Below, in pieces: positions 1-64,000 of a stretch of DNA of 64,000 nt (positions are counted from its first letter, which is position 1; each line of letters starts with the position of its first letter). Below the pieces are notes generated by a model. That model was not told where the DNA came from. It saw only the letters and a list, made by a program, of their open reading frames with translations, and ran no database searches. Where the stretch lies: the NCBI GenBank assembly GCA_024641245.1, contig JAHEDK010000002.1, positions 167,136 through 231,135 on the forward strand, in the 5' to 3' direction. The translations under genes and the position numbers were made by a program. The stretch comes from Actinomycetes bacterium (lineage in GTDB: Bacteria; Actinomycetota; Acidimicrobiia; Spongiisociales; JAHEDJ01).

Positions 1-816
1 GACGCCACACAGGTCGACATCGCTTTCATGGCGGAGTTGCAGCGCGACAACCGCAACCTCGGTGCGGAAGAGGTAACCCCGGCACTGCTGGCAATCCCCA
101 CCGACAAGCCACTCGTTGGAGATGCACAACACATCCTCAACGATTGGGCAACCATCGACGCCTACCAGCAGAGCGCTGATCTCCCGGGCGCCGCCTTGTA
201 TGCCGCGATATGGAGGAACGTGCTCCGGCTCACCTTCCACGACGAGATGCCGGAACGGTTCTGGCCAGACGGAGGCAGTCGCTGGTTCGAAGTGGTCAAC
301 AGCTTGCTCCGGCAACCGGCCAATGCCTGGTGGGACATAGCCTCCACCTCAGATGTGGAGGGTCGAGATGAGATCCTCGAGTTCGCCATCATCGCCGCGA
401 TGAACGAGTTGCGCGACGAACTCGGTGACGACCCGACTGAATGGCGATGGGGCGACCTGCACGAAGCGACCTTCCGGAATGCGACGTTCGGAGAGTCTGG
501 GATCCCTCCCCTGGAGTGGTTGTTCAATCGTGGCCCGTACGCAGTGGGCGGCGGCGGATCGATCGTTAACGCCACGAGTTGGAACGCCGCCGACGGCTAT
601 GAGGTCGTAGCACTGCCTTCGATGCGGATGATCGTCGATCTGTCCAACTTCGAGCGGTCGCGAACAGTCCACCCGACCGGTCAATCCGGGCACATCTACC
701 ACCCCCACTACATCGATATGGCAGAGTCATGGGTGCTCAACGACCTGCACCCGATGCATTGGGATCGCGGCTCGGTCGAAGCCGATGCGGAGGGAACGCT
801 GACGCTGAAGCCTTGA
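1..816 (+). CDS. Penicillin acylase family protein (Ntn-hydrolase), C-terminal part; 5' end outside window
   Basis: ORF runs in-frame from position 1. C-terminal motifs (MRMIVDLSNFERSRTVHPTGQSGH...YHPHYIDM) are typical of penicillin G / AHL acylase beta subunit. Confidence 0.7.
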   Translation, partial: DATQVDIAFMAELQRDNRNLGAEEVTPALLAIPTDKPLVGDAQHILNDWATIDAYQQSADLPGAALYAAIWRNVLRLTFHDEMPERFWPDGGSRWFEVVNSLLRQPANAWWDIASTSDVEGRDEILEFAIIAAMNELRDELGDDPTEWRWGDLHEATFRNATFGESGIPPLEWLFNRGPYAVGGGGSIVNATSWNAADGYEVVALPSMRMIVDLSNFERSRTVHPTGQSGHIYHPHYIDMAESWVLNDLHPMHWDRGSVEADAEGTLTLKP

Positions 817-875
817 GAGCAGTAGGCAGTAGGCAATAGGCAACGGGTGTCTGGTGGATACGCGATACTGGGTGC

Positions 876-1748
876 GTGCGCGAGTACGAATCACCGAAGC
901 CGGCGGAACAGGAATACGGCACCTCGGACCTAGCCGACCGCCTCGACGCGATGAACATGGAGTCGGTCGAGCGGGTATTGCGGCGCGCGATACAGCTTCA
1001 GTTCGACGACGAGCACGGCCCGGACACGCTCAGTCCAGAACACATCGAGCGCATCGCCGGGGAGATCGGCATCGACCCTGCCCACGTCCGCCGGGCTCTC
1101 TTCGAAGAGGCCACCGCCTCCGAGCAAGTCGAAATGACACCTCTCGATCGGTTCCTGGCCCCGGTGCGCATGAAGGAACGCACCATGGTCGTGGGCGACC
1201 TCGCTGAGGTCACCAACACGGTCGACACCTGGCTCGAGAAGCACGAGGGGCTCCAGAAGCGGCGCCTGCACGGACGCGGGATCGTCTGGGAGAAGGATCC
1301 GTCGCCGGTCGCCTCGATTCGCATGGGACTCCACCTCGGCAAGGGCAGCGGAGCCTTGCGGGCGGTCGGACCGGTGACCCATCACGTTCACAGCGTCGAG
1401 CCCGGGAAGCATCTCGTCACGCTCGAAGCCGACACGAGCATCATCGGGAAGACTGCCAAAGGCCTCCTGGCGGCCGGCGCCGGATTGTCGGTTGTGCTGG
1501 CACTGGTGCTCGGCATCATGGGTGCCGGATGGGCCGCGCTTGGCGGCGCGGCGGTGGCGCTCGCCGTGTTCGGTGGCATAGCGGTCACCACGGCCAGACT
1601 GTGGTCCGGTCGCGTTCGCAACGGGCTCAAGCGTGCCCTCGACGCGATTCGCCTGCCGGACGTCAATCGTGTTCACGAATCGATCCTCGATCGGATCGAA
1701 CGGGCGCTCTCCACCGTTCGAGGGCGCGACACTCGCTCCAGGTATTGA
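876..1748 (+). CDS. Hypothetical protein with C-terminal transmembrane segments
   Basis: 290-aa ORF with GC3-rich codon usage and two predicted TM helices near the C-terminus. No recognisable family. Start uncertain: GTG at 876 or internal ATGs. Confidence 0.4.
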   Translation: MREYESPKPAEQEYGTSDLADRLDAMNMESVERVLRRAIQLQFDDEHGPDTLSPEHIERIAGEIGIDPAHVRRALFEEATASEQVEMTPLDRFLAPVRMKERTMVVGDLAEVTNTVDTWLEKHEGLQKRRLHGRGIVWEKDPSPVASIRMGLHLGKGSGALRAVGPVTHHVHSVEPGKHLVTLEADTSIIGKTAKGLLAAGAGLSVVLALVLGIMGAGWAALGGAAVALAVFGGIAVTTARLWSGRVRNGLKRALDAIRLPDVNRVHESILDRIERALSTVRGRDTRSRY

Positions 1749-1795
1749 GACCGAATCAGGCGGCGTACCATGGTGATAACAGAAAGGTCGTCGCC

Positions 1796-1876
1796 GTGAA
1801 GAAGCTACTCATCATCCTCGTCATAGGCGCCATCATTGCCCTCGTCATCAAGAAGGGCTGCGCCGACTCCACCTAG
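1796..1876 (+). CDS. Possible 26-aa hydrophobic micro-protein (VKKLLIILVIGAIIALVIKKGCADST)
   Basis: GTG preceded by AGAAAGG about 9 nt upstream. The product is a single TM-like helix. Speculative. Confidence 0.2.
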   Translation: MKKLLIILVIGAIIALVIKKGCADST

Positions 1877-2032
1877 CAGGGCTGCGAGGGAGACGCACGA
1901 GGTAACCGGCTCGAGTTCAGGAGACCGAGCATCGGGTTCTCACTGAGGTTCCGTGGAAGCCTGTTCACCACAACGTTGCCGGTCGAAGCACCGACCGGAA
2001 TCTCTCGAGACAGATGTGGGTTGACTCCCGAC

Positions 2033-2545
2033 ATGGACGAAAAGACACTTGCGGACTTCCGCCGCTCAAGAGACGAGTTCCTCGGCTCGAGCCGTCGGTC
2101 ACCCCTCCCTCGCCACCTGCGTCGTGACTTTGGCGGCCTGGACTACTTCGAGGGCAACGGTGCACTCGACCTCCATCTCGACTACCACCCGGTGGAGCCG
2201 ACTCCGGTCGAGATAGGAACATCGGACGGACACGTTCGTACGTACTATCGAGCTGCCAAGCTCAGCTTCAACATCGAAGGTGAGCCGGTCGAATTGACTG
2301 CGCTGCGCTCGCCCGGCCATCCCGGCCTATTCCTACCCTTCAGGGACGCTACCTCGGGTAGCGAGAGCTACGGGGCCGGACGCTACCTGGACCTCGAAGA
2401 CCCTGTCGACGGAAAGCTCCACGTCGACTTCAACCTGGCATACAACCCCTACTGCGCCTACTCAGATGACTACTCCTGCGCACTTCCACCCCATGAGAAC
2501 TGGCTGACGGTGCCCATCCGAGCCGGGGAGAGAAGCTTCAAGTAG
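2033..2545 (+). CDS. DUF1684 domain protein
   Basis: C-terminal YNPYCAY...CALPP motif and overall pattern typical of DUF1684. Start set at the internal ATG (MDEKTLADF). Confidence 0.65.
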   Translation: MDEKTLADFRRSRDEFLGSSRRSPLPRHLRRDFGGLDYFEGNGALDLHLDYHPVEPTPVEIGTSDGHVRTYYRAAKLSFNIEGEPVELTALRSPGHPGLFLPFRDATSGSESYGAGRYLDLEDPVDGKLHVDFNLAYNPYCAYSDDYSCALPPHENWLTVPIRAGERSFK

Positions 2546-2718
2546 TGAAGCCACCTGCCATGTAGAGGGATATGAAGCAGAACAACGGCCGCGCCATACG
2601 TGACACGTGAGGGAATTCAACCGCATCACAACGCTGTCCGCGAAGTGATGGTGCTGGCGTGACCAACCCCCGCCGGAAAGCGTAGGGTGAATCGCGTCAC
2701 ACCTTGAGGAGGTAGACC

Positions 2719-3357
2719 ATGGTCACGTCTTCCGAGCCCTTCGCTGCTCGCCTGGACATCGACTACCCCGAAACGCTCGACAGGTTCACGACGTTCTTCC
2801 GGCTGATCTGGATCATCCCGATCGGTATCATCCTTTCCCTGCTCACCGCAACCGGCAACGAAACCGTGGCCGAGACCGGCGAACACATCGAACGGACGGG
2901 CCTCGGTATCACCGGAGGGCTCGCTCTCGCAACGATGCTGATGATCGTGTTTCGGATGCGGTACCCACGCTGGTGGTTTGACTTCGCTCGCGAGCTGACC
3001 CGCTTCGGAGCGCGGGTCGCTGCCTATTTCTTCTTGCTCACCGATCAGTACCCCTCGACCGTTGACGAGCAAGCGGTGCACCTCGAGATCGATTACCCCG
3101 ACGCGGAGCGAGACCTCAATCGCTGGCTGCCACTGGTGAAGTGGCTGCTGGCCATCCCCCACTACATCGTGCTCGCCGTACTGGCAGCCATCGGGATGGT
3201 CGTCTGGGTCATTGCCTGGTTCGCCATCCTCTTCACGGGACGCTATCCCCGCCCGCTCTTCGACTATCTGGTGGGCGTCGGCCGATGGGGACTGCGAGTG
3301 GAGGCGTACGCGTTCCTGCTGGTTACCGACGAATATCCGCCGTTCAGCCTCAAATAG
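2719..3357 (+). CDS. DUF4389 domain membrane protein
   Basis: RLIWIIPIGIIL and WLLAIPHYIVLAVL hydrophobic repeats. GAGGAGG Shine-Dalgarno just upstream of the ATG. Confidence 0.65.
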   Translation: MVTSSEPFAARLDIDYPETLDRFTTFFRLIWIIPIGIILSLLTATGNETVAETGEHIERTGLGITGGLALATMLMIVFRMRYPRWWFDFARELTRFGARVAAYFFLLTDQYPSTVDEQAVHLEIDYPDAERDLNRWLPLVKWLLAIPHYIVLAVLAAIGMVVWVIAWFAILFTGRYPRPLFDYLVGVGRWGLRVEAYAFLLVTDEYPPFSLK

Positions 3358-4285
3358 GCCGTATCTCGCCCCTGTCGCGCCCGAGGAAGGCCTCAATGGC
3401 TCTGATCATGTGACCGGCATGCGTGAGGGGAGCTTCATGGCGAGCTCCGACCAGTTCCACCACCTCTGGATCGCGCAGCAGCGAGGCCAGTTCGTACTGG
3501 ATTTCGGGAAACATCAATTGATCCTCGGTGTTGATTATCACCAGGGCGGGTTGTTCCAGTTTGCCGATCCATGGGCGTGCATCGAAGCGGTTGACGGCTG
3601 CGCCTGCCAGCCAGTAGAGGTCGGGGTCCCGGTTCTGAAACTGCCAGTAGGCCCAGCGCAAGTGCCTGGGAAGCACCGCCCCGACGTTCGCAAGGTAGGC
3701 GGTTCTCGCCCGGGTGCCTTCGGACCTGCTGAGGCGATCGAAGGCCCTGGCCAGCACGATGACTCCCCCTCCCACGAATCGCTCGGCCGCCGAACGAGCA
3801 GGCCCGGCAGACGTGCCGGCCAGGATCAGCTTGTCGACTCGCTGTGGATGCCGGTGGGCCAGTTCGAGGGCGGCCAGTCCGCCCATCGAGTACCCGGCAA
3901 CGGAGGCCTGGTCGATTCCCAGCGCGGTCATGATGCCGGCCAGATCGTCGGCGAGGTCGGCGATCTCATAACGGGCTCGCAACAGATCCGACTTCCCGGT
4001 GTTCCGGCCGTCCGGCACGATCACCCGGTAGTTCTTGGCGAGCCTGCCGATCAACTTCCACCACACGACGAGACCATGATCCCCCCAGCCGTGGACGAGC
4101 ACCAGCGGCGGAGCTACCGGGTTGCCGGCCTCCCGAACGAAGAACTCATTGTCGCCGACGAACACAGACCGCCCGGGCAGGCGGAGCGGGTGTTCTTGCG
4201 CTTCGGCCGGTTTGAGTTGTGGCTCGGGGCCCAGAAGTCTCCAACCGGCCCACAACAAGATGAGCCGCTTCATCCAGCGCATCAT
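3350..4285 (-). CDS. Alpha/beta hydrolase fold protein
   Basis: HGWGD oxyanion motif, GYSMGG nucleophile elbow and a C-terminal His. Start overlaps the stop of the upstream gene (ATGA). Confidence 0.75.
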
Positions 4286-4731
4286 CGTGGCCCGCCCAGC
4301 GCGTCGCGGGCAAACACGTACTCATCCACAGGCCGGCCTTCAATCAGGTGCTCCTGGATGATCCGTTCCATGACCTCGGTCGTGACCGACCGGTACCAGA
4401 CGCCATCCGGATAGACGACGGCGATGGGTCCTTGCTCACAGATGCGGAAGCAGTCGGCCTTGGTCCTCAGCGCCACGGCCCCCCCGTCGATTCTTCCGAC
4501 CGGGGGCGGTTCGCCCATCGACCCCCGCCACGGGGGAGGCGCACTCGCCAACTCCAGGTCCTTCATGCGCCGCTTCACGTACTCCCATACCCTCGATGAC
4601 TCCTCATACGTCGAGCAGCGCGGCGTCGTCTGTTCTGCGCACAGGAACAAGTGGCGGCGCAAACCGCCGATGGATAGTGCCGAGGCGATCTTCTGCAGCC
4701 GTTCGTCGAGATGAAGCGGTCGGTCACTCAT
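4282..4731 (-). CDS. Thioredoxin-like [2Fe-2S] ferredoxin family protein
   Basis: Cys pattern [13 protein letters not shown] ... [20 protein letters not shown] matches (2Fe-2S) ferredoxin / NuoE-like thioredoxin fold. Confidence 0.55.
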
Positions 4732-4859
4732 GAGCCGTTCACGATACCGGGTTGACGGCGGGGCCTCGCCGGGTCTTGATGAAAAGCCGAGCGACTGACG
4801 GAGACGGTCGCGATCCGACCCGGCCGACTGCGCGGCCGATCGGTCTGATCGCAGCCCCT

Positions 4860-5906
4860 TCAGCTCAGGAGGCGGATGCCCGCTCCGGCCACGATTGACC
4901 CGATCACGGCCGCCGCTTCGGTCCGTTCGGCCTCGAGGGCAGCGAGAAGGAAGTCCAGACGATCGGGGTGGACCGAGATCAGCAGACCTCCCGACGTCTG
5001 TGCGTCGGCGAGTACATCTCTGAGTGGTGACCCGACGTCGCCGAAATCCACGTGATCGATCACGGCGGACATATTCCGTATGGACCCACCCGGCAGGATG
5101 CCCTGGGTGGCGAGGTCGAGCACCCCTTCGATCAGTGGAACCGAGGCGGCGTGGACCTCGGCGCCCACTTCCGCCGCCGATACCATCTCATGCAGATGGC
5201 CGAGCAGTCCGAAGCCGGTGACGTCCGTAGCCGCGTTGACCCCGACCGACGTCATGGCTCGGGCGGCCCCTTCATTGAGGGCGGCCATCACTTCGATGGC
5301 CCGCCTCTCCACCCCGGGATCCACACGGCCGTTCTTGATCGCTGTGGCGATGATGCCGGTACCCAGCGGTTTGGTCAGGACGAGTACATCGCCGGGTTGG
5401 GAGCCGGAGTTGGTGACGAGGCGGTCGGGCTCCACGATCCCGGTGATGGCAAAGCCGTACTTCGGTTCCGGATCGTCGATCGAGTGACCACCGACGAGCG
5501 TGCACCCCGCCAGTTCGAGCACAGCCGCGCCGCCGGCGATCACCTCTTCGAGCAAGTCGAAAGGCAGCGTGTCACGGGGCCATCCGACCAGCTGCAGGGC
5601 GGTGAGCGGAGTCCCTCCCATCGCGTACACGTCGGATAGGGCGTTGGCAGCCGCAATACGGCCCCAATCGTAAGGATCATCGACAACCGGGGTGAAGAAG
5701 TCGACCGTCTGGACGAGAGCCGTACCGCCGGGCTCGACGAACACGGCCGCATCGTCACTGGTCTCGAAGCCGACCAGGAGGTCCGGATGACGGGTGACCG
5801 GTGAGTTGCGCAAACGGCGCAGGACCTGCGCCAGCTCGTCAGAACCGAGCTTGCACGCTCAGCCGCTTCCGTGTGAGTACTGGGTCAGACGCGGTTTCAA
5901 GTCCAT
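4860..5906 (-). CDS. selD: Selenide, water dikinase (selenophosphate synthetase) with in-frame UGA selenocysteine codon at 5859-5861
   Basis: The track ORF (4860..5813) lacks the SelD N-terminus. Extending upstream in the same frame gives ATG 5906 (AGGAGG SD) - [15 protein letters not shown]-[TGA]-ACKLGSDEL..., i.e. the conserved SelD GxG(C/U)xxK active site with UGA in the Cys/Sec position. A stem-loop (AGCUCG-GUUCUGA-CGAGCU) follows 11 nt after the UGA. Confidence 0.8.
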
Positions 5907-6067
5907 CTTGGGCACCTCCTTCCTGGTCGCGAGCTGCTGGTCGCTCGTCAAGATGCCAGTTTGGCACGGCCCGGGAATACGGATGCCGTTTGCCTCTGGT
6001 CCCACTCGCTCGGTCTTGAGAAGCTGATCAGGTCATGTCGCCTTTTTCACGCGCTCGAGGCTCTCTC

Positions 6068-6553
6068 ATGGTGAAGGGAGAGTTGCAGGTGCAGGCAGAT
6101 GACGAGCAAGCCTTCACTCGTTTCGTCAAAGAGACGGAACCGCGGCTCTCCTATGCGCTGGCCGCCGCCTACGGGCCGGAGGTCGGCGCGGATGCAACCG
6201 CGGACGCCCTCACCTATGCGTGGGAGAACTGGGACAAGGTTCGGGTCATGAACAATCCAGCCGGCTATCTCTACCGGGTCGGCCAGAGCCGCTCTCGAAT
6301 CTACAGACGGCCACACCTGCTGTTTCCGGGCGTGGCGCCGTTGGAAATTCACGATGTGGAACCCGGACTACCCGGCGCACTCGAGTCCCTCACCCGCAAC
6401 CAGCGGGTGGCGGTAGTACTACTCAACGCACTCGAATGGACCGAGAACGAGGCCGCCGAGTTCCTCGGGGTCTCCCGTTCGACCGTTCGCACCCATGCAG
6501 AACGTGGAATGAACCGGCTGCGTGCCGCCCTGGAGGTGACCGTCGATGCCTGA
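6068..6553 (+). CDS. RNA polymerase sigma-70 factor, ECF subfamily
   Basis: Region 2 (AYGPEVGADATADALTYAW) and region 4 HTH (NQRVAVVLLNALEWTENEAAEFLGVSRSTVRTHAERG). Possible earlier start at 6035. Confidence 0.8.
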   Translation: MVKGELQVQADDEQAFTRFVKETEPRLSYALAAAYGPEVGADATADALTYAWENWDKVRVMNNPAGYLYRVGQSRSRIYRRPHLLFPGVAPLEIHDVEPGLPGALESLTRNQRVAVVLLNALEWTENEAAEFLGVSRSTVRTHAERGMNRLRAALEVTVDA

Positions 6554-7433
6554 CGTCGAAGTTCAACTGCGCACGTACTTCGATTCGAACGTCGAACGAA
6601 TCGACGCCGAAGATGTGGTAGCCGGAACTCGAGTCACCAGTCAGCTGAAGCGCTGGGACGTCCGGGCACGACACCCAATCCGGGTCGCTTCCGCATCTGC
6701 CGTGTTGATGACGGCCGCTATCGGCGCAGTCGCCGTCGGAGCCTGGGCGCTCGGGCGAGGGGGAAGCCGGATTGGAGAGGCCGTTACCACCCCCACTGCT
6801 GCACAACCGTTCGACACCATCGTCTGGCCCATATCGCTGATTGCCGCAGGCGTGGCGATTGCCGCGGCCGTTGTACTGATGACGAAGATGAGAAAGGGAA
6901 ACTCCATGGATACTCTGGAACGCCAAACACCCGAGGTGCGCATCGAGCACCTCCGCAAATCGAATCGCGGCCTGATAATCGCGCTGGTCGTGACAGTGCT
7001 GGCCCTGGCCGGCCTGGGCGGCTGGGTATTGTTCGACAAGGTGCTCGACACCGGCATCGAAGCCGACGTCCAGGCGCTGCTGGACGAGTTCCTCGCCAAC
7101 GCCAACGCGGGCGATCTCGAGGCGAACACCGATCTGTTCACATCCAGGGCGGCCTACATCGAGGGAGACGGCACCGTCTACCCGGCGCAGGACATCCCCG
7201 CGCACTGGGCAGACCTCGAAAGCCGCCTCGGGCAGTTCACCGGTGAGCAACTCGGTGATCCGCTGATCATCGAGGATCCCGATGCCAATCGCTACTTCGT
7301 TTCCATGCCGGGACAAGTCGGCTGGGGACGGGATCCCTACTTCAAGCACTTCCTGACGTTCGTCCTCACCGAGGTCGATGGGGAACTGAAGATCATCAGC
7401 CAGATGGTCAGTCCCCTCGACAACTGGCGCTAA
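6546..7433 (+). CDS. Putative membrane anti-sigma factor with C-terminal SnoaL/NTF2-like domain
   Basis: Start overlaps the sigma factor stop (ATGCCTGA). Three predicted TM helices, then a soluble C-terminal domain. Pairing with the ECF sigma is by position. Confidence 0.45.
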   Translation: MPDVEVQLRTYFDSNVERIDAEDVVAGTRVTSQLKRWDVRARHPIRVASASAVLMTAAIGAVAVGAWALGRGGSRIGEAVTTPTAAQPFDTIVWPISLIAAGVAIAAAVVLMTKMRKGNSMDTLERQTPEVRIEHLRKSNRGLIIALVVTVLALAGLGGWVLFDKVLDTGIEADVQALLDEFLANANAGDLEANTDLFTSRAAYIEGDGTVYPAQDIPAHWADLESRLGQFTGEQLGDPLIIEDPDANRYFVSMPGQVGWGRDPYFKHFLTFVLTEVDGELKIISQMVSPLDNWR

Positions 7434-7441
7434 TCCGTCCA

Positions 7442-7471
7442 GAGCCCGGTGGAAGGGGGTCCACCGGGCTC
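7442..7471 (+). terminator. Perfect 12-bp stem hairpin (GAGCCCGGTGGA-AGGGGG-TCCACCGGGCTC) 9 nt after the anti-sigma stop
   Basis: Read directly from sequence. GC-rich stem without a clear U-tract, between convergent genes. Confidence 0.4.
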
Positions 7472-7525
7472 TTCTCGTTCTTGCGTCAGAGCCAGGCGCC
7501 ACGCGCCCAGAATTGACGCAAGAAC
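7471..7525. repeat. REP-like palindromic element (GTTCTTGCGTCAG - 25 nt - TGACGCAAGAAC)
   Basis: Inverted-repeat arms share the core TTCTTGCGTCA also found at 51746-51794 and 52754-52872. 19 nt (CTTCTCGTTCTTGCGTCAG) are identical to 52818-52836. Confidence 0.5.
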
Positions 7526-7538
7526 GGTTAGGCGAGAG

Positions 7539-8435
7539 TCACCGGCCGGCGTCGAGCGGCACCTCCACCTCCGCTACCCCCCTCAGCTGAACCGACGCCA
7601 CCGCTCCCACGATCAGGACCATGCCGGCAATCTGAACAGAGGCCATCTTCTGGGCAAACATCATCCAGGCGGCGACGGCACCGATGACGGGTTCGGCCGT
7701 TGCGATGACGCCGACGAAGCCGGCGGAAGCTCGCCGCAATGCCTGGAGTTCGAGCATGAAGGGAATCGCCGTTCCGATGATGCCCAACCACGCCAACTCG
7801 ACCCAGACCCTCGGCGACAGGTCGGTCGGAAAGGACCACACCGGCTGAATTCCGGCCCACATCAGCGCCGAAATGGCGAACCCGTAGGCCATGATGCCTG
7901 ACGGCGGCATCGTTTGGCCGAGCCTCTCACCGATAATCAGATACGCGGCGAACGTCAGCGCTGCTGCCAACCCGGCCCCGACGCCGATGAGGTCGATGTC
8001 GGACACCCGCCACACCTCGGCAATGAGACCGGTCCCGATCAGCGCCACGTATGCCGCCCACCAGGTCGACCGACGAATGACTCTTCGTTCAACCCATCTC
8101 ATCCACAACAACACAACGATCGGCGCCAGGAACTGAAGTGTCATACCGGGCCCCACGCCGATGCGGTCGACCGCCTCGTAGTAAGCCGCGTTCACCGCCG
8201 TGAGACTCGCCCCGAACAGAAGCAACAGGGTCCACGAGGCTCGTGCATCCAGCTTTCCCCGAAACCACGCGTACGGCAGCAGTACGACAACGGCCACCAT
8301 CGCCCTCGACTGGGCTGCCCTCGCCGCGCTGATTTCGACGAGGGCGTCGCTGGCGATCGCACCGCTCACGCCGAAGAGCAGCGCGGCGGTAAACGCGTAC
8401 GCAAAGGCCGAACCTCGGATGTTTGTCTCGTGCAC
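7539..8435 (-). CDS. EamA/DMT family transporter
   Basis: Ten predicted TM helices in two halves typical of EamA. Start moved to internal GTG (VHETNIRGSAFAYAF) because the track ATG overlaps the divergent greA start. Confidence 0.7.
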   Translation of the reverse strand: MHETNIRGSAFAYAFTAALLFGVSGAIASDALVEISAARAAQSRAMVAVVVLLPYAWFRGKLDARASWTLLLLFGASLTAVNAAYYEAVDRIGVGPGMTLQFLAPIVVLLWMRWVERRVIRRSTWWAAYVALIGTGLIAEVWRVSDIDLIGVGAGLAAALTFAAYLIIGERLGQTMPPSGIMAYGFAISALMWAGIQPVWSFPTDLSPRVWVELAWLGIIGTAIPFMLELQALRRASAGFVGVIATAEPVIGAVAAWMMFAQKMASVQIAGMVLIVGAVASVQLRGVAEVEVPLDAGR

Positions 8436-8454
8436 AGGGCTATCCTGCCCCGCC

Positions 8455-8931
8455 ATGACCGATCAGACCACTTGGCTCACTCCTGCTGCACACAAGAAAC
8501 TCCAGGAGGAGTTCGAATCCCTCACCACCGAGGGCCGCATACACATCGAAGAACGCATCGCGGAAGCCCGCTCGCACGGCGACATCCGAGAGAATGCCGA
8601 CTACGACGCGGCGAAGAACGAACAGGGGATGATGGAAGCGCGGATTCGGCAACTGCGCCACCTGCTCGACACGGCCGAGATCCGTGAAGCCGAGGACAGT
8701 GGCGTTGTGCAGGTCGGCACGATCGTCACGGTCGTCGATTCAGATGGCAGTTCGACGGAGTATTTCGTCGCGCCGACCGAGAATCGAATCCCCGGGTTTC
8801 TGCTCGCCTCACCAACCGGACCGCTCGGAAGCGCTCTACTCGGTGCCGCGATCGGCGACCAGGTCAGCTATAAGGCCCCCGGCGGAACCTTCACCGTCAC
8901 AGTGGAAGCCGTTCGACCGTTCGAAAATTGA
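8455..8931 (+). CDS. greA: Transcription elongation factor GreA
   Basis: MTDQTTWLTPAAHKKLQEEF...GDIRENADYDAAKNEQG...: the GreA N-terminal coiled-coil and FKBP-like C-domain are conserved. Confidence 0.9.
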   Translation: MTDQTTWLTPAAHKKLQEEFESLTTEGRIHIEERIAEARSHGDIRENADYDAAKNEQGMMEARIRQLRHLLDTAEIREAEDSGVVQVGTIVTVVDSDGSSTEYFVAPTENRIPGFLLASPTGPLGSALLGAAIGDQVSYKAPGGTFTVTVEAVRPFEN

Positions 8932-9054
8932 ATTACCGAGCGGTTCTAGGTTCCAACACTGCACGGAGAGATCCCCCGCCCAGGGTCAATTGCCAAGGGC
9001 CTCCTGCTGCCCGGTTAGCCTGAACCCGATCGACCCCGGCTTTGAGGCCCGCGT

Positions 9055-10461
9055 ATGAAACTTCGTCTCCACAGTCCCCGCGAGCTCGCCACCAGGCTCA
9101 GATTGACCGCGCGCCGCAACCCCGAAGAGGTAGAGGAATACCTCGATACCCACCATGAGGAATGGGAAGCGCTGGCGGAGGCGGACCCGCACGATGCCGC
9201 CGACATCCTCGAGGAACTAGGCGAACAAGCGGCCACCGACCTCATCGCCGATCTCGATCCGGACGACGCCGCCGACGTCCTCGAGGAAATGCGGGACGAC
9301 CTAGCTGCCGACATCCTCGAGGAGATGGACCCGGAGGATGCAGCTGATGTCCTCGAGGAGATGCCCGCCGACGAGGCAGTCGACATCATTCATCGCCTCG
9401 ATCCGGAAGCGCGGATGGAGCTCATCGCCAAGCTCGAGCCGTACTTCACCGACGAAGTCAGACAGTTGCTCGAGTACCCGACGGACACCGTCGGGGGCCA
9501 TATGACTTCATCGTTCGCCTCGCTGCCGCTCGGCATGACCGCAGGTGAGGCGATCGAGCGCATCCGGCAGCTGAACGAAGAGCTCGAAGATCTCTCCTAC
9601 GTCTACATCGTCGATGACGACCGCAAGCTCGTTGGTGTCTTGTCGTTCCGGGAACTGGTGTTCAATCGGCCGGGTGCCGGCCTCGCCGACGTGATGATCC
9701 CGAATCCCATTGGCGTCACTCCCCTCACCGATCGCGAAGAGGCCGCAGAGCTGGCCCAGCGCTACCACCTCTTCAGCCTCCCCGTCGTCGACGACAGTGG
9801 ACGGCTGATCGGCCGGCTCCCCAATGAGGAAATCATGGAGGCGATCCAACTGGAGGCCTCCGAGGACTTCGCGCTGGCGACCGGTGCCGGTGCCCACGAG
9901 ACGGTCTTCACGCCCGTGTTGGGCTCGGTCCGGATGCGGCTCCCCTGGCTCAGTCTCAACCTACTCTTCGCCCTGGTGGTCACATTCGTGATCGAACACC
10001 AAACAGGGATCATCAGTGAGGAGCCCATCCTGGCGGCGTTGATGCCCGTGATCGCCGGGCTCGGCGGCAACAGTGGGTTCCAGAGCCTGGCCGTGGTGAT
10101 CAGGGCCCTCGCCACCGATGACGTCCCGGGTGCTCAGATCTTTTCGGTGATGGGTAGACAACTCGCCATTGGTGTCCTGAACGGAGTGAACCTGGCGGTA
10201 ATCGCCGGGGCCCTCGCCATGTTCCTGATCAACACCGGCGTCTTCAACTCCAACTCGTCGCCCATCACGATGGGGCTTGCGGTGGGCATCGCCGCCTTCG
10301 GAAACGTGACTGTTGCCGGCTTCGCAGGGTCCGGCATACCACTTCTGCTGAGGAAACTTGGACTCGATCCTGCCCAGGCCTCGAGCATCTTCCTGACGTT
10401 GATCACCGACGTCGTCGGCTTCGGTGGGTTCCTGGCCATATCGGCCGCGATCTTGAGCTGA
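9055..10461 (+). CDS. mgtE: Magnesium transporter MgtE
   Basis: Acidic N-domain (DAADILEE repeats), tandem CBS domains, and a C-terminal MgtE membrane domain (GNSGFQSLAVVIRALA...). Confidence 0.9.
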   Translation: MKLRLHSPRELATRLRLTARRNPEEVEEYLDTHHEEWEALAEADPHDAADILEELGEQAATDLIADLDPDDAADVLEEMRDDLAADILEEMDPEDAADVLEEMPADEAVDIIHRLDPEARMELIAKLEPYFTDEVRQLLEYPTDTVGGHMTSSFASLPLGMTAGEAIERIRQLNEELEDLSYVYIVDDDRKLVGVLSFRELVFNRPGAGLADVMIPNPIGVTPLTDREEAAELAQRYHLFSLPVVDDSGRLIGRLPNEEIMEAIQLEASEDFALATGAGAHETVFTPVLGSVRMRLPWLSLNLLFALVVTFVIEHQTGIISEEPILAALMPVIAGLGGNSGFQSLAVVIRALATDDVPGAQIFSVMGRQLAIGVLNGVNLAVIAGALAMFLINTGVFNSNSSPITMGLAVGIAAFGNVTVAGFAGSGIPLLLRKLGLDPAQASSIFLTLITDVVGFGGFLAISAAILS

Positions 10462-10602
10462 ACGCGGAAATCCGGGTCTCGGGGACCCGTTCATAGTTCT
10501 GGTTACAGAACCCGAGTTGATTGCTTCGACGTGAAGAGGTGTTTTCAGCGTGCCGGCACTCGCAAGCCTGAGCCGTTGCCCTCCGAATCGGCGTTATCCC
10601 TT

Positions 10603-12186
10603 CTAGCCCGTACGGCCCGGGAATTCCACAATGTCGGCGGTTCGGCTCATCAATCGATCGACCTCGATCATGGCTCGCACGACATTGGCATCGAACCGGC
10701 TGCCGGCGTGGGCACGCAACTCGGCAAATGCCTGCTCCGGCACCATCCGCGGCCGGTGTGGGCGGTCGGAGGTCATCGCGTCGTACGCGTCCGCCACCAA
10801 AACGATTCTGGCGAACAGCGGAATGTCCGCTTCCTTCAACCGGCGTGGATACCCCTCGCCGTCAAGTTGTTCGTGATGACATAACACGGCATTGGCAACG
10901 TCTTCGTGCACAGCTTCGGCTATCAAATCGAACCCGCTGGCCGCATGCGCGCGGATAGCCGCCCAATCCTCATCATTGAGTGATTCGGTCTTGAGTAACA
11001 CCGAATCGGGAACGGCTAGCATCCCGACATCGTGAAGTAGCCCCGTCAATCTGAGCCGTTCGAGCTCGAAAACCTTCAGTTCCAGAACCGTTCCAATCTG
11101 TGTCGACAGCTCCGCAACCCGCACCGAGTGATCGGCCAGCCACGGCGCCCGCATGCGCAAGGCGGCGAGCAACGTTCCAACAACGGGCGTCATCGAGGTG
11201 AGCGACCGGCCCGAGCCGGCAAACGCCGGGGCGCCACCACTCAGCTTCGTGCAATTCTTGCCCGCCCGCTTGGCCGAGTACAGCGCCCGGTCGGCGGCTT
11301 CGACGATGTCCTTGGCCGACTGTGCATCATGTGGGAAGACCGAAACACCGAGGCTGACCGTCACCTGCCCGACACCAGACATGGGCTGGTCGGCAACTGC
11401 CAGACGGATACGCTCTGCCGCCTGGATCGCCCCTTCGGCATCCGTTTCCGGCATGATGATCCCGAATTCTTCACCTCCAACACGGCAGGCGATGTCGACC
11501 TCCCGGATCTGCCTCCGAAACGCTTCACCCATTCCCCGCAGCACAGCATCGCCGGTGCTGTGACCGTAGTTGTCGTTGACCGCCTTGAAATCATCGATGT
11601 CTGCCATGACTACGGCCAGCGGACGGTCGTAGCGACGGGCGCGCTCGAGTTCCTCACTCAGTCGATCAAAGAAGTATCCATGATTCTTGAGGCCGGTTAG
11701 CCAATCGGTGACTGAGAGCGCCTGCAACTGCGTTACCGATTGTTCGAGTTCCTCGTTCCGCTCCCGCTCACGCTCATAGAGCCGGCTGATCTCCTCGAGC
11801 ACCGGTCTACTGGCCTCGGCCGAGAGAAGGCCGGAACCACTGGAAACAGCCCGGATCGCGCCGATCAGATCTGCAGGCTTGCCTTTCACGACATAGGCGG
11901 CAGTGCCGGTGGATACCATTTCGCCGAGATGGGCTACATCACCGAACGAGGCGATCGCGACAATCTCGAGGCGTTGAGCTGAGAGGTCGCGCAACCGCCT
12001 GGCTGCCGTAACAGCCCCCATACCGGGGAGCGCGACGTCGATGACGGCCACCGTCGGGGACATGACGCGAGCGCGCTGGATGGCTTCCTCACCGGTGGAG
12101 GCTTCCCCAACGACTTCGAAACCGGCTCCTGCCAGCACACTTGCCGTGGCGGCACGAGCAGTTGCATCGTCGTCGACGAGCATCAC
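10603..12186 (-). CDS. Response regulator with receiver, GGDEF (diguanylate cyclase) and HD-GYP (c-di-GMP phosphodiesterase) domains
   Basis: REC N-terminus (MMLVDDD...), GGDEF motif (VGGEEFGIIMP), HD-GYP motifs (LLHDVGM ... HHEQLDGEGYP). Confidence 0.85.
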   Translation of the reverse strand: MMLVDDDATARAATASVLAGAGFEVVGEASTGEEAIQRARVMSPTVAVIDVALPGMGAVTAARRLRDLSAQRLEIVAIASFGDVAHLGEMVSTGTAAYVVKGKPADLIGAIRAVSSGSGLLSAEASRPVLEEISRLYERERERNEELEQSVTQLQALSVTDWLTGLKNHGYFFDRLSEELERARRYDRPLAVVMADIDDFKAVNDNYGHSTGDAVLRGMGEAFRRQIREVDIACRVGGEEFGIIMPETDAEGAIQAAERIRLAVADQPMSGVGQVTVSLGVSVFPHDAQSAKDIVEAADRALYSAKRAGKNCTKLSGGAPAFAGSGRSLTSMTPVVGTLLAALRMRAPWLADHSVRVAELSTQIGTVLELKVFELERLRLTGLLHDVGMLAVPDSVLLKTESLNDEDWAAIRAHAASGFDLIAEAVHEDVANAVLCHHEQLDGEGYPRRLKEADIPLFARIVLVADAYDAMTSDRPHRPRMVPEQAFAELRAHAGSRFDANVVRAMIEVDRLMSRTADIVEFPGRTG

Positions 12187-12264
12187 TCGAATGTCCAGTG
12201 CAGTCCTCCGCGTCGATAGCTTCTGTGTTCCTATCGGCGCGAAACCGGCGATCGTTGAGGAACT

Positions 12265-12801
12265 CTATGAACCGATCTCGTAGCCTGGCACATCCTGGAA
12301 TGGGCCTTCGAAAGAGACCGACGTCCCGTCGACGAGCTTCAGCAGATAGTGGGCCTCGAGATCGGCCTTCTGGTCGTCGGTGAGATCGGCCGGGTCGGCG
12401 AGTACTAGTTCGAGCACCGAAGCGTCGTCGATCACGTGTGCCTCGGCGACGGGGCCGAACGTGTCAACGACATCGAGGATGAGCTGTTCTAGGTCGTGGT
12501 CCGTCACACCACTGCTGACGTCATCCAGGACGATCACGAGAAGATCACCGTTGTCACCGGGACTCCGATGGACGATCTCGTAAGTCGGCAGCGCGGCGAC
12601 CTCGAGCGTAGTAGTGGTCGAGTCACCTTCGTCTCCCTGTGTGTCGACTCCGTCCGCGTCGCCGGAGGTGTCGCCGCTCAGGATGCTCGTAGACGTCGCA
12701 GACGCCTCATCCGTGAGGGTCGTCGTGCTCTCGTCGTCTCCGCTGCACGCGGCTGCTGCCAGGAGAGCGATCAGAAATGGGATCAGAATTCGTATGCGCA
12801 T
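12265..12801 (-). CDS. Hypothetical lipoprotein, acidic and Thr/Asp-rich
   Basis: Signal peptide with lipobox LAAAAC|SG. Start set at MRIRILIPF. Confidence 0.5.
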   Translation of the reverse strand: MRIRILIPFLIALLAAAACSGDDESTTTLTDEASATSTSILSGDTSGDADGVDTQGDEGDSTTTTLEVAALPTYEIVHRSPGDNGDLLVIVLDDVSSGVTDHDLEQLILDVVDTFGPVAEAHVIDDASVLELVLADPADLTDDQKADLEAHYLLKLVDGTSVSFEGPFQDVPGYEIGS

Positions 12802-12873
12802 GACCCTCCAACGTACACGACCATCGCCAAAGTTCCCTATCAACCTGCGTGCGGGAGGGGTAGGATCTGACAG

Positions 12874-14187
12874 GTGAGGCGGATTTGCTGGGAATTCGTG
12901 CTGGTTTTACTCGTGTTTGTTGCGTCGACGGGTCCTGTTGTCGCGCAAGAAACGACAGATCTGCCGACCTGCGCCCCGATCACGCTTGAGGACCTGTTTC
13001 CCGAGTTGTATGCACCGGAGGAACCGGCGGCGGATGACTCGGCTGCCGAAGCCCCGGTGGCGGCGGAAGAACCGCCCGCTGATGCACCGCCGGTAGAGGA
13101 GCCACCCGCGGATATACCGCCGGCAGGCGAGCCTCCTGCCGAAGCTCCACCCCCCGTCGAGGAACCGGCTGAACCCGCCTGCACGCCATTCGTCTACAAC
13201 CTCGACTACCCGGTGGCCGGCAAGTCGGTGGCGGTGTCCTCGTTCGGCGCAGATCGCTCCGACCACCAGCACGCCGGCAACGATATCGCGGCGGCGTCTC
13301 TCACCCCGGTAGTGGCTGCGGCAAGCGGACGGGTTTCCTGGGTCGCTCCGGAGTGCTGCGCGCTGGCCATCCGCCATGACGACGGCTGGACGACCTGGTA
13401 CATCCACCTCAACAACGATACGTTCGGCACAGATGACGGCCTCGGGTGGGGGATCGCGCCGGGGCTGGCGGTGGACACACCGGTTGTGGCCGGACAAATC
13501 ATCGGCTGGGTCGGCGATTCCGGCAATGCCGAAGACTCGCAGCCGCATCTCCATTTCGAGTTGCGGGATCCGTCGGGAACTGCAGTCGACCCGGCGTCCA
13601 GCCTCTCGGCAGGCCGGCAGCGAACGGAGACCCAGGACTTCCGGGGACCATTCGCCGACGACGATGGAAGCCCGTTCGCAGAGGCGATCTCGACACTGAC
13701 ATCGGTGGGGCTTCTAGCGGGATGTGGCGACGATCCGGCCGCCTTCTGCCCCGATACACCGATGACCGGCCTCGAGATTGCCACTCTGGTAGAGCGCATC
13801 ACCGACCTCGACATCACCAACGTACGCCTGGCGAGAAGTCCGGAAGGTCCCTGGCAAGACAGGATGAGGGCGCGAACCGGTTTCGTCCGGCCACCCCGCG
13901 CGTTGTCATCGTGCGCCCTCAGGGCGTTCTGCACCGACGCTCTCATCACCTTTGAAGATCTGAGAGAGCTTGCGGCCCTCCTACAGGAAATGACCTCAAC
14001 CGACCTCGACACGCTCATGACCGTCGAGGATCTGGCGGGTTCGCTGTTGGAGCAGAGCGATGGCAGCACACCGCTCGCCTACTGCAACGCCTCTCTCACC
14101 CGCTACGTTACGAATGGAGAAATGGCAGAGATGATCGCCAGGGCGCTGGGACTGGTCGGCCCACCGCCGTGTGATCAGATCGAGTGA
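12874..14187 (+). CDS. Secreted M23 family metallopeptidase with Pro/Glu/Ala-rich linker and C-terminal SLH-like repeats
   Basis: Signal peptide; HQHAGNDI ... HLHFELR M23 zinc motifs. The C-terminal segments (FADDDGSPFAEAISTL..., YVTNGEMAEMIARAL) resemble S-layer-homology motifs. Confidence 0.65.
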   Translation: MRRICWEFVLVLLVFVASTGPVVAQETTDLPTCAPITLEDLFPELYAPEEPAADDSAAEAPVAAEEPPADAPPVEEPPADIPPAGEPPAEAPPPVEEPAEPACTPFVYNLDYPVAGKSVAVSSFGADRSDHQHAGNDIAAASLTPVVAAASGRVSWVAPECCALAIRHDDGWTTWYIHLNNDTFGTDDGLGWGIAPGLAVDTPVVAGQIIGWVGDSGNAEDSQPHLHFELRDPSGTAVDPASSLSAGRQRTETQDFRGPFADDDGSPFAEAISTLTSVGLLAGCGDDPAAFCPDTPMTGLEIATLVERITDLDITNVRLARSPEGPWQDRMRARTGFVRPPRALSSCALRAFCTDALITFEDLRELAALLQEMTSTDLDTLMTVEDLAGSLLEQSDGSTPLAYCNASLTRYVTNGEMAEMIARALGLVGPPPCDQIE

Positions 14188-15008
14188 GCAGCTGCCAGAA
14201 CGCGCTCCCTGAACGCTGCTCCCAATGCAGGCGTCACCGATCCGCCGGCGAACCTACGCTCCCCCACCCGGCTGACCGGCATCACCTCTTTCACGGTCGA
14301 CAGGACGAAGAACTCTTGCGCACGCTCGAGTCGTACGATCGGGAACCGGCCCTCCCGCACTTCGATACCGAGATCGGCAGCCACCTCCATGGTCACCGTT
14401 CGAGTGATCGAGCTGAGAATGCCGAGATCGAGTGAAGGGGTCTCAACCACTCCGTCGACGACCCAGCCGACCGAATTCGTCGGACCCTCGAGCATGATCC
14501 CTTCCCGACTGATCAGCAATGCGTCGTCGAATCCTGCGGATTTCGCCATGCGCACGGACGCCATGTTTGGTCCGTATGACAGGCCCTTCACTCCTGCCAG
14601 CTCCCATGGAAACCCACCAGAGTGCCATGGGGCTGATATCTCAATCAGCGCCATGGACGGCGGAAGGATCGGCAGTTCCTCCCAAAAGACGATCAGCCTC
14701 GGTGGGGCGTCGATGTGGGCATCGGTACCGCCCCTGGTGGCGATCACGCGCACCACACAGTCCCCACCGTCGGCGGCGGCAGTCGCTACCCAATCGGTGA
14801 TCAAGCTTCGATCCGGCAGCATCGCCTCCATACCGAGAACAGCCGCGCTGTTCATGAGCCGATCGAGGTGAGCGTCGACGGCGAAGGCGACACCATCGTA
14901 TGACCGGAGAGCCTCAAAGCAGCCATCACCTCGTACGACTCCCCAGTCGAACACGGAGATGGAGGCAGTAACGGGGTCGACCTCTTTGCCATCGATCAGG
15001 ACTCGCAT
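14175..15008 (-). CDS. Aminotransferase class IV (branched-chain / D-amino-acid aminotransferase or aminodeoxychorismate lyase family)
   Basis: Fold-type IV PLP pattern (FDWGVVRGDGCFE ... LSTVKEVMPVSRV). Start set at MRVLIDGKEV. Confidence 0.75.
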   Translation of the reverse strand: MRVLIDGKEVDPVTASISVFDWGVVRGDGCFEALRSYDGVAFAVDAHLDRLMNSAAVLGMEAMLPDRSLITDWVATAAADGGDCVVRVIATRGGTDAHIDAPPRLIVFWEELPILPPSMALIEISAPWHSGGFPWELAGVKGLSYGPNMASVRMAKSAGFDDALLISREGIMLEGPTNSVGWVVDGVVETPSLDLGILSSITRTVTMEVAADLGIEVREGRFPIVRLERAQEFFVLSTVKEVMPVSRVGERRFAGGSVTPALGAAFRERVLAAAHSI

Positions 15009-15111
15009 GCGTGAGAGGCTAGCGCTGGTGGGGAAGAGGCAGAAGGCCATCAGCCCCACGGAGGTGGCGGAGGAACTCGGTACTGCGGCGATCTCCGTGT
15101 GTTCGGAATCA

Positions 15112-16821
15112 CTAGCGGCCCTGATACCCGTTCGTGATCGGGAGCCTGCGGTCCTTTCCGAACGCTTTCGTCGTGATCTTCACGCCCGGGGCAGCCTGCC
15201 GCCGTTTGTACTCGTTCTGGTCGACCAAGCGCGCCACGCGGGCAACGACGTCCGGGGCGAAGCCACGAGCAACTACACCGGCTACCGACAGGTCATCCTC
15301 GACGTATGCTCTCAGAATCCCATCGAGCTCGTCGTAATCGGGAAGGCTGTCGCTATCCAGTTGGTCGGGACGCAACTCAGCCGACGGAGGTTTCTCGATG
15401 ATGGAAGGAGGGATCACCTCGCGCTCAGTGTTACGCCATAAGGCCAGGCGGTAGACAAGGGTCTTGAGGACGTCTTTCAGGACCGCGTATCCGCCTGCCA
15501 TGTCCCCGTAGAGAGTGGCATAGCCGACCGCCATCTCAGACTTGTTTCCGGTCGCCACGACCATCCCTCCGAATTTGTTGGAGACCGCCATGAGGATGGC
15601 GCCCCGGATCCGGGCCTGCAGGTTTTCCTCGGCCACTCCAAACGGCTCTCCTGCAAACACGGGCATCAGCGTGCGGAGATAGGCCTCGAACACGTCGTCC
15701 ATCGGCACGACCTCAAAGCGAATCCCCAATCGTTCGGCGAGGTCACGTGAGTCGGTAACCGAACCATCGGAACTGAAGCGAGAAGGCATTGAGATCCCCA
15801 GCACATGCTCTGGCCCCAGGGCATCGGCGGCGATGACTGCAGTCAGTGCGGAATCGATGCCCCCGGAGAGCCCGATTACTACATGGTGGAAGCCGTTCTT
15901 GCGTACATAATCACGCAGTCCAACCACAAGCGCCCCGTAGACCTCCGCCTCGGGTGGTTCGAGTAGCGGGACCGGCGCAACCGGTTCGAGTGGGCGACGT
16001 TCGGCCCGGTCGGATGAGATCGAGTCGATGACGCGATTCGATCGCCTGTCGGAGATCGGCACGTCAACGACAAAGAAGTGCTCGACGAACTGGGGTGCCC
16101 TGTAGAGAAGAGTCCCGTCGGCTGTCAGCACGAGACTGGCACCATCGAAGACCAACTCGTCCTGCCCCCCGACCTGATTGACGTATACCAGAGGAACGCC
16201 TGCCTCGAGGGCGCGCTGCCGCAACATCTCTTCGCGCTCGGTGGCCTTGCCGTAATGGAACGGCGAGGCGTTGATGTTCAGCAAAACCTGTGCCCCACCG
16301 GCTGCTTGTTGCGCTGGAGGCCCGTCGGCAACCCAGATGTCCTCGCAGACGGAGACGCCCGCGGCAACTCCGTCCAATCCCCACAGGGCAGCTTCGTTGC
16401 CGCCGCGGATGAAGTAGCGGGTCTCGTCGAATACGCCGTAATCGGGCAGCAGGACCTTGTGATACACCCCCCGCACCGCGCCGTCGTACAGAAGTCCTGC
16501 TGCATTGGCCAGCGTTCGCTCCATTGCATCGCCGGTGGGAACGCGTCCGCCCCCTGCCCTATCGACGAATCCGACCACCGTCACTGCTCGGCGGGAAGCC
16601 GAAGCCAGACGGTGGAGCACCTCGAGGTTGGCGTCGATGAACCCCTGCCGCAGCAACAGGTCCTCGGGCGGGTAGCCGGTGATGGCCAGCTCAGGCAGGA
16701 CCAGCACATCTGCCTGCTGTTCCTCGGCCCTGGACATTGCTTCGAGGATCTTCACTTCATTGCCCGGGAGGTCGCCGACAACCAGATCGAGTTGCGCACC
16801 CGCTACGCGAAGGTTTTGCAT
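15112..16821 (-). CDS. nadE: Glutamine-dependent NAD+ synthetase
   Basis: N-terminal carbon-nitrogen hydrolase domain (LVLPELAITGYPPED) and NAD synthetase PP-loop (GLSGGIDSALTAVIAADALG). Confidence 0.9.
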   Translation of the reverse strand: MQNLRVAGAQLDLVVGDLPGNEVKILEAMSRAEEQQADVLVLPELAITGYPPEDLLLRQGFIDANLEVLHRLASASRRAVTVVGFVDRAGGGRVPTGDAMERTLANAAGLLYDGAVRGVYHKVLLPDYGVFDETRYFIRGGNEAALWGLDGVAAGVSVCEDIWVADGPPAQQAAGGAQVLLNINASPFHYGKATEREEMLRQRALEAGVPLVYVNQVGGQDELVFDGASLVLTADGTLLYRAPQFVEHFFVVDVPISDRRSNRVIDSISSDRAERRPLEPVAPVPLLEPPEAEVYGALVVGLRDYVRKNGFHHVVIGLSGGIDSALTAVIAADALGPEHVLGISMPSRFSSDGSVTDSRDLAERLGIRFEVVPMDDVFEAYLRTLMPVFAGEPFGVAEENLQARIRGAILMAVSNKFGGMVVATGNKSEMAVGYATLYGDMAGGYAVLKDVLKTLVYRLALWRNTEREVIPPSIIEKPPSAELRPDQLDSDSLPDYDELDGILRAYVEDDLSVAGVVARGFAPDVVARVARLVDQNEYKRRQAAPGVKITTKAFGKDRRLPITNGYQGR

Positions 16822-16862
16822 AGGCGTAGCTTAGGAACGCGTCAACCAACGCAAGGGCGGGA

Positions 16863-19790
16863 ATGAACGGCAATCGGTCACCATCGCGATACGGCATCTG
16901 GCCTGAACTCGCCCTGCGCCTTGCGCGGGCCGGGTGGCTCACCAACGGTGTGGTCGACGAACCGGCCGTTCCCCTCTTGCGCGCCGTCCGTTCTGGGCCC
17001 GATCCGGAGGGTGCACTCGAGCGGATCGCCGCCATCCTCGAGCGAGATCCGGGGGTCGCCGCCCGGACCCTGGAGGATCTCCAGTTCGGTCTCGCACTGG
17101 TGGCTGTGGCAGGAGCCAGCCGGGTTCTCTCTCAACGAGTGCTGCTCGAGCCGGCCATGCTGCCGGGACCGCACGATTCCTCTCCCCGGCCGCCCGATTT
17201 GCATGACATGCATCCCGAAGCCCTGAGAGCCGTCCGGCGCTTTGTTCAGACCTCGATGCTCGGAATCGCCGTGCGCGACCTCATGGGCTACGACGACCTG
17301 CCCGCCGTCGGTAGAGCACTGGCGGTGCTGGCAGACTCGGCGGCGACGTTCGCACTCGAATCCGCCCATAACCAGGTGCGCACAGCGCCGCGCTACGCAG
17401 ATATGCCACCCGTCCCTATCGCGGTCATAGCTATGGGGAAATGGGGTGGCCTGGAACTCAACTACTCCTCGGATATCGACGTTCTGTTCGTTCACGGCAA
17501 CCCCTCGTCCCTGGATGCCGGGCGCGCAACTGAGTACGCCGGAAGAGTCAGCGCGACCTTCATGGCCACACTCTCCCAGGTCACCGCCGATGGTTCCGCC
17601 TATCGAGTCGACGCCGATCTTCGACCGGAAGGGAAGAACGGTCCGCTGGTGCGCACCGTGGAGTCGTACCGCGCCTATTACGAGCGCTGGGCCAGCACCT
17701 GGGAGTTCCAGGCCCTCATCAAAGCCCGCCCGGCGGCCGGTGATGTGGCGCTCGGTGCTTCCTTCCTGGCCGCCATCGAACCGTTTGTCTATCCGGAGAC
17801 ACTCGACCCATCGGCCGTGCGAGAGGTCCGGGAGATGAAGGGACGCATCGAGGGACGAGCCGCCGAACAGGGAATCGACGAGGCCGAGATCAAGCGTGGA
17901 ATCGGGGGAATCCGGGACGTCGAATTCGCGGTGCAACTGCTGCAGTTGGTGCACGGGAGATTCGATCCCCACTTGCGTTCGCCCAACACGCTGAGGACCC
18001 TTCGCACACTCGCCGATGAAGGGTATGTCGGCCGGCCAGACGCAGAGGCAATGGCAACCGCCTACGTGTGGTTGCGCACCCTCGAACACCGGATCCAGCT
18101 GGTGGACCTTCGCCAAACCCACATGCTCCCCATACCCGCCTCTGAGCGCGAACGTCTCGCCAAGGCGATGACCTACCGGGACGGCGCCGCGGGATCCGCC
18201 CTAGCCTCATTCGAGCGTGATCTCGTCACGCACCGGAGCGTGGTGCGAACCATTCACGAGCGCCTGTTCTACCGCCCGCTGCTCGAGGCCTTTGCCGCCT
18301 CCCCGACCATCGCACTCACACCAGAAGGTGTGGCGCGCCAACTCTCGGCCCTCGGGTTCCGGGACGTTTCCGGGGCGCGTCGGGCGGTGGTGGATCTAAC
18401 CGCAGGTCTGTCGAGGCGTTCGAAGCTCATGCAGCAAACGCTCCCTCTGTTGCTCGAGTGGCTGTCACGGTCGCCGGATCCCGATCTGGGTCTCGAGCAA
18501 CTTCGCGTTCTAGTCACGACCACGAAGGACAACGCACCGCTGGTCGCGATACTTCGTGACAATCCGGTGGCGGCGGAGCGACTGTGCTATCTGCTCGGGG
18601 CCAGCCGCGTTGCCGGTAGGTTCATCGACCGCATCCCGCGCTTCCTCCCGGAACTCGGTGACGACAGTCGCATTCGCCGACCTATGAACCCGGCTGAGGT
18701 GAGAACGGACGCAGTCGAGTACGTCATGTTGCGTCCGACACATGAACGCCGATTGAACGCATTACGGAGATACGTCCGCAGCGCAACGCTGCGCATTGTG
18801 GCCAGGGATCTGCTCGACCTGGGCGGGGAACTACCGCCGGCCAGGGAGCTCTCGGACCTGGCGGACGGAGCCGTCGGCGCTGCCTTGCAGATTGCAGGGG
18901 ATGAATTCAGAGGTACGCCAAGTGCCGGGCTTCCATTCTCAGTCATTGCCATGGGCAAATGGGGAGGTCGGTTTCTCGACTACCCATCTGATCTCGATGT
19001 TCTCTTCGTCTACGAGGCCGCCGAAAACCTCCACGGGGAGCCTGCTCGCAGAGCTGCCGACGAACTCGCCCGCCGGTTCAGCGCCGCGCTGGGAAAGGTG
19101 ACCCCGGAAGGCATTGCCTTTAGAGTCGATCCCGGGCTGCGGCCCGAGGGCAAGGACGGCCCCCTCGCCCGCACACTGGACGGATACCGACAGTATTACG
19201 AGCGCTGGTCGGCGGTGTGGGAACACCAGGCGCTCATCAGGGCCCGCTGTGTGGGCGGCGATGCGGAACTTGGCGAACGATTCGTTGCCATGGCAGGGGA
19301 ATTCGCATTTCCGGATCGACTCTCATCGGAGGCCGTCCGCGAGATCCGCACGATGAAGGCTCGTATCGAGGCCGAGCGGATACCTCCCGGCGAGGATCCC
19401 GACTTCCATTTCAAACTGGGCAGAGGAGGTCTGGTCGATGTCGAATTCCTCGTGCAACTACTGCAGATGCGCCGCGGAGCGGTGGTGCCGGCCTTGCGCG
19501 CTCCGGCGACGCTCGAGGCTATAGCCGGAGCCGTCGACGCGGATCAGCTGACTGCCCAGGAAGGCGACAGCCTCACGGCGGCCTACCAGTTCTGCACGAA
19601 GATCCGCAACCGCCTCTACATCCAGACGGGCAGGGACATCGGCTCGCTGCCGACCGATCCGACCGAGCTCGCCCGCCTCGCCTTGTCACTCGGCTATCGA
19701 GGAGGCTCGGTCGGCAAGCTGCGTGAGGACTACCGCAGGGTGACGCGCCGGGCCCGTCGAGTCTTCGAACGACGATTCTATGAGGATTGA
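16863..19790 (+). CDS. glnE: Bifunctional glutamine synthetase adenylyltransferase / adenylyl-removing enzyme
   Basis: 975 aa with two nucleotidyltransferase repeats (VIAMGKWGG...DIDVLFV occurs twice), typical GlnE architecture. Confidence 0.9.
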   Translation: MNGNRSPSRYGIWPELALRLARAGWLTNGVVDEPAVPLLRAVRSGPDPEGALERIAAILERDPGVAARTLEDLQFGLALVAVAGASRVLSQRVLLEPAMLPGPHDSSPRPPDLHDMHPEALRAVRRFVQTSMLGIAVRDLMGYDDLPAVGRALAVLADSAATFALESAHNQVRTAPRYADMPPVPIAVIAMGKWGGLELNYSSDIDVLFVHGNPSSLDAGRATEYAGRVSATFMATLSQVTADGSAYRVDADLRPEGKNGPLVRTVESYRAYYERWASTWEFQALIKARPAAGDVALGASFLAAIEPFVYPETLDPSAVREVREMKGRIEGRAAEQGIDEAEIKRGIGGIRDVEFAVQLLQLVHGRFDPHLRSPNTLRTLRTLADEGYVGRPDAEAMATAYVWLRTLEHRIQLVDLRQTHMLPIPASERERLAKAMTYRDGAAGSALASFERDLVTHRSVVRTIHERLFYRPLLEAFAASPTIALTPEGVARQLSALGFRDVSGARRAVVDLTAGLSRRSKLMQQTLPLLLEWLSRSPDPDLGLEQLRVLVTTTKDNAPLVAILRDNPVAAERLCYLLGASRVAGRFIDRIPRFLPELGDDSRIRRPMNPAEVRTDAVEYVMLRPTHERRLNALRRYVRSATLRIVARDLLDLGGELPPARELSDLADGAVGAALQIAGDEFRGTPSAGLPFSVIAMGKWGGRFLDYPSDLDVLFVYEAAENLHGEPARRAADELARRFSAALGKVTPEGIAFRVDPGLRPEGKDGPLARTLDGYRQYYERWSAVWEHQALIRARCVGGDAELGERFVAMAGEFAFPDRLSSEAVREIRTMKARIEAERIPPGEDPDFHFKLGRGGLVDVEFLVQLLQMRRGAVVPALRAPATLEAIAGAVDADQLTAQEGDSLTAAYQFCTKIRNRLYIQTGRDIGSLPTDPTELARLALSLGYRGGSVGKLREDYRRVTRRARRVFERRFYED

Positions 19791-19877
19791 TCCCGGCGAC
19801 GCGGGCCGACCCTGAAGCCGATACCATTGCGTCCCCGCCGGTTTTGTCACTCCGTCGGCGCGGTCAGGAAGGCAGCG

Positions 19878-21053
19878 ATGAATACCGATGTGAAGCGACT
19901 ACAGAAGATCGTCCGCGAGATCGCTCCGACCGCCATTGATCTCCGCAGGAAGATCCACGCCAATCCCGAACTGGGAAATGCAGAGCACGAAACGACGGCG
20001 CTGGTTGATGCGACACTGCGCGACGTCGGTATCCGGCCACGAGTCCGACTCGGGCACACCGGACTGACGGCTGATCTCGGAGAAGGAGGCACCCTGGTCG
20101 GGTTCCGTGCAGATCTCGACGCGTTGCCGATCACCGAGGCAACCGGCCTTTCGTTTGCCTCGACCAACCCCGGCGTGATGCACGCATGCGGACACGACGG
20201 CCACACCGCCATCGGCCTCGGCATTGCCCTCGCCTTGTCGGAGTACGGGAAGTTGCCGGGGCGAGTCCGATTCATATTCCAGCCTGCTGAGGAGATCTTC
20301 CCGGGTGGTGCCTTCGACATGGTGCGCGAGGGCGTGGTCGAAGATGTCTCTGCGCTGATTGCCTTTCACATGGATCCGACGCTGGCTGCCGGAAAGGTGG
20401 GCCTCAAGATTGGAGCCATCACGAGCTCGTCTGATCGCTTCGAGATCACGATCAGCGGACCGGGAGGTCACACAGCACGACCTCATGAAACGGTCGACGC
20501 CGTATATGCCGCCGGACGGGTGGTGACCGAACTGCCAACGCTCCTCAACCGGACGCTCGATGCCAGGACGCCGATGTCGCTCGTTTTCGGGACAATCCAC
20601 GGAGGCAAGGCCGACAACGTCATACCGACCAGCGTGACAATGACGGGAACGGTTCGCATCCTGGACAAGGGCACGTGGGATTCAATGCCGGATCGCGTGC
20701 AGACGCTTGTTCGGGAGATCGTGGCACCGGTCCACGCCACCGCAGATGTGCACTACCAACGGGGAATACCCCCGGTGATCAACGATGCCGGCGTGCTGTC
20801 CGAGGTCGAGTTCGCCATTCACGAGGTACTCGGGACCCAGGCTGTAGCGGCGACGCATGCCAGCCTCGGGGCGGAGGATTTCGCTCGCTTCCTCGACCTC
20901 GTGCCCGGAGCGTTGCTTCGCCTCGGTTCTGCGGGATACGACGGGAAGGTCGACCTGCACTCCGCCGCATTCGACATCAACGAAGACGCAATCGAGCACG
21001 GAATCCTGGTCGGCGCGGCGAGCCTGCTGCGATTGATGCAGTGCAAGTGGTAG
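19878..21053 (+). CDS. M20D family amidohydrolase (N-acyl-amino-acid amidohydrolase / hippuricase-like)
   Basis: ACGHDGH metal-binding motif and M20 dimerisation domain. GGAAGG SD upstream of ATG 19878. Confidence 0.8.
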   Translation: MNTDVKRLQKIVREIAPTAIDLRRKIHANPELGNAEHETTALVDATLRDVGIRPRVRLGHTGLTADLGEGGTLVGFRADLDALPITEATGLSFASTNPGVMHACGHDGHTAIGLGIALALSEYGKLPGRVRFIFQPAEEIFPGGAFDMVREGVVEDVSALIAFHMDPTLAAGKVGLKIGAITSSSDRFEITISGPGGHTARPHETVDAVYAAGRVVTELPTLLNRTLDARTPMSLVFGTIHGGKADNVIPTSVTMTGTVRILDKGTWDSMPDRVQTLVREIVAPVHATADVHYQRGIPPVINDAGVLSEVEFAIHEVLGTQAVAATHASLGAEDFARFLDLVPGALLRLGSAGYDGKVDLHSAAFDINEDAIEHGILVGAASLLRLMQCKW

Positions 21054-21170
21054 GGAATCGCGTCACCACTCGTTCATCGATTGCCATTGTCGTTTGGCGA
21101 CTGGGCCTGCCAAACCCCAGAACCCAGAACCTAGAACTCAGAACGGGCTCCAGGTACCAGGTACCAGATG

Positions 21171-22193
21171 TCAATCCGCCAGCTTGAACCCCTCCGCGGA
21201 TAGGGCATGGCTCAGAGCTTCCGCCTCGCCGGGGCGAACAGAAAGCGTCAAGACACCTCCGCCACCCTGCGGACCGTGGCGAAGTTGGAGGTCACGCACA
21301 TCAACGGAGCTGAGGGCAAGTGCGCGGCCGACCGCCGCCAGTTCACCGGGATGGTCTTCGAGAATCACCCGTACTGCCATGACCGGCGGGGCGAGTGTCC
21401 GGCGCAAATCCCTCGCTCGCTCCAGGAACTGCATCACGCTCGACTCCGACTCCACATCGTCTGCGATTTCGCCGAGGCGGAGCGCGAAACTCCGGAGTTC
21501 GGAAACAACCGCCGCTCGGTTCTCCCCCAACAACTCCGACCACAGCGCCGGATCTGACAACGCCACCCGCGTCAAGTCGCGGAAGCTACCGGCCGCTAGG
21601 GGAAGAGCCTCGGTATGGCGCTCGGCCTCACCGAGCAGGGTGGCGGCGAGGACCTGCGGGAGGTGACTGACGATCGCCACGGCTAGATCGTGATCGGCAG
21701 CAGACATGCGAACCGGGTTTGCACCCAGCGACACAACGAGGTTCTCCACCCGACTCAGATCGTCGGGGTCGGCGCCATCCTCGACAACGACCCAGCTCGC
21801 CCCACGAAACAAGGCACCCGAGGCGGCACCGGGACCCGATTGTTCGCGCCCGGCCATCGGGTGGGTGCCGACGAAATGATCGAGATGGTTCGCCGCCCGG
21901 CAGATCGGATCCTTCACACCGGCAACGTCGATCACCAGCCCATCCGTGGAGAGGTCGCCGATAGTGGCGATGACGGCGCGGGGTGGACCGGCCAGCACGA
22001 TCAAGGCCGCGCCCTGGATCGCGGCAACCGTCGATGGGGCGGAGGCATCGAGCGCGCCCGCCTCGAGGGCGGTGATGAGCGCTGAGTCGTCCGGGTCCCA
22101 GCCCGTCACATTCCATCCGGTCTGCCGCAGCGCCAGGCCGATTGATGCGCCGATCAAACCCGTTCCGACCACGGCTGCCGATCGAGCCGTCAC
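21171..22193 (-). CDS. tyrA: Prephenate dehydrogenase with C-terminal ACT-like regulatory domain
   Basis: Rossmann GxGxxG (VVGTGLIGASIGLAL), catalytic HPMAG motif, C-terminal ACT-like fold. Confidence 0.8.
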   Translation of the reverse strand: MTARSAAVVGTGLIGASIGLALRQTGWNVTGWDPDDSALITALEAGALDASAPSTVAAIQGAALIVLAGPPRAVIATIGDLSTDGLVIDVAGVKDPICRAANHLDHFVGTHPMAGREQSGPGAASGALFRGASWVVVEDGADPDDLSRVENLVVSLGANPVRMSAADHDLAVAIVSHLPQVLAATLLGEAERHTEALPLAAGSFRDLTRVALSDPALWSELLGENRAAVVSELRSFALRLGEIADDVESESSVMQFLERARDLRRTLAPPVMAVRVILEDHPGELAAVGRALALSSVDVRDLQLRHGPQGGGGVLTLSVRPGEAEALSHALSAEGFKLAD

Positions 22194-23212
22194 CCCTGGA
22201 GACCGACCGCCGCAACAAGCTTGCGGATCGACACCATCAACTCGGCGAACTCCTCGGGCAGCAAGGCCTGGGCTCCATCGACTTTGGCGAGTTCCGGATC
22301 GGGATGAACATCCACCATGAACCCGTCGGCGCCGGCCGCCACCGCCACCCTCGAAAGTGGAGCGACGAGATAGCGATGACCGGCTGCGTGGGACGGATCG
22401 ACGATCACAGGGAGATGCGAAAGGCTCTTCAATATCGGCACCGCCGTGATGTCCAGCGTGTTGCGCGCCGCAGTCTCGAAGGTTCTGATTCCGCGCTCGA
22501 CCATGATGATCTCGTGATTGCCCTCTTTATAGATGTATTCGGCGGCGTTCAACCACTCCTCGATCGTGGCGGTGAACCCTCGCTTGAGCATCACCGGTCT
22601 GGCTTGCCGCCCTACCTCGGTGAGCAGCGTGTAATTGGCCATATTGCGGGTCCCAACCCGCAGAATGTCGGCATACGAGGACACCAGCTCGATGTCGCGC
22701 GGATCGAGTATCTCGGCGACGAACGGCATGTCGAATTCCTCGCGAGCTTCGGCCAGCATCTCGAGCCCGGCCTCGCCGAGACCCTGAAACGAGTACGGCG
22801 AAGTGCGGGGTTTGAACGCATCTCCGCGCAGGACCGTCGCCCCCGCCTTCTTCACGGCCTCGGCGGCCCTGAACAGGAGGTCGCGGCTCTCAACCGCACA
22901 CGGGCCCGCAATCGCCGTGAAGGTACCGCCCCCGATCGCAACGCCGCGCGTATCGATCACCGTGTCTTCCTCCTGGAAGTCACGGCTCACGAATTTGAAG
23001 GGTTTGAGAACGGGCACGGCTCGCTCGACACCCGGCATCGCCTCCCAGGGGAGCTGCTGGATGAGGACGCGATCACCGAGTGCTCCGATGACGGTCCTCA
23101 GTCGACCCTCAGAAATATGCGCCTGTGAGTCGATACTCTCCAAACGCTCCACTACGTGGGCGATGTCGGCAGGGGTCGCGTCTTTCTTCATGACGATGAT
23201 CATGGCGCTCAT
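22190..23212 (-). CDS. 3-deoxy-7-phosphoheptulonate (DAHP) synthase, type I-beta, with N-terminal regulatory domain
   Basis: KDO8P/DAHP-synthase TIM-barrel motifs ([26 protein letters not shown]). Overlaps tyrA start by 4 nt. Confidence 0.85.
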
Positions 23213-23532
23213 TGTCGCAGCGTTTCATCACCTGCGGGATCGCCGAACCCGCTGTCGGCCAGTGCAAGTGCGCGTATAGTCGCTCCGTGCGGCATCGCGG
23301 CCCGGAGCCCCTCGGCCACTTCATCGACAACGCGTGGATCCCACAGGCTGAACAACACAGCTCCGGTTTCATCACCACCAAACAATGCCAGCCTGCATTG
23401 CGGATCTTCGACGAACTCGTCGGTCAACTCCTGCAGCCAATCGGCCGGCAGATCGGGAGGTGACTCGAGAAGGAGCGCTCGCATCTGCGGCATGGTAACG
23501 ACCGAATGAACCCGTCGTCCGGACACGTACAC
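23209..23532 (-). CDS. Hypothetical protein (translationally coupled to DAHP synthase gene)
   Basis: ORF with matching codon bias and ATGA overlap with the downstream gene. No family recognised. Start may be at 23490. Confidence 0.35.
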   Translation of the reverse strand: MYVSGRRVHSVVTMPQMRALLLESPPDLPADWLQELTDEFVEDPQCRLALFGGDETGAVLFSLWDPRVVDEVAEGLRAAMPHGATIRALALADSGFGDPAGDETLRQ

Positions 23533-23540
23533 TTGAGCGC

Positions 23541-24488
23541 ATGAGGCGGATCATGGTGACGGGAGCGGCGACGTGGACGGGCGGCCGCCTCATTCAGAGA
23601 CTCGAGGGTCAACCCGACGTCGAGGTCATCGCAGTCGACGAGTTGCGCCCGAGCGTCGAGTTCAGCTCGCCGATGCACGAACTGGCCATCGACGAACTCG
23701 AGTTCGCTCACTTCTTCCTGGACGCCCGGCCACATGCGTTGGTCCATCTGCAAGCCGTCGATCGGGCGGCGATCCTCGGGCGAGAGAAATCGCACAGCCG
23801 CGTCGTGATGGGTGCACATGGATTGTTCGGCGCCCTGCAGCGATGCACAACGGTCGAGACGGTAGTCATGAAGTCTGATTCCGCGTTCTACGGATCGGGA
23901 CCACGGCAACCCTCCATCCTGACCGAATCAACCGAACCGAGGCGCACAGCCAGCGCCCACACCAGAAGTATCCGCGACATCGAGGAGCTCCTCGCCGAGG
24001 TAGCCGGCGACCTTCCCGCGGTGACCTTCACGACTCTGCGCATCGCCCCCATCATCGGAGCGGAGATCGGGAACCCGATCAGCCGATACCTCCAACTGCC
24101 CGTCGTTCCAACCCTCCTGGGATACGACCCGCGGATGCAGGTCATCTTCGAAGAGGACGCAGTCTCAGCCCTCTTGCATGCTGTGGCCCGGCCGGTTTCC
24201 GGGACCTTCAATATCGCCGCCGATGGTCAGCTGTACCTCAGCCGGATCCTCAGATTGGGCCGCCGCCTCGCCCAACCGCTTCCCGCCCCGCAGCATCGGG
24301 CAACCATGCGGGCACTGCGAGCACTCGGCAACCCATTCCCCGGCAATCTCGAGGACTACCTTCGAAACGGCCGCGTCATGGACACGACGCTGATGAAAGA
24401 ATCGTTCGGGTGGAAACCAAAGCTCACCGCCCGTCAAGCCGTCCTGGCCTCCTATGGGCGCGTCCGCAGTCCCGGGACATCGTCGTGA
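23541..24488 (+). CDS. NAD-dependent epimerase/dehydratase family protein
   Basis: N-terminal Rossmann motif (MVTGAATWTGGRLI) and extended SDR-like layout. Confidence 0.65.
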   Translation: MRRIMVTGAATWTGGRLIQRLEGQPDVEVIAVDELRPSVEFSSPMHELAIDELEFAHFFLDARPHALVHLQAVDRAAILGREKSHSRVVMGAHGLFGALQRCTTVETVVMKSDSAFYGSGPRQPSILTESTEPRRTASAHTRSIRDIEELLAEVAGDLPAVTFTTLRIAPIIGAEIGNPISRYLQLPVVPTLLGYDPRMQVIFEEDAVSALLHAVARPVSGTFNIAADGQLYLSRILRLGRRLAQPLPAPQHRATMRALRALGNPFPGNLEDYLRNGRVMDTTLMKESFGWKPKLTARQAVLASYGRVRSPGTSS

Positions 24489-25684
24489 GCGACTCAATCT
24501 CCGGTCTGCTAGGACGTTTGAGCCGGGACGAACTCAGGGCATTCGCTCGCGCCGCCGATATTCGCGGGCGCTCAACGATGACGAAGGAACAGCTCATTGC
24601 TGCACTGCAACTGGCCCTGCAGCCCCCACCCGAGGAATCCGAGAGAGTGCGAGCTTCGATGCCGTCACTGCCGGATCTGTCCGAAGCGCGCCGCCGCCGG
24701 ATTTCCGCCGGCCGTCGGTTCGAGTGGATGGTTGACAGGCGCAGATCGTGCACGCTGCGGACTATCGAGGGCTTCTCCTGCGGCCTTCCTGCCATTGCCG
24801 AACACGAGCGCTGCGCACTCCATGGGGGGATCGACATCTCCGACCTGGCGGTGCCGGCCGCCGGCCATCTCGGGGCAGACACCTGGCCCGCCCTAATCCG
24901 CCATCTCCTGCTTGCTTCGTACGACAACGATGCCCTCGGGCTCGACCCCGTCGTATCGGAGATGATCTGGCACATTGCCAACTTCCTCTACTTCGAGTAC
25001 TTCAGGGTGGAGGTCGAGGGAATCGAGAACGTGCCGGCAAAGGGGGCAGGCGTCCTGGTGAGCAACCATGCCGGCGCCTTCATCCCCTACGACGGGATGA
25101 TGCTGCAACTCGCCGTCGTCAACGAGGCCGAACTCCCCAGGCGGGTCCGCGTGGTCGGGACCGAGATCCTCAACCTCGTTCCCTTCCTCTCGCACCTCTA
25201 CCGGAAGGCCGGGGCGGCCTTTGCCAGCAAAGAGGACGCTCGCTGGGTACTCAATCACGGCTACCTGCTCGGTGCCTTTCCTGAGGGCGTTCCGGCCTTC
25301 CAGAAACCGCACGCCGAGGCATACCAACTCCGCAGGTTCGGCCGGGGAGGGTTCGCCGCGCTCGCTATCGAGGCCGGAGCTCCGATCATCCCGGTCGCCA
25401 TCGTCGGATCTGAAGACGTCCATCCGGCGCTCTTCAGCTCTCGTCGCCTGGCTCAGTTGTTCAAGCTGTTCTTCCCGCAGCAGCGGGTCGAGGAGATCGG
25501 TGTATTCCTCAACCCGATTCCTCTGCCCGTCAAGTGGCGAATCAGATTTCTCGAGCCCATCGAGATGCCAGGACCCGGCGTCCCGACCGATCGGCTCACA
25601 GTCCTCGAAATCGCCGAGCAGACTCGCGAGGTCATTCAGCTTGCCCTCGACGACATGCTGGAAGACCGCGGTTCGGTCTTCTGA
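24485..25684 (+). CDS. Lysophospholipid (1-acyl-sn-glycerol-3-phosphate) acyltransferase family protein with Rho-N-like N-terminal segment
   Basis: GTG overlapping the upstream stop (GTGA). HxxxxD-type acyltransferase block (SNHAGAFIPYDG), FPEG block, AIEAGAPIIPVAIVGSE. Confidence 0.7.
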   Translation: MSDSISGLLGRLSRDELRAFARAADIRGRSTMTKEQLIAALQLALQPPPEESERVRASMPSLPDLSEARRRRISAGRRFEWMVDRRRSCTLRTIEGFSCGLPAIAEHERCALHGGIDISDLAVPAAGHLGADTWPALIRHLLLASYDNDALGLDPVVSEMIWHIANFLYFEYFRVEVEGIENVPAKGAGVLVSNHAGAFIPYDGMMLQLAVVNEAELPRRVRVVGTEILNLVPFLSHLYRKAGAAFASKEDARWVLNHGYLLGAFPEGVPAFQKPHAEAYQLRRFGRGGFAALAIEAGAPIIPVAIVGSEDVHPALFSSRRLAQLFKLFFPQQRVEEIGVFLNPIPLPVKWRIRFLEPIEMPGPGVPTDRLTVLEIAEQTREVIQLALDDMLEDRGSVF

Positions 25685-25736
25685 ACCGGTTCGGGAGCAG
25701 CTCACGGCCTTAGTCGGGTCGCTGTACGGGCGCCGC

Positions 25737-25770
25737 TTGCAATAGTTAGCAGCCTGCGTTATATTGCTAA
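25737..25770 (+). promoter_or_regulatory. Sigma-70-like promoter TTGCAA-17nt-TATATT. The -10 overlaps a TTAGCA/TGCTAA inverted repeat; predicted leaderless start for the XRE gene
   Basis: AT-rich island in a GC-rich genome. Near-consensus -35/-10 hexamers with 17-nt spacer. The -10 lies about 7 nt upstream of the GTG start codon at 25772. Approximate coordinates. Confidence 0.4.
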
Positions 25771-25771
25771 T

Positions 25772-26155
25772 GTGAGTGATAAACAGGAAGAGAGCTCGGG
25801 AATAGCCGAACTCGGGACGTTCATCCGCCAGCAACGCGAACGTTCCAAGATGTCACTTCGAAGACTGGCCGACCGGGCGGGGATTTCGAATCCTTACCTC
25901 AGCCAGATCGAACGAGGGTTACGGAAACCATCGGCCGAAATCCTGAAATCACTCGCACGGGAGTTGTCGATACAGGCGGAATCGATGTACGTGAGGGCAG
26001 GATTGCTCGACGAAGGCTTCTCACCCCCGACGGTTGTCGAGGCGGTCGAGGCAGACCCGACATTGAGCACCCGTCACAAACAAGTATTGCTCGAGCTCTA
26101 CCGGACTCTCATCGAGGTCGGTGGGGTCGAGCCGGACAATAAGGAGACACCATGA
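25772..26155 (+). CDS. XRE family helix-turn-helix transcriptional regulator
   Basis: HTH_XRE core (MSLRRLADRAGISNPYLSQIERG). Confidence 0.8.
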   Translation: MSDKQEESSGIAELGTFIRQQRERSKMSLRRLADRAGISNPYLSQIERGLRKPSAEILKSLARELSIQAESMYVRAGLLDEGFSPPTVVEAVEADPTLSTRHKQVLLELYRTLIEVGGVEPDNKETP

Positions 26156-26712
26156 TCGAAACGAAGAAGGCGTTCTACGCCGCCGTCGGCGCCCCGCTGG
26201 TCGGTTTGAAGCGGACCGGTGATGCACTGAAGGAACTCTCAGACAAGCTGACCGAGCGGTTTGGTGACGTGAGCGAGAAGCTCACCGACGATGCTCGCAA
26301 GGAGTTCGACCTCTGGGCCGACGAAGGCGAGAAACTCATCGGCAAGATCTCCGAGCAGAAGGTCGTTGAAGACCTGAGTGCCCGGGTCGATCTCGACGAG
26401 ATCCAGGAACGCGTCGGAAAGCTGCGGGACCAACTCGAGGACATCCTCACCTCGTGGCGCGAATCGTTCTCACCGAGCGAGACGATCGAGAAGCCGGTGG
26501 TCGAGGTCGAGAAGAAGCCGGTTGCCAAGAAGCCGGCGGCCAAGACCGCGGCGGCGAGAAAGCCGGCCGCCAAGACGGCTCCGACCAGGAAACCTGCTGC
26601 CAAGAAGGCTCCCGCGTCGAAACCCGCCGCCAAAAAGCCCGTAGCCAAGGCAACCACAGCCAAGAAGCCCGTAGCCAAGAAGCCGGCCGCCAAGGCAACC
26701 GCAGCCAAGTAG
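26152..26712 (+). CDS. HbhA-like coiled-coil protein with lysine/alanine-rich histone-H1-like C-terminal repeats
   Basis: ATGA overlap with the XRE gene. C-terminal AKKPAAK/PAAKTA repeats resemble mycobacterial heparin-binding haemagglutinin / histone-like tails. Confidence 0.5.
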   Translation: MIETKKAFYAAVGAPLVGLKRTGDALKELSDKLTERFGDVSEKLTDDARKEFDLWADEGEKLIGKISEQKVVEDLSARVDLDEIQERVGKLRDQLEDILTSWRESFSPSETIEKPVVEVEKKPVAKKPAAKTAAARKPAAKTAPTRKPAAKKAPASKPAAKKPVAKATTAKKPVAKKPAAKATAAK

Positions 26713-26817
26713 CGGATCGTCCCGGCATGAACGTTGTTGAGGGCCCCTCGGGGCCCTCAACTCGAAGAGAGTGTGCCGTCGATGCACGGCCGGTGCCAGA
26801 CGGGCACCGGCCCGTTT

Positions 26818-27222
26818 CTAATGCTTGACCAGAGGATCGAGGTCTTTGGCGAACTCGATCCAGCGTGAGACCATCGATTCGGTGGGAAGCCGCCGGACGA
26901 GCTTCTTCTTCTCGTTGATCTCGACCATCTTGTTCGTGAGAGAGGTCGCATTCCGGCGGCGGAGTTCCTTGATCGTGTCGACACCAGCAGCCTCGAGCAG
27001 ATCGGAGTACTCGCCGCCGATTCCTTTGCATCTCATCAAGTCGGCGCGGTTGACCCATTCGAGGATCTGCTTCTCGGTGAATCCGGTGGCGGCGGCCAAC
27101 GCTTTGCGACCATTGCGATCGGCGGCTCGCTTCATGAGCGCTTCGGTCGTTCGTATCCCGTTCTTCCTCAGCTTCGTAGCAGTGCGTTGCGCGATCCCCT
27201 CAACGGCGTCGATTGACGGCAC
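26818..27222 (-). CDS. DUF4332 domain protein
   Basis: Overall pattern (GIGGEYSDLLEAAGVDTIKELR) matches DUF4332. Confidence 0.6.
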   Translation of the reverse strand: MPSIDAVEGIAQRTATKLRKNGIRTTEALMKRAADRNGRKALAAATGFTEKQILEWVNRADLMRCKGIGGEYSDLLEAAGVDTIKELRRRNATSLTNKMVEINEKKKLVRRLPTESMVSRWIEFAKDLDPLVKH

Positions 27223-27315
27223 TCCCGCTCCTTTCCCGGTGACTCATCGAGATAGCTCCTCGCCTCGCCGAGGCCTCTTCTCGCCGGCCAGCCTACCGAA
27301 TTCGCCAACCACCCG

Positions 27316-27906
27316 TCAGCTGCGTGGTTGGAGTTCGGCGACGTCGTCCGGCGTGTCGACGTCGCGTGGTGGCATGTGCTCGACCCATACCTCACGTACC
27401 CATTCCGGGTGGGCCTGCAAGAGCCGCTGCGCTCCGGTGTCGCCTTCGAGGCTCATCAGCCGGGTCCAAAGTGAGCGGTCGACGATGACCGGGTTCGACC
27501 ACGTGTACCGGTACCTGGGGACAACGGCCGGCCGTTTCTCTCGTTTGACCACGGTGAGCATCTCAGCGACAACGTCTGCACGAATATCGGGCTGGTCGCC
27601 CATCACGAGCAAGACCTTGTCGGCTCGCGAATCCCTCGTCAGGGAGTCCAGACCCACTCGAAGCGACGAGGCGATGCCTTCCTCGTACTCATCGTTGATC
27701 ACCACGGAAGAATCGCCGAAGGCTACACCATCGAGCACAGCCTCAGCTTCGTGACCGATCACAACCCAGATCTCATCGATTCCAAACGATCGCGTACGCT
27801 CTATAACATGCCCGAGCAACGTTCCCTCTCCCCATGGAAGCAGTTGCTTGGGCGACCCCAGACGGGTGGAGGAGCCTGCGGCGAGAATGAGCGCGGCGAC
27901 CGACAT
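27316..27906 (-). CDS. MobA-like NTP transferase (molybdenum cofactor cytidylyltransferase, MocA-like)
   Basis: LILAAGSSTRLGSPKQLL nucleotide-binding motif. Start set at MSVAALILAAG. Confidence 0.7.
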   Translation of the reverse strand: MSVAALILAAGSSTRLGSPKQLLPWGEGTLLGHVIERTRSFGIDEIWVVIGHEAEAVLDGVAFGDSSVVINDEYEEGIASSLRVGLDSLTRDSRADKVLLVMGDQPDIRADVVAEMLTVVKREKRPAVVPRYRYTWSNPVIVDRSLWTRLMSLEGDTGAQRLLQAHPEWVREVWVEHMPPRDVDTPDDVAELQPRS

Positions 27907-27961
27907 CGAATCCCTTCGGTGTGACGAGGCACCACTATACGGCCGGCGCAACCACCCGGAA

Positions 27962-29014
27962 TCAGTCGGCGGATGGCAGGCTCGACGACCTGCCCGTGCC
28001 GGTGGCGTGCCGGACGAGGACCATCTCCGCCAGAATCTCCACCGCCGTTTCGCGGGCACCATTGGCTCCGAGGTCGAGTCCGATCGGCCCGTGAATCCTT
28101 TCCAGCGCAGATGGTGGTACTCCAGCCCCGGCTAAACGTTCCAGTCGCTTGGCGTGCGTTTTGCGGCTGCCCATCGCGCCCAGATATCGAACATCTCTGG
28201 CAAGCGCAGCCTGGACCACCGGATCTTCGTACCGGGGATCGTGCGACAGTACAACCACGAAGGTGCGCTCATCAAGGGCCAGCCGGTCCACGACTTCCTC
28301 GGGCCAGGCGGTGATGACTTCCCGAGCATCAGGAAACCGATCTGGAGTTGTGAACGCCGACCGCGGATCGCACACGGTCACGGAGAAACCGGCGCAAGCC
28401 GCCAGCGCACTCAGAGTCTGGCCGATTTCAACGGCACCGAAGATCACCAACCTCGGCGGCGGAGCAACGGGTTCGACGAACACTTCACTTCCGGCCACCG
28501 AGGTGATCGTGGGATGCTCGGTGTCCATCACGAGCCGGACCAAGGGCAGGATCGCCTCCACCACCTCCTCGGAGAGGTCCGTCGCGATCAGACCGAGTTC
28601 GTGATCGAAAATACCCCGCGTTCCTGCGCTCGGCCCGTCGACGACGGAGGCGAGCGACCCGGACCGCTGAGAAGCAACGTATTTCCCGACCTCGTCGATC
28701 CGAAACCGATCTATGAACACATCGATGACGCCGCCACAGGACAACCCGACCTCGAATGCAGCCTCATCCGATATGCCGTAGCCGACGAGCTTGCTTTGGC
28801 CGCTCTCGAGCACCTGCTGAGCATGTAGGAACACGTCGTTCTCGACGCATCCGCCCGAGACGGAGCCCTCCATGTCACCGGCCGACGACACCAGGAATCT
28901 GCTGCCGAGCGGTCGGGGCGCCGGACCCTGAACGCGAACGAGGGTGGCGGCCGCGACGGCCTTCCCTTCGGCCTCCCACCGCCGGGCCACCTCGACGCTC
29001 CGTACGAGGTCCAC
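27962..29014 (-). CDS. XdhC/CoxI family molybdoenzyme maturation factor
   Basis: XdhC N-domain (GSVSGGCVE) and Rossmann-like C-domain. Start uncertain. Confidence 0.7.
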   Translation of the reverse strand: MDLVRSVEVARRWEAEGKAVAAATLVRVQGPAPRPLGSRFLVSSAGDMEGSVSGGCVENDVFLHAQQVLESGQSKLVGYGISDEAAFEVGLSCGGVIDVFIDRFRIDEVGKYVASQRSGSLASVVDGPSAGTRGIFDHELGLIATDLSEEVVEAILPLVRLVMDTEHPTITSVAGSEVFVEPVAPPPRLVIFGAVEIGQTLSALAACAGFSVTVCDPRSAFTTPDRFPDAREVITAWPEEVVDRLALDERTFVVVLSHDPRYEDPVVQAALARDVRYLGAMGSRKTHAKRLERLAGAGVPPSALERIHGPIGLDLGANGARETAVEILAEMVLVRHATGTGRSSSLPSAD

Positions 29015-29019
29015 CCGGA

Positions 29020-30225
29020 TCAGCCCTCGAGGAGATGATCGGGGACGTGGTTCCACTCGAAATGACCGCCGTCCGTGTAGGTCCAACCGCCACCCCAGGC
29101 AAAACCCCATTTCTGAAAGATGGCGGCGATATCAGGATCCATACCGATCCGGCCCCCATATGGGTTGTCACTCGGATTGATGTCGATGGCTATGCCCCAC
29201 GTGTGGCGGGAGACGGCGCCCCCTTTGTCCCCCCCACGGATCAGGCGCGGGTTGAAGCAACCGCCGGCGATCTGGAAATCCTGCCGATCGATGTGCGCCC
29301 ACAGGCCTTCATTGATGAGCTCATCGATAGCGGAGCGCAGATAGGGGACGACGACACGATGGCAGCGGAACGGCCCGAGTAGCGGGAGGGTGACGTTGAC
29401 GATGTTCTCGTCTTTCCATGTCTGGTCAATCACGACCCGATCGCCGTCGCCGGTGGGTCGGTAGGAGAACTCACCGAACTTCTCTTTGACGAGCACCGTC
29501 GGCATGACCCCGTCTGGGTCGGCCGGATCATCGCGACTTGAAATCCTCAGCCTGATGTCGGGAAGGCGTGTCCAGAGATCGATCACGATTTCGTCCTGAG
29601 CGCGAAATCCCCATACCGCCATCGACGACTTGCGCTCGAATCCAAAGGACGCCGCAACGGCCTCTGAGAAGACGAGTTCGCTCCACCAGACGGCCTCGTC
29701 CGGGGCGATGGCGCCTACGACCAATCGCTGCCTCGAGCCGTCCCATCCGACGAACTCGACATCGTCGCCGACCTGTGCACCGCGCAGATTCGCCGACGTC
29801 TCCCCGAATACGAGGGTGCCCGCGCGCAGCGCGGCGGCGACGTCACCTCCGATCAGCGGCGCAGCACGGCCCGGGTCGACCGCCAGCGAGGACATGGGGA
29901 TGAAGTAGCCGGGATCGGGCTCCTGTACGACAACTCCGGCGCGATAGACGCCGGTGAGCTGAATCGTCCCACGATGGAGCGCAACAGATCGAGCACCGTG
30001 CTCCGCTGCCACGCCGACGACAGCCAGTTCGGCTTCTGTTGACAGTCCCCCCGGCTCAGTTACACCGATCACCGCGGATCCCAGGGTCCCGCTGGCGGCG
30101 ACCGCGGGAGCCAGCGGTAGACCGAGAACCATCGCCAGCACCATGGCCACGGAAATCGTCGCACGTAAGTGGATGCCCACCGGACGGGCGAAAGCAGCCG
30201 CCCCGGCTGAAGTCCCGAGTTTCAC
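29020..30225 (-). CDS. Secreted M15 family metallopeptidase (D-Ala-D-Ala carboxypeptidase / VanY-like)
   Basis: Signal peptide. C-terminal HxxxxxxD...H zinc signature (SRHTWGIAIDIN ... GGHFEW). Confidence 0.6.
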   Translation of the reverse strand: MKLGTSAGAAAFARPVGIHLRATISVAMVLAMVLGLPLAPAVAASGTLGSAVIGVTEPGGLSTEAELAVVGVAAEHGARSVALHRGTIQLTGVYRAGVVVQEPDPGYFIPMSSLAVDPGRAAPLIGGDVAAALRAGTLVFGETSANLRGAQVGDDVEFVGWDGSRQRLVVGAIAPDEAVWWSELVFSEAVAASFGFERKSSMAVWGFRAQDEIVIDLWTRLPDIRLRISSRDDPADPDGVMPTVLVKEKFGEFSYRPTGDGDRVVIDQTWKDENIVNVTLPLLGPFRCHRVVVPYLRSAIDELINEGLWAHIDRQDFQIAGGCFNPRLIRGGDKGGAVSRHTWGIAIDINPSDNPYGGRIGMDPDIAAIFQKWGFAWGGGWTYTDGGHFEWNHVPDHLLEG

Positions 30226-30264
30226 AAGGCCAGCGTACCCTCCACCAAGTCGACAAGAACTGTT

Positions 30265-30375
30265 TTCTCAGCAATACAAGAGCGCGAAAACGCGCCACAG
30301 CATTGCGGAGAAAGCGTGTAGGAGATTCTCAGCAATACAAGAGCGCGAAAACGCGCCACAGCATTGCGGAGAAAG
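30265..30375. repeat. Two perfect tandem copies of a 50-bp element (11-bp spacer), each with a GCGCG-AAAA-CGCGC hairpin nested in a GCAAT...ATTGC stem
   Basis: Copies at 30265-30314 and 30326-30375 are identical. They lie 4 nt downstream of the rlmD-like stop on the transcribed (minus) strand. Confidence 0.6.
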
Positions 30376-30378
30376 TGT

Positions 30379-31551
30379 CTATCTCAGGCGGAATCGGGCG
30401 ACCGTCTCAACATGGAATGATTGCGGGAACATGTCGACCGGAACCGCGTAATCGAGGTTGTAACCCATCTCCCCGAGCAGCCGGGCATCACGGGCCAGGC
30501 TGGCAGGATCACAGGCAACGTACGCGATCGTCCGCGGCGTCGATCTGGTGATCGAAGCAACGCCGTCGGCGCCCAGACCCGACCTAGGTGGATCACAGAC
30601 GACCACCGTCCACTCGCCCCGGGTGAATCCATCAACCGTCGAAGCCACGACCTCCACCTCGATGCCTGCCGTTGCGCGGTTGTGAACAAGGTCGTCGACA
30701 GCCATTCCTGCGGACTCGACCGCCAGCACGCGTCCTGCGCTCCGCCCCACCGTCAAGCTGAAGAGGCCTCCGCCGGCATACGCATCGAGCAATGTGTCAG
30801 CAGGCGTGACCCCGAGGGCAGCACGTACGAGGTCCACCAGAACTTCCGCGCCCGCAGTGTTGTTCTGAAAGAAAGCCGAAGCCGTCACCCGGAACGCCGT
30901 GTCACCAATCGTCTCTCTGAGAAAGGGATCACCGCTGATCGCTTCGGGGCGCCCCCGCCTGACCCTGCACACCGGGAACGACCAATCGTGTGCGGCCTCA
31001 GGAACGGGGCCCGACACGACCGCCAACCGATCACCGGTATTGATCCCCGCCCGAAGAGTGACGCGATGCATCGGACTGAGGTCGCCCATCTCATCGAGCA
31101 TGGCGCGGAGGGGCTCCGCCAGCAGCGGGCATTCATCCAGCATCTCGAGCTCGCGCGTGCGCCGAAGGTGCAGGGCGGGTCGACCTTGTTGAACGCGGAA
31201 GTCCATTCGATTTCGATAGCCGAACGCAGGGCCGGGCGTCACCGTCTGGCGAACATCGGGATCGTCGATCTTCCCGAGGTGGCGCAGTTGGCCGATCACA
31301 ACGCCGCGTTTCCACACCGCCTGGATCTCACGGGCGGCGAACTGCCACTGGCACCCACCGCAGCGACCGAAGTGCCGACAGGCCGGGGCTATTCGATCTT
31401 CGGAAGGTTCCACGATCGACAGGAGCGCAGCTCGCGACCAGGAACCGCGCTCTTCGAGGACCTCGACATCAACGACTTCCTCGGGAAGCGCGCCGTCCAC
31501 AAACACGGCTTTTCCGTCGAGGCGGCCGACGGCCTCACCTCCGTGCGCCAT
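30379..31551 (-). CDS. 23S rRNA (uracil-5)-methyltransferase RlmD-like (TRAM + SAM MTase)
   Basis: 4Fe-4S Cys cluster (CRHFGRCGGCQWQ), SAM motif (DAYAGGGLFS), catalytic Cys (AYVACDP). Start uncertain (31551-31620). Confidence 0.75.
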   Translation of the reverse strand: MAHGGEAVGRLDGKAVFVDGALPEEVVDVEVLEERGSWSRAALLSIVEPSEDRIAPACRHFGRCGGCQWQFAAREIQAVWKRGVVIGQLRHLGKIDDPDVRQTVTPGPAFGYRNRMDFRVQQGRPALHLRRTRELEMLDECPLLAEPLRAMLDEMGDLSPMHRVTLRAGINTGDRLAVVSGPVPEAAHDWSFPVCRVRRGRPEAISGDPFLRETIGDTAFRVTASAFFQNNTAGAEVLVDLVRAALGVTPADTLLDAYAGGGLFSLTVGRSAGRVLAVESAGMAVDDLVHNRATAGIEVEVVASTVDGFTRGEWTVVVCDPPRSGLGADGVASITRSTPRTIAYVACDPASLARDARLLGEMGYNLDYAVPVDMFPQSFHVETVARFRLR

Positions 31552-31571
31552 GTCGTGAATGCGGATCGTGG

Positions 31572-32024
31572 TCAGGGCAACACCTCGTCGAGGATCTCCA
31601 CCAGCGAACCCTGCAGCCACGACAAGTAGTCGAAGAGCGCCTGATCCGATTCCCGCTCAGCGCCGCCGGGTAGCTCTGCGCGCGCCGATTGCACGAGACG
31701 CGCTTCGGTCAATACCCGAAGCCACGCCTCCGCCTCCGCGGTGGAAAGCACAACACCCTCGACGCCTCCTTCCACGGTCAGCGCGAAGGCGGATCGATCG
31801 GCCGCCCGACCGTGCTGCAGTTCGCTCTCCAACAGCCGGCAGAACTCGGCGTCGGCTTCGTCATCAAGGGGATACGCCCGCAACGCCAGGCGCTCGGCCG
31901 CCGGATCCGGGTCGAACCTGCCAACAGAATCGAGCAAGGTCGGGACGAGTGATAGCAACTCGACTTCCCAGGGAGCCAGCGTCATTCGGACCCCACCCGC
32001 GCACGGCGCAAAAGGTTCACTCAT
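31572..32024 (-). CDS. DUF2017 domain protein
   Basis: Conserved actinobacterial partner of ClpS. The MSEPFAPC N-terminus fits DUF2017. Confidence 0.6.
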   Translation of the reverse strand: MSEPFAPCAGGVRMTLAPWEVELLSLVPTLLDSVGRFDPDPAAERLALRAYPLDDEADAEFCRLLESELQHGRAADRSAFALTVEGGVEGVVLSTAEAEAWLRVLTEARLVQSARAELPGGAERESDQALFDYLSWLQGSLVEILDEVLP

Positions 32025-32251
32025 GCCCGCTCCAGCGTTGCGTCTAGGCCATGGACTCTTAGCCGGAAGCAGGTCAGTTCAACGTGTTCGCGGGCACCGG
32101 CGGCCACGGCGGCGCTCCCGCGGCGGTGAATGTCGAGCATCAGAGAAGTGGCATCGCTCCTGGTCAGATTGAGAAGGCGCCGGAAAACATAGGCAACGTA
32201 GGCGGCCAGATTGACCTCGTCGTTCCACACGATCACATTCCACGTTTCCAT
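32021..32251 (-). CDS. clpS: ATP-dependent Clp protease adaptor ClpS
   Basis: VIVWNDEVNLAAYVAYVFRRLL core. ATGA overlap with DUF2017. Confidence 0.85.
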   Translation of the reverse strand: METWNVIVWNDEVNLAAYVAYVFRRLLNLTRSDATSLMLDIHRRGSAAVAAGAREHVELTCFRLRVHGLDATLERA

Positions 32252-32260
32252 ACCGCGACG

Positions 32261-32515
32261 CTAGTGGACTGGTGGGCGGCGGGTCGCCGGCTGCGCCGGC
32301 GGCTGTAGGCATCTCGCCACCGCCCGCACCCGCGACTCTTCGATCGACATCTCGAAATCGACGCGCGCCACCCGCCATTCCCGGCCGAACTTGACGGCAG
32401 GCAGACGACCGGAACGCAGCACACCGGACACGACGAAGGTCGACACATCCATGCAGTAACAGATATCGGCAACCGACAACCATTCTCTGGCAATAGCAAC
32501 CTCGATGTGATTCAT
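32261..32515 (-). CDS. Excisionase-family / MerR-like helix-turn-helix DNA-binding protein
   Basis: LSVADICYCMDVSTFVVSGVLRSGRLPAVKFGREWRV resembles the HTH_17 excisionase domain. Start at MNHIEV. Confidence 0.5.
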   Translation of the reverse strand: MNHIEVAIAREWLSVADICYCMDVSTFVVSGVLRSGRLPAVKFGREWRVARVDFEMSIEESRVRAVARCLQPPAQPATRRPPVH

Positions 32516-32648
32516 AGCGCCAGGCGCAGTCCCGCCGGCGGCTCTACGGCAAGCGCCGCTCACCTCGCGAAAACCCACCTTCACTCATTCCTCATCGACA
32601 CTGTTGTATATCGTATTCTATCGCTATCTGCCCTCAAGGATGCACAGC

Positions 32649-32957
32649 ATGGATCCACTAAGACATCCGGACCTCATCGAAGTATCTCGCCACCTTCGCC
32701 GGCAATGGGAACGAGTAGTCGAAGCAGAGCAGGCGGCCGCCCGGGCAACGTGGTTACGCCGGCGCACGCTGAGAGATCGCCTGATCGACGCCGAGGACCG
32801 TGGAGAGCAAGCAACCCTTTGGTGCATTGACGGCCGGGCCTCCACCGGCCTCGTGGGTGCGGTCGGTTCGGATCATGTCGTGTTACTCACAGGCGATCGG
32901 AGCCGTTTCGTCCTCCTGCACCAGATCGTCGCGGCCGGATTCGAAGCCGCCGAATGA
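32649..32957 (+). CDS. Hypothetical protein (coupled to the downstream CpaE-like gene)
   Basis: ORF whose stop overlaps the next start (ATGA). No family recognised. Confidence 0.3.
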   Translation: MDPLRHPDLIEVSRHLRRQWERVVEAEQAAARATWLRRRTLRDRLIDAEDRGEQATLWCIDGRASTGLVGAVGSDHVVLLTGDRSRFVLLHQIVAAGFEAAE

Positions 32958-33988
32958 ACCGCCCACGCATGGCCACGGTCCTGTCGGCGCGGGAATGGGA
33001 GCCGAGGCTGGTAGATGCAGCCCGGCGCGATCCGATCGTGAGGATCGTGCGTCGGGCGTATGAACCACAAGACCTGGAGCGCGCCGCACCACTCGACATC
33101 GTGGTGGTTGGATCCGAAACCTCATGGATAACATCCAATCGGATCCGGTTGATACGCCGGAGCGGAACGCACGTCATCGGCGTCTATCCAACAGGCGACG
33201 GACCTGGGCACGAACTCCTTCGTCGAGGCGGCGTCGACGTCGCATTGCCGGACACAACCACCCCGGAAGACCTGTTGAGTGCAGCGTCGGTGGTCGCGGC
33301 GCAGTCCCTAGCTCCGGTAGGCCGGGGCCGGCTCATCTCAGTCACGGGCCCGAGGGGGGCTCCGGGTCGAACAGAAATCGCCGTCTCCGTCGCGTACGCC
33401 ATCGCCGAACGCATCTCGACCGCGATCGTCGACCTCGACACCGAAGCCCCCGGGGTCACCTTCCGGATGGGGTTCGAACCCGGCGCCAACCTCATTGATA
33501 TCGCCGACGCCATCCGCACGACAGATCGACTCGTGGCACGGGATATCCGCCCGAACCTGACGGCGATCGGTGGGCCCGTCCCGCTCCGGACCGACCCCTC
33601 AAACAGGCTCGGAATCGCCGCACTCCTCGACGCCGTCCTGGCAGCATTCCCAGTCACCGTTGCGGATATCGGGCCGTGGAGGCCGGATCACTCGATCCTG
33701 GCCACCAGCGACGCGGCCGTCGTTGTATGTGACGCCTCCCCCATGAGTCTCATCAGAGCAGTGCAGTTCGTTCGCGACTGGGAGGGGCCAATTCCATACG
33801 TTGTCATCAATCGCGTCGGATCTGCGCAGGAGGAGGACATTCTTCGTTCTGCAAGAAGAGCAATGGGATTGGAGCCCCACACCCTCATTCCTGAGCTCTC
33901 GATTATCGATGGACGGGAAGGGCCGGCGCTCCGGCATCTCCTCGAATCCCTCGCAATCGACCTCCTGGCCGGCCCGCTCGATCTATGA
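32954..33988 (+). CDS. Ssd / helicase-secretion-neighborhood CpaE-like ParA-family protein with degenerate P-loop
   Basis: N-terminal receiver-like region, then ISVTGPRGAPGRTEIAVSVAYAIA, a variant deviant Walker A as in actinobacterial CpaE-like (Rv3660c-type) proteins. Confidence 0.55.
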   Translation: MNRPRMATVLSAREWEPRLVDAARRDPIVRIVRRAYEPQDLERAAPLDIVVVGSETSWITSNRIRLIRRSGTHVIGVYPTGDGPGHELLRRGGVDVALPDTTTPEDLLSAASVVAAQSLAPVGRGRLISVTGPRGAPGRTEIAVSVAYAIAERISTAIVDLDTEAPGVTFRMGFEPGANLIDIADAIRTTDRLVARDIRPNLTAIGGPVPLRTDPSNRLGIAALLDAVLAAFPVTVADIGPWRPDHSILATSDAAVVVCDASPMSLIRAVQFVRDWEGPIPYVVINRVGSAQEEDILRSARRAMGLEPHTLIPELSIIDGREGPALRHLLESLAIDLLAGPLDL

Positions 33989-34110
33989 TCGGCGACGGCC
34001 CGGAGTCACAACTTCAAGGGCCGTTGGACCCTGTGCCGCGTTGACCTTTGGCAATACGGTGAAGGGCGGAGAGGAACAACTCAACTACATCGGGAGCCGC
34101 TGTGGCAGGA

Positions 34111-34584
34111 ATGAGCCGTCGGACTTTCTTGAGTCGCGCCACCGCGTCGATTGTCGGCGGGATCGGCGCGCTGATGGGCATCCCCACGGTTGCCTATCTC
34201 ATTTCTCCTGCCAAGGCTCGCGGTGGTCTTGGAGTCGAGGCGATCCCGCTCGGGCCTACCAACAAAGTGCCAATCGGGGAACCCACCCTCTTCAAAGCAA
34301 CCATCGAGCGCAAGACCGGATGGGTCACGCAGGCCGAAGAGCTCGCCTTCTACGTCTTCACAGAAGACGGGCGCAACTTCACGGCACTGTCCAACGTTTG
34401 CACGCACCTTGGCTGCCGGGTGCGGTGGGTCGGCAACGAGAAACAGTTCTTCTGCCCTTGCCACAATGCCGTCTTCACCGAAACCGGGAAAGTGGTTTCG
34501 GGCCCACCGCCCAGAGCCCTAGACCAGTACGAGCTGTCGGTTGAAGGTGACCAGTTGTTCGTCGTCGGGAAGGTCGAAGCATGA
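34111..34584 (+). CDS. Rieske [2Fe-2S] iron-sulfur subunit of a cytochrome b6-type complex (module 1), Tat-targeted
   Basis: MSRRTFLSRA twin-arginine signal. CTHLGC ... CPCHNAVF Rieske boxes. An alternative GTG lies 9 nt upstream (34102). Confidence 0.85.
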   Translation: MSRRTFLSRATASIVGGIGALMGIPTVAYLISPAKARGGLGVEAIPLGPTNKVPIGEPTLFKATIERKTGWVTQAEELAFYVFTEDGRNFTALSNVCTHLGCRVRWVGNEKQFFCPCHNAVFTETGKVVSGPPPRALDQYELSVEGDQLFVVGKVEA

Positions 34585-35270
34585 TCCAGAAGCTCAGTGC
34601 TTGGTTCGAAGAGCGGATGGGATGGAAGCCGATCTGGACGGCACTGGCGCTCCGCAACATCCCCAAGGTCAACTGGCTGTACACGCTGGGCAGCGCCACG
34701 CTCCTCGTCACAGTGAACCAGATTCTGACCGGCATCCTCCTCACCATCTACTACGTCCCCAGCCCTCAGGATGCCTACAACAGCGTTGCCTTCATAACGA
34801 ACGAGATCACTGCCGGCTGGCTCATCAGAGGGCTGCATCATTGGGGTGCCAGTGCGATGGTCGTCCTGGCCGGACTCCACATGCTGCGGGTGGTCTTCCA
34901 CGGCGCCTATAAGTTCCCCCGCGAAATCACCTGGTTCACCGGACTCGGCCTCCTGGCCGTGACGATGGCCTTCGGATTCACCGGGTACTTGCTGCCGTGG
35001 GATCAGAAGGCTTACTGGGCTACCACGGTGGGTACCCGAATGCTGGAGGTGACACCCGTCATCGGTGATTGGCTGCTCCGGATCGCCCGCGGTGGGGAAG
35101 AGCTGTCGGCCGTGACGCTCACCCGGTTCTACGGAACCCATGTATGGGTGCTCCCGTCGGTGCTCCTGCTACTCCTGGGTATCCACCTCTTTCTGGTCGT
35201 CCGCGTCGGCATCAGCGCACCTCCGACACCCAAGGAGACAGACGAGAAGCCCAAAGTGTGGTTCGAATAA
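34581..35270 (+). CDS. Cytochrome b6-like (N-terminal four-helix di-heme b subunit), module 1
   Basis: ATG overlaps the Rieske stop (ATGA). His pairs on helix B (HHWGASAMVVLAGLH) and helix D (THVWVLPSVLLLLLGIH). Confidence 0.85.
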   Translation: MIQKLSAWFEERMGWKPIWTALALRNIPKVNWLYTLGSATLLVTVNQILTGILLTIYYVPSPQDAYNSVAFITNEITAGWLIRGLHHWGASAMVVLAGLHMLRVVFHGAYKFPREITWFTGLGLLAVTMAFGFTGYLLPWDQKAYWATTVGTRMLEVTPVIGDWLLRIARGGEELSAVTLTRFYGTHVWVLPSVLLLLLGIHLFLVVRVGISAPPTPKETDEKPKVWFE

Positions 35271-37669
35271 TGAAACGCGAAGAACGCTCCAAATACCTCG
35301 AGGAGTACGCAGAGGACAAGAAGAAGGGCATCCCGTTCTTCCCGGACGCCGTGTTCAAGGACGTCCTGGTTGCATTGATCGTGTTGATCATTCTCATCGG
35401 CCTCGCCTACTTCGCAGGCGCCCCGCTCGAAGAACGTGCGAATCCATCCGACAGCGACTACACACCTCGACCGGAGTGGTACTTCCTCTGGCTCTTCCAA
35501 CTGCTCAAGTACTTTCCGGGCAACCTCGAGTTCGTCGGCGTCATCCTCCTGCCTGCCCTCGGATTCGCCATCCTCTTCGCCATGCCGTACCTGGACAGGA
35601 CCAAGCTCCGTCACTTCCGCAACCGCAGTTGGGTGATGGCATCAACCGGCGTCGCCGTGGTAGCCATGGGGTTTCTCACAGTCCAATCCATCAGGGAGAC
35701 CCCGGCGCCGGCCGACGTGAGCGGCACCATCAACGCCGCCGTTCTCTTCACCGAGAATTGCTCCGTATGCCACGGCACATCGATCGATGTCCCGACCGGG
35801 ATAAACCTGCATGAGACGATTGCCGGGGGTCACGAGGGGATGCCGGCCTTCGCAGCCACTCTGTCGACCGATGAAATCGATGCCCTCGCAGGATTCCTGG
35901 TCTCTCCGCAGGGAGGGGCGATATTCACCGCCAACTGCGCGGCATGCCACGATTCGAGTGACCTCGCCGCCGCCACCCCGTTCCAGCTCCAGGACGCCCT
36001 GAATCAAGGCACCGCCTACGCGCCGCATGATGGACTCGACATACCCGACTGGTCCGAGGTCCTCTTCGGCCAGGATCGAACCGCGCTCCTCAACTTCTTG
36101 CTTGCTCCGGACGGCCAGCGCCTCTACACGCTCTACTGCTCCGAATGTCACGGAACCTCGATCAGCTGGGAAGGGGAACGAGACGAACTCGAAGCGCTCA
36201 TCCGCCAGGGCGGCAACCACCTCGAGATGACCCAGTGGAGGGACGTGCTGCCGGAGGACCAGATCACCGAACTCGCTCTGTTCGTCGTCGAACCATCCAC
36301 GGCTCCCGGGGGCGAGCAACTGTTTGCACAGCACTGCTCGAGTTGTCACGGCGTGCGGGTGCCGAGCGCTCCCGACATAGAAACCGCCTACAACATCATC
36401 GCCGACGGTGCAGAGCACCGATCGATGCCTGTCTGGGGCGACGTTCTCACCGAGGAGCAGCTAACCGCACTCACAACCTACACGCTCGAAGCCAGTCGCG
36501 GCACACCGGTCATCGTCGGCCAGCAACTGTTCGGTCAATTGTGCTCGTCGTGCCACGGTGACTTCGGTGAAGGCGGCCCGAACCCCGCCGACCCCATCAG
36601 AATCATCCCTCCGATCAGTACGGCGAGCTATTTGGAGACCCGGGACGACGCCACGTTGCGCGCCATCATCTCAAAGGGTCAGTCGGACCAGGGCATGTCG
36701 CCTTTCCTGGAGAGCGAAGGTGGACCGCTGACCGAGGACGAGGTGAATGCCGTGGTTGCGTTCCTCCGTTCGTGGGAATCGGATCCGCCGGTCGATTTGC
36801 CGCCCGATCTTGCCCGTGGACCCGTCGCGGGTGGAAGCGTGCAGGTGTATGCGGCGTTCTGCGCCCAATGCCACGGAGCAGATGGGGCAGGCGGCCCCGA
36901 TTTGGTCGGTCCTTCCTTGACCTCGGCAGAATTCCAGGATTCCTTCACCGATGAGCAACTGCACGAGGCCATCGACCTCGGCCATGCTGCTACTTCGATG
37001 ATCGCCTGGGGCGAGGTCCTCACCGCCGATCAGATCCAGGGACTCGTCGACCACATCCGCTCGCTGGGCGGACGCGGTACCCTGCAGACGATCGTCTACG
37101 AACGCGACATTGCTCCGATCTTCCAGGCGTCTTGCGCCGGTTGCCACGGGTCGTCGGGGGGTTGGGATGCATCCACCATGGAGTCCGTGATCGGCAGCGG
37201 AAGCAGCGGGCCGGCCGTCGTCGCCGGCGATCCCGACGGGAGTCATCTCGTGCAGCGCCTTCGTGGCGAGGGCAACTTGATGCCCCCGGCCGGAGCGCTG
37301 CCGGACAACCAACTCGATCTGATCGTGCAATGGATTGCCGGGGGAGCAACCGCCGAAGTGACAACAGGCGACGCGCAATCCGGCGGCGGCGACATCGGTG
37401 ATTACACGTGGACGAAGGATGTCCAGCCGATCCTGCAGGCCAGTTGCGCGGCCTGCCACGGATCGTCCGGGGGTTGGTACGCGGGGACGTACAGCTCCAC
37501 GATCAACAGCGGCGACAGCGGTCCGGCCGTCGTCCCTGGGAATGCCGACGACAGTTCGATGATCCAACGACTGCTCGGCAACGGCAACCTGATGCCGCCG
37601 GGAGCTCCGCTTTCGGAAGAACAGATCGCCGTCCTGATCTACTGGGTCAACAGCGGCGCCAAGGAATAG
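35270..37669 (+). CDS. Cytochrome b subunit IV-like domain fused to an octaheme c-type cytochrome (two C-terminal PSCyt1-like domains)
   Basis: TAATG overlap with cyt b6. Three TM helices with Qo-site PEWYF motif, then 8 CxxCH (CSVCH, CAACH, CSECH, CSSCH, CSSCH, CAQCH, CAGCH, CAACH). The last two sit in CxxCHG..GG-containing repeats. Confidence 0.8.
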   Translation: MKREERSKYLEEYAEDKKKGIPFFPDAVFKDVLVALIVLIILIGLAYFAGAPLEERANPSDSDYTPRPEWYFLWLFQLLKYFPGNLEFVGVILLPALGFAILFAMPYLDRTKLRHFRNRSWVMASTGVAVVAMGFLTVQSIRETPAPADVSGTINAAVLFTENCSVCHGTSIDVPTGINLHETIAGGHEGMPAFAATLSTDEIDALAGFLVSPQGGAIFTANCAACHDSSDLAAATPFQLQDALNQGTAYAPHDGLDIPDWSEVLFGQDRTALLNFLLAPDGQRLYTLYCSECHGTSISWEGERDELEALIRQGGNHLEMTQWRDVLPEDQITELALFVVEPSTAPGGEQLFAQHCSSCHGVRVPSAPDIETAYNIIADGAEHRSMPVWGDVLTEEQLTALTTYTLEASRGTPVIVGQQLFGQLCSSCHGDFGEGGPNPADPIRIIPPISTASYLETRDDATLRAIISKGQSDQGMSPFLESEGGPLTEDEVNAVVAFLRSWESDPPVDLPPDLARGPVAGGSVQVYAAFCAQCHGADGAGGPDLVGPSLTSAEFQDSFTDEQLHEAIDLGHAATSMIAWGEVLTADQIQGLVDHIRSLGGRGTLQTIVYERDIAPIFQASCAGCHGSSGGWDASTMESVIGSGSSGPAVVAGDPDGSHLVQRLRGEGNLMPPAGALPDNQLDLIVQWIAGGATAEVTTGDAQSGGGDIGDYTWTKDVQPILQASCAACHGSSGGWYAGTYSSTINSGDSGPAVVPGNADDSSMIQRLLGNGNLMPPGAPLSEEQIAVLIYWVNSGAKE

Positions 37670-37811
37670 TCAATACGAAGCACTCAACACGAGGTGCGGC
37701 GTTCGGCCCGTCGCGATTCGACACTCCGTCGGGTCGGGTTGCTACTCTCCACCGCACCCCGGCGCCGAGCCGGGAGTCGTACAGTAGGGTGTCGACGACG
37801 GAGCATCTGGT

Positions 37812-39608
37812 ATGGAGAAACTTCACTTCTTCGACGAGAACATCCCCTGTCTCGCCGCCTGTCCGGTCAACACGAATGCCGGCATGTACGTTGCCGCCAT
37901 CGCAGACGGACAGGATGAACTGGCCTATCTAACCGCTCGCCTCCCCAACCCGTTCGCCTCCGTCTGCGGTCGGGTTTGTGCGGCGCCATGCGAGGACGCC
38001 TGTCGGCGCGGCGAAATCGACAAGCCCATCGCCATCCGGGCGCTCAAGCGATTCGTCACCGATCAATTCGGCGTCGAATCCGGCATGGATACCTACCGGC
38101 AGGTCGCCGCCCCTGCTCTCGAGTCGCGATCACAAAGCGTCGGGATTGTCGGAGGGGGCCCGGCCGGCCTGGCCGCCGCCCACGACCTCCGCCGCCTCGG
38201 CTACGGCGTCACGCTGTACGAAGCCACCGGTCAGCTCGGCGGCATGATGCTGCTGGGGATCCCCGAGTACCGCCTTGATCGATCCCTCCTGGCGGCGGAG
38301 ATCAAGGCCATCACCGACCTGGGCGTCGAGGTTCGGTTGAACACGAAACTCGGCGATGGCATCACGCTCGATGACCTCCGCCGGCAGCACGATGCCCTAT
38401 TCGTGGCCATCGGGGCGACCCTCGGACGCGGACTCGACCTCGAAGGCCACGACGCAGACGGGGTGTTGAAGGCGATCGAGTACCTGATCAACGCCAACCA
38501 GGGGTTCGCAACCGACGTCGGTCAGAAGGTGGTCGTAATCGGTGGCGGCGACGTGGCGATGGATGCAGCAAGGACCGCGCTACGAGCTGCAACCTACGAT
38601 GAGATCGCCCGCCGCCATGCCGAATACGACGAAGAGGACGGGCGCTCATCCATGACGGAAGCCCTCGACGTGGCTCGCACGGCTGCCCGGACTGGTGCTC
38701 AGGACATAACCATCATGTCACTCGAGGCCAAACACGAGATGCCGGCGTCGGAGTTCGAGGTCGAAGAGGCCGAGCACGAGGACATCAAGTTTGTCAACCG
38801 GCGCGGTCCCGCCCGGATACTCACCGCCGATGGCAAGGTCACCGGCATCGAGACGATCGGGGTCACGCGCGTTTTCGACGAGAACGGCCGGTTCTCCCCT
38901 GAATTCGACGATGCAGATCGGCTGACGCTGGAGGCAGACACCATCATCATGGCTATCGGCCAGGCGATCGATGTTGAGGCACTGGGAGCGAACGGCCCTG
39001 AGTTGAGTCCTCGCAAGACAATCCAAGTGGGTGAGGACAGCCTGGCGACTTCGCTTCCGATGGTATGGGCCGGCGGCGATGCAGCCAGGGGCCCGCGCAC
39101 TCTCATCGATGCGATCGCAGACGGCCGGATTGCGGCCCGTGAGATCCACGAGGCGTTTGGCGGCAGCTTCGCCGAGCAGGATACCGGAACCATGGTGCAA
39201 CTGGACCAGTTCCACCGTCTCGACGACATCTACGACCGGGTCCCCCGGGTCGCCGTGCCCACGCTGCCGACGGACCGGCGCATCGGTCTGGCAGAAGTCG
39301 AAACAGGGTTCACCGTCGAAGAGGCCAGGTGTGAGGCACAGAGGTGTCTGCGCTGCTTCGCCAACATCCTGCTCGATACCGACATTTGTGTTTTATGCGC
39401 GCTGTGCGCCGACGTCTGCCCGCTCGACCTGATTTCGCTGGTTCCCTCGGAGGACATTCACCCAGACGAGCCGGGTGGCACGGCGTTAATGTTGAACGAG
39501 CAAAGCTGCATCCGTTGCGCGCTGTGTATTGAGCGATGCCCGACAGATGCACTGTCGATGGGACTGTGGACCGGAGTGGGAGTGCCGAAATTGGGAGCAC
39601 CGGTATGA
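37812..39608 (+). CDS. GltD-like NAD(P)H-dependent FAD/iron-sulfur oxidoreductase with C-terminal 2x[4Fe-4S] ferredoxin domain
   Basis: N-terminal Cys cluster (CLAACPVNTN, CGRVCAAPCEDAC). Two dinucleotide-binding GxGxxG motifs (VGGGPAGLAAA, VIGGGDVAMDAA). C-terminal CLRCF...CVLCALCADVCP and CIRCALCIERCP. Confidence 0.8.
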   Translation: MEKLHFFDENIPCLAACPVNTNAGMYVAAIADGQDELAYLTARLPNPFASVCGRVCAAPCEDACRRGEIDKPIAIRALKRFVTDQFGVESGMDTYRQVAAPALESRSQSVGIVGGGPAGLAAAHDLRRLGYGVTLYEATGQLGGMMLLGIPEYRLDRSLLAAEIKAITDLGVEVRLNTKLGDGITLDDLRRQHDALFVAIGATLGRGLDLEGHDADGVLKAIEYLINANQGFATDVGQKVVVIGGGDVAMDAARTALRAATYDEIARRHAEYDEEDGRSSMTEALDVARTAARTGAQDITIMSLEAKHEMPASEFEVEEAEHEDIKFVNRRGPARILTADGKVTGIETIGVTRVFDENGRFSPEFDDADRLTLEADTIIMAIGQAIDVEALGANGPELSPRKTIQVGEDSLATSLPMVWAGGDAARGPRTLIDAIADGRIAAREIHEAFGGSFAEQDTGTMVQLDQFHRLDDIYDRVPRVAVPTLPTDRRIGLAEVETGFTVEEARCEAQRCLRCFANILLDTDICVLCALCADVCPLDLISLVPSEDIHPDEPGGTALMLNEQSCIRCALCIERCPTDALSMGLWTGVGVPKLGAPV

Positions 39609-40342
39609 CATTGGGCCAACGAATCCGCGAAAGCACGATAGGTCGTTCGATCTGGCGCGCCACCGACCGAACCACCGAACGCGACCAGGCGGCCGGTCAC
39701 TGGGCGAACTTCTTTCTGCACATCTACCCGGTGAAAGTGCGCAAGAAGGAGATCACGTTCCGCTATTCCTGGTATCTAGGTGTGGCGTCGGTGGTCCTGT
39801 TCGGATCGCTGATCGTTTCGGGCATCTACCTGATGTTCTTCTACGTCCCGTCGCCTGCCCAGGCCTACGGCGACATCCTCAACCTGCAAACGCGGGTCGC
39901 GTTCGGACAGTACATCCGCAACGTGCACCGCTGGTCGGCTCACCTCATGGTGCTGGTGGTGGCCGCGCACATGGCCCGGGTGTTTTATCGAGGGGCATAC
40001 AAGAAACCCCGCGAATTCAACTGGGGTATCGGCGTGATCCTCCTCGTGCTCACGCTGCTCCTTTCGTTCACCGGCTACCTGCTCCCCTGGGACCAGCTCG
40101 CCTACTGGGCGGTCACGGTCGGCACCGAGATGGCCGCCTTCGTCCCGCTGATCGGGGACACCGTCAAGGAAATGATGCTGGGTGGGCCGGTGGTTGCTTC
40201 GTCGACGCTGCTGCGGTTCTACGTTCTGCATGTCGCCGTTCTGCCCACGGCTGTCGTTCTCCTCATCACAATCCATATGTGGAGATGGCGCAAAGACAGC
40301 ATGCTCGACGCGGCGAAGGAGGGTGTTGATGTCGACGCCTAG
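39605..40342 (+). CDS. Cytochrome b6-like di-heme b subunit, module 2
   Basis: ATGA overlap with the GltD-like gene. Heme-ligand His pairs (HRWSAHLMVLVVAAH; LHVAVLPTAVVLLITIH). PWDQLAYW motif. Confidence 0.85.
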   Translation: MTLGQRIRESTIGRSIWRATDRTTERDQAAGHWANFFLHIYPVKVRKKEITFRYSWYLGVASVVLFGSLIVSGIYLMFFYVPSPAQAYGDILNLQTRVAFGQYIRNVHRWSAHLMVLVVAAHMARVFYRGAYKKPREFNWGIGVILLVLTLLLSFTGYLLPWDQLAYWAVTVGTEMAAFVPLIGDTVKEMMLGGPVVASSTLLRFYVLHVAVLPTAVVLLITIHMWRWRKDSMLDAAKEGVDVDA

Positions 40343-40865
40343 ACCAGATCAGGAAAATCCTGAGATCGTCGCCGGACAACGGGTGCTCGGGGTTGTTCCA
40401 GGCAAGCCGCCGGGCGGCGACCGCAAGGTTCTGAGCGAGCAGGAACCGGTCATGGTCTGGCCGCACCTACTCGTCCGCCACGGGGTGGCGGCGCTGGTGG
40501 TCATCGCCGTCGTTCTGGTGCTTGCCATATTCTTCGATGCCCCGCTGCGTGAGATCGCCAACCCCACGCTGACGCCCAACCCGGAAAAGGCCCCCTGGTA
40601 TTTCGCGGCGCTCCAGGAGCTGCTCTCGATGTTCCATCCGCTGGTGGCCGGTGTGCTGGTCCCGGGCGCCATCGTCCTCGGGCTCTTCGCGCTTCCGTAT
40701 GTGGATCGGACTTCGACGATCGAGCCGCGGTTCCGCAAGGTGGCGGTGGCGACGTTCACGATCTTCATGGTCGTGTGGATAGTCCTGACGGTTATCGGAT
40801 TCGCCTTCCGCGGCCCCAACTGGGGTTGGGTGTGGCCATGGCAAGAGTGGTACGGAGAGCTATGA
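40329..40865 (+). CDS. Cytochrome b subunit IV-like protein, module 2 (variant Qo motif APWY)
   Basis: Start overlaps the cyt b6 stop. Three TM helices. TPNPEKAPWYF replaces the PEWY box. Confidence 0.75.
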   Translation: MSTPRPDQENPEIVAGQRVLGVVPGKPPGGDRKVLSEQEPVMVWPHLLVRHGVAALVVIAVVLVLAIFFDAPLREIANPTLTPNPEKAPWYFAALQELLSMFHPLVAGVLVPGAIVLGLFALPYVDRTSTIEPRFRKVAVATFTIFMVVWIVLTVIGFAFRGPNWGWVWPWQEWYGEL

Positions 40866-41368
40866 GCAACGGAATCGGTCGGAGAGAATTCCTATCCCGG
40901 GCCTGGAAGTGGGGTGCCGCCCTCATCGGTGTCGCCGGCGGTTGGACCACGTGGGATATCCTGCAGCCCCGGGTCACCGGAGGCTTTGGTGGCGTCATCA
41001 AGACCAAGGCAGCCGACACAGTGCCGGACACCAACGTCGAATCCATCCGGGCCGCCAGAACCTACCTGACGAAGATCGACGGGCAGGTTGTAGCCCTCTC
41101 CGAGAAATGCCCGCACCTCGGTTGCCGGGTGCCGTGGTGTGATTCGTCCGGACAGTTCGAGTGCCCGTGCCACGGCTCGGTCTTCAACCGGGCGGGCGAG
41201 TACCGCGCAGGGCCCGCTCCCCGCGGAATGGACCGCTACGAGTTCGAGACGATCGACGGCATCGTCTACGTAGACACCGGAGCACCGGTATCCGGGCCGG
41301 CAATCGGTGTGGAGACCCTCAACGAACCCGTACGAGGGCCATCGTGTGAGGACAGCTCCCATGGGTGA
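40862..41368 (+). CDS. Rieske [2Fe-2S] protein, module 2, Tat-targeted
   Basis: ATGA overlap. RREFLSRA signal. CPHLGC ... CPCHGSVF boxes. Confidence 0.85.
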   Translation: MSNGIGRREFLSRAWKWGAALIGVAGGWTTWDILQPRVTGGFGGVIKTKAADTVPDTNVESIRAARTYLTKIDGQVVALSEKCPHLGCRVPWCDSSGQFECPCHGSVFNRAGEYRAGPAPRGMDRYEFETIDGIVYVDTGAPVSGPAIGVETLNEPVRGPSCEDSSHG

Positions 41369-41825
41369 GCGTCCGGTTGACCAGGAACTCGAACAGTCGA
41401 CCGTCAGATGGATGCAGGCCGGACTGGCCCTGATGGTCGTCCTGGTGCTGGCGTTTCCCGCCTACCGGCTCCTCGAACCTACCAACCGCGAAGAAGCACG
41501 CGACCTCTTGACGGAAGAACTCGCCGTCCAGGGCGAAGAGCTATTCGCGGGGCAGTGCGCCTCCTGTCACGGCGAAAAGGGGCTGAATGGACCGATCGGT
41601 CCGTCGCTCAACTCGAAGCAGTTCCTGGAGGCGGCCACCGACAGCCAGATCATCAGCCTCGTCTCGGTCGGCGTCCCGGGCTCTCAGATGGGCGCCTACT
41701 CGATCGACTTCGGAGGCCCACTGACACTCGAGCAAATCACCGGCATCGCAACCTATCTGCGCTCGCTGGAGAAAGACGCCCCGGACAATCCTGACTGGCG
41801 AGCAGTAGTAACGCCGGGGAGCTAG
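41361..41825 (+). CDS. Membrane-anchored monoheme c-type cytochrome (c6/c553-like)
   Basis: Start overlaps the Rieske stop. N-terminal TM helix. Single CASCHG heme site. Confidence 0.7.
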   Translation: MGERPVDQELEQSTVRWMQAGLALMVVLVLAFPAYRLLEPTNREEARDLLTEELAVQGEELFAGQCASCHGEKGLNGPIGPSLNSKQFLEAATDSQIISLVSVGVPGSQMGAYSIDFGGPLTLEQITGIATYLRSLEKDAPDNPDWRAVVTPGS

Positions 41826-41879
41826 TCGCGGGTTGCTAGTCGCGGGTTGCTAGCTCACAGGCGACCCTCTCGCGCGTTT

Positions 41880-41901
41880 CTCCCCCGCACCGGCGGGGGA
41901 G
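41880..41901. terminator. Possible bidirectional terminator hairpin (CTCCCCCGC-ACCG-GCGGGGGAG) between convergent cytochrome c and ccmE genes
   Basis: Perfect 9-bp GC stem. Preceded by a 14-bp direct repeat (TAGTCGCGGGTTGC x2 at 41823-41850). No U-tract. Confidence 0.3.
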
Positions 41902-41948
41902 ATGCCGAGGTCCACGAGGCAGAGGGGGTTACTCGCGACCGCGACCCG

Positions 41949-42371
41949 CTACGCGTCCGTCGGGACCTCGTAGGGGTGCCCTTCGTCCTCGGGCGCTTGG
42001 TACTGCTCGTCGTGTTTGACGACCAGCTGGTCGCTGCGGAAGACGTCACCGTCCCAGGCGCCTTCGACGATCGCACCGACGCCTTCGCGGAACAGTTCCG
42101 GTGGGGCTCCCTGGTGCACGATGTGCACTTCATGGGCACCGTCGGACACGGTGAACTCGACTCCATCCGAGGTGGCAACCAGTGTCCCGACTTCGACCTG
42201 ACCGCCGAGCCGGAACCGCTCACCATCGGGGAACTGAGCCCTCTGCTCGATAGCTTCGTTGGGGGTCAAGTAGTAGACGAGGTTCTCGCCGAGGCTGAGA
42301 AACACCATCCATCCGATGATCACAACGATCGCTCCGATGGCGGGAAGTACGAACCAGCGATATCGAGTCAT
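41949..42371 (-). CDS. ccmE: Cytochrome c maturation heme chaperone CcmE
   Basis: N-terminal anchor, OB-fold, C-terminal VVKHDEQY heme-binding motif. Confidence 0.85.
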   Translation of the reverse strand: MTRYRWFVLPAIGAIVVIIGWMVFLSLGENLVYYLTPNEAIEQRAQFPDGERFRLGGQVEVGTLVATSDGVEFTVSDGAHEVHIVHQGAPPELFREGVGAIVEGAWDGDVFRSDQLVVKHDEQYQAPEDEGHPYEVPTDA

Positions 42372-42372
42372 G

Positions 42373-42486
42373 TCAGCCCTCCACCCGGCGGCGGACGCTG
42401 CGCAGGCGCACAGTCAAGAACACCGCATATCCGATCATGAAGCCGTACACCACCGTGTAGGCAAAAACGACCCATCCGTTAGACAT
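42373..42486 (-). CDS. ccmD: Heme exporter protein CcmD (37 aa, single TM)
   Basis: Not in the ORF track. Translation is MSNGWVVFAYTVVYGFMIGYAVFLTVRLRSVRRRVEG. Its start overlaps the ccmC end, and its stop abuts the ccmE start. Confidence 0.55.
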   Translation of the reverse strand: MSNGWVVFAYTVVYGFMIGYAVFLTVRLRSVRRRVEG

Positions 42487-43204
42487 CTCGCACCTTCTCG
42501 AGGTTGGGAGCCGTGATGGCGGCACCGGCGGGCGTGGCATCAGCGGCGGCGGATTGTTCTTCGAGTTGTTCCTCGCCCCTGGCGATGGCCGTCTTGACGC
42601 TCATGAAGGCGAGATAGACCACGGTGAACGCTCCAACGTTGCTGAGCAACGCCAGCAGGATCTCTCCATCGATCGGAGAATCCGGTCGCACCACCGTGAT
42701 CCCCTGGTGCAACGTGCGAACGATGATCACCGAAACGTAGGACAGCGGCACGAGGAAGAAGGCCACGATGCCCAGCACCGCGGATCTCGTCGCCCGCATG
42801 GCCGGGTCGGGAATGCTGCGGCGCAAAGCCAGGTAACCGAGGTAGACGAAGAACATGAGGGCCGTCGTCATCATGCGGGCATCGCCCCAGTCCCAGAACG
42901 TCCCCCACACCGGGTAACCCCAGATCATGCCGGTCATGAGCGCCAGCGCGGTGAAGAACACGCCGACCGAGACGCTGGACTCGGCGATTCGATCGTAAAC
43001 GGGCTTGCGTCTCGCCAGCCACAGGATCGAGGCGGCGAACGTCACAAGAAACGAGAGGTAGGCAAGCCACGCCGAAGGTACGTGCACGTACATGATGCGG
43101 GTGTAGTCGCCCTGCAACTGATCGAGCGGCGCCTGGCCACCGAAGTAGAAGCCGACCAGCACCGCTGCCAGTGCGATCAACCCGAGTATTCGATGTCTAT
43201 TCAA
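42479..43204 (-). CDS. ccmC: Heme exporter protein CcmC
   Basis: WWD domain (GYPVWGTFWDWGD) and conserved His. Confidence 0.85.
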   Translation of the reverse strand: MNRHRILGLIALAAVLVGFYFGGQAPLDQLQGDYTRIMYVHVPSAWLAYLSFLVTFAASILWLARRKPVYDRIAESSVSVGVFFTALALMTGMIWGYPVWGTFWDWGDARMMTTALMFFVYLGYLALRRSIPDPAMRATRSAVLGIVAFFLVPLSYVSVIIVRTLHQGITVVRPDSPIDGEILLALLSNVGAFTVVYLAFMSVKTAIARGEEQLEEQSAAADATPAGAAITAPNLEKVRDV

Positions 43205-43881
43205 CGTGAGGCCTCCTCGAGGAATCGGGCGGTCAGCACACCTACCACTGCCAGCCCGAGTACCACGGCAAGTAGCAGAAGGATGGGAGTGAGGATACTT
43301 GACTTCTGAGCCAACGCTTCATACGTCTGTGATGCTCCGACGAGCAGCGGCAACGCCAGCGGTGCCACCAGCAGCGGTGCCAGCGTGTTACGAGAGCGCA
43401 GACCGGCCGTGATACCGGAGGCGAGCGTACCGATGAGCGCCAGGCCGACGGCCATCAGCAGAAGGACCAAAATCAGGATCGCCCACCCCTCTACCGGGTC
43501 CGGGTTGTAGAGGATGATCGTGGCGGGCGCAAGCACTCCTTCGAACACGAGCAACAGGAGGACGCTCGCCACAACCCTGCCCGCGAACTGCGCGGCCGGG
43601 TCCACGCCGAGCAACACCATCATCTCGCGATTGGCCGAACTCTCTGTGGCCGACTGGCGGAACGTGACCAGCATCCCGAACAGCAGGGTCACGACCCAGA
43701 ACATGCCCGGTCCGATCGAGGCGATGAGTGGACGGTCGGTCCCGATCGCCAGCGGGATGAGCAGCAGCGCAACCGCTCCAAACGGGATCGTGATGTTCAG
43801 GACCTCGCCGGTCCGTCCTTCGACCCGCAGATCCTTCAACCCGATCTCATATGCCTGGCCCCAGAACGACGGACCGCTCAT
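43201..43881 (-). CDS. ccmB: Heme exporter permease CcmB
   Basis: Six-TM ABC-2-type permease in a ccm context. Overlaps ccmC and ccmA by 4 nt each. Confidence 0.8.
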   Translation of the reverse strand: MSGPSFWGQAYEIGLKDLRVEGRTGEVLNITIPFGAVALLLIPLAIGTDRPLIASIGPGMFWVVTLLFGMLVTFRQSATESSANREMMVLLGVDPAAQFAGRVVASVLLLLVFEGVLAPATIILYNPDPVEGWAILILVLLLMAVGLALIGTLASGITAGLRSRNTLAPLLVAPLALPLLVGASQTYEALAQKSSILTPILLLLAVVLGLAVVGVLTARFLEEASR

Positions 43882-44534
43882 GATGAGCTCCCCGCGATCA
43901 CGATCCCACCCGTCAGCTCATAGGTCGATTGCACCAGCGGCAGCATGCGATCGAGTTCGTGGGACACGAAGACGGCGGCGCCACCACGGGAACGGACGTT
44001 CTCGACAACTGCGTCGACGAGTTGTCCGGCCTCTCGATCTAGTCCGGCGTGGGCCTCATCGAGCAGCAGTAGGTCGGGCCTGGTGAGAATCACCCTGGCG
44101 AACTCAACTCGCCGCTGCATACCATGCGACGACTGCTCCGCCCGCCGGTGCTTCGCCCCACCCAGCCCGACCACGTCGAGCATCTCATCTACCCGCTCGT
44201 CAGTGTGGCCCGACAACCGGGCGACGAAGGCGAGATTCTCACGCAGCGTCAACTGCGGGTAGAGCGCCGGTTGATGGCCGATCAGCGCGATCCGGCGCCG
44301 GATCGCAAACGCCGTCGCTTCGCCCATCTCGGTGCCGAACACCGCCACCGAGCCCTCCGTCGGTCGCAGCAACGTGGCCAGCACCCGGAGCAGCGTCGAC
44401 TTTCCCGAACCATTCGGCCCAACGATCCCGGCTGCCTCCCCGGACGGTACCGCCAGCTCCACGCCCTTCAATACCGGCACCCGGCCGTATCGAACGGCGA
44501 CGCCGTGCAGCTGCACTGTGGGAGGTGTGGACAT
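43878..44534 (-). CDS. ccmA: Heme exporter ATP-binding protein CcmA
   Basis: Walker A (GPNGSGKST), ABC signature (SHGMQRR), Walker B (LLLLDEA). Start at MSTPPTVQL. Confidence 0.8.
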   Translation of the reverse strand: MSTPPTVQLHGVAVRYGRVPVLKGVELAVPSGEAAGIVGPNGSGKSTLLRVLATLLRPTEGSVAVFGTEMGEATAFAIRRRIALIGHQPALYPQLTLRENLAFVARLSGHTDERVDEMLDVVGLGGAKHRRAEQSSHGMQRRVEFARVILTRPDLLLLDEAHAGLDREAGQLVDAVVENVRSRGGAAVFVSHELDRMLPLVQSTYELTGGIVIAGSSS

Positions 44535-44804
44535 GACAGACGAGTGTACGCACGCAGCTTCGGGCGCCGAAACGCGACCCCGGATAAACACCACCCGTTC
44601 TCTCCCTTTCGCCACCTTTTCAGGGTTTTATGGCGGGTTTCAACCCAGGCAGGGCCCAAGTGCCCCAGGGCGCGAGGACTTTGCGCTGTTGGTGTGTTTC
44701 CGATATACCCGTATCCTCTGCAATGAGAAACGGGGGACCGACCCTGAATCGCCGCCGGAACGGCTCATTCACACGGTGATCCCCATGGAGGAAGGCACAG
44801 CAAA

Positions 44805-46844
44805 ATGAACGCGACCCTCGGGTATCTCTCGATCCTGGCCGCAGTGGTGGGAGCGCTCGGTATCACCGTGCGGGGTTTCATCGCGATGCGTGATCCGGAG
44901 CGGGCGAACAAAGGGTATCTGGGGTTGCCCGTCATACTGTTCGTGTCCGGAGCCGTCGGCGCAATGTTCTTCCTGGAACTCGGGCTTCTCACCGACGACT
45001 TCTCGATCAAGTACATCGCCAACAACTCCTCGACCACCACCCCGTTTCTCTTCAAGGTCGCCTCTGGATGGGCATCGCTGGAGGGATCGATCGTTTTGTG
45101 GGGTCTGGTCCTGGCCGGCTTCACATTCGCCGTATACGCACGGTTCTTCAGAAGCGAAAGCGGCGACCGGCTCGCAGCAGGGGCTCTGGCGATCATGGGG
45201 CTCATCTCTCTTTACTTCTTCGGGCTAATGGCCACAATCTCCGACCCATTCGCTCGCTGCGTGCAAACGTTCAGCGACGGTGTCGGTTGTGTGACCGGCG
45301 AGAACGCGATCCTCGCCAACGTGATCTCCTCCCCGATCGAAGGGCGCGGCGCCAACGCACTGCTCCAGAACCATTGGCTCATGGCCCTGCATCCACCAAC
45401 GCTCTACGTCGGCTATGTCGGGCTCAGCGTCCCCTTTGCGTTTGCCATCTCGGCGCTCCTCCTCAAAACCACCGGGGCGGCCTGGCTGACCCGGACCCGC
45501 AACTGGACGGTGTTCGCCTGGATGTTCCTCACTGCCGGCATTGTTCTCGGTGGGCTCTGGTCGTATGAGGTGCTCGGCTGGGGCGGCTACTGGGCATGGG
45601 ACCCGGTTGAGAACGCCTCCTTCATGCCGTGGCTGGTCGCGACTGCCTTCTTGCACTCGTCTGTCGTGCAGGCGAGGCGCGGGATGCTGCAGTCGTGGAA
45701 CTTCGTCCTCGTCATCACGACCTTCGCGCTCACGATTCTCGGCACCTTCTTGACCCGCTCCGGCGTAATCGTTTCGGTTCACAGCTTCTCGCAGTCCGCC
45801 ATCGGGCCTGCCCTGTTGATCTTCCTGGTGGTCGTGCTGCTGGGATCGCTCGGGCTCTTCGCGTCAAGGGCTCACACCATCGCCTCTTCTCCCCGGCTCG
45901 ATTCACTCAGCAGCCGGGAAGGGGTGTTCTTGTTCAACAACCTTCTGCTCACCGTGTTCGCGTTCATGGTGCTGACAGGGACGCTCTACCCGCTCTTCGT
46001 TGAGGCGTTCTCCGACTCGACGGTGGGCGTCGGTCGTCCGTTCTTCGATCGCATGGCGATCCCGTTGTCCTTCCTGTTGCTGCTGGCGATGGGCATCGGA
46101 CCGGTCTCGCCCTACCGGGCGGCGAGCGCCCGCGTCGTGTGGGAGCGGATTCGCTGGCCCGTCCGGGTTGCCCTCGGCGCCGCCGCGCTGGCCGTCGTGT
46201 TCGGCTATCGGAACTCGTTCCTGCTGCTCGGTGTTCTGGCCGCCGTGTTCGTCATGGGCGTGATCATCCGCAACCTCTACGACGCCGCCCGGACCAGGGC
46301 AGACAAACTCGGTATCGGACGGAGACAGGCCGCCGCCCGGATCATGCGCGGCGACCCGCACTATTGGGGTGGCCAGATCTCCCACCTGGGCGTTGCGATA
46401 CTGGCACTGGGCATCGCCTTCTCAGCCAACCTGTCGGAGACCGCCACGGTGACCATCGACGCCGGAGATACGGTCAACTTCGCCGGCTTCGAGGTGACCT
46501 ACGAACAGGAGTTCAGCCGCCAGGAACCGGGCCGGTTCGTCACCGGAGCAGACATCACGGTGACCCGGGACGGGTCGGTCGTCGGTACGTACCAGCCACG
46601 GCTGAATCAGTACGGCAACACGCGGGAATCGATCGCCACCCCAGAGGTCGACACCATGTTCTCAGGCGACCTGTACCTCTCGCTCCGCAGCATCGATCCT
46701 TCATCCGTGACCCTCGAGGTCTATTGGTTCCCGTTCATCTGGCTCATCTGGGTTGGAGGCTTCCTGGCGGCCGCCGCCGGGGTCTGGGGATTCGCGGTCA
46801 AGAAGCCCGAACGTTCGGTTGCACGGGACGACACGCGTGTCTGA
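44805..46844 (+). CDS. ccmF: Cytochrome c-type biogenesis heme lyase CcmF
   Basis: About 15 TM helices, WWD domain (WGGYWAWDPVEN), conserved periplasmic His. Confidence 0.9.
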   Translation: MNATLGYLSILAAVVGALGITVRGFIAMRDPERANKGYLGLPVILFVSGAVGAMFFLELGLLTDDFSIKYIANNSSTTTPFLFKVASGWASLEGSIVLWGLVLAGFTFAVYARFFRSESGDRLAAGALAIMGLISLYFFGLMATISDPFARCVQTFSDGVGCVTGENAILANVISSPIEGRGANALLQNHWLMALHPPTLYVGYVGLSVPFAFAISALLLKTTGAAWLTRTRNWTVFAWMFLTAGIVLGGLWSYEVLGWGGYWAWDPVENASFMPWLVATAFLHSSVVQARRGMLQSWNFVLVITTFALTILGTFLTRSGVIVSVHSFSQSAIGPALLIFLVVVLLGSLGLFASRAHTIASSPRLDSLSSREGVFLFNNLLLTVFAFMVLTGTLYPLFVEAFSDSTVGVGRPFFDRMAIPLSFLLLLAMGIGPVSPYRAASARVVWERIRWPVRVALGAAALAVVFGYRNSFLLLGVLAAVFVMGVIIRNLYDAARTRADKLGIGRRQAAARIMRGDPHYWGGQISHLGVAILALGIAFSANLSETATVTIDAGDTVNFAGFEVTYEQEFSRQEPGRFVTGADITVTRDGSVVGTYQPRLNQYGNTRESIATPEVDTMFSGDLYLSLRSIDPSSVTLEVYWFPFIWLIWVGGFLAAAAGVWGFAVKKPERSVARDDTRV

Positions 46845-47250
46845 TTCGATTCGCAAGATCGCGGCGGCGGTGGTGACTATCGGCCTGGCGGTTGTCGTCG
46901 TAATCGGCCTCATCCAGGGCGACCGAACCGATGAAGATCGCGCCCGGTCCATCGGCTCCAGAGTGAAGTGTCCCGTTTGCCAGGGCGTAGCCATTGCCGA
47001 TTCTCCTTCGGAAACTGCCAGAGCGATGATGGACGTCGTCGAAGAGCGAATCGCAGACGGGTGGTCGGACAGACAGATCATCGACTACTTCGCGGAGCGC
47101 TACACCGACAGCATCGTCATCGACCCGCCCTTCAGCGGGAATACGCTGCTCGTCTGGCTGCTGCCGATCCTGGCAGTAGTCGCAGGCTTCTTCATGATCT
47201 TCTCCCGGCGCAAGACGCCGGTGCCAAAACCCGATGAGGTGAAACAGTGA
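46837..47250 (+). CDS. ccmH: Cytochrome c-type biogenesis protein CcmH
   Basis: GTG overlaps the ccmF stop (GTGTCTGA). CPVCQG motif, then a TM anchor. Confidence 0.75.
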   Translation: MSDSIRKIAAAVVTIGLAVVVVIGLIQGDRTDEDRARSIGSRVKCPVCQGVAIADSPSETARAMMDVVEERIADGWSDRQIIDYFAERYTDSIVIDPPFSGNTLLVWLLPILAVVAGFFMIFSRRKTPVPKPDEVKQ

Positions 47251-48080
47251 GCAACTTCAACCAGGAGTCATACGATCGGGCGGTCGCCCGCAAGGAACTG
47301 GCCTTGACCGATCTCGAAGAGCTGGCCCAGCAGGTGGACGACGGTGAGATCGACGCGCCCACCGCGGCAGGACTCCGGAGCGGCTACGAGGCTGAACTCG
47401 GCGCGGCCGAAGCCGAACTGGCCAGACTCGGTCCACCGCCCACTCCCAAGAAGTCGCCCGGTCAAGCGTCGACCAAACGTGCGCCGAGCGAGAACGGACG
47501 GCCGGCCCGGAAGTCGAGCGACTTGAATACTCGTCTGCTGGTCGGCGCCGGCATTCTCATCGTCGCCCTCGTCGTGATTCTCATCTCGGTCCAGAATTCG
47601 GCGCAGCCGGATCCGGCCGCGATGGGCACCCAGGTGACGACGGCAAGCGGCGAGGACCCCTGCGCGGAGCTGGCCGACGCGTTGACCAGTCACTCCGACA
47701 ACGGCTTTCGTCTCGCACTGGCCGACTGCTACGCAGACGTCGGAAACGCCATGTCGGCGATCGAGCACTACCGGGCCGTCGCCGATGCCGAAGGTGCCGC
47801 CGACGGCGAGGTCGCACGGGCAAACGTGGGACTCGGCTTCCTCAACCTTCAAATCGGTGAGCTCGCCAAGGCCGCCGACTACATGCGCGTGGCGCTCGAG
47901 CGCGACGCCGCCAACGTCGAAGCTCAATACTTCCTGGGCATGATGCTCGTCTACGACCTCGGCGATCCGGCCGCAGGAGCCCCATATCTCGAGTCGGTAC
48001 TCGCAACTCCCGACCTGCCGGAGACGGTGATCCTCGAAATCCAGGCAGCGCTCGATGTCGCGGCGGGCGAGGGCTCATGA
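47247..48080 (+). CDS. CcmI/CycH-like TPR-containing cytochrome c biogenesis accessory protein
   Basis: ATGA-type overlap with ccmH. N-terminal coiled region, a TM helix, C-terminal TPR-like helices. Confidence 0.45.
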   Translation: MSNFNQESYDRAVARKELALTDLEELAQQVDDGEIDAPTAAGLRSGYEAELGAAEAELARLGPPPTPKKSPGQASTKRAPSENGRPARKSSDLNTRLLVGAGILIVALVVILISVQNSAQPDPAAMGTQVTTASGEDPCAELADALTSHSDNGFRLALADCYADVGNAMSAIEHYRAVADAEGAADGEVARANVGLGFLNLQIGELAKAADYMRVALERDAANVEAQYFLGMMLVYDLGDPAAGAPYLESVLATPDLPETVILEIQAALDVAAGEGS

Positions 48081-48685
48081 CCAACACGGACCTCGCCGTC
48101 GAGCCGACCCCGGAAGCACCGCAACGCAACCTCAAACTGTGGATAACGACCGGCCTGGCGGCGGTGGCCTTCATCGCGCTCGCCCTCGTGTTCAACAGCC
48201 GGTTTGGCGTTGACCCCCGGGTCGTCGAATCCCCGCTCATCGGGCAACCCGCCCCGAACCTCGAACTCGAGGTTCTCGAGCAGGACGCCATCTCTGGCCC
48301 CATGGCAATGTCGGAATTTCGCGGCAGCGTGGTCGTGGTCAACTTCTTCGCCTCTTGGTGCATCCCCTCCTGTCGCGATGAGCACCCCCATCTCACCGCG
48401 GCCGCCGCCGACTACGCCGACCGCGGCGTCCGGTTCGTTGGAATAGCCACCAGCGACACACCCGAAGACACACGCGGGTTCCTCGACGCGCTCGGGTGGG
48501 GAACCAACTACACCTACCTCAACGATCCCGATGCCAGGGCAGGAGTCGAGTTCGGCACATTCGGAGTTCCCGAAACGTTCGTGATCGACCGGGAGGGGCT
48601 CGTCACGCACAAGTTCACGGGGCCGGTCACATACGATGAACTGGTCGTCGAGTTGGAGAAGGCGTTGACCGAGACGGGTTCATGA
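48077..48685 (+). CDS. ccmG: Thiol:disulfide interchange protein CcmG/DsbE (TlpA-like thioredoxin), unusual CxxxC (WCIPSC) active site
   Basis: Membrane anchor plus thioredoxin fold. The active-site DNA reads TGG TGC ATC CCC TCC TGT. Confidence 0.75.
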   Translation: MTNTDLAVEPTPEAPQRNLKLWITTGLAAVAFIALALVFNSRFGVDPRVVESPLIGQPAPNLELEVLEQDAISGPMAMSEFRGSVVVVNFFASWCIPSCRDEHPHLTAAAADYADRGVRFVGIATSDTPEDTRGFLDALGWGTNYTYLNDPDARAGVEFGTFGVPETFVIDREGLVTHKFTGPVTYDELVVELEKALTETGS

Positions 48686-48794
48686 CGGCGTGCCCGGGAC
48701 AAATGGCCCCACCGTCGAGGCACTAGGCTCCTATGCGCCGCCGGAAGGTCGGGCGAACATTGGTCCGGCGTAGGATCCTGCAGGGGAGACAGGG

Positions 48795-49484
48795 ATGCAG
48801 AGAACAAACGAGCTGACACAAGGCGCGCGGCGGCTGGCCTGGTTGACACTTTTGACGCTCGCATGGTTGTTGTGGATGAGTCAGGCGGCCGCCCACGCCC
48901 AGGAACTCCCGGTACGGGATGATCCGTTCTGGAAGACGGACACCTGCCTCGGCTGCCATCAGCAGTCGGACCTGTCGGTGACGCTGCCATCCAACGAGAC
49001 GCTGCGCCTCGCCGTGTATAGAGGCGCGTACGAAGATTCGGTGCATGGTCGAACAGGAGTGGCCTGCCGCAATTGCCATCTCGACATCACGGGGTATCCG
49101 CACCCTGATCTCACCGCCGGAAGCCTGGCCGAGTTCTCAGAACAGCAGGCCAGTTCTTGCGAGATGTGTCACCGTGACCACTACGGCAAAGTGGCGGATG
49201 AGCTGCATGAGGAGTCCGGTGGGTTGCTGTGCTTCGAGTGTCATGATCCGCACACCACCGGCACCGGCTCCGTCTCGGCAGAAGTGCAAGCCTCCTGCAA
49301 CGCCTGCCACTCCGAGGGTATCGCCATTCCTGTCGAGGGGATTCATGCCGCGCCCGAGGTACCTGTCGCGGAGACCACAAGCGGCGTTACAATCCTGCTC
49401 ATCCTCGGCGGAATCTTCGTCGGTTTCGTCGTCCTCGTCTGGCTGGCGACGGTGGCTTGGCGTGTCGTGCGCGACCGAAGCTGA
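48795..49484 (+). CDS. Pentaheme c-type cytochrome with signal peptide and C-terminal TM anchor
   Basis: CLGCH, CRNCH, CEMCH, CFECH, CNACH. C-terminal hydrophobic helix (ILLILGGIFVGFVVLVWLATVAW). Confidence 0.8.
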   Translation: MQRTNELTQGARRLAWLTLLTLAWLLWMSQAAAHAQELPVRDDPFWKTDTCLGCHQQSDLSVTLPSNETLRLAVYRGAYEDSVHGRTGVACRNCHLDITGYPHPDLTAGSLAEFSEQQASSCEMCHRDHYGKVADELHEESGGLLCFECHDPHTTGTGSVSAEVQASCNACHSEGIAIPVEGIHAAPEVPVAETTSGVTILLILGGIFVGFVVLVWLATVAWRVVRDRS

Positions 49485-49625
49485 TCGGGCCCGTTTCCGC
49501 AGGTTAGCTTGTAGCAATTCCCAATCTTGTGCGCCCTTTCACATGGGTCGAATGACCCTACGCGATCTGCGCGCGGATCCGTCATCATGTCGGTACACGA
49601 GTCGAGTAGCTCCCGGGGAGGAAGC

Positions 49626-51698
49626 ATGAGTCGATTTCGACACACACGCTTGGTTGTGCTTGTCGCCCTGCTGATGGTCTTAGCGGCCTGCACGAGCAGC
49701 GCCGACGACACCACCACTACGGGAGCGGAAGGGTCAACGCCCACGACAGCTCCACCGGTCGTCGAGCCGGCGGAATCCGAGCTCGTGGTTCCGTTCCTAG
49801 CGGCCTGGGTCGGTTCTGGACACAACGACGCGACTGCTGAAGCCTTCGTGCACTGGAATGAGGACGACCCCCAGGTCATTCCGACCAGTTGCGCGAAGTG
49901 CCACAGCACCCCCGGTCACCTCGATTTCCTCGGAGCCGACGGCAGCCCGTTCGGCAGCGTTGAAGCCGACGCCCCCATCGGGACCACGATCCAATGCGAA
50001 GCGTGCCACAACGATGTCACGATCTCCCTGGACAGCGTCGTGATGCCATCGGGTCTCGAACTCACCGGCCTCGGCGACGAATCCCGTTGCATGAACTGCC
50101 ACCAGGGCAGGGAGTCCAAGATCAGCGTGGACGCATCGATTACCGAAGCGGGCGTCGAAGAGGACACCGTCTCCGAGGATCTGGGTTTCCGGAACATCCA
50201 CTACTTCGCGGCTGCCGCCACCAAATACGGTACCGAAGCCAAGGGTGGCTATGAGTACGAGGGCAAGACGTACGATGCGTTCTTCGTCCACGTCGAGGGA
50301 TACTCGACCTGTATTCAGTGCCATGATCCGCACACGCTGGAACTGAAGATCGCCGAATGCTCGACATGCCACACCGGTGTCGCCACGGTTGAGGATCTCC
50401 GAGATGTCCGTATGCCGGGATCACTCGTCGACTTCGACGGAGACGGGAATCTCGAAGAGGGCATCTACTACGAACTCGAGGGCGTGCGGGGACTCTTGCT
50501 CCAGGCCATTCAGGCGTATGCCTCCGAGGTGGCGGGAACCGGCATCACCTACGATGCCAACGCCTACCCGTACTTCTTCGATGAGGCCGGCAAGGGCTTT
50601 GGCGCGTGGACCCCGCGTCTGCTCAAAGCGGCGTACAACTATCAGGTGTCCCTCAAGGACCCGGGAGCATTCGCGCACGGTGGCAAGTACATCCTCGAGT
50701 TGATGTACGACTCGATCGAGAACCTCAACGAAGCCATCTCGTCGCCCATCGACATGACGGCGATGCACCGAATCGACCACGGGCACTTCGCCGGGTCCGA
50801 GGAAGCCTTCCGGCACTGGGACGAGGATGGCGCCGTGCCGGCTTCGTGCTCACGGTGCCACTCGGCTGGAGGCGTGCCGCTGTATCTGCAGGAAGGCGTG
50901 ACGATAACCCAGCCAACTTCCAACGGGTTCAACTGCTCGACGTGCCACAACAGCACGAGCGAGTGGACCCGGTATGAGGTCCTCGATGTGACCTTCCCGA
51001 GCGGTGCGACTATCGACAGCGGCGACCAGAACGCCAACCTTTGCATGACCTGTCACCAGGGCCGTGAATCCGGCGCAAGCGTCGACCGGCGGATCGGAGA
51101 CACCGGGGCGGATACCGTCAGCGACACACTTGGCTTCATCAACGTGCACTACCTGCCGGCGGGCGCCACGCTCTTCGGCAGCGAGGCAGCGGGTGGCTAC
51201 CAGTACGCCGGGCAGACCTATGCCGGAGCCAACGATCACCCCATCGCCACGTGCACGGGTTGCCACAGCGCCCACACACTACAGGTTGAGGTTGAGGCCT
51301 GCGGGGGTTGCCATCAGGGGACGAACTCTGAAGAAGACCTGCAGGACATCCGCATCACCGCCGGCGACTTCGATGGTGACGGCGACGAGGCCGAGGGCAT
51401 CGCCGGAGAGGTCGAGACCATGCGCGAAGCCCTGCTGGCGGCGATGCAGGCGTATGCGGACGCCACGGACGGCGTGAGCCCGATCGTGTACGACGCCCAC
51501 GCCTATCCGTACTTCTTCAACGACGCCGGTGAGAGCTATTCGACCTGGACGCCGCGTCTGCTGAGGGCCGCCTACAACTACCAGTACGCAACGAAGGACC
51601 CTGGTGCGTTCGCCCACAACCCGGCCTACGTGCTCGAGTTGTTGTATGACTCGCTGGCGGACATCGGCGCCGACGTGACGGGGCTGATCAGGCCGTAG
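49626..51698 (+). CDS. Decaheme c-type cytochrome lipoprotein with internal pentaheme duplication
   Basis: GGGAGGAAGC SD before the ATG. Lipobox LAAC. 10 CxxCH. Repeated blocks (NIHYFAAAATKYGTEAKGGYEYEGKTY / NVHYLPAGATLFGSEAAGGYQYAGQTY; AYPYFFDEAG...TPRLLKAAYNYQ occurs twice). Confidence 0.8.
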   Translation: MSRFRHTRLVVLVALLMVLAACTSSADDTTTTGAEGSTPTTAPPVVEPAESELVVPFLAAWVGSGHNDATAEAFVHWNEDDPQVIPTSCAKCHSTPGHLDFLGADGSPFGSVEADAPIGTTIQCEACHNDVTISLDSVVMPSGLELTGLGDESRCMNCHQGRESKISVDASITEAGVEEDTVSEDLGFRNIHYFAAAATKYGTEAKGGYEYEGKTYDAFFVHVEGYSTCIQCHDPHTLELKIAECSTCHTGVATVEDLRDVRMPGSLVDFDGDGNLEEGIYYELEGVRGLLLQAIQAYASEVAGTGITYDANAYPYFFDEAGKGFGAWTPRLLKAAYNYQVSLKDPGAFAHGGKYILELMYDSIENLNEAISSPIDMTAMHRIDHGHFAGSEEAFRHWDEDGAVPASCSRCHSAGGVPLYLQEGVTITQPTSNGFNCSTCHNSTSEWTRYEVLDVTFPSGATIDSGDQNANLCMTCHQGRESGASVDRRIGDTGADTVSDTLGFINVHYLPAGATLFGSEAAGGYQYAGQTYAGANDHPIATCTGCHSAHTLQVEVEACGGCHQGTNSEEDLQDIRITAGDFDGDGDEAEGIAGEVETMREALLAAMQAYADATDGVSPIVYDAHAYPYFFNDAGESYSTWTPRLLRAAYNYQYATKDPGAFAHNPAYVLELLYDSLADIGADVTGLIRP

Positions 51699-51707
51699 CG
51701 TGACAGA

Positions 51708-51733
51708 GGGGGCCGGGCACACACCCGGCCCCC
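51708..51733 (+). terminator. Hairpin GGGGGCCGGG-CACACA-CCCGGCCCCC 10 nt after the decaheme stop, followed by TCGTTGTT
   Basis: Perfect 10-bp GC stem, then a T-rich tract, between convergent genes. Confidence 0.45.
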
Positions 51734-51745
51734 TCGTTGTTCCCC

Positions 51746-51794
51746 CTTCTTGCGTCACTTTGGGGCTCGATGTGCCCGGAAGTGACGCAAGAAG
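51746..51794. repeat. REP-like palindromic element (CTTCTTGCGTCAC - 23 nt - GTGACGCAAGAAG)
   Basis: Same TTCTTGCGTCA core as 7471-7525. It abuts the DUF559 stop codon. Confidence 0.5.
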
Positions 51795-51796
51795 TC

Positions 51797-52720
51797 TCAA
51801 GCAGCCTGGTGGATCGCGGCCAGGACTTCCGCAACAACGGAATCCGGCCGGCCAATCAGGTCCCACCAGGTGTATCGAAGCGTTCTCCAGCCGAGTAGCT
51901 CTGTCTGGTTCTGGATCACGCGGTCTCTGCGAAACGTGGGGCGATCCATGTGAAACGCTTCGGAGTCGAGTTCGATCCGCAGGCGGTGCTCGATGAAGGC
52001 GAAGTCGGCCCGGCATACGAACGTCCCGTCAGGGTTTCTGATCTCCACCTGTGGCGTCGGTTGCGGCGTACGGAGCCCCCACGACCGGCGAAACAGATCT
52101 TCCAGTTCGCTCTCGGTGACGCCATCCCAGTGGAGCCGCTGCTCGACGAACGGCCGTATGACCCCGACTCCCCTGCGGCCGCGCCTGGCGACCCGGCCGA
52201 CCAGCGCGGCAACACCTTCGAGCGTAAAGCTCCGAGTTCTCAGACCTCTATCGAGAGCCGACTCGACCAGCCACGGCGCGCTGGCGCCCAGATCGACGAC
52301 CGTTCGGACCGGAGTGGTCACCGGGATACCCGAGACCTCCGCCGAGTCCTCGGGAGCGAGATCGGTCGACTCGTGAACGACGAACTCCTGATGCGCCCGA
52401 TTCCAGCGGGGCATCACTACCTCGATGCGCGGAGGCTTGCGATCAACCAGGCCGTGCAGGAATGCAGCGGTCTGGTGGGAGGCCAGCGCCAGATCGCCTG
52501 CGGTCGTGGTCGCGATGAGCACGGCCTGATGCCAGTCGCGCGGCACGGCGGGGAAAACGTACGTGCGGTAGGCCACCCGCTCGAGCACTCCGCGGGACGT
52601 CAAACCTTTCAACTGATCTGAGCTGAGCCCTGCCTCAATGACAGCAGCACGATCGACTACGCCGTGTCGCAAGGCGGCCCTCTGAGTGAGAATCTGCAAC
52701 GGTGTCATGCCCAACACCAT
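51797..52720 (-). CDS. DUF559 (Vsr-like endonuclease fold) protein with N-terminal AbiEi-like HTH region
   Basis: C-terminal DUF559 pattern (FVCRADFAFIEHRLRIELDSEAFH). The track ORF extends to 52912 through the REP elements. Start placed at MVLGMTPLQIL. Confidence 0.55.
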   Translation of the reverse strand: MVLGMTPLQILTQRAALRHGVVDRAAVIEAGLSSDQLKGLTSRGVLERVAYRTYVFPAVPRDWHQAVLIATTTAGDLALASHQTAAFLHGLVDRKPPRIEVVMPRWNRAHQEFVVHESTDLAPEDSAEVSGIPVTTPVRTVVDLGASAPWLVESALDRGLRTRSFTLEGVAALVGRVARRGRRGVGVIRPFVEQRLHWDGVTESELEDLFRRSWGLRTPQPTPQVEIRNPDGTFVCRADFAFIEHRLRIELDSEAFHMDRPTFRRDRVIQNQTELLGWRTLRYTWWDLIGRPDSVVAEVLAAIHQAA

Positions 52721-52753
52721 CAAGGTTGGGTGTGACAAATCCCGAACCCAGTG

Positions 52754-52872
52754 AACTTGCGTCAGAAACGGGCGCCGGCCGCCCCAAACTGACGCAAGAA
52801 AGGGATAGGGGCGCCACCTTCTCGTTCTTGCGTCAGTGTTCCGAGCAACGGGCCCAGAAGTGACGCAAGAAT
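52754..52872. repeat. Two tandem REP-like palindromic units (arms at 52754-65/52789-801 and 52823-36/52859-72)
   Basis: Four copies of the TTGCGTCAG/CTGACGCAA core in alternating orientation, upstream of the DUF559 gene. Confidence 0.5.
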
Positions 52873-52939
52873 GAGGAGAGACAGAGAAGTGGGGAGCCTT
52901 TCGGCTCCCCACTTCGGGTGTTCGTTAAGCGACTCTTGT

Positions 52940-53935
52940 CTACGGCAGGCGGCCTGCTCCGTGGCAACTCACGCAGAGGGCATCCGGGATGTTCTTCAGC
53001 AAGTACGCCTTGGTAGACGTATGCGGATAGTCGAAGGATGTCCCATCATCGGGATTGCCGTGGCAGCGCGTGCAGCGCGGATGGTTGTTGTGCGTTTCCG
53101 AGTCCACTCTTGGCTCGTGGCACGATCCGCACCACGCATCCGACCCATCCCGTCCGTCCCACACCAGTGGTGCGTTGGCGAACTGGAAGTTCGGGTTGCG
53201 CGACAACAGCTTGTACCCGTAGGCGTACGAAGTGAAGGCATCACCGTCGGAGTCCTCGAGCGTCGCGTAAGCACAGGCAGCGTTGAATCCGTCTCCAAGC
53301 ACCACCGCGCCATCAGCGGCTGCGCACCAATGCCAGACACCTTCGGCCCCGTCGAAATCGAGGGCCAAAGGAGCACCCCTGCTACCAGCGGCAACAGTTG
53401 TGCCCTCATCGGCAGGGTATACCCACTTGTTGATCAATTGGCCGAAGTCACCGTGTGGCGTGTGGCAGGTGCCGCACGACAACGAGCCTTCGACGGCCGA
53501 GTTCGTAGTACGGCCGTCATACCCGAAAATGAACGCACCATCAGGGCTCACCGAAGCCCCCGGCGTGTGTCCGTTCCCCAGGTTGGAGCTGTACACAGCC
53601 CGATCCGAGGCGGTACCCGACGGCGCTGCCGCCGACCAACCAGGTCGCGGACCTGTGGGATCGGCGCCCATATAGCTATGGCAGGTCGCACAGACGGCCT
53701 CGATGCTGGACAACGCCATCAACGCGTAGGCGCCGGCGGCGTCGTGCACGTCGTGACACTGCAGGCAGAAGTCCGTCGAGGCGCTGTAGCCACCGTGGGG
53801 CGACACGTTGCCGTCATAGGGATCTCCTAGTGCTGGTGGCTCCGTCGGCGTCTGCGCGACGGCAGCCGTCATCGGCACCAACAACGCAGCCACCATGCAG
53901 ACAACGAGACCGACGGTTCGTATTCGTCGTCTCAA
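52940..53935 (-). CDS. Secreted hexaheme c-type cytochrome
   Basis: CLQCH, CATCH, CGTCH, CGSCH, CTRCH, CVSCH. Start taken at TTG 53935 (GGGAGGAGG SD 5 nt upstream), giving signal peptide LRRRIRTVGLVVCMVAALLVPMTAAVAQ. Alternative ATG at 53896. Confidence 0.7.
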   Translation of the reverse strand: MRRRIRTVGLVVCMVAALLVPMTAAVAQTPTEPPALGDPYDGNVSPHGGYSASTDFCLQCHDVHDAAGAYALMALSSIEAVCATCHSYMGADPTGPRPGWSAAAPSGTASDRAVYSSNLGNGHTPGASVSPDGAFIFGYDGRTTNSAVEGSLSCGTCHTPHGDFGQLINKWVYPADEGTTVAAGSRGAPLALDFDGAEGVWHWCAAADGAVVLGDGFNAACAYATLEDSDGDAFTSYAYGYKLLSRNPNFQFANAPLVWDGRDGSDAWCGSCHEPRVDSETHNNHPRCTRCHGNPDDGTSFDYPHTSTKAYLLKNIPDALCVSCHGAGRLP

Positions 53936-54249
53936 TTCACCCTCCTCCCGATCGGGCGCTAGCCCGACGTCATGGGAGCCGACCGCTCCCTCCAGTCCCT
54001 TTCCAAACCGTTCCCCGTGCCGCCCTGCGACTCGGGGTGCCCAATCAACGATCAGGATAATCAGACCTTTTAGGTCAAAATATGCCGATAGCACTTGGCG
54101 TATTCATCACTCTATGTGTTTGTCGACACGGCGTCAAGTTGGAGAAGGGCCCCATAACGACAGGGCCGTTCGGCCCTATCAACGAGGCACACCGCACTAC
54201 CGAAATCGGCCGGAACAGGTATTATTTATCTCAGGGTGGCGGAGGATAA

Positions 54250-55752
54250 TTGACCAAACTCGTCAAGTTTCGAGTAATGGGTGTATTTCGTCAGCGGATC
54301 GTGCTTGCGACCACGCTGAGCGTTTTCTTCGGCGTTCTCACGTTCCTGCCGGCTGCAGCCGGGCCCGGCCAACCCGCGGACGCAGCAGCAAGTTCGATGC
54401 CCCTCACAATCCTTGCGATGGCGCAGGCAGCTGAGTTCCCGGATCCCCACGGCCTCCTCAACGCCAACAGCAACGGGTGTCTCTCCTGCCACGACACACA
54501 CGACGCGCCCGGGCCGGCGTTGCTGGCAACTGCCACCGAAAAGGAAGCCTGCTACCGGTGTCACGATGGGAGCGGTGCCACGGCCAACATCCGGGCAGCA
54601 TTCGGTGAGTCGATACTCGGGGAGAGTACCCAACGTTCATACCATCCCCTCCCCCACGCGCTCGACGGATACTCGGTAACTTGTGGCGACTGCCACACGC
54701 CGCATCAGGCTCGATCCGAGTTCACGAAGCTCCTGCGTATCAACGACGGTTCCGGCGGCTGGGTCTACTCGCCGACCGACACACCGATTGGCAACACCTA
54801 CTGCTACCGGTGCCACGGCACCGATTCTCCATTCCCCGCACCATTCGGCGATCAGACCACGTTCGAGGGAGGCGTACACCAGGTGCTCGGTGGCGATCCT
54901 CCCTCGGGATCGGGCATCCAGTGCGTGAACTGTCACGACGGCCACGGTTCGGCCTACCCGGGCCTCTCGCAACAAGAGGCCACCTGCTTCACCTGCCACA
55001 ACACGGCAACGCCCAACACCAACCCCGATCTGCCCTTCGACACCACCGAACTCGAGTACGCCTTCACGGCCGTAGCCAACGACTACGACGCCACCGACGC
55101 CGACGGCTTGATTCGCATCTACCACCACCCCATCGGCGACGATGAACAAGACGGCGGGAGCCGTCGGGTCGAGTGCGCCTCATGCCACAACGCTCATCGA
55201 GTTGACCGCGACTACTCAGGAACTGGGAGCAAGATTTCGAATCCGGGAGACACCCGGGGGGACGTCGCCATTACGTGGACGGACGGCACGTTCACCCGGG
55301 GCACCATCTCACAGTTTTGCGTTGCGTGTCACCAGGACCCGGCCACGACCGCTCCAATCAACGCCGGCACCTGGGTCCCCTACGACATACGGCTCACCGA
55401 CGACTCAGCCGTCCTCAACGGGAGCGGCGGACCCCACGACACTTTCGACGCAACGTACTATTTCACCAACGAACGGTCTGACCACGGTGCGGGCGCCCAA
55501 CTCGCCTGCACCGCCTGCCACGACCCGCATGGCTCATCGAACGCCTACATGTTGCGCGAGAATGTGATCAGCCCTGGCGGAGCGGGTGTGCCCGCCGGCA
55601 CCGTCGGCCCTCGGGTGACCGGATTCGTCGATGAGGACACCCCAGAACAACAGACAATCCTCTCGGGCTTCTGTGGCAGCTGCCACGGCGATCACCACAC
55701 CCCCAACAGGCTCTGCACACAGTGCCACAATCACGGATCGCCGCGGTTCTGA
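54250..55752 (+). CDS. Secreted undecaheme c-type cytochrome
   Basis: 11 CxxCH (CLSCH, CYRCH, CGDCH, CYRCH, CVNCH, CFTCH, CASCH, CVACH, CTACH, CGSCH, CTQCH). TTG start with GGAGG SD and signal peptide. Alternative ATG at 54277. Confidence 0.75.
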   Translation: MTKLVKFRVMGVFRQRIVLATTLSVFFGVLTFLPAAAGPGQPADAAASSMPLTILAMAQAAEFPDPHGLLNANSNGCLSCHDTHDAPGPALLATATEKEACYRCHDGSGATANIRAAFGESILGESTQRSYHPLPHALDGYSVTCGDCHTPHQARSEFTKLLRINDGSGGWVYSPTDTPIGNTYCYRCHGTDSPFPAPFGDQTTFEGGVHQVLGGDPPSGSGIQCVNCHDGHGSAYPGLSQQEATCFTCHNTATPNTNPDLPFDTTELEYAFTAVANDYDATDADGLIRIYHHPIGDDEQDGGSRRVECASCHNAHRVDRDYSGTGSKISNPGDTRGDVAITWTDGTFTRGTISQFCVACHQDPATTAPINAGTWVPYDIRLTDDSAVLNGSGGPHDTFDATYYFTNERSDHGAGAQLACTACHDPHGSSNAYMLRENVISPGGAGVPAGTVGPRVTGFVDEDTPEQQTILSGFCGSCHGDHHTPNRLCTQCHNHGSPRF

Positions 55753-55936
55753 TGACAGACCCGACCTCCATCACCCGGCGAATGCCATTGGGCCCTACAG
55801 GACACAATTCGACCGCGGGTACCGTCGCGTTAGGACCCGCGGGTGCTGTCAGGAACCGCGGATTGGGCCACATGGGAGAGAGGCGAGGGCCCGCAATGGT
55901 TTGTGAATGCCGTGAGTGGTCGAGAGGGGGCCCACG

Positions 55937-56362
55937 GTGTTGATCACCCGCGAGGTCGACTACGCCGTGCGCTGTGTTCTCGACGTAGCCCGCACCGGGC
56001 ACACCTCCACCGGAGCAGTCGCCGAACGGGCCGGGATACCCCCATCGATCCTCGGGCGCATCGTGGCGGCTGTATCGAAAGCCGGCATACTCACTACCAG
56101 ACGAGGAGTCAAAGGCGGCATCGATCTTGCGCGCGATCCAAGCGAGATCAGCCTGCTTGACGTCATAGAGGCGGTGCAAGGTCCGCTCTTCGTCAACATC
56201 TGCTGCGAGCATCCCGAAACCTGTGACGCCGCTACCAACTGTCCGATCCGACCCGTCTGCGAGGACGCCTTCGACGAGCTGAGACGGGTCTTCTCGGTGA
56301 CCTACGACACATTGCTCAACGGCGGCCACGTTCCTCTCCGCCCGTTCGTCCAAGAGGAGTAG
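55937..56362 (+). CDS. Rrf2 family transcriptional regulator (IscR/NsrR-like, three conserved Cys)
   Basis: N-terminal wHTH (LITREVDYAVRCVLDVA). Cys triad (NICCEHPETCDAATNCPIRPVC), the spacing of Fe-S-binding Rrf2 proteins. Confidence 0.75.
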   Translation: MLITREVDYAVRCVLDVARTGHTSTGAVAERAGIPPSILGRIVAAVSKAGILTTRRGVKGGIDLARDPSEISLLDVIEAVQGPLFVNICCEHPETCDAATNCPIRPVCEDAFDELRRVFSVTYDTLLNGGHVPLRPFVQEE

Positions 56363-56423
56363 GCGTGTATTACCTGGGGACCATTGCGGCCTATAGCGCA
56401 CCCCATCTCGTCGGGTTTTCGCG

Positions 56424-57296
56424 ATGAAGCGACGAACCCAGCTTTACGCGCTCGGCGGACTCCTCATTGTTGTTTCGTTTGCCGCCTGGCGGTTGACGGA
56501 CGATCCGGCAATCGAACCACCGCTGATCCCGATCGCAGCAACCGCCGTGGTCGCAGACTCCGACTTCGACGCGTGCCTCGAGTGCCACGACGACATCGAG
56601 CAATCCCTCCAAGCCGGACTGGTGCAACTCATCGGATTTCGACACGAAGAGCACTTCTCGAATTCCGGCGACGTCGGTTGCGGCAACTGCCACGGTCTCG
56701 ACACGCACGATCGCACCCCGCCGCAGGCACCGACCATGGAGGATTGTTTTTCGTGCCACCTCGACGCCGGGCCGGCTGCCGAGTTGCCGTGTCTCCGCTG
56801 TCACGACAACGCCACTGTGCCACCGCCGCAGAGCCACTTCACCTCAGAGTGGCGCGACGTTCACGGCTCCGGCGCCCTGCTCAGCCAGTCGCTGTGCGAG
56901 ACCTGCCACTCGCGACAAGATTTCTGCACGGCGTGCCACGGTGTCGATATTCCGCATCCAGACGGATGGACCGGCTATCCACACGCACGTGCGACGTTCG
57001 ATTCGGGCATCGAGTCGTGTGCACGCTGCCACGAGCGCGGTCCGGAACTGACGGCTCGCGACGAATGTGACGGCTGCCACCATCCGCAGAACCCCGCAGA
57101 ACCCATCTGGAAGGATGCTCACCCAGAGGTGGTCCGAAGCCAGGGTGGCTCGACGTGCTTCGAGTGCCACGACCCCAACACATGCGCCACATGTCACACA
57201 TCGGGAGTTGAAGACTTCTCCGCCGATCTCAACCGGCTCGAAGTGCCCGGCCCACCAAAGGTCACGGAGTCACCGCCCGAGGACGGTGACTCGTGA
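56424..57296 (+). CDS. Membrane-anchored decaheme c-type cytochrome
   Basis: N-terminal TM helix. 10 CxxCH (CLECH, CGNCH, CFSCH, CLRCH, CETCH, CTACH, CARCH, CDGCH, CFECH, CATCH). Confidence 0.8.
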   Translation: MKRRTQLYALGGLLIVVSFAAWRLTDDPAIEPPLIPIAATAVVADSDFDACLECHDDIEQSLQAGLVQLIGFRHEEHFSNSGDVGCGNCHGLDTHDRTPPQAPTMEDCFSCHLDAGPAAELPCLRCHDNATVPPPQSHFTSEWRDVHGSGALLSQSLCETCHSRQDFCTACHGVDIPHPDGWTGYPHARATFDSGIESCARCHERGPELTARDECDGCHHPQNPAEPIWKDAHPEVVRSQGGSTCFECHDPNTCATCHTSGVEDFSADLNRLEVPGPPKVTESPPEDGDS

Positions 57297-58309
57297 GTCT
57301 GTCCCCGGTACCCATCGGACCGGCGGGACGCTCGCCCGGAATCCCATTCCCGGCACCACCGACCGCCCTCCGGCGATTCTCAACGCAACCACCGCCACCT
57401 CCCGACGGCGAGCCATCTCGCCGTCCCGAGCTTCGTGCCCTCGGTGACGGGGCGGGCTCGGGAAGGGACAACAGGGCATCGGAGCCACGCGGGTCTCGCT
57501 GGCTTCGGCGCCTCGTCATCATCGTCGCGACCGTCGGCGCCCTCGTATTCGTCGCCTCCTGGAGCTACGCCTCGTCATCGCGCAACATGTGCGGAAGCTG
57601 TCATAGCGTCTCGGCGGCTGCAGAATCCGCCGGTGATTCGGTGCACGCAGATATCCCGTGCCTCGCCTGCCACAGGCAAGCGGGCATCGTCGGAGCGTTC
57701 ACCTACCTCCCTGTGCTGCTGCGCGAGTCTGTTCACGAGCTGACTGGACTCTCTATCGCCGAAGGAGTGCTCGACCCCGTCGGATGTGGTTCTTGTCACT
57801 CTTTCCTATCCGACGCGGCGGCGCGAGGCGATCATCCGGACGAGACAGCAGAATGCTCGTCCTGCCACGGCAACGTAGCCCACCCGGGAGCCGGGACGGC
57901 TCCGGAAGGGGACGGCCATCCGTCCGGGTTCTTCGCTTTCCACGGCCGGGATTCCGTCGCTTCGCCCGGATCATGCGCAGAATGCCATAAGAACGACTTC
58001 TGCTCGGCCTGCCACTTCCGCACGGAGTATCCGCATCCGGAAACCTGGACGTCGCTCCATGGTCCGGCGTCAATCGAAGGCGGCCCCGCTGCTTGTGTGA
58101 TGTGCCACGAGCCCACGTACTGTTCGAGCTGTCACGGCGCCGACATCCCCCATCCGGACAACTGGTTCGAGATCCATCATCGGGCAACCGACCCGGCAGT
58201 CGGGTCGGCCTGCCTATCGTGCCATGCAGCCTCCGAGTGCTCCTCCTGCCACGTCCGGCACTCAGTTCACAACGAGCAAGGGCTCTACCAGTGGGACCTC
58301 AAGCCATGA
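57293..58309 (+). CDS. NapC/NirT-like membrane-anchored decaheme c-type cytochrome (candidate quinol dehydrogenase)
   Basis: GTG overlaps the upstream stop. TM helix, then SSRNMCGSCH...CLACH, typical of NapC/NirT N-termini. 10 CxxCH in total. Confidence 0.75.
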   Translation: MSLSPVPIGPAGRSPGIPFPAPPTALRRFSTQPPPPPDGEPSRRPELRALGDGAGSGRDNRASEPRGSRWLRRLVIIVATVGALVFVASWSYASSSRNMCGSCHSVSAAAESAGDSVHADIPCLACHRQAGIVGAFTYLPVLLRESVHELTGLSIAEGVLDPVGCGSCHSFLSDAAARGDHPDETAECSSCHGNVAHPGAGTAPEGDGHPSGFFAFHGRDSVASPGSCAECHKNDFCSACHFRTEYPHPETWTSLHGPASIEGGPAACVMCHEPTYCSSCHGADIPHPDNWFEIHHRATDPAVGSACLSCHAASECSSCHVRHSVHNEQGLYQWDLKP

Positions 58310-59157
58310 AAGGCATCCGGGTGCTCATGACTGTGGTCCTCACTCTCGTACTCGCTGAGGTGACGCTCGTGGCCTTCGTGACCTTCTCCGAGGATGCCCG
58401 GGGCGCGGTCACCGACGCGTGGGCCAAGACCGTGAACGCGTGGGCCGGCTCGGAGGAGCGGGCAGGCAATTTCGAGCTGCTCCTGTCGTCTGCAGACGAG
58501 TTCGCTGCTGAATGGGTCCAGCCATTGTGGAGCGCGCCGGAGGCGGCTCCGGCCGGCACCGGATTCTCCGAATGCGTGACCTGCCACACGGATTACGCCG
58601 AACGTCGCCTGTTCACCGGCGTCTTCATGAATCATCCACTGCATTCGGAGTTGGGAATCGCGTGCGCCGAATGCCACACCGACGTTGCGCATCCCCTCCC
58701 TCTCCCTCCGGCCGAAGAGACTTGTGCAGGGTGCCACAATCAAGTCGAACGAGACGGCCCGGCCTCCGACTGTAGCTATTGCCACAAACCTGGCTCGCTG
58801 GCGCACTATCAGTCACTTGGCGTTCCCGACGGAGCCGCCAACTGCAGCACCTGCCACCTTCCGGATTCGTTCGGGCACACCGATCAGCACGCCTTGACGG
58901 TTACTCCAAGCTTCGATGGAACCGATTCCGCCGTCTGCCTCAACTGCCATCAGGCGGCCGCCTGCGCTCGATGCCATGATTCCTCCCACCCGGCCGACTG
59001 GGTATCCCTTCACGGCGCAGAGGTCCAGGACGCCGGTACCGGCGCCGGCTCCTGCGCGGCGTGTCATTCGACAAACTGGTGCGCTGGAGCCTGCCACCTG
59101 AGTGGAACTCTCCAGGGCGGCAGGCTGCTCCCCCTACCGATCGGAGACGATGACTGA
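58306..59157 (+). CDS. Membrane-anchored octa/nonaheme c-type cytochrome
   Basis: ATGA overlap. N-terminal TM helix. 8 CxxCH plus one CxxxCH (CAGACH). Confidence 0.75.
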   Translation: MKGIRVLMTVVLTLVLAEVTLVAFVTFSEDARGAVTDAWAKTVNAWAGSEERAGNFELLLSSADEFAAEWVQPLWSAPEAAPAGTGFSECVTCHTDYAERRLFTGVFMNHPLHSELGIACAECHTDVAHPLPLPPAEETCAGCHNQVERDGPASDCSYCHKPGSLAHYQSLGVPDGAANCSTCHLPDSFGHTDQHALTVTPSFDGTDSAVCLNCHQAAACARCHDSSHPADWVSLHGAEVQDAGTGAGSCAACHSTNWCAGACHLSGTLQGGRLLPLPIGDDD

Positions 59158-59819
59158 TGGCGAATCGACGAACCTTGCTCGTGCTCGTGGGCACGATCGG
59201 TGCGGTGGCAGCTGCTGCGGCCATCTGGATCGTAGGCGGCGCCGATCCGGATCCACTCATCGCCGAGGTGGATGGGATTCCGATCCGGCAATCACAAGCG
59301 GACTCGCGGATTGAAGGCATCGCCTCGATTCACGGCGACATCACGACGACGCTCGGTAGCGAGTGGAGAGCCACCGTGCTGCAGTCCCTCGTCGATGACG
59401 TGATCGTTCAGATCGAAGCCGACCGGAGATCCCTCGAACCGACCGATGCCGATCTCGAACAAGCAGTCGCCGATACCAAGGCAATGGTGGGTACCGATGC
59501 GGACTGGGAGATCTGGCTTACGGACCAGGGGCTCGACGACGAGGAAGTTGAGCGGCGCCTGACCACCCAGATCAGGACCAACCGTGTGTACGACGCGGTC
59601 ACCGCCGATGTGACTATCGCGCGCACCGACCTCGAGGCCTACTACGAGGCGAACCTCGACCAGTTCACCGTCGACGGCGCCGTCAGAGAACTCTCCGAGG
59701 TCGAAGAGCAAATCAAGGTGGCCGTTGAAAGCATGATGCGAGATCGCGTCTACGCCGAGTGGATCGACGCCCGCCGGGCCGAAGTCATCCTGGAGGTGGT
59801 GCACGATGACTGGCGATAG
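59157..59819 (+). CDS. SurA-N-like membrane-anchored chaperone domain protein
   Basis: Overlaps the upstream stop by 1 nt. Signal-anchor, then an acidic helical domain resembling the SurA N-terminal chaperone region. No PPIase domain seen. Confidence 0.45.
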   Translation: MANRRTLLVLVGTIGAVAAAAAIWIVGGADPDPLIAEVDGIPIRQSQADSRIEGIASIHGDITTTLGSEWRATVLQSLVDDVIVQIEADRRSLEPTDADLEQAVADTKAMVGTDADWEIWLTDQGLDDEEVERRLTTQIRTNRVYDAVTADVTIARTDLEAYYEANLDQFTVDGAVRELSEVEEQIKVAVESMMRDRVYAEWIDARRAEVILEVVHDDWR

Positions 59820-60480
59820 GCAACCCGCCGACAGGGAGCAGAATGTCAACGTCCTCCTGGTCATTGTCGGCTTGTTGACGCTCCTCGTGGTCGGGCTCGG
59901 TGCAGCCGTTGTCTTCATCCAACTCAACTCCGATCCGGTCCCCCAGACGGTTGCCGAACGGGACCTCAATCTCTGGCTGCGCCTCGCCGACGACAATCCT
60001 GATGCCGTATGGGCACAGGTCGGCCTGGGGCAAGCACACCTGGCAGGCCAGGATATGGAGGCCGCCCGGGCTGCCTTCGCAGCGGCCCTGGCCATCGATC
60101 CGGCTTCGCCGGAAGCACTGTTCCAGATGGGGCTCCTCGTCCGAGCAGAGGATCCGAATCTGGCCGTCGATTACCTTCGGCGAGCCGTCGAAGCCGCAAC
60201 GGGAGCAGACAAGGCGCGCCCGAACCTGGCGCTCGGAGATCTTCTGATGGAGCGAGGCGACTGGGAAGCGGCGCGGCTGGCCTATGAGTCGTCCATAGCC
60301 AATCTCCCCTTCCTATTGCCCGCGCACCTGGGACTTGCCCGGTCCCTCGAAGCGCTCGGTGACTCCGACGGTGCCCTTGCCGCCTACCTCCAGGCCTCGG
60401 CCTTCGATCCGACGGATCCCGAGATCAAGGAGGCGATCACTCGCCTCGGAGGCACCCAACCCGAGACAACGAACCCGTAG
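59806..60480 (+). CDS. Membrane-anchored TPR repeat protein
   Basis: TM helix, then three or four TPR-like repeats (AQVGLGQAHLAGQDMEAARAAFAAALAIDP...). Confidence 0.55.
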   Translation: MTGDRQPADREQNVNVLLVIVGLLTLLVVGLGAAVVFIQLNSDPVPQTVAERDLNLWLRLADDNPDAVWAQVGLGQAHLAGQDMEAARAAFAAALAIDPASPEALFQMGLLVRAEDPNLAVDYLRRAVEAATGADKARPNLALGDLLMERGDWEAARLAYESSIANLPFLLPAHLGLARSLEALGDSDGALAAYLQASAFDPTDPEIKEAITRLGGTQPETTNP

Positions 60481-60488
60481 GAGCACCG

Positions 60489-61655
60489 ATGGACAGACCA
60501 CCACCAGGACCGATTGCGCACCAGCCACCGCCGTCTCCAGCGCCGGAATCGGGCAATGCCACCCAGACCACTCGCCGCCTAATGATCGGCATGATCATCG
60601 TGCTGTCACTCGCTGCCATCGGCCTGCTCATCCTCCTCCTGTTGCTCCTTCGATCCGGGGAGGAGCCCCAGTCGCTGGCGATGCCCGACGATTGCCCGCT
60701 CGACATCTCCCGCTCGGTATACGGATACGGAGCGGAGTTGGATCAGTTGCTCAACAAGCCGCTGGCCGTCACATTCGACGGCAGTGAGAACCTCTGGGTC
60801 TCCGATACCGGGAACGGGCGGGTCCTGGCACTCGACACCGATGGGAACCTTCTCAGAATCATCGGCACCGAGGAGGGGGCCGGCCGAATGTTCAGCCCGT
60901 ATGGCCTCGCCTTCGATGAGACCTACCAACGGCTCTACGTTGCCGACTGGACAGCCCGATTCGTGTTCATCTATTCGCCGGACGGGCGGTACATCGAGCG
61001 CATACCCGCAGATGACCAGGATTTGACGATCTTCGGCGAAGCCGGGTTCACGCCGTTCCATGTCGAGGTATGGGGGGCGCAGATAATCGTCTCCAGCAAC
61101 GATGGGCTGTATTTCTTCGACCGGGCGGGGCATGTCACCGACCACTGGGGCCAACGTGGGGCTGAGGCCGGGGAGTTTGCGTTCCCCGATGCCTTCGACA
61201 TCGACCGCACCGCCGGAACGTTCTACGTCGCGGACACTCTCAATCGTCGGGTCGTCGCACTCGATTCCGCAGGCGAAGTCCTGTGGATCTCCGGCCGGCC
61301 AGACCAGGCAGGGGCAATCACCGGGTTCTGGCAGCTCCCGCGGTCTATCACCGTCGGGCAGGACGGAAATGTGTACGTCGTCGACACATTCAGGGCGCAG
61401 GAGAAGTGCTCCGGGATGGGACACGTTGTGGTGCTCGATCCCGGCGGCGAACTCGTCTCCGAATTTGGAGCGGCCGGCAGCCAGGAATGGGCGTTCAGTT
61501 TCCCGGAGAAGCTCGCAATCGGTCCAAACGGTACATTCGGGCTCGCTGACCGAGAAAAGGGTCGCGTGGTGGTGTTCGACGTTGGACAGCTTCCACCGGC
61601 CGACGAGTCCGAGGCGGACAAGTACCTGCAATCGTTCACCCGCTTCGATGATTGA
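60489..61655 (+). CDS. Membrane-anchored NHL-repeat (six-bladed beta-propeller) protein
   Basis: Leucine-rich TM helix, then repeated NHL-like blades (NLWVSDTGNGRVLALD; RLYVADWTARFVFIYS; TFYVADTLNRRVVALD; NVYVVDTF...; RVVVFD). Confidence 0.65.
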   Translation: MDRPPPGPIAHQPPPSPAPESGNATQTTRRLMIGMIIVLSLAAIGLLILLLLLLRSGEEPQSLAMPDDCPLDISRSVYGYGAELDQLLNKPLAVTFDGSENLWVSDTGNGRVLALDTDGNLLRIIGTEEGAGRMFSPYGLAFDETYQRLYVADWTARFVFIYSPDGRYIERIPADDQDLTIFGEAGFTPFHVEVWGAQIIVSSNDGLYFFDRAGHVTDHWGQRGAEAGEFAFPDAFDIDRTAGTFYVADTLNRRVVALDSAGEVLWISGRPDQAGAITGFWQLPRSITVGQDGNVYVVDTFRAQEKCSGMGHVVVLDPGGELVSEFGAAGSQEWAFSFPEKLAIGPNGTFGLADREKGRVVVFDVGQLPPADESEADKYLQSFTRFDD

Positions 61656-61799
61656 GGGTGACGGACCCGGGCCGAAGGCCCAATCATCAAAGGTGTTCCT
61701 GACCCTTTAGTAAGTGACTCAGGTCCCTGGAGCGGCCGGCAGGTCATGCGATAGCTTGACGAGGAGAGATCGGACCAACAACCGATCCCGGAGAGATCG

Positions 61800-62909
61800 A
61801 TGCGCACCAAGCTGCAAGGGTTCGCTCTGTGGGGGATGCTGTTCTTTGCCGTCGTCGGACTCACGGCCCTGTCGGCCGACCCGGCCTCAGCGCAGGATTC
61901 CGCCGACTCGGAAGTCAACAACTACTGCCTGGGATGCCACGAATCCGGGAACATCATTCTCACGTTCCCGTCGGGGGAGATGCTTCCCGCCGTGGTGCCG
62001 CGTACCGTTTTCGACGCCTCTATCCACGGTCAGGTCGGCCTCACCTGCATCGCCTGTCATACCGATATCGGGCAGTACCCACACGACCCCATGTCGGCCG
62101 TCACCCGGCGAGACCTGGCGATCGAGTTGTACACCACGTGCTTCAACTGCCACGAGAGCGAATACACCGACACGCTCGACAACATGCACACCGAAGCTCT
62201 CGCCGGCGGCAACCGGGAAGCCGCCGTCTGCACCGACTGCCACGGCGCTCACAACGTCACCCACCCCAGCGTCGACACAACGGCCATCCCGCGCACCTGC
62301 CGGAACTGCCACTCCGAGATCTACGACCTGTACGCCGGCAGCATCCACGGTGCCGCCCTACTCGAACACGACAATCAGGACGTTCCAAGCTGCACGAGTT
62401 GTCACGGCGTCCACAGTGTTGAAGGACCCTCGCACTCGCAATTCCACCTGTTCTCACCGAAAATCTGCGAGGACTGCCACGCCGATGAAGCTCTCATGGG
62501 CAAGTACGGGATCAGCACGGCGGTCTTCGACACCTACGTAGCCGATTTCCACGGCACGACGGTCATGCTCTTCGAGGAACTGGCGCCCGACCAGAAGACC
62601 AACTCGCCGGTCTGTATCGACTGCCACGGCGTGCACAACATCCTGGCCGCCAACGAGGTCGACTCGACCGTCTACAAGGAGAACCTGCTCCTCACCTGTC
62701 AGCGGTGCCACCCAGACGCCACCGCCAACTTCCCCGACTCGTGGATGAAGCACTACCAACCGACCTCCGACCAGGCGGTCCTTGTCTGGCTGGTCAATTG
62801 GTTCTACCGACTCGTCATCCCCGGCGTCGTGGGGGGCATGCTCGTCTGGGTGACGATCGACGGCATTCGCCACTTGCAGCATCGACGGAAGGCGGCCGAG
62901 AGTGTCTGA
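61800..62909 (+). CDS. Nonaheme c-type cytochrome with signal peptide and C-terminal TM anchor (CbcL periplasmic-domain-like)
   Basis: 9 CxxCH (CLGCH, CIACH, CFNCH, CTDCH, CRNCH, CTSCH, CEDCH, CIDCH, CQRCH). C-terminal helix WLVNWFYRLVIPGVVGGMLVWV. Confidence 0.8.
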   Translation: MRTKLQGFALWGMLFFAVVGLTALSADPASAQDSADSEVNNYCLGCHESGNIILTFPSGEMLPAVVPRTVFDASIHGQVGLTCIACHTDIGQYPHDPMSAVTRRDLAIELYTTCFNCHESEYTDTLDNMHTEALAGGNREAAVCTDCHGAHNVTHPSVDTTAIPRTCRNCHSEIYDLYAGSIHGAALLEHDNQDVPSCTSCHGVHSVEGPSHSQFHLFSPKICEDCHADEALMGKYGISTAVFDTYVADFHGTTVMLFEELAPDQKTNSPVCIDCHGVHNILAANEVDSTVYKENLLLTCQRCHPDATANFPDSWMKHYQPTSDQAVLVWLVNWFYRLVIPGVVGGMLVWVTIDGIRHLQHRRKAAESV

Positions 62910-64000
62910 CGTCCTTGAGCGCGCAGCAGTCGACGTCGAACTGGACGATCGGATACTGCGTTTTGGAAAGGCGGATCGCATCGAGCATGCGGTCCAGGTA
63001 ATCAGCTTCGCCGGCCTCGGCCTCACTGGGCTGATCCAGAAGTTCTTCGAGTCGGCGATTTCTCAGTGGTGGATTGAGTTCCTTGGTGGGTTGCCACAGG
63101 TGCGCGTCATTCATCGCTGGCTGGCGACCATCCTCATGCTCGCCGTCATCTGGCACTTCGGTAAAGCCGGATATCGCACGTACGTCGAACGGCGACCGCG
63201 AGCCATGGTCCCGAGCAAGCGCGACTGGATTGCCATCAAGGAATCGATCGCGGTGCTGGCGGGACGGCGTCACGAACCTGTGAAACAAGGTCGATTCACG
63301 TTCGCGGAGAAGGTCGAGTACTGGTCGTTCGTCTGGGGCACCGTCTTGATGATCGCCACCGGCTATATGCTGTGGAACCCGATTTCCACCGCCAAGTTCC
63401 TCCCCGGTGATTTCATCCCGGCCGCCAAAGCGGCACACGGTGGAGAAGCGATCCTGGCTGTGCTGGCCATCCTCGTCTGGCACATCTACCACGTGCACAT
63501 CAAGCATTTCAACAAGAGCATCTTCACCGGCTACATCAGCCGGGCAGAGATGATCGAAGAACATGGCCTCGAACTCGAGGCGATGGAGGCGGGCAAGACC
63601 GGTCCGCAGGCGACACAAGCCGAGATTGTGGAGCGGCGGCGCAAGTTCCTTCCCGCCTTCGGTGTTGTGGCGGTCCTCATGATGGCCGGCATCTACTGGT
63701 TCGTGAGCTTCGAGGATACGTCGATCGCCACCATCGAGCCCATCGAAAACGTGGTGGCATACAAGCCACTGCCTCCTGAACAGCAGAGCGGCCCGGCGCT
63801 TTCTGGTGACAATCCGCTCCCGACCATCGTCATCCCCGACACCACCCTCCCCACCGAGACGACGGTGCCGCAGGGTGAAGTCACATGGGCCACGGTTGGG
63901 CCCGTTCTGGCCGATAGCTGCGGTACGTGCCATTCGGCCTCGAACTCCATGGGCGGGCTCGACCTTTCGTCGTACGAGGGGGCGCTGGGTTCCGAGGGAG
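62902..64000 (+). CDS. Di-heme b-type cytochrome (FdnI/HydC cytochrome b561 family) with C-terminal c-type heme domain; 3' end outside window
   Basis: Not in the ORF track because it has no stop in the window. GTG overlaps the upstream stop (GTGTCTGA). Four TM helices with His ligands (HRWLATILMLAVIWH; HGGEAILAVLAILVWHIYHVH). The C-terminal soluble region has CGTCH. Confidence 0.6.
   Translation, partial: MSDVLERAAVDVELDDRILRFGKADRIEHAVQVISFAGLGLTGLIQKFFESAISQWWIEFLGGLPQVRVIHRWLATILMLAVIWHFGKAGYRTYVERRPRAMVPSKRDWIAIKESIAVLAGRRHEPVKQGRFTFAEKVEYWSFVWGTVLMIATGYMLWNPISTAKFLPGDFIPAAKAAHGGEAILAVLAILVWHIYHVHIKHFNKSIFTGYISRAEMIEEHGLELEAMEAGKTGPQATQAEIVERRRKFLPAFGVVAVLMMAGIYWFVSFEDTSIATIEPIENVVAYKPLPPEQQSGPALSGDNPLPTIVIPDTTLPTETTVPQGEVTWATVGPVLADSCGTCHSASNSMGGLDLSSYEGALGSEG

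Follow-up and report, generated by a model that had tools for sequence, protein, structure and literature searches.

The 3′ end of the window, by which we mean the whole 64,000-nucleotide stretch of Acidimicrobiia DNA analysed here, encodes two overlapping cytochrome genes; these genes and all their features described below lie on the forward strand. The first gene (61800..62909), present in the list of open reading frames, specifies a 369-amino-acid c-type cytochrome, identified by its nine CxxCH motifs between aa 43 and 304 (61926..62711; starting at aa 43, 83, 114, 144, 167, 198, 223, 272 and 300) and by its hhalign match to CbcL. The nine motifs were kept in 119 of 120 close homologues, and comparison of 70 homologues revealed nine further invariant histidines (H76, 95, 130, 151, 183, 205, 251, 279 and 318), which are likely the distal haem ligands; among these homologues the combination of nine haem motifs with nine invariant histidines lies far beyond chance. 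The haems of the CbcL periplasmic domain are all bis-His (PMC9129911), and the pattern of motifs and histidines in the window protein matches this arrangement. The N-terminus is signal-like (hydrophobic aa 5–27, model helix 3–24), and an AxA motif would place the cleavage site of the putative signal peptide after aa 31 (...PASA/QD; 61800..61892). Near the C-terminus a membrane anchor helix (62775..62867), followed by a basic, presumably cytoplasmic tail, was evident from hydropathy (aa 326–356), from the structure model (helix 327–368, pLDDT up to 97) and from the alignment with CbcL. The gene is thus a nonahaem cytochrome with a C-terminal anchor, as the initial annotation of this DNA had described it. 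The structure model as a whole is of moderate confidence (pLDDT 75), and its weak, non-specific fold matches in the PDB, to hydroxylamine oxidoreductase and MtrA, are not evidence for a catalytic function.

The GTG start of the second gene overlaps the TGA stop of the first within the 8-nt GTGTCTGA (62902..62909), in agreement with the overlap noted earlier at this position. Independent gene calls on identical Logan contigs used the same start, and 8-nt or 4-nt overlaps are likewise found in the relatives L007, L008 and L090, suggesting that translation of the two genes may be coupled. Scans for promoters and terminators around the pair found none, but such scans are uninformative for a high-GC actinobacterium. 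The frame of the second gene is open for 366 codons up to the window end, which it runs past, as had been proposed, so that the window holds the 5′ 1,099 of 1,503 nt (62902..64000). We recovered the full 3′ end from a public Logan contig that is identical to the window over the shared part (L002:2906-4408); the complete protein has 500 amino acids and is 100% identical to a public protein, P0001.

The N-terminal part of the second protein (aa 20–204, 62959..63513) is a four-helix dihaem cytochrome b domain of the FdnI/HydC type, the class to which it had been assigned at first sight. Indeed, it matched PF01292 (Ni_hydr_CYTB) with 47.5 bits against a cut-off of 30.1, found FdnI of E. coli formate dehydrogenase-N (1KQF_C) by phmmer with an E-value of 1.2e-10, and its structure model superposed on 1KQF chain C with a TM score of 0.79 (Foldseek E 1.4e-6). 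Six histidines of the domain are conserved (H29, H71, H85, H179, H194 and H199). Of these, H29, H71, H179 and H194 are 95–100% conserved across 115 members of the family; their counterparts in E. coli FdnI, at an offset of one residue for the last, are H18, H57, H155 and H169, its presumed haem ligands. The b-haem histidine geometry expected of a split CbcL is therefore conserved. The spacing H-x14-H-x4-H in helix 4 is identical to that of CbcL. The most conserved region of the protein is a loop containing G130, T133, E136, K137, E139 and Y140, which aligns with the quinone-site residues of FdnI.

A fifth transmembrane helix follows (aa 248–271, 63643..63714), delineated by hydropathy, a model helix at 239–269 and a BLASTP alignment with CbcL that extends through it. 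It is the equivalent of CbcL helix 6 and would bring the chain back to the outer face of the membrane; the charge distribution of the b protein fits such a topology, with the N-terminus inside and the c domains outside. Beyond it lies a Pro/Thr-rich linker (aa 272–324, 63715..63873; 10 P and 8 T in 53 residues) that is predicted to be disordered (pLDDT < 50), and then the start of a monohaem c domain of the PSCyt1 type (63886..64000), with a CGTCH motif at aa 340–344 (63919–63933). Both the linker and this motif had been spotted initially, together with a C-terminal c-haem domain. Such a domain is present but not single: in the full-length protein PF07635 (PSCyt1) matched two stretches (53.1 bits against a cut-off of 22), both extending past the window, and the second carries CGACH at aa 432. 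Each of the two domains has one CxxCH and an invariant histidine (H387, H479) in a GHPG motif. The same di-PSCyt1 tail, at 30% identity, ends an 866-aa protein associated with a Rieske/cytochrome b complex elsewhere in the window (35069..37669).

CbcL of Geobacter sulfurreducens (GSU0274, also called Cbc1) is a membrane cytochrome that connects the quinone pool with multihaem cytochromes beyond the cell membrane, and its menaquinol oxidase activity is required for extracellular acceptors of low potential. As a comparator for it we used a Desulfuromonas thiophila orthologue, corrected for a one-base frameshift, rather than GSU0274 itself. Machine-read fragments of GSU0274, used as query, had matched Desulfuromonadales fragments at 57–94% identity, and one of these, P0253 of D. 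thiophila, which matched 33% of the query at 86% identity, pointed the way to this proxy. The nonahaem protein aligned with CbcL with 107 bits in BLASTP (aa 43–364 against CbcL 32–319), with all nine CxxCH motifs in register, and with a probability of 99.9% in hhalign (E 5e-35). The corresponding values for the b protein were 67–73 bits (aa 20–268 against CbcL 342–603) and 99.3% (E 1.5e-20). Although the window proteins are only 26–30% identical to CbcL, these alignments rule out that the nonahaem protein is unrelated to the CbcL periplasmic domain, with which it is collinear. Other multihaem cytochromes in the window aligned with the nonahaem protein with 22–34 bits, except for a pentahaem paralogue (48795..49484) that reached 88 bits over the first five haems only.

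The nonahaem protein, whose anchor helix pairs with transmembrane helix 1 of CbcL in the alignments, is the equivalent of the CbcL periplasmic domain plus this helix. The two genes part at a point that corresponds to the cytoplasmic loop joining CbcL helices 1 and 2. Counted from the sequences, this loop has kept its length (14 + 19 residues in the window proteins, 33 in CbcL), and the six transmembrane helices of the pair, one anchor and five in the b protein, correspond one to one with those of CbcL. Like CbcL and its Desulfuromonadales orthologues, the pair combines an FdnI-like dihaem b domain with nine c haems, all bis-His and identically ordered, has the same predicted topology, and has no FeS, flavin or molybdopterin partner (for the function and topology of CbcL, see PMC6295460, PMC9129911, bioRxiv 10.1101/2021.04.15.440034 and 10.1101/2022.08.31.506072). 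CbcL, however, is one chain, whereas the window encodes two polypeptides; the window b protein has about 230 extra residues past its last helix, comprising the linker and both PSCyt1 domains; and the CbcL hosts are diderm Desulfuromonadales, whereas the window comes from an uncultured and presumably monoderm Acidimicrobiia bacterium. With its two open reading frames the pair also departs from the single polypeptide that defines the CbcL/MtrH/MtoC family, members of which have anywhere between 3 and 23 haems and between 4 and 6 helices (PMC6295460). Furthermore, PF01292 matches the window b protein but not CbcL; the window b domain is closer to canonical FdnI than is that of CbcL, and details of CbcL such as potential-gating may therefore not transfer. 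The collinearity of both modules, the position of the boundary and the existence of fused relatives (see below) support the original proposal that the two genes are a split CbcL.

Geobacter has another split bc cytochrome, CbcBA (GSU0593-0594), in which, as in the window, a multihaem c protein with a C-terminal helix is encoded next to a separate dihaem b protein of the FdnI/HydC class, in the same gene order. Sequence comparison makes it highly improbable that the window pair belongs to this type. The b protein gave 16 bits (E 5.7) with D. thiophila CbcB, a level at which no relationship is detectable, as against 67–73 bits with the CbcL b domain, and the nonahaem protein gave 42 bits with CbcA, over part of the protein, as against 107 with CbcL. 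CbcA, moreover, has seven haems and a different haem-ligand scheme, in which its anchor helix is proposed to donate a histidine, whereas the anchor helix of the nonahaem protein has no histidine conserved in the 70 homologues. CbcBA is also under sigma-54 regulation, and we found no BccR-type sigma-54 activator among the open reading frames scanned in the 10 kb upstream of the pair. At the level of sequence, with scores so far below those for CbcL, membership of the CbcBA type is refuted.

The two-gene module is not a one-off but a very common and conserved family. Relatives of the b protein are encoded at no fewer than 571 loci of species-representative genomes, and hundreds of uncultured genomes from Chloroflexota and Actinomycetota have the gene pair, with 40–60% identity across most of the related genomes examined. 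Among the 80 best loci, all from metagenome-assembled genomes, the nonahaem gene lies directly upstream in 77, the other three being cut by contig ends. This strict pairing bears on the possibility that the b protein is simply the gamma subunit of a formate dehydrogenase-N or a [NiFe] hydrogenase, beside which the nonahaem gene merely happens to lie. JGI indeed calls many of the homologues 'formate dehydrogenase gamma subunit', and the NCBIfam FdnI models match with E-values of 1e-12 to 1e-15; their scores, however, are far under the curated cut-offs (56 against 339, 51 against 116 and 46 against 341). Nor are there FdnG/H or hydrogenase genes near the window pair, while the nonahaem gene is upstream in 77 of 77 informative loci and overlaps the b gene wherever gene calls were inspected. 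Single-chain relatives exist as well, such as P0268, with identities of 49% to the nonahaem protein and 51% to the b domain; relatives of this kind, about 50% identical to both window proteins, bridge the split and single-chain forms. Together, the sub-cut-off scores, the nonahaem partner and the fused relatives effectively refute a role as gamma subunit, which we regard as extremely improbable. A survey of CbcL/MtrH/MtoC homologues in 2018 listed none for Actinobacteria or Chloroflexi (PMC6295460), and we found no description of the split family in the literature on CbcL or on multihaem cytochromes of Chloroflexi, Actinobacteria and Acidimicrobiia.

In the window the pair is accompanied by cytochrome c maturation genes and seven other multihaem cytochromes. 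In four relatives that we inspected its neighbours include large multihaem cytochromes and NapC/NirT-type cytochromes, and haem biosynthesis genes lie near the pair in relatives. To look beyond the window we used identical Logan contigs and a relative whose b protein is 93% identical. We consider it likely, with a probability of roughly 70%, that the two proteins form a two-subunit bc-type cytochrome of the CbcL/MtrH/MtoC kind, transferring electrons between menaquinol and an extracytoplasmic multihaem network. In such a complex, the first subunit, anchored by its single C-terminal helix, would present its nine bis-His c haems as a chain outside the cytoplasmic membrane, and the FdnI-type bundle of the second would stack two b haems across the membrane and continue, through the fifth helix and the flexible linker of about 50 residues, into the two monohaem domains, which would likewise lie outside. 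From the example of FdnI and CbcL, we infer that menaquinol would be oxidized beside the cytoplasm-side b haem, with release of the protons into the cytoplasm, and that the electrons would pass through the two b haems across the membrane to the c haems. From there they could reach the many multihaem cytochromes encoded nearby and finally an external acceptor, or the flow could be reversed. The tethered monohaem domains would probably serve to hand electrons on, as a carrier built into the complex, where the cell lacks soluble periplasmic cytochromes.

The direction of the flow cannot be read from the sequence: Fe(III) reducers and Fe(II) oxidizers alike have members of the CbcL/MtrH/MtoC family, with no sequence feature specific to either direction (PMC6295460). 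The same complex might thus work in reverse, as proposed for MtoC, passing electrons from an extracellular donor (Fe(II), a cathode or a syntrophic partner) to the quinone pool, much as FdnI itself conducts electrons inward to a cytoplasm-side quinone site and so builds proton-motive force. We consider this direction unlikely, since the locus bears no sign of Fe(II) oxidation, with no Cyc2- or MtoA-like genes among the open reading frames scanned, and bis-His multihaem chains are usually of low potential. MtoC and MtrH of Fe(II) oxidizers and Rhodoferax, which share the superfamily architecture of the window pair, are fused and adjoin mtrAB/mtoAB porin-cytochrome genes, whereas the pair is split, tailed and without porin genes.

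The tail itself is in keeping with a function outside extracellular electron transfer. Class-I-like monohaem c domains typically supply electrons to oxidases and soluble reductases; besides PSCyt1, some relatives of the b protein add PF00034 and PF13442, domain types usual in oxidase donors, and the di-PSCyt1 tail recurs on the Rieske/cytochrome b-associated protein described above. The family is also very common among Anaerolineae, a group in which oxygen respiration has been reported for many members (PMC11748557). The complex might accordingly work as a quinol:cytochrome c oxidoreductase of general use, comparable in function to Alternative Complex III or bc1, whose tail feeds terminal oxidases or soluble nitrogen-oxide reductases. 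Against this, genes for two Rieske/cytochrome b complexes are already present in the window, the pair has no adjoining oxidase or reductase gene here or in the four relatives inspected, and a nine-haem wire would be unnecessary for reaching an oxidase. This role is thus doubtful, and we favour electron transfer between menaquinol and the multihaem network.

Metagenome-assembled genomes of Anaerolineae and Actinomycetota have repeatedly been found to be rich in multihaem cytochromes. To our knowledge, however, no cytoplasmic-membrane enzyme that joins these cytochromes to the quinone pool has been identified so far. More tentatively, in Anaerolineae and Acidimicrobiia, which are presumably monoderm, the split module could be the main and so far unrecognized path that connects the quinone pool with extracytoplasmic multihaem cytochromes, with the tail as a swinging carrier that replaces the soluble cytochromes of Geobacter. 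With the module there is a specific candidate, which can also serve as a marker, for electron transfer of an extracellular or unusual periplasmic kind in the abundant lineages of Anaerolineae and Actinomycetota. Its naturally separated subunits should be useful for CbcL biochemistry, and its tethered cytochrome domains offer a testable idea of how electrons are handed off in cells without a periplasmic carrier pool.

The layout of the pair, in which an outer-face redox subunit is held by one C-terminal helix and the four-helix dihaem b bundle beside it is a subunit of its own, is also that of E. coli formate dehydrogenase-N, in which the C-terminal helix belongs to FdnH; both complexes share the fold of the b domain and, presumably, a cytoplasm-side quinone site. 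The partner in formate dehydrogenase-N, however, is a Mo/FeS enzyme rather than a nonahaem cytochrome, and the window pair differs further in its fifth helix, its c-type tail and a presumably outward electron flow. Because the split form mirrors this layout of an anchored peripheral subunit and a separate b subunit, it may be ancestral, the single-chain CbcL having arisen by fusion. Among the top 150 representatives the b-domain motif was found in at least 17, which are probably fused. P0274 is another fused close relative, and P0379 shares 30% identity with CbcL across 574 aa.

The nonahaem cytochrome gene (61800-62909, forward strand) encodes a 369-residue protein that begins with a hydrophobic signal ending in PASA/QD, carries nine CxxCH motifs (at residues 43, 83, 114, 144, 167, 198, 223, 272 and 300) and closes with a long hydrophobic helix (about residues 326-356) followed by a basic tail, as expected for the C-terminally anchored nonahaem protein of the initial annotation. 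Pfam matched multihaem c families in it. The overlapping stop and start noted earlier are also real: in the octamer GTGTCTGA (62902-62909) a GTG start lies within the final codons of the nonahaem ORF, and the same start was chosen when identical public contigs were annotated independently. The frame from 62902 stays open for 366 codons, up to the window end, so that the second gene indeed runs off the window. By exact-match look-up the nonahaem protein is carried by four Logan contigs, and the identical contig L002 supplied the complete downstream gene, whose 500-residue product is identical to database protein P0001.

This b protein scored 47.5 bits against PF01292 (Ni_hydr_CYTB, FdnI/HydC family), where the cut-off is 30.1, and its residues 18-223 matched E. 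coli FdnI (1KQF chain C; phmmer, E 1.2e-10). Its AlphaFold model (mean pLDDT 82) superposed on the same chain in Foldseek with a TM of 0.79. Across 115 aligned members of the family, H29, H71, H179 and H194 were 95-100% conserved; they align with the FdnI haem ligands, which we take to be H18, H57, H155 and H169, the last with an offset of one residue. The proposed di-haem FdnI/HydC-type cytochrome b thus stands. H85 and H221 are invariant in the family and H199 nearly so, and the loop aligned to residues N110 to Q113 of the FdnI quinone site ranks with the best-conserved segments (G130, T133, E136, K137, E139, Y140). The four-helix FdnI-like domain (residues 20-204) is followed in the model by cytoplasmic helices and a fifth transmembrane helix (239-269), then by a Pro/Thr-rich, predicted disordered stretch (272-324; 10 P and 8 T in 53 residues) and two monohaem domains of the PSCyt1 family (PF07635), whose haem motifs are CGTCH at residue 340 and CGACH at 432. 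The initial annotation was right about the linker and the CGTCH site, but saw one c domain where there are two. Charges in the loops are distributed as expected for an N-in topology that puts the c domains outside.

CbcL of Geobacter is described as having nine N-terminal CxxCH, all bis-His, together with six transmembrane helices and a dihaem b domain resembling HydC/FdnI (PMC6295460, PMC9129911, bioRxiv 10.1101/2021.04.15.440034). As a stand-in for GSU0274 we used the Desulfuromonas thiophila orthologue (614 residues after correction of a one-base frameshift), whose locus was reached via Desulfuromonadales fragments retrieved with machine-read supplement fragments of GSU0274; the BccR/CbcA/CbcB set at the same locus served as control. 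The frameshift (L005:4955-4975, the same as L006:9955-9975), which splits the gene into 434- and 179-residue calls, may be an assembly error or mark a pseudogene, and several database 'proteins' retrieved with the CbcL fragments are similar truncated calls.

Nonahaem residues 43-364 matched residues 32-319 of the CbcL c domain at 107 bits, anchor helix included and all nine CxxCH in register, versus 42 bits to CbcA and 22-34 bits to the other multihaem cytochromes of the window, one pentahaem paralogue excepted. Residues 20-268 of the b protein matched CbcL residues 342-603 at 67-73 bits, through the extra last helix, versus 16 bits (E 5.7) to CbcB, and a CbcBA-like identity was rejected on these scores. 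In profile comparisons with the orthologue, the nonahaem protein matched with a probability of 99.9% (E 5e-35) and the b protein with one of 99.3% (E 1.5e-20). The gene boundary falls within the cytoplasmic loop that joins helices 1 and 2 of CbcL, a loop of equal length in the two systems (14 + 19 residues for the window pair, 33 in CbcL), in agreement with the original proposal of a split CbcL. Fused relatives also exist: P0268 (641 residues) shares 49% identity with the nonahaem protein and 51% with the b domain, and P0379 is 30% identical to CbcL over 574 residues. The b-domain motif was also found in at least 17 of the best 150 nonahaem representatives (50% clustering); these 17 are therefore probably fused, and they have 7-22 CxxCH. 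Such single-chain relatives bridge the split and single-chain forms at the level of sequence, and together with the collinear matches they place the pair in the CbcL/MtrH/MtoC family.

The window pair nevertheless differs from CbcL in being two polypeptides rather than one, and in its tail of two tethered monohaem domains, whereas the D. thiophila orthologue stops right after its last helix; all 120 closest b-protein homologues have 1-5 CxxCH after the fifth helix. Its b domain is also nearer to canonical FdnI, being matched by PF01292, while CbcL is not, and the anchor helix of its nonahaem protein shows no conserved His among the aligned homologues. Because the layout mirrors FdnH/FdnI, an anchored peripheral subunit with a separate four-helix b subunit, the split form may be the older one.

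Searches with the nonahaem protein returned 3,332 cluster representatives at E ≤ 1e-3 and 375 at E ≤ 1e-30. Close homologues (50-60% identity, 344-419 residues) have nine motifs in 119 of 120 cases, and wherever a source is named, it is a MAG labelled as Acidimicrobiia, Anaerolineales or Chloroflexota. When one genome per species was scanned, b-protein relatives turned up at no fewer than 571 loci. The best 80 all come from MAGs, and in 77 of them a nonahaem homologue is encoded immediately upstream in the same orientation (with exactly nine motifs in 71); the other three are truncated at the start of their contigs. In the loci whose gene calls were examined, the stop/start overlap is 4-8 nt. 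Five Chloroflexota loci (L030, L048, L061, L065 and L083) have a second FdnI-like b-domain stretch upstream of the nonahaem gene, about 2 kb before the b-c gene, which may be an additional b-type subunit gene. A 2018 survey listed no homologues of CbcL/MtrH/MtoC from Actinobacteria or Chloroflexi (PMC6295460), and none of the literature searched describes a split CbcL-type family. The split pair is both widespread and conserved and makes a useful marker, though it is not a new principle.

The best-supported reading of the pair, whose homology, haem ligands, topology logic and gene pairing are observed, is a menaquinol:multihaem-cytochrome oxidoreductase. In this predicted activity the quinone site would lie beside the cytoplasm-side b haem, and electrons would flow through the two b haems across the membrane to the nine c haems, the two tethered monohaem domains or both, and onward to neighbouring multihaem cytochromes as the presumed acceptors. 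For the tail, another role is conceivable, that of feeding oxidases or soluble reductases, given its likeness to a Rieske/cytochrome b-associated protein: residues 332-499 are 30% identical (61 bits, E 3e-13) to residues 681-864, the C-terminus, of the 866-residue product of 35069-37669. Two different quinol-side modules therefore have the same type of tethered output domain, which suggests that the di-PSCyt1 tail is an output or docking module common to both.

In the 866-residue ORF, a petD-like Cytochrom_B_C domain is joined to a c7-like multihaem stretch, about six Cytochrome_CBB3/PF00034 domains and PSCyt1 domains (eight CxxCH in total). It belongs to a complex (34102-39608) with a Rieske protein (34102-34584), a b6-like cytochrome b (34581-35270) and, downstream of the 866-residue ORF, a GltD-like NAD(P)H oxidoreductase that carries FeS domains (37812-39608), a layout reminiscent of the anammox Rieske/b complexes with NAD(P) oxidoreductase subunits. 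A second complex (39536-41825) comprises cytochrome b (39536-40342), a subunit IV-like protein (40182-40865), a Rieske protein (40775-41368) and a monohaem cytochrome c (41307-41825). Both belong to a 30-kb respiratory region, closed by the pair, in which a Ccm (cytochrome c maturation) system, an Rrf2 regulator and seven more multihaem cytochromes are also encoded, along with SurA-like, TPR and NHL-propeller proteins.

The Ccm region (42479-48685) contains ccmA, ccmB and possibly ccmC (42479-44615, reverse strand) and, on the forward strand, ccmF (44805-46844), ccmH (46753-47250), a TPR protein and a CcmG-like redoxin (48077-48685). A 229-residue pentahaem cytochrome (48795-49484; 33% identity to nonahaem residues 40-185, 88 bits) is paralogous to the part of the nonahaem protein that carries its first five haems; the other multihaem cytochromes of the window score at most 34 bits. 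In relatives the pair comes straight after the ccm genes and a large multihaem cytochrome; locus L007 has these Ccm genes in identical order on a single strand, and only one multihaem gene separates them from the pair. It lacks the roughly 10 kb (51797-61655) that separate a 723-residue multihaem cytochrome from the nonahaem gene in the window, and that encode an AbiEi-like antitoxin-domain protein (51797-52912, reverse strand), the Rrf2 regulator (55916-56362), the SurA-like, TPR and NHL-propeller proteins and five multihaem cytochromes with 6, 11, 10, 10 and 8 CxxCH, one of them NapC/NrfH-like and membrane-anchored (57293-58309). At L090, where the b protein is 93% identical, an ISL3 transposase is inserted just before the nonahaem gene. 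Directly 3' of the b-c gene, beyond the window end, relatives carry a convergent NapC/NirT-family multihaem cytochrome of 519-531 residues (L090:12073-13668 and L007:11679-13238, reverse strand), which may represent the one-helix ImcH-like protein described from Actinobacteria and Chloroflexi (PMC6295460), and then a haem biosynthesis operon, hemA-hemN in L090.
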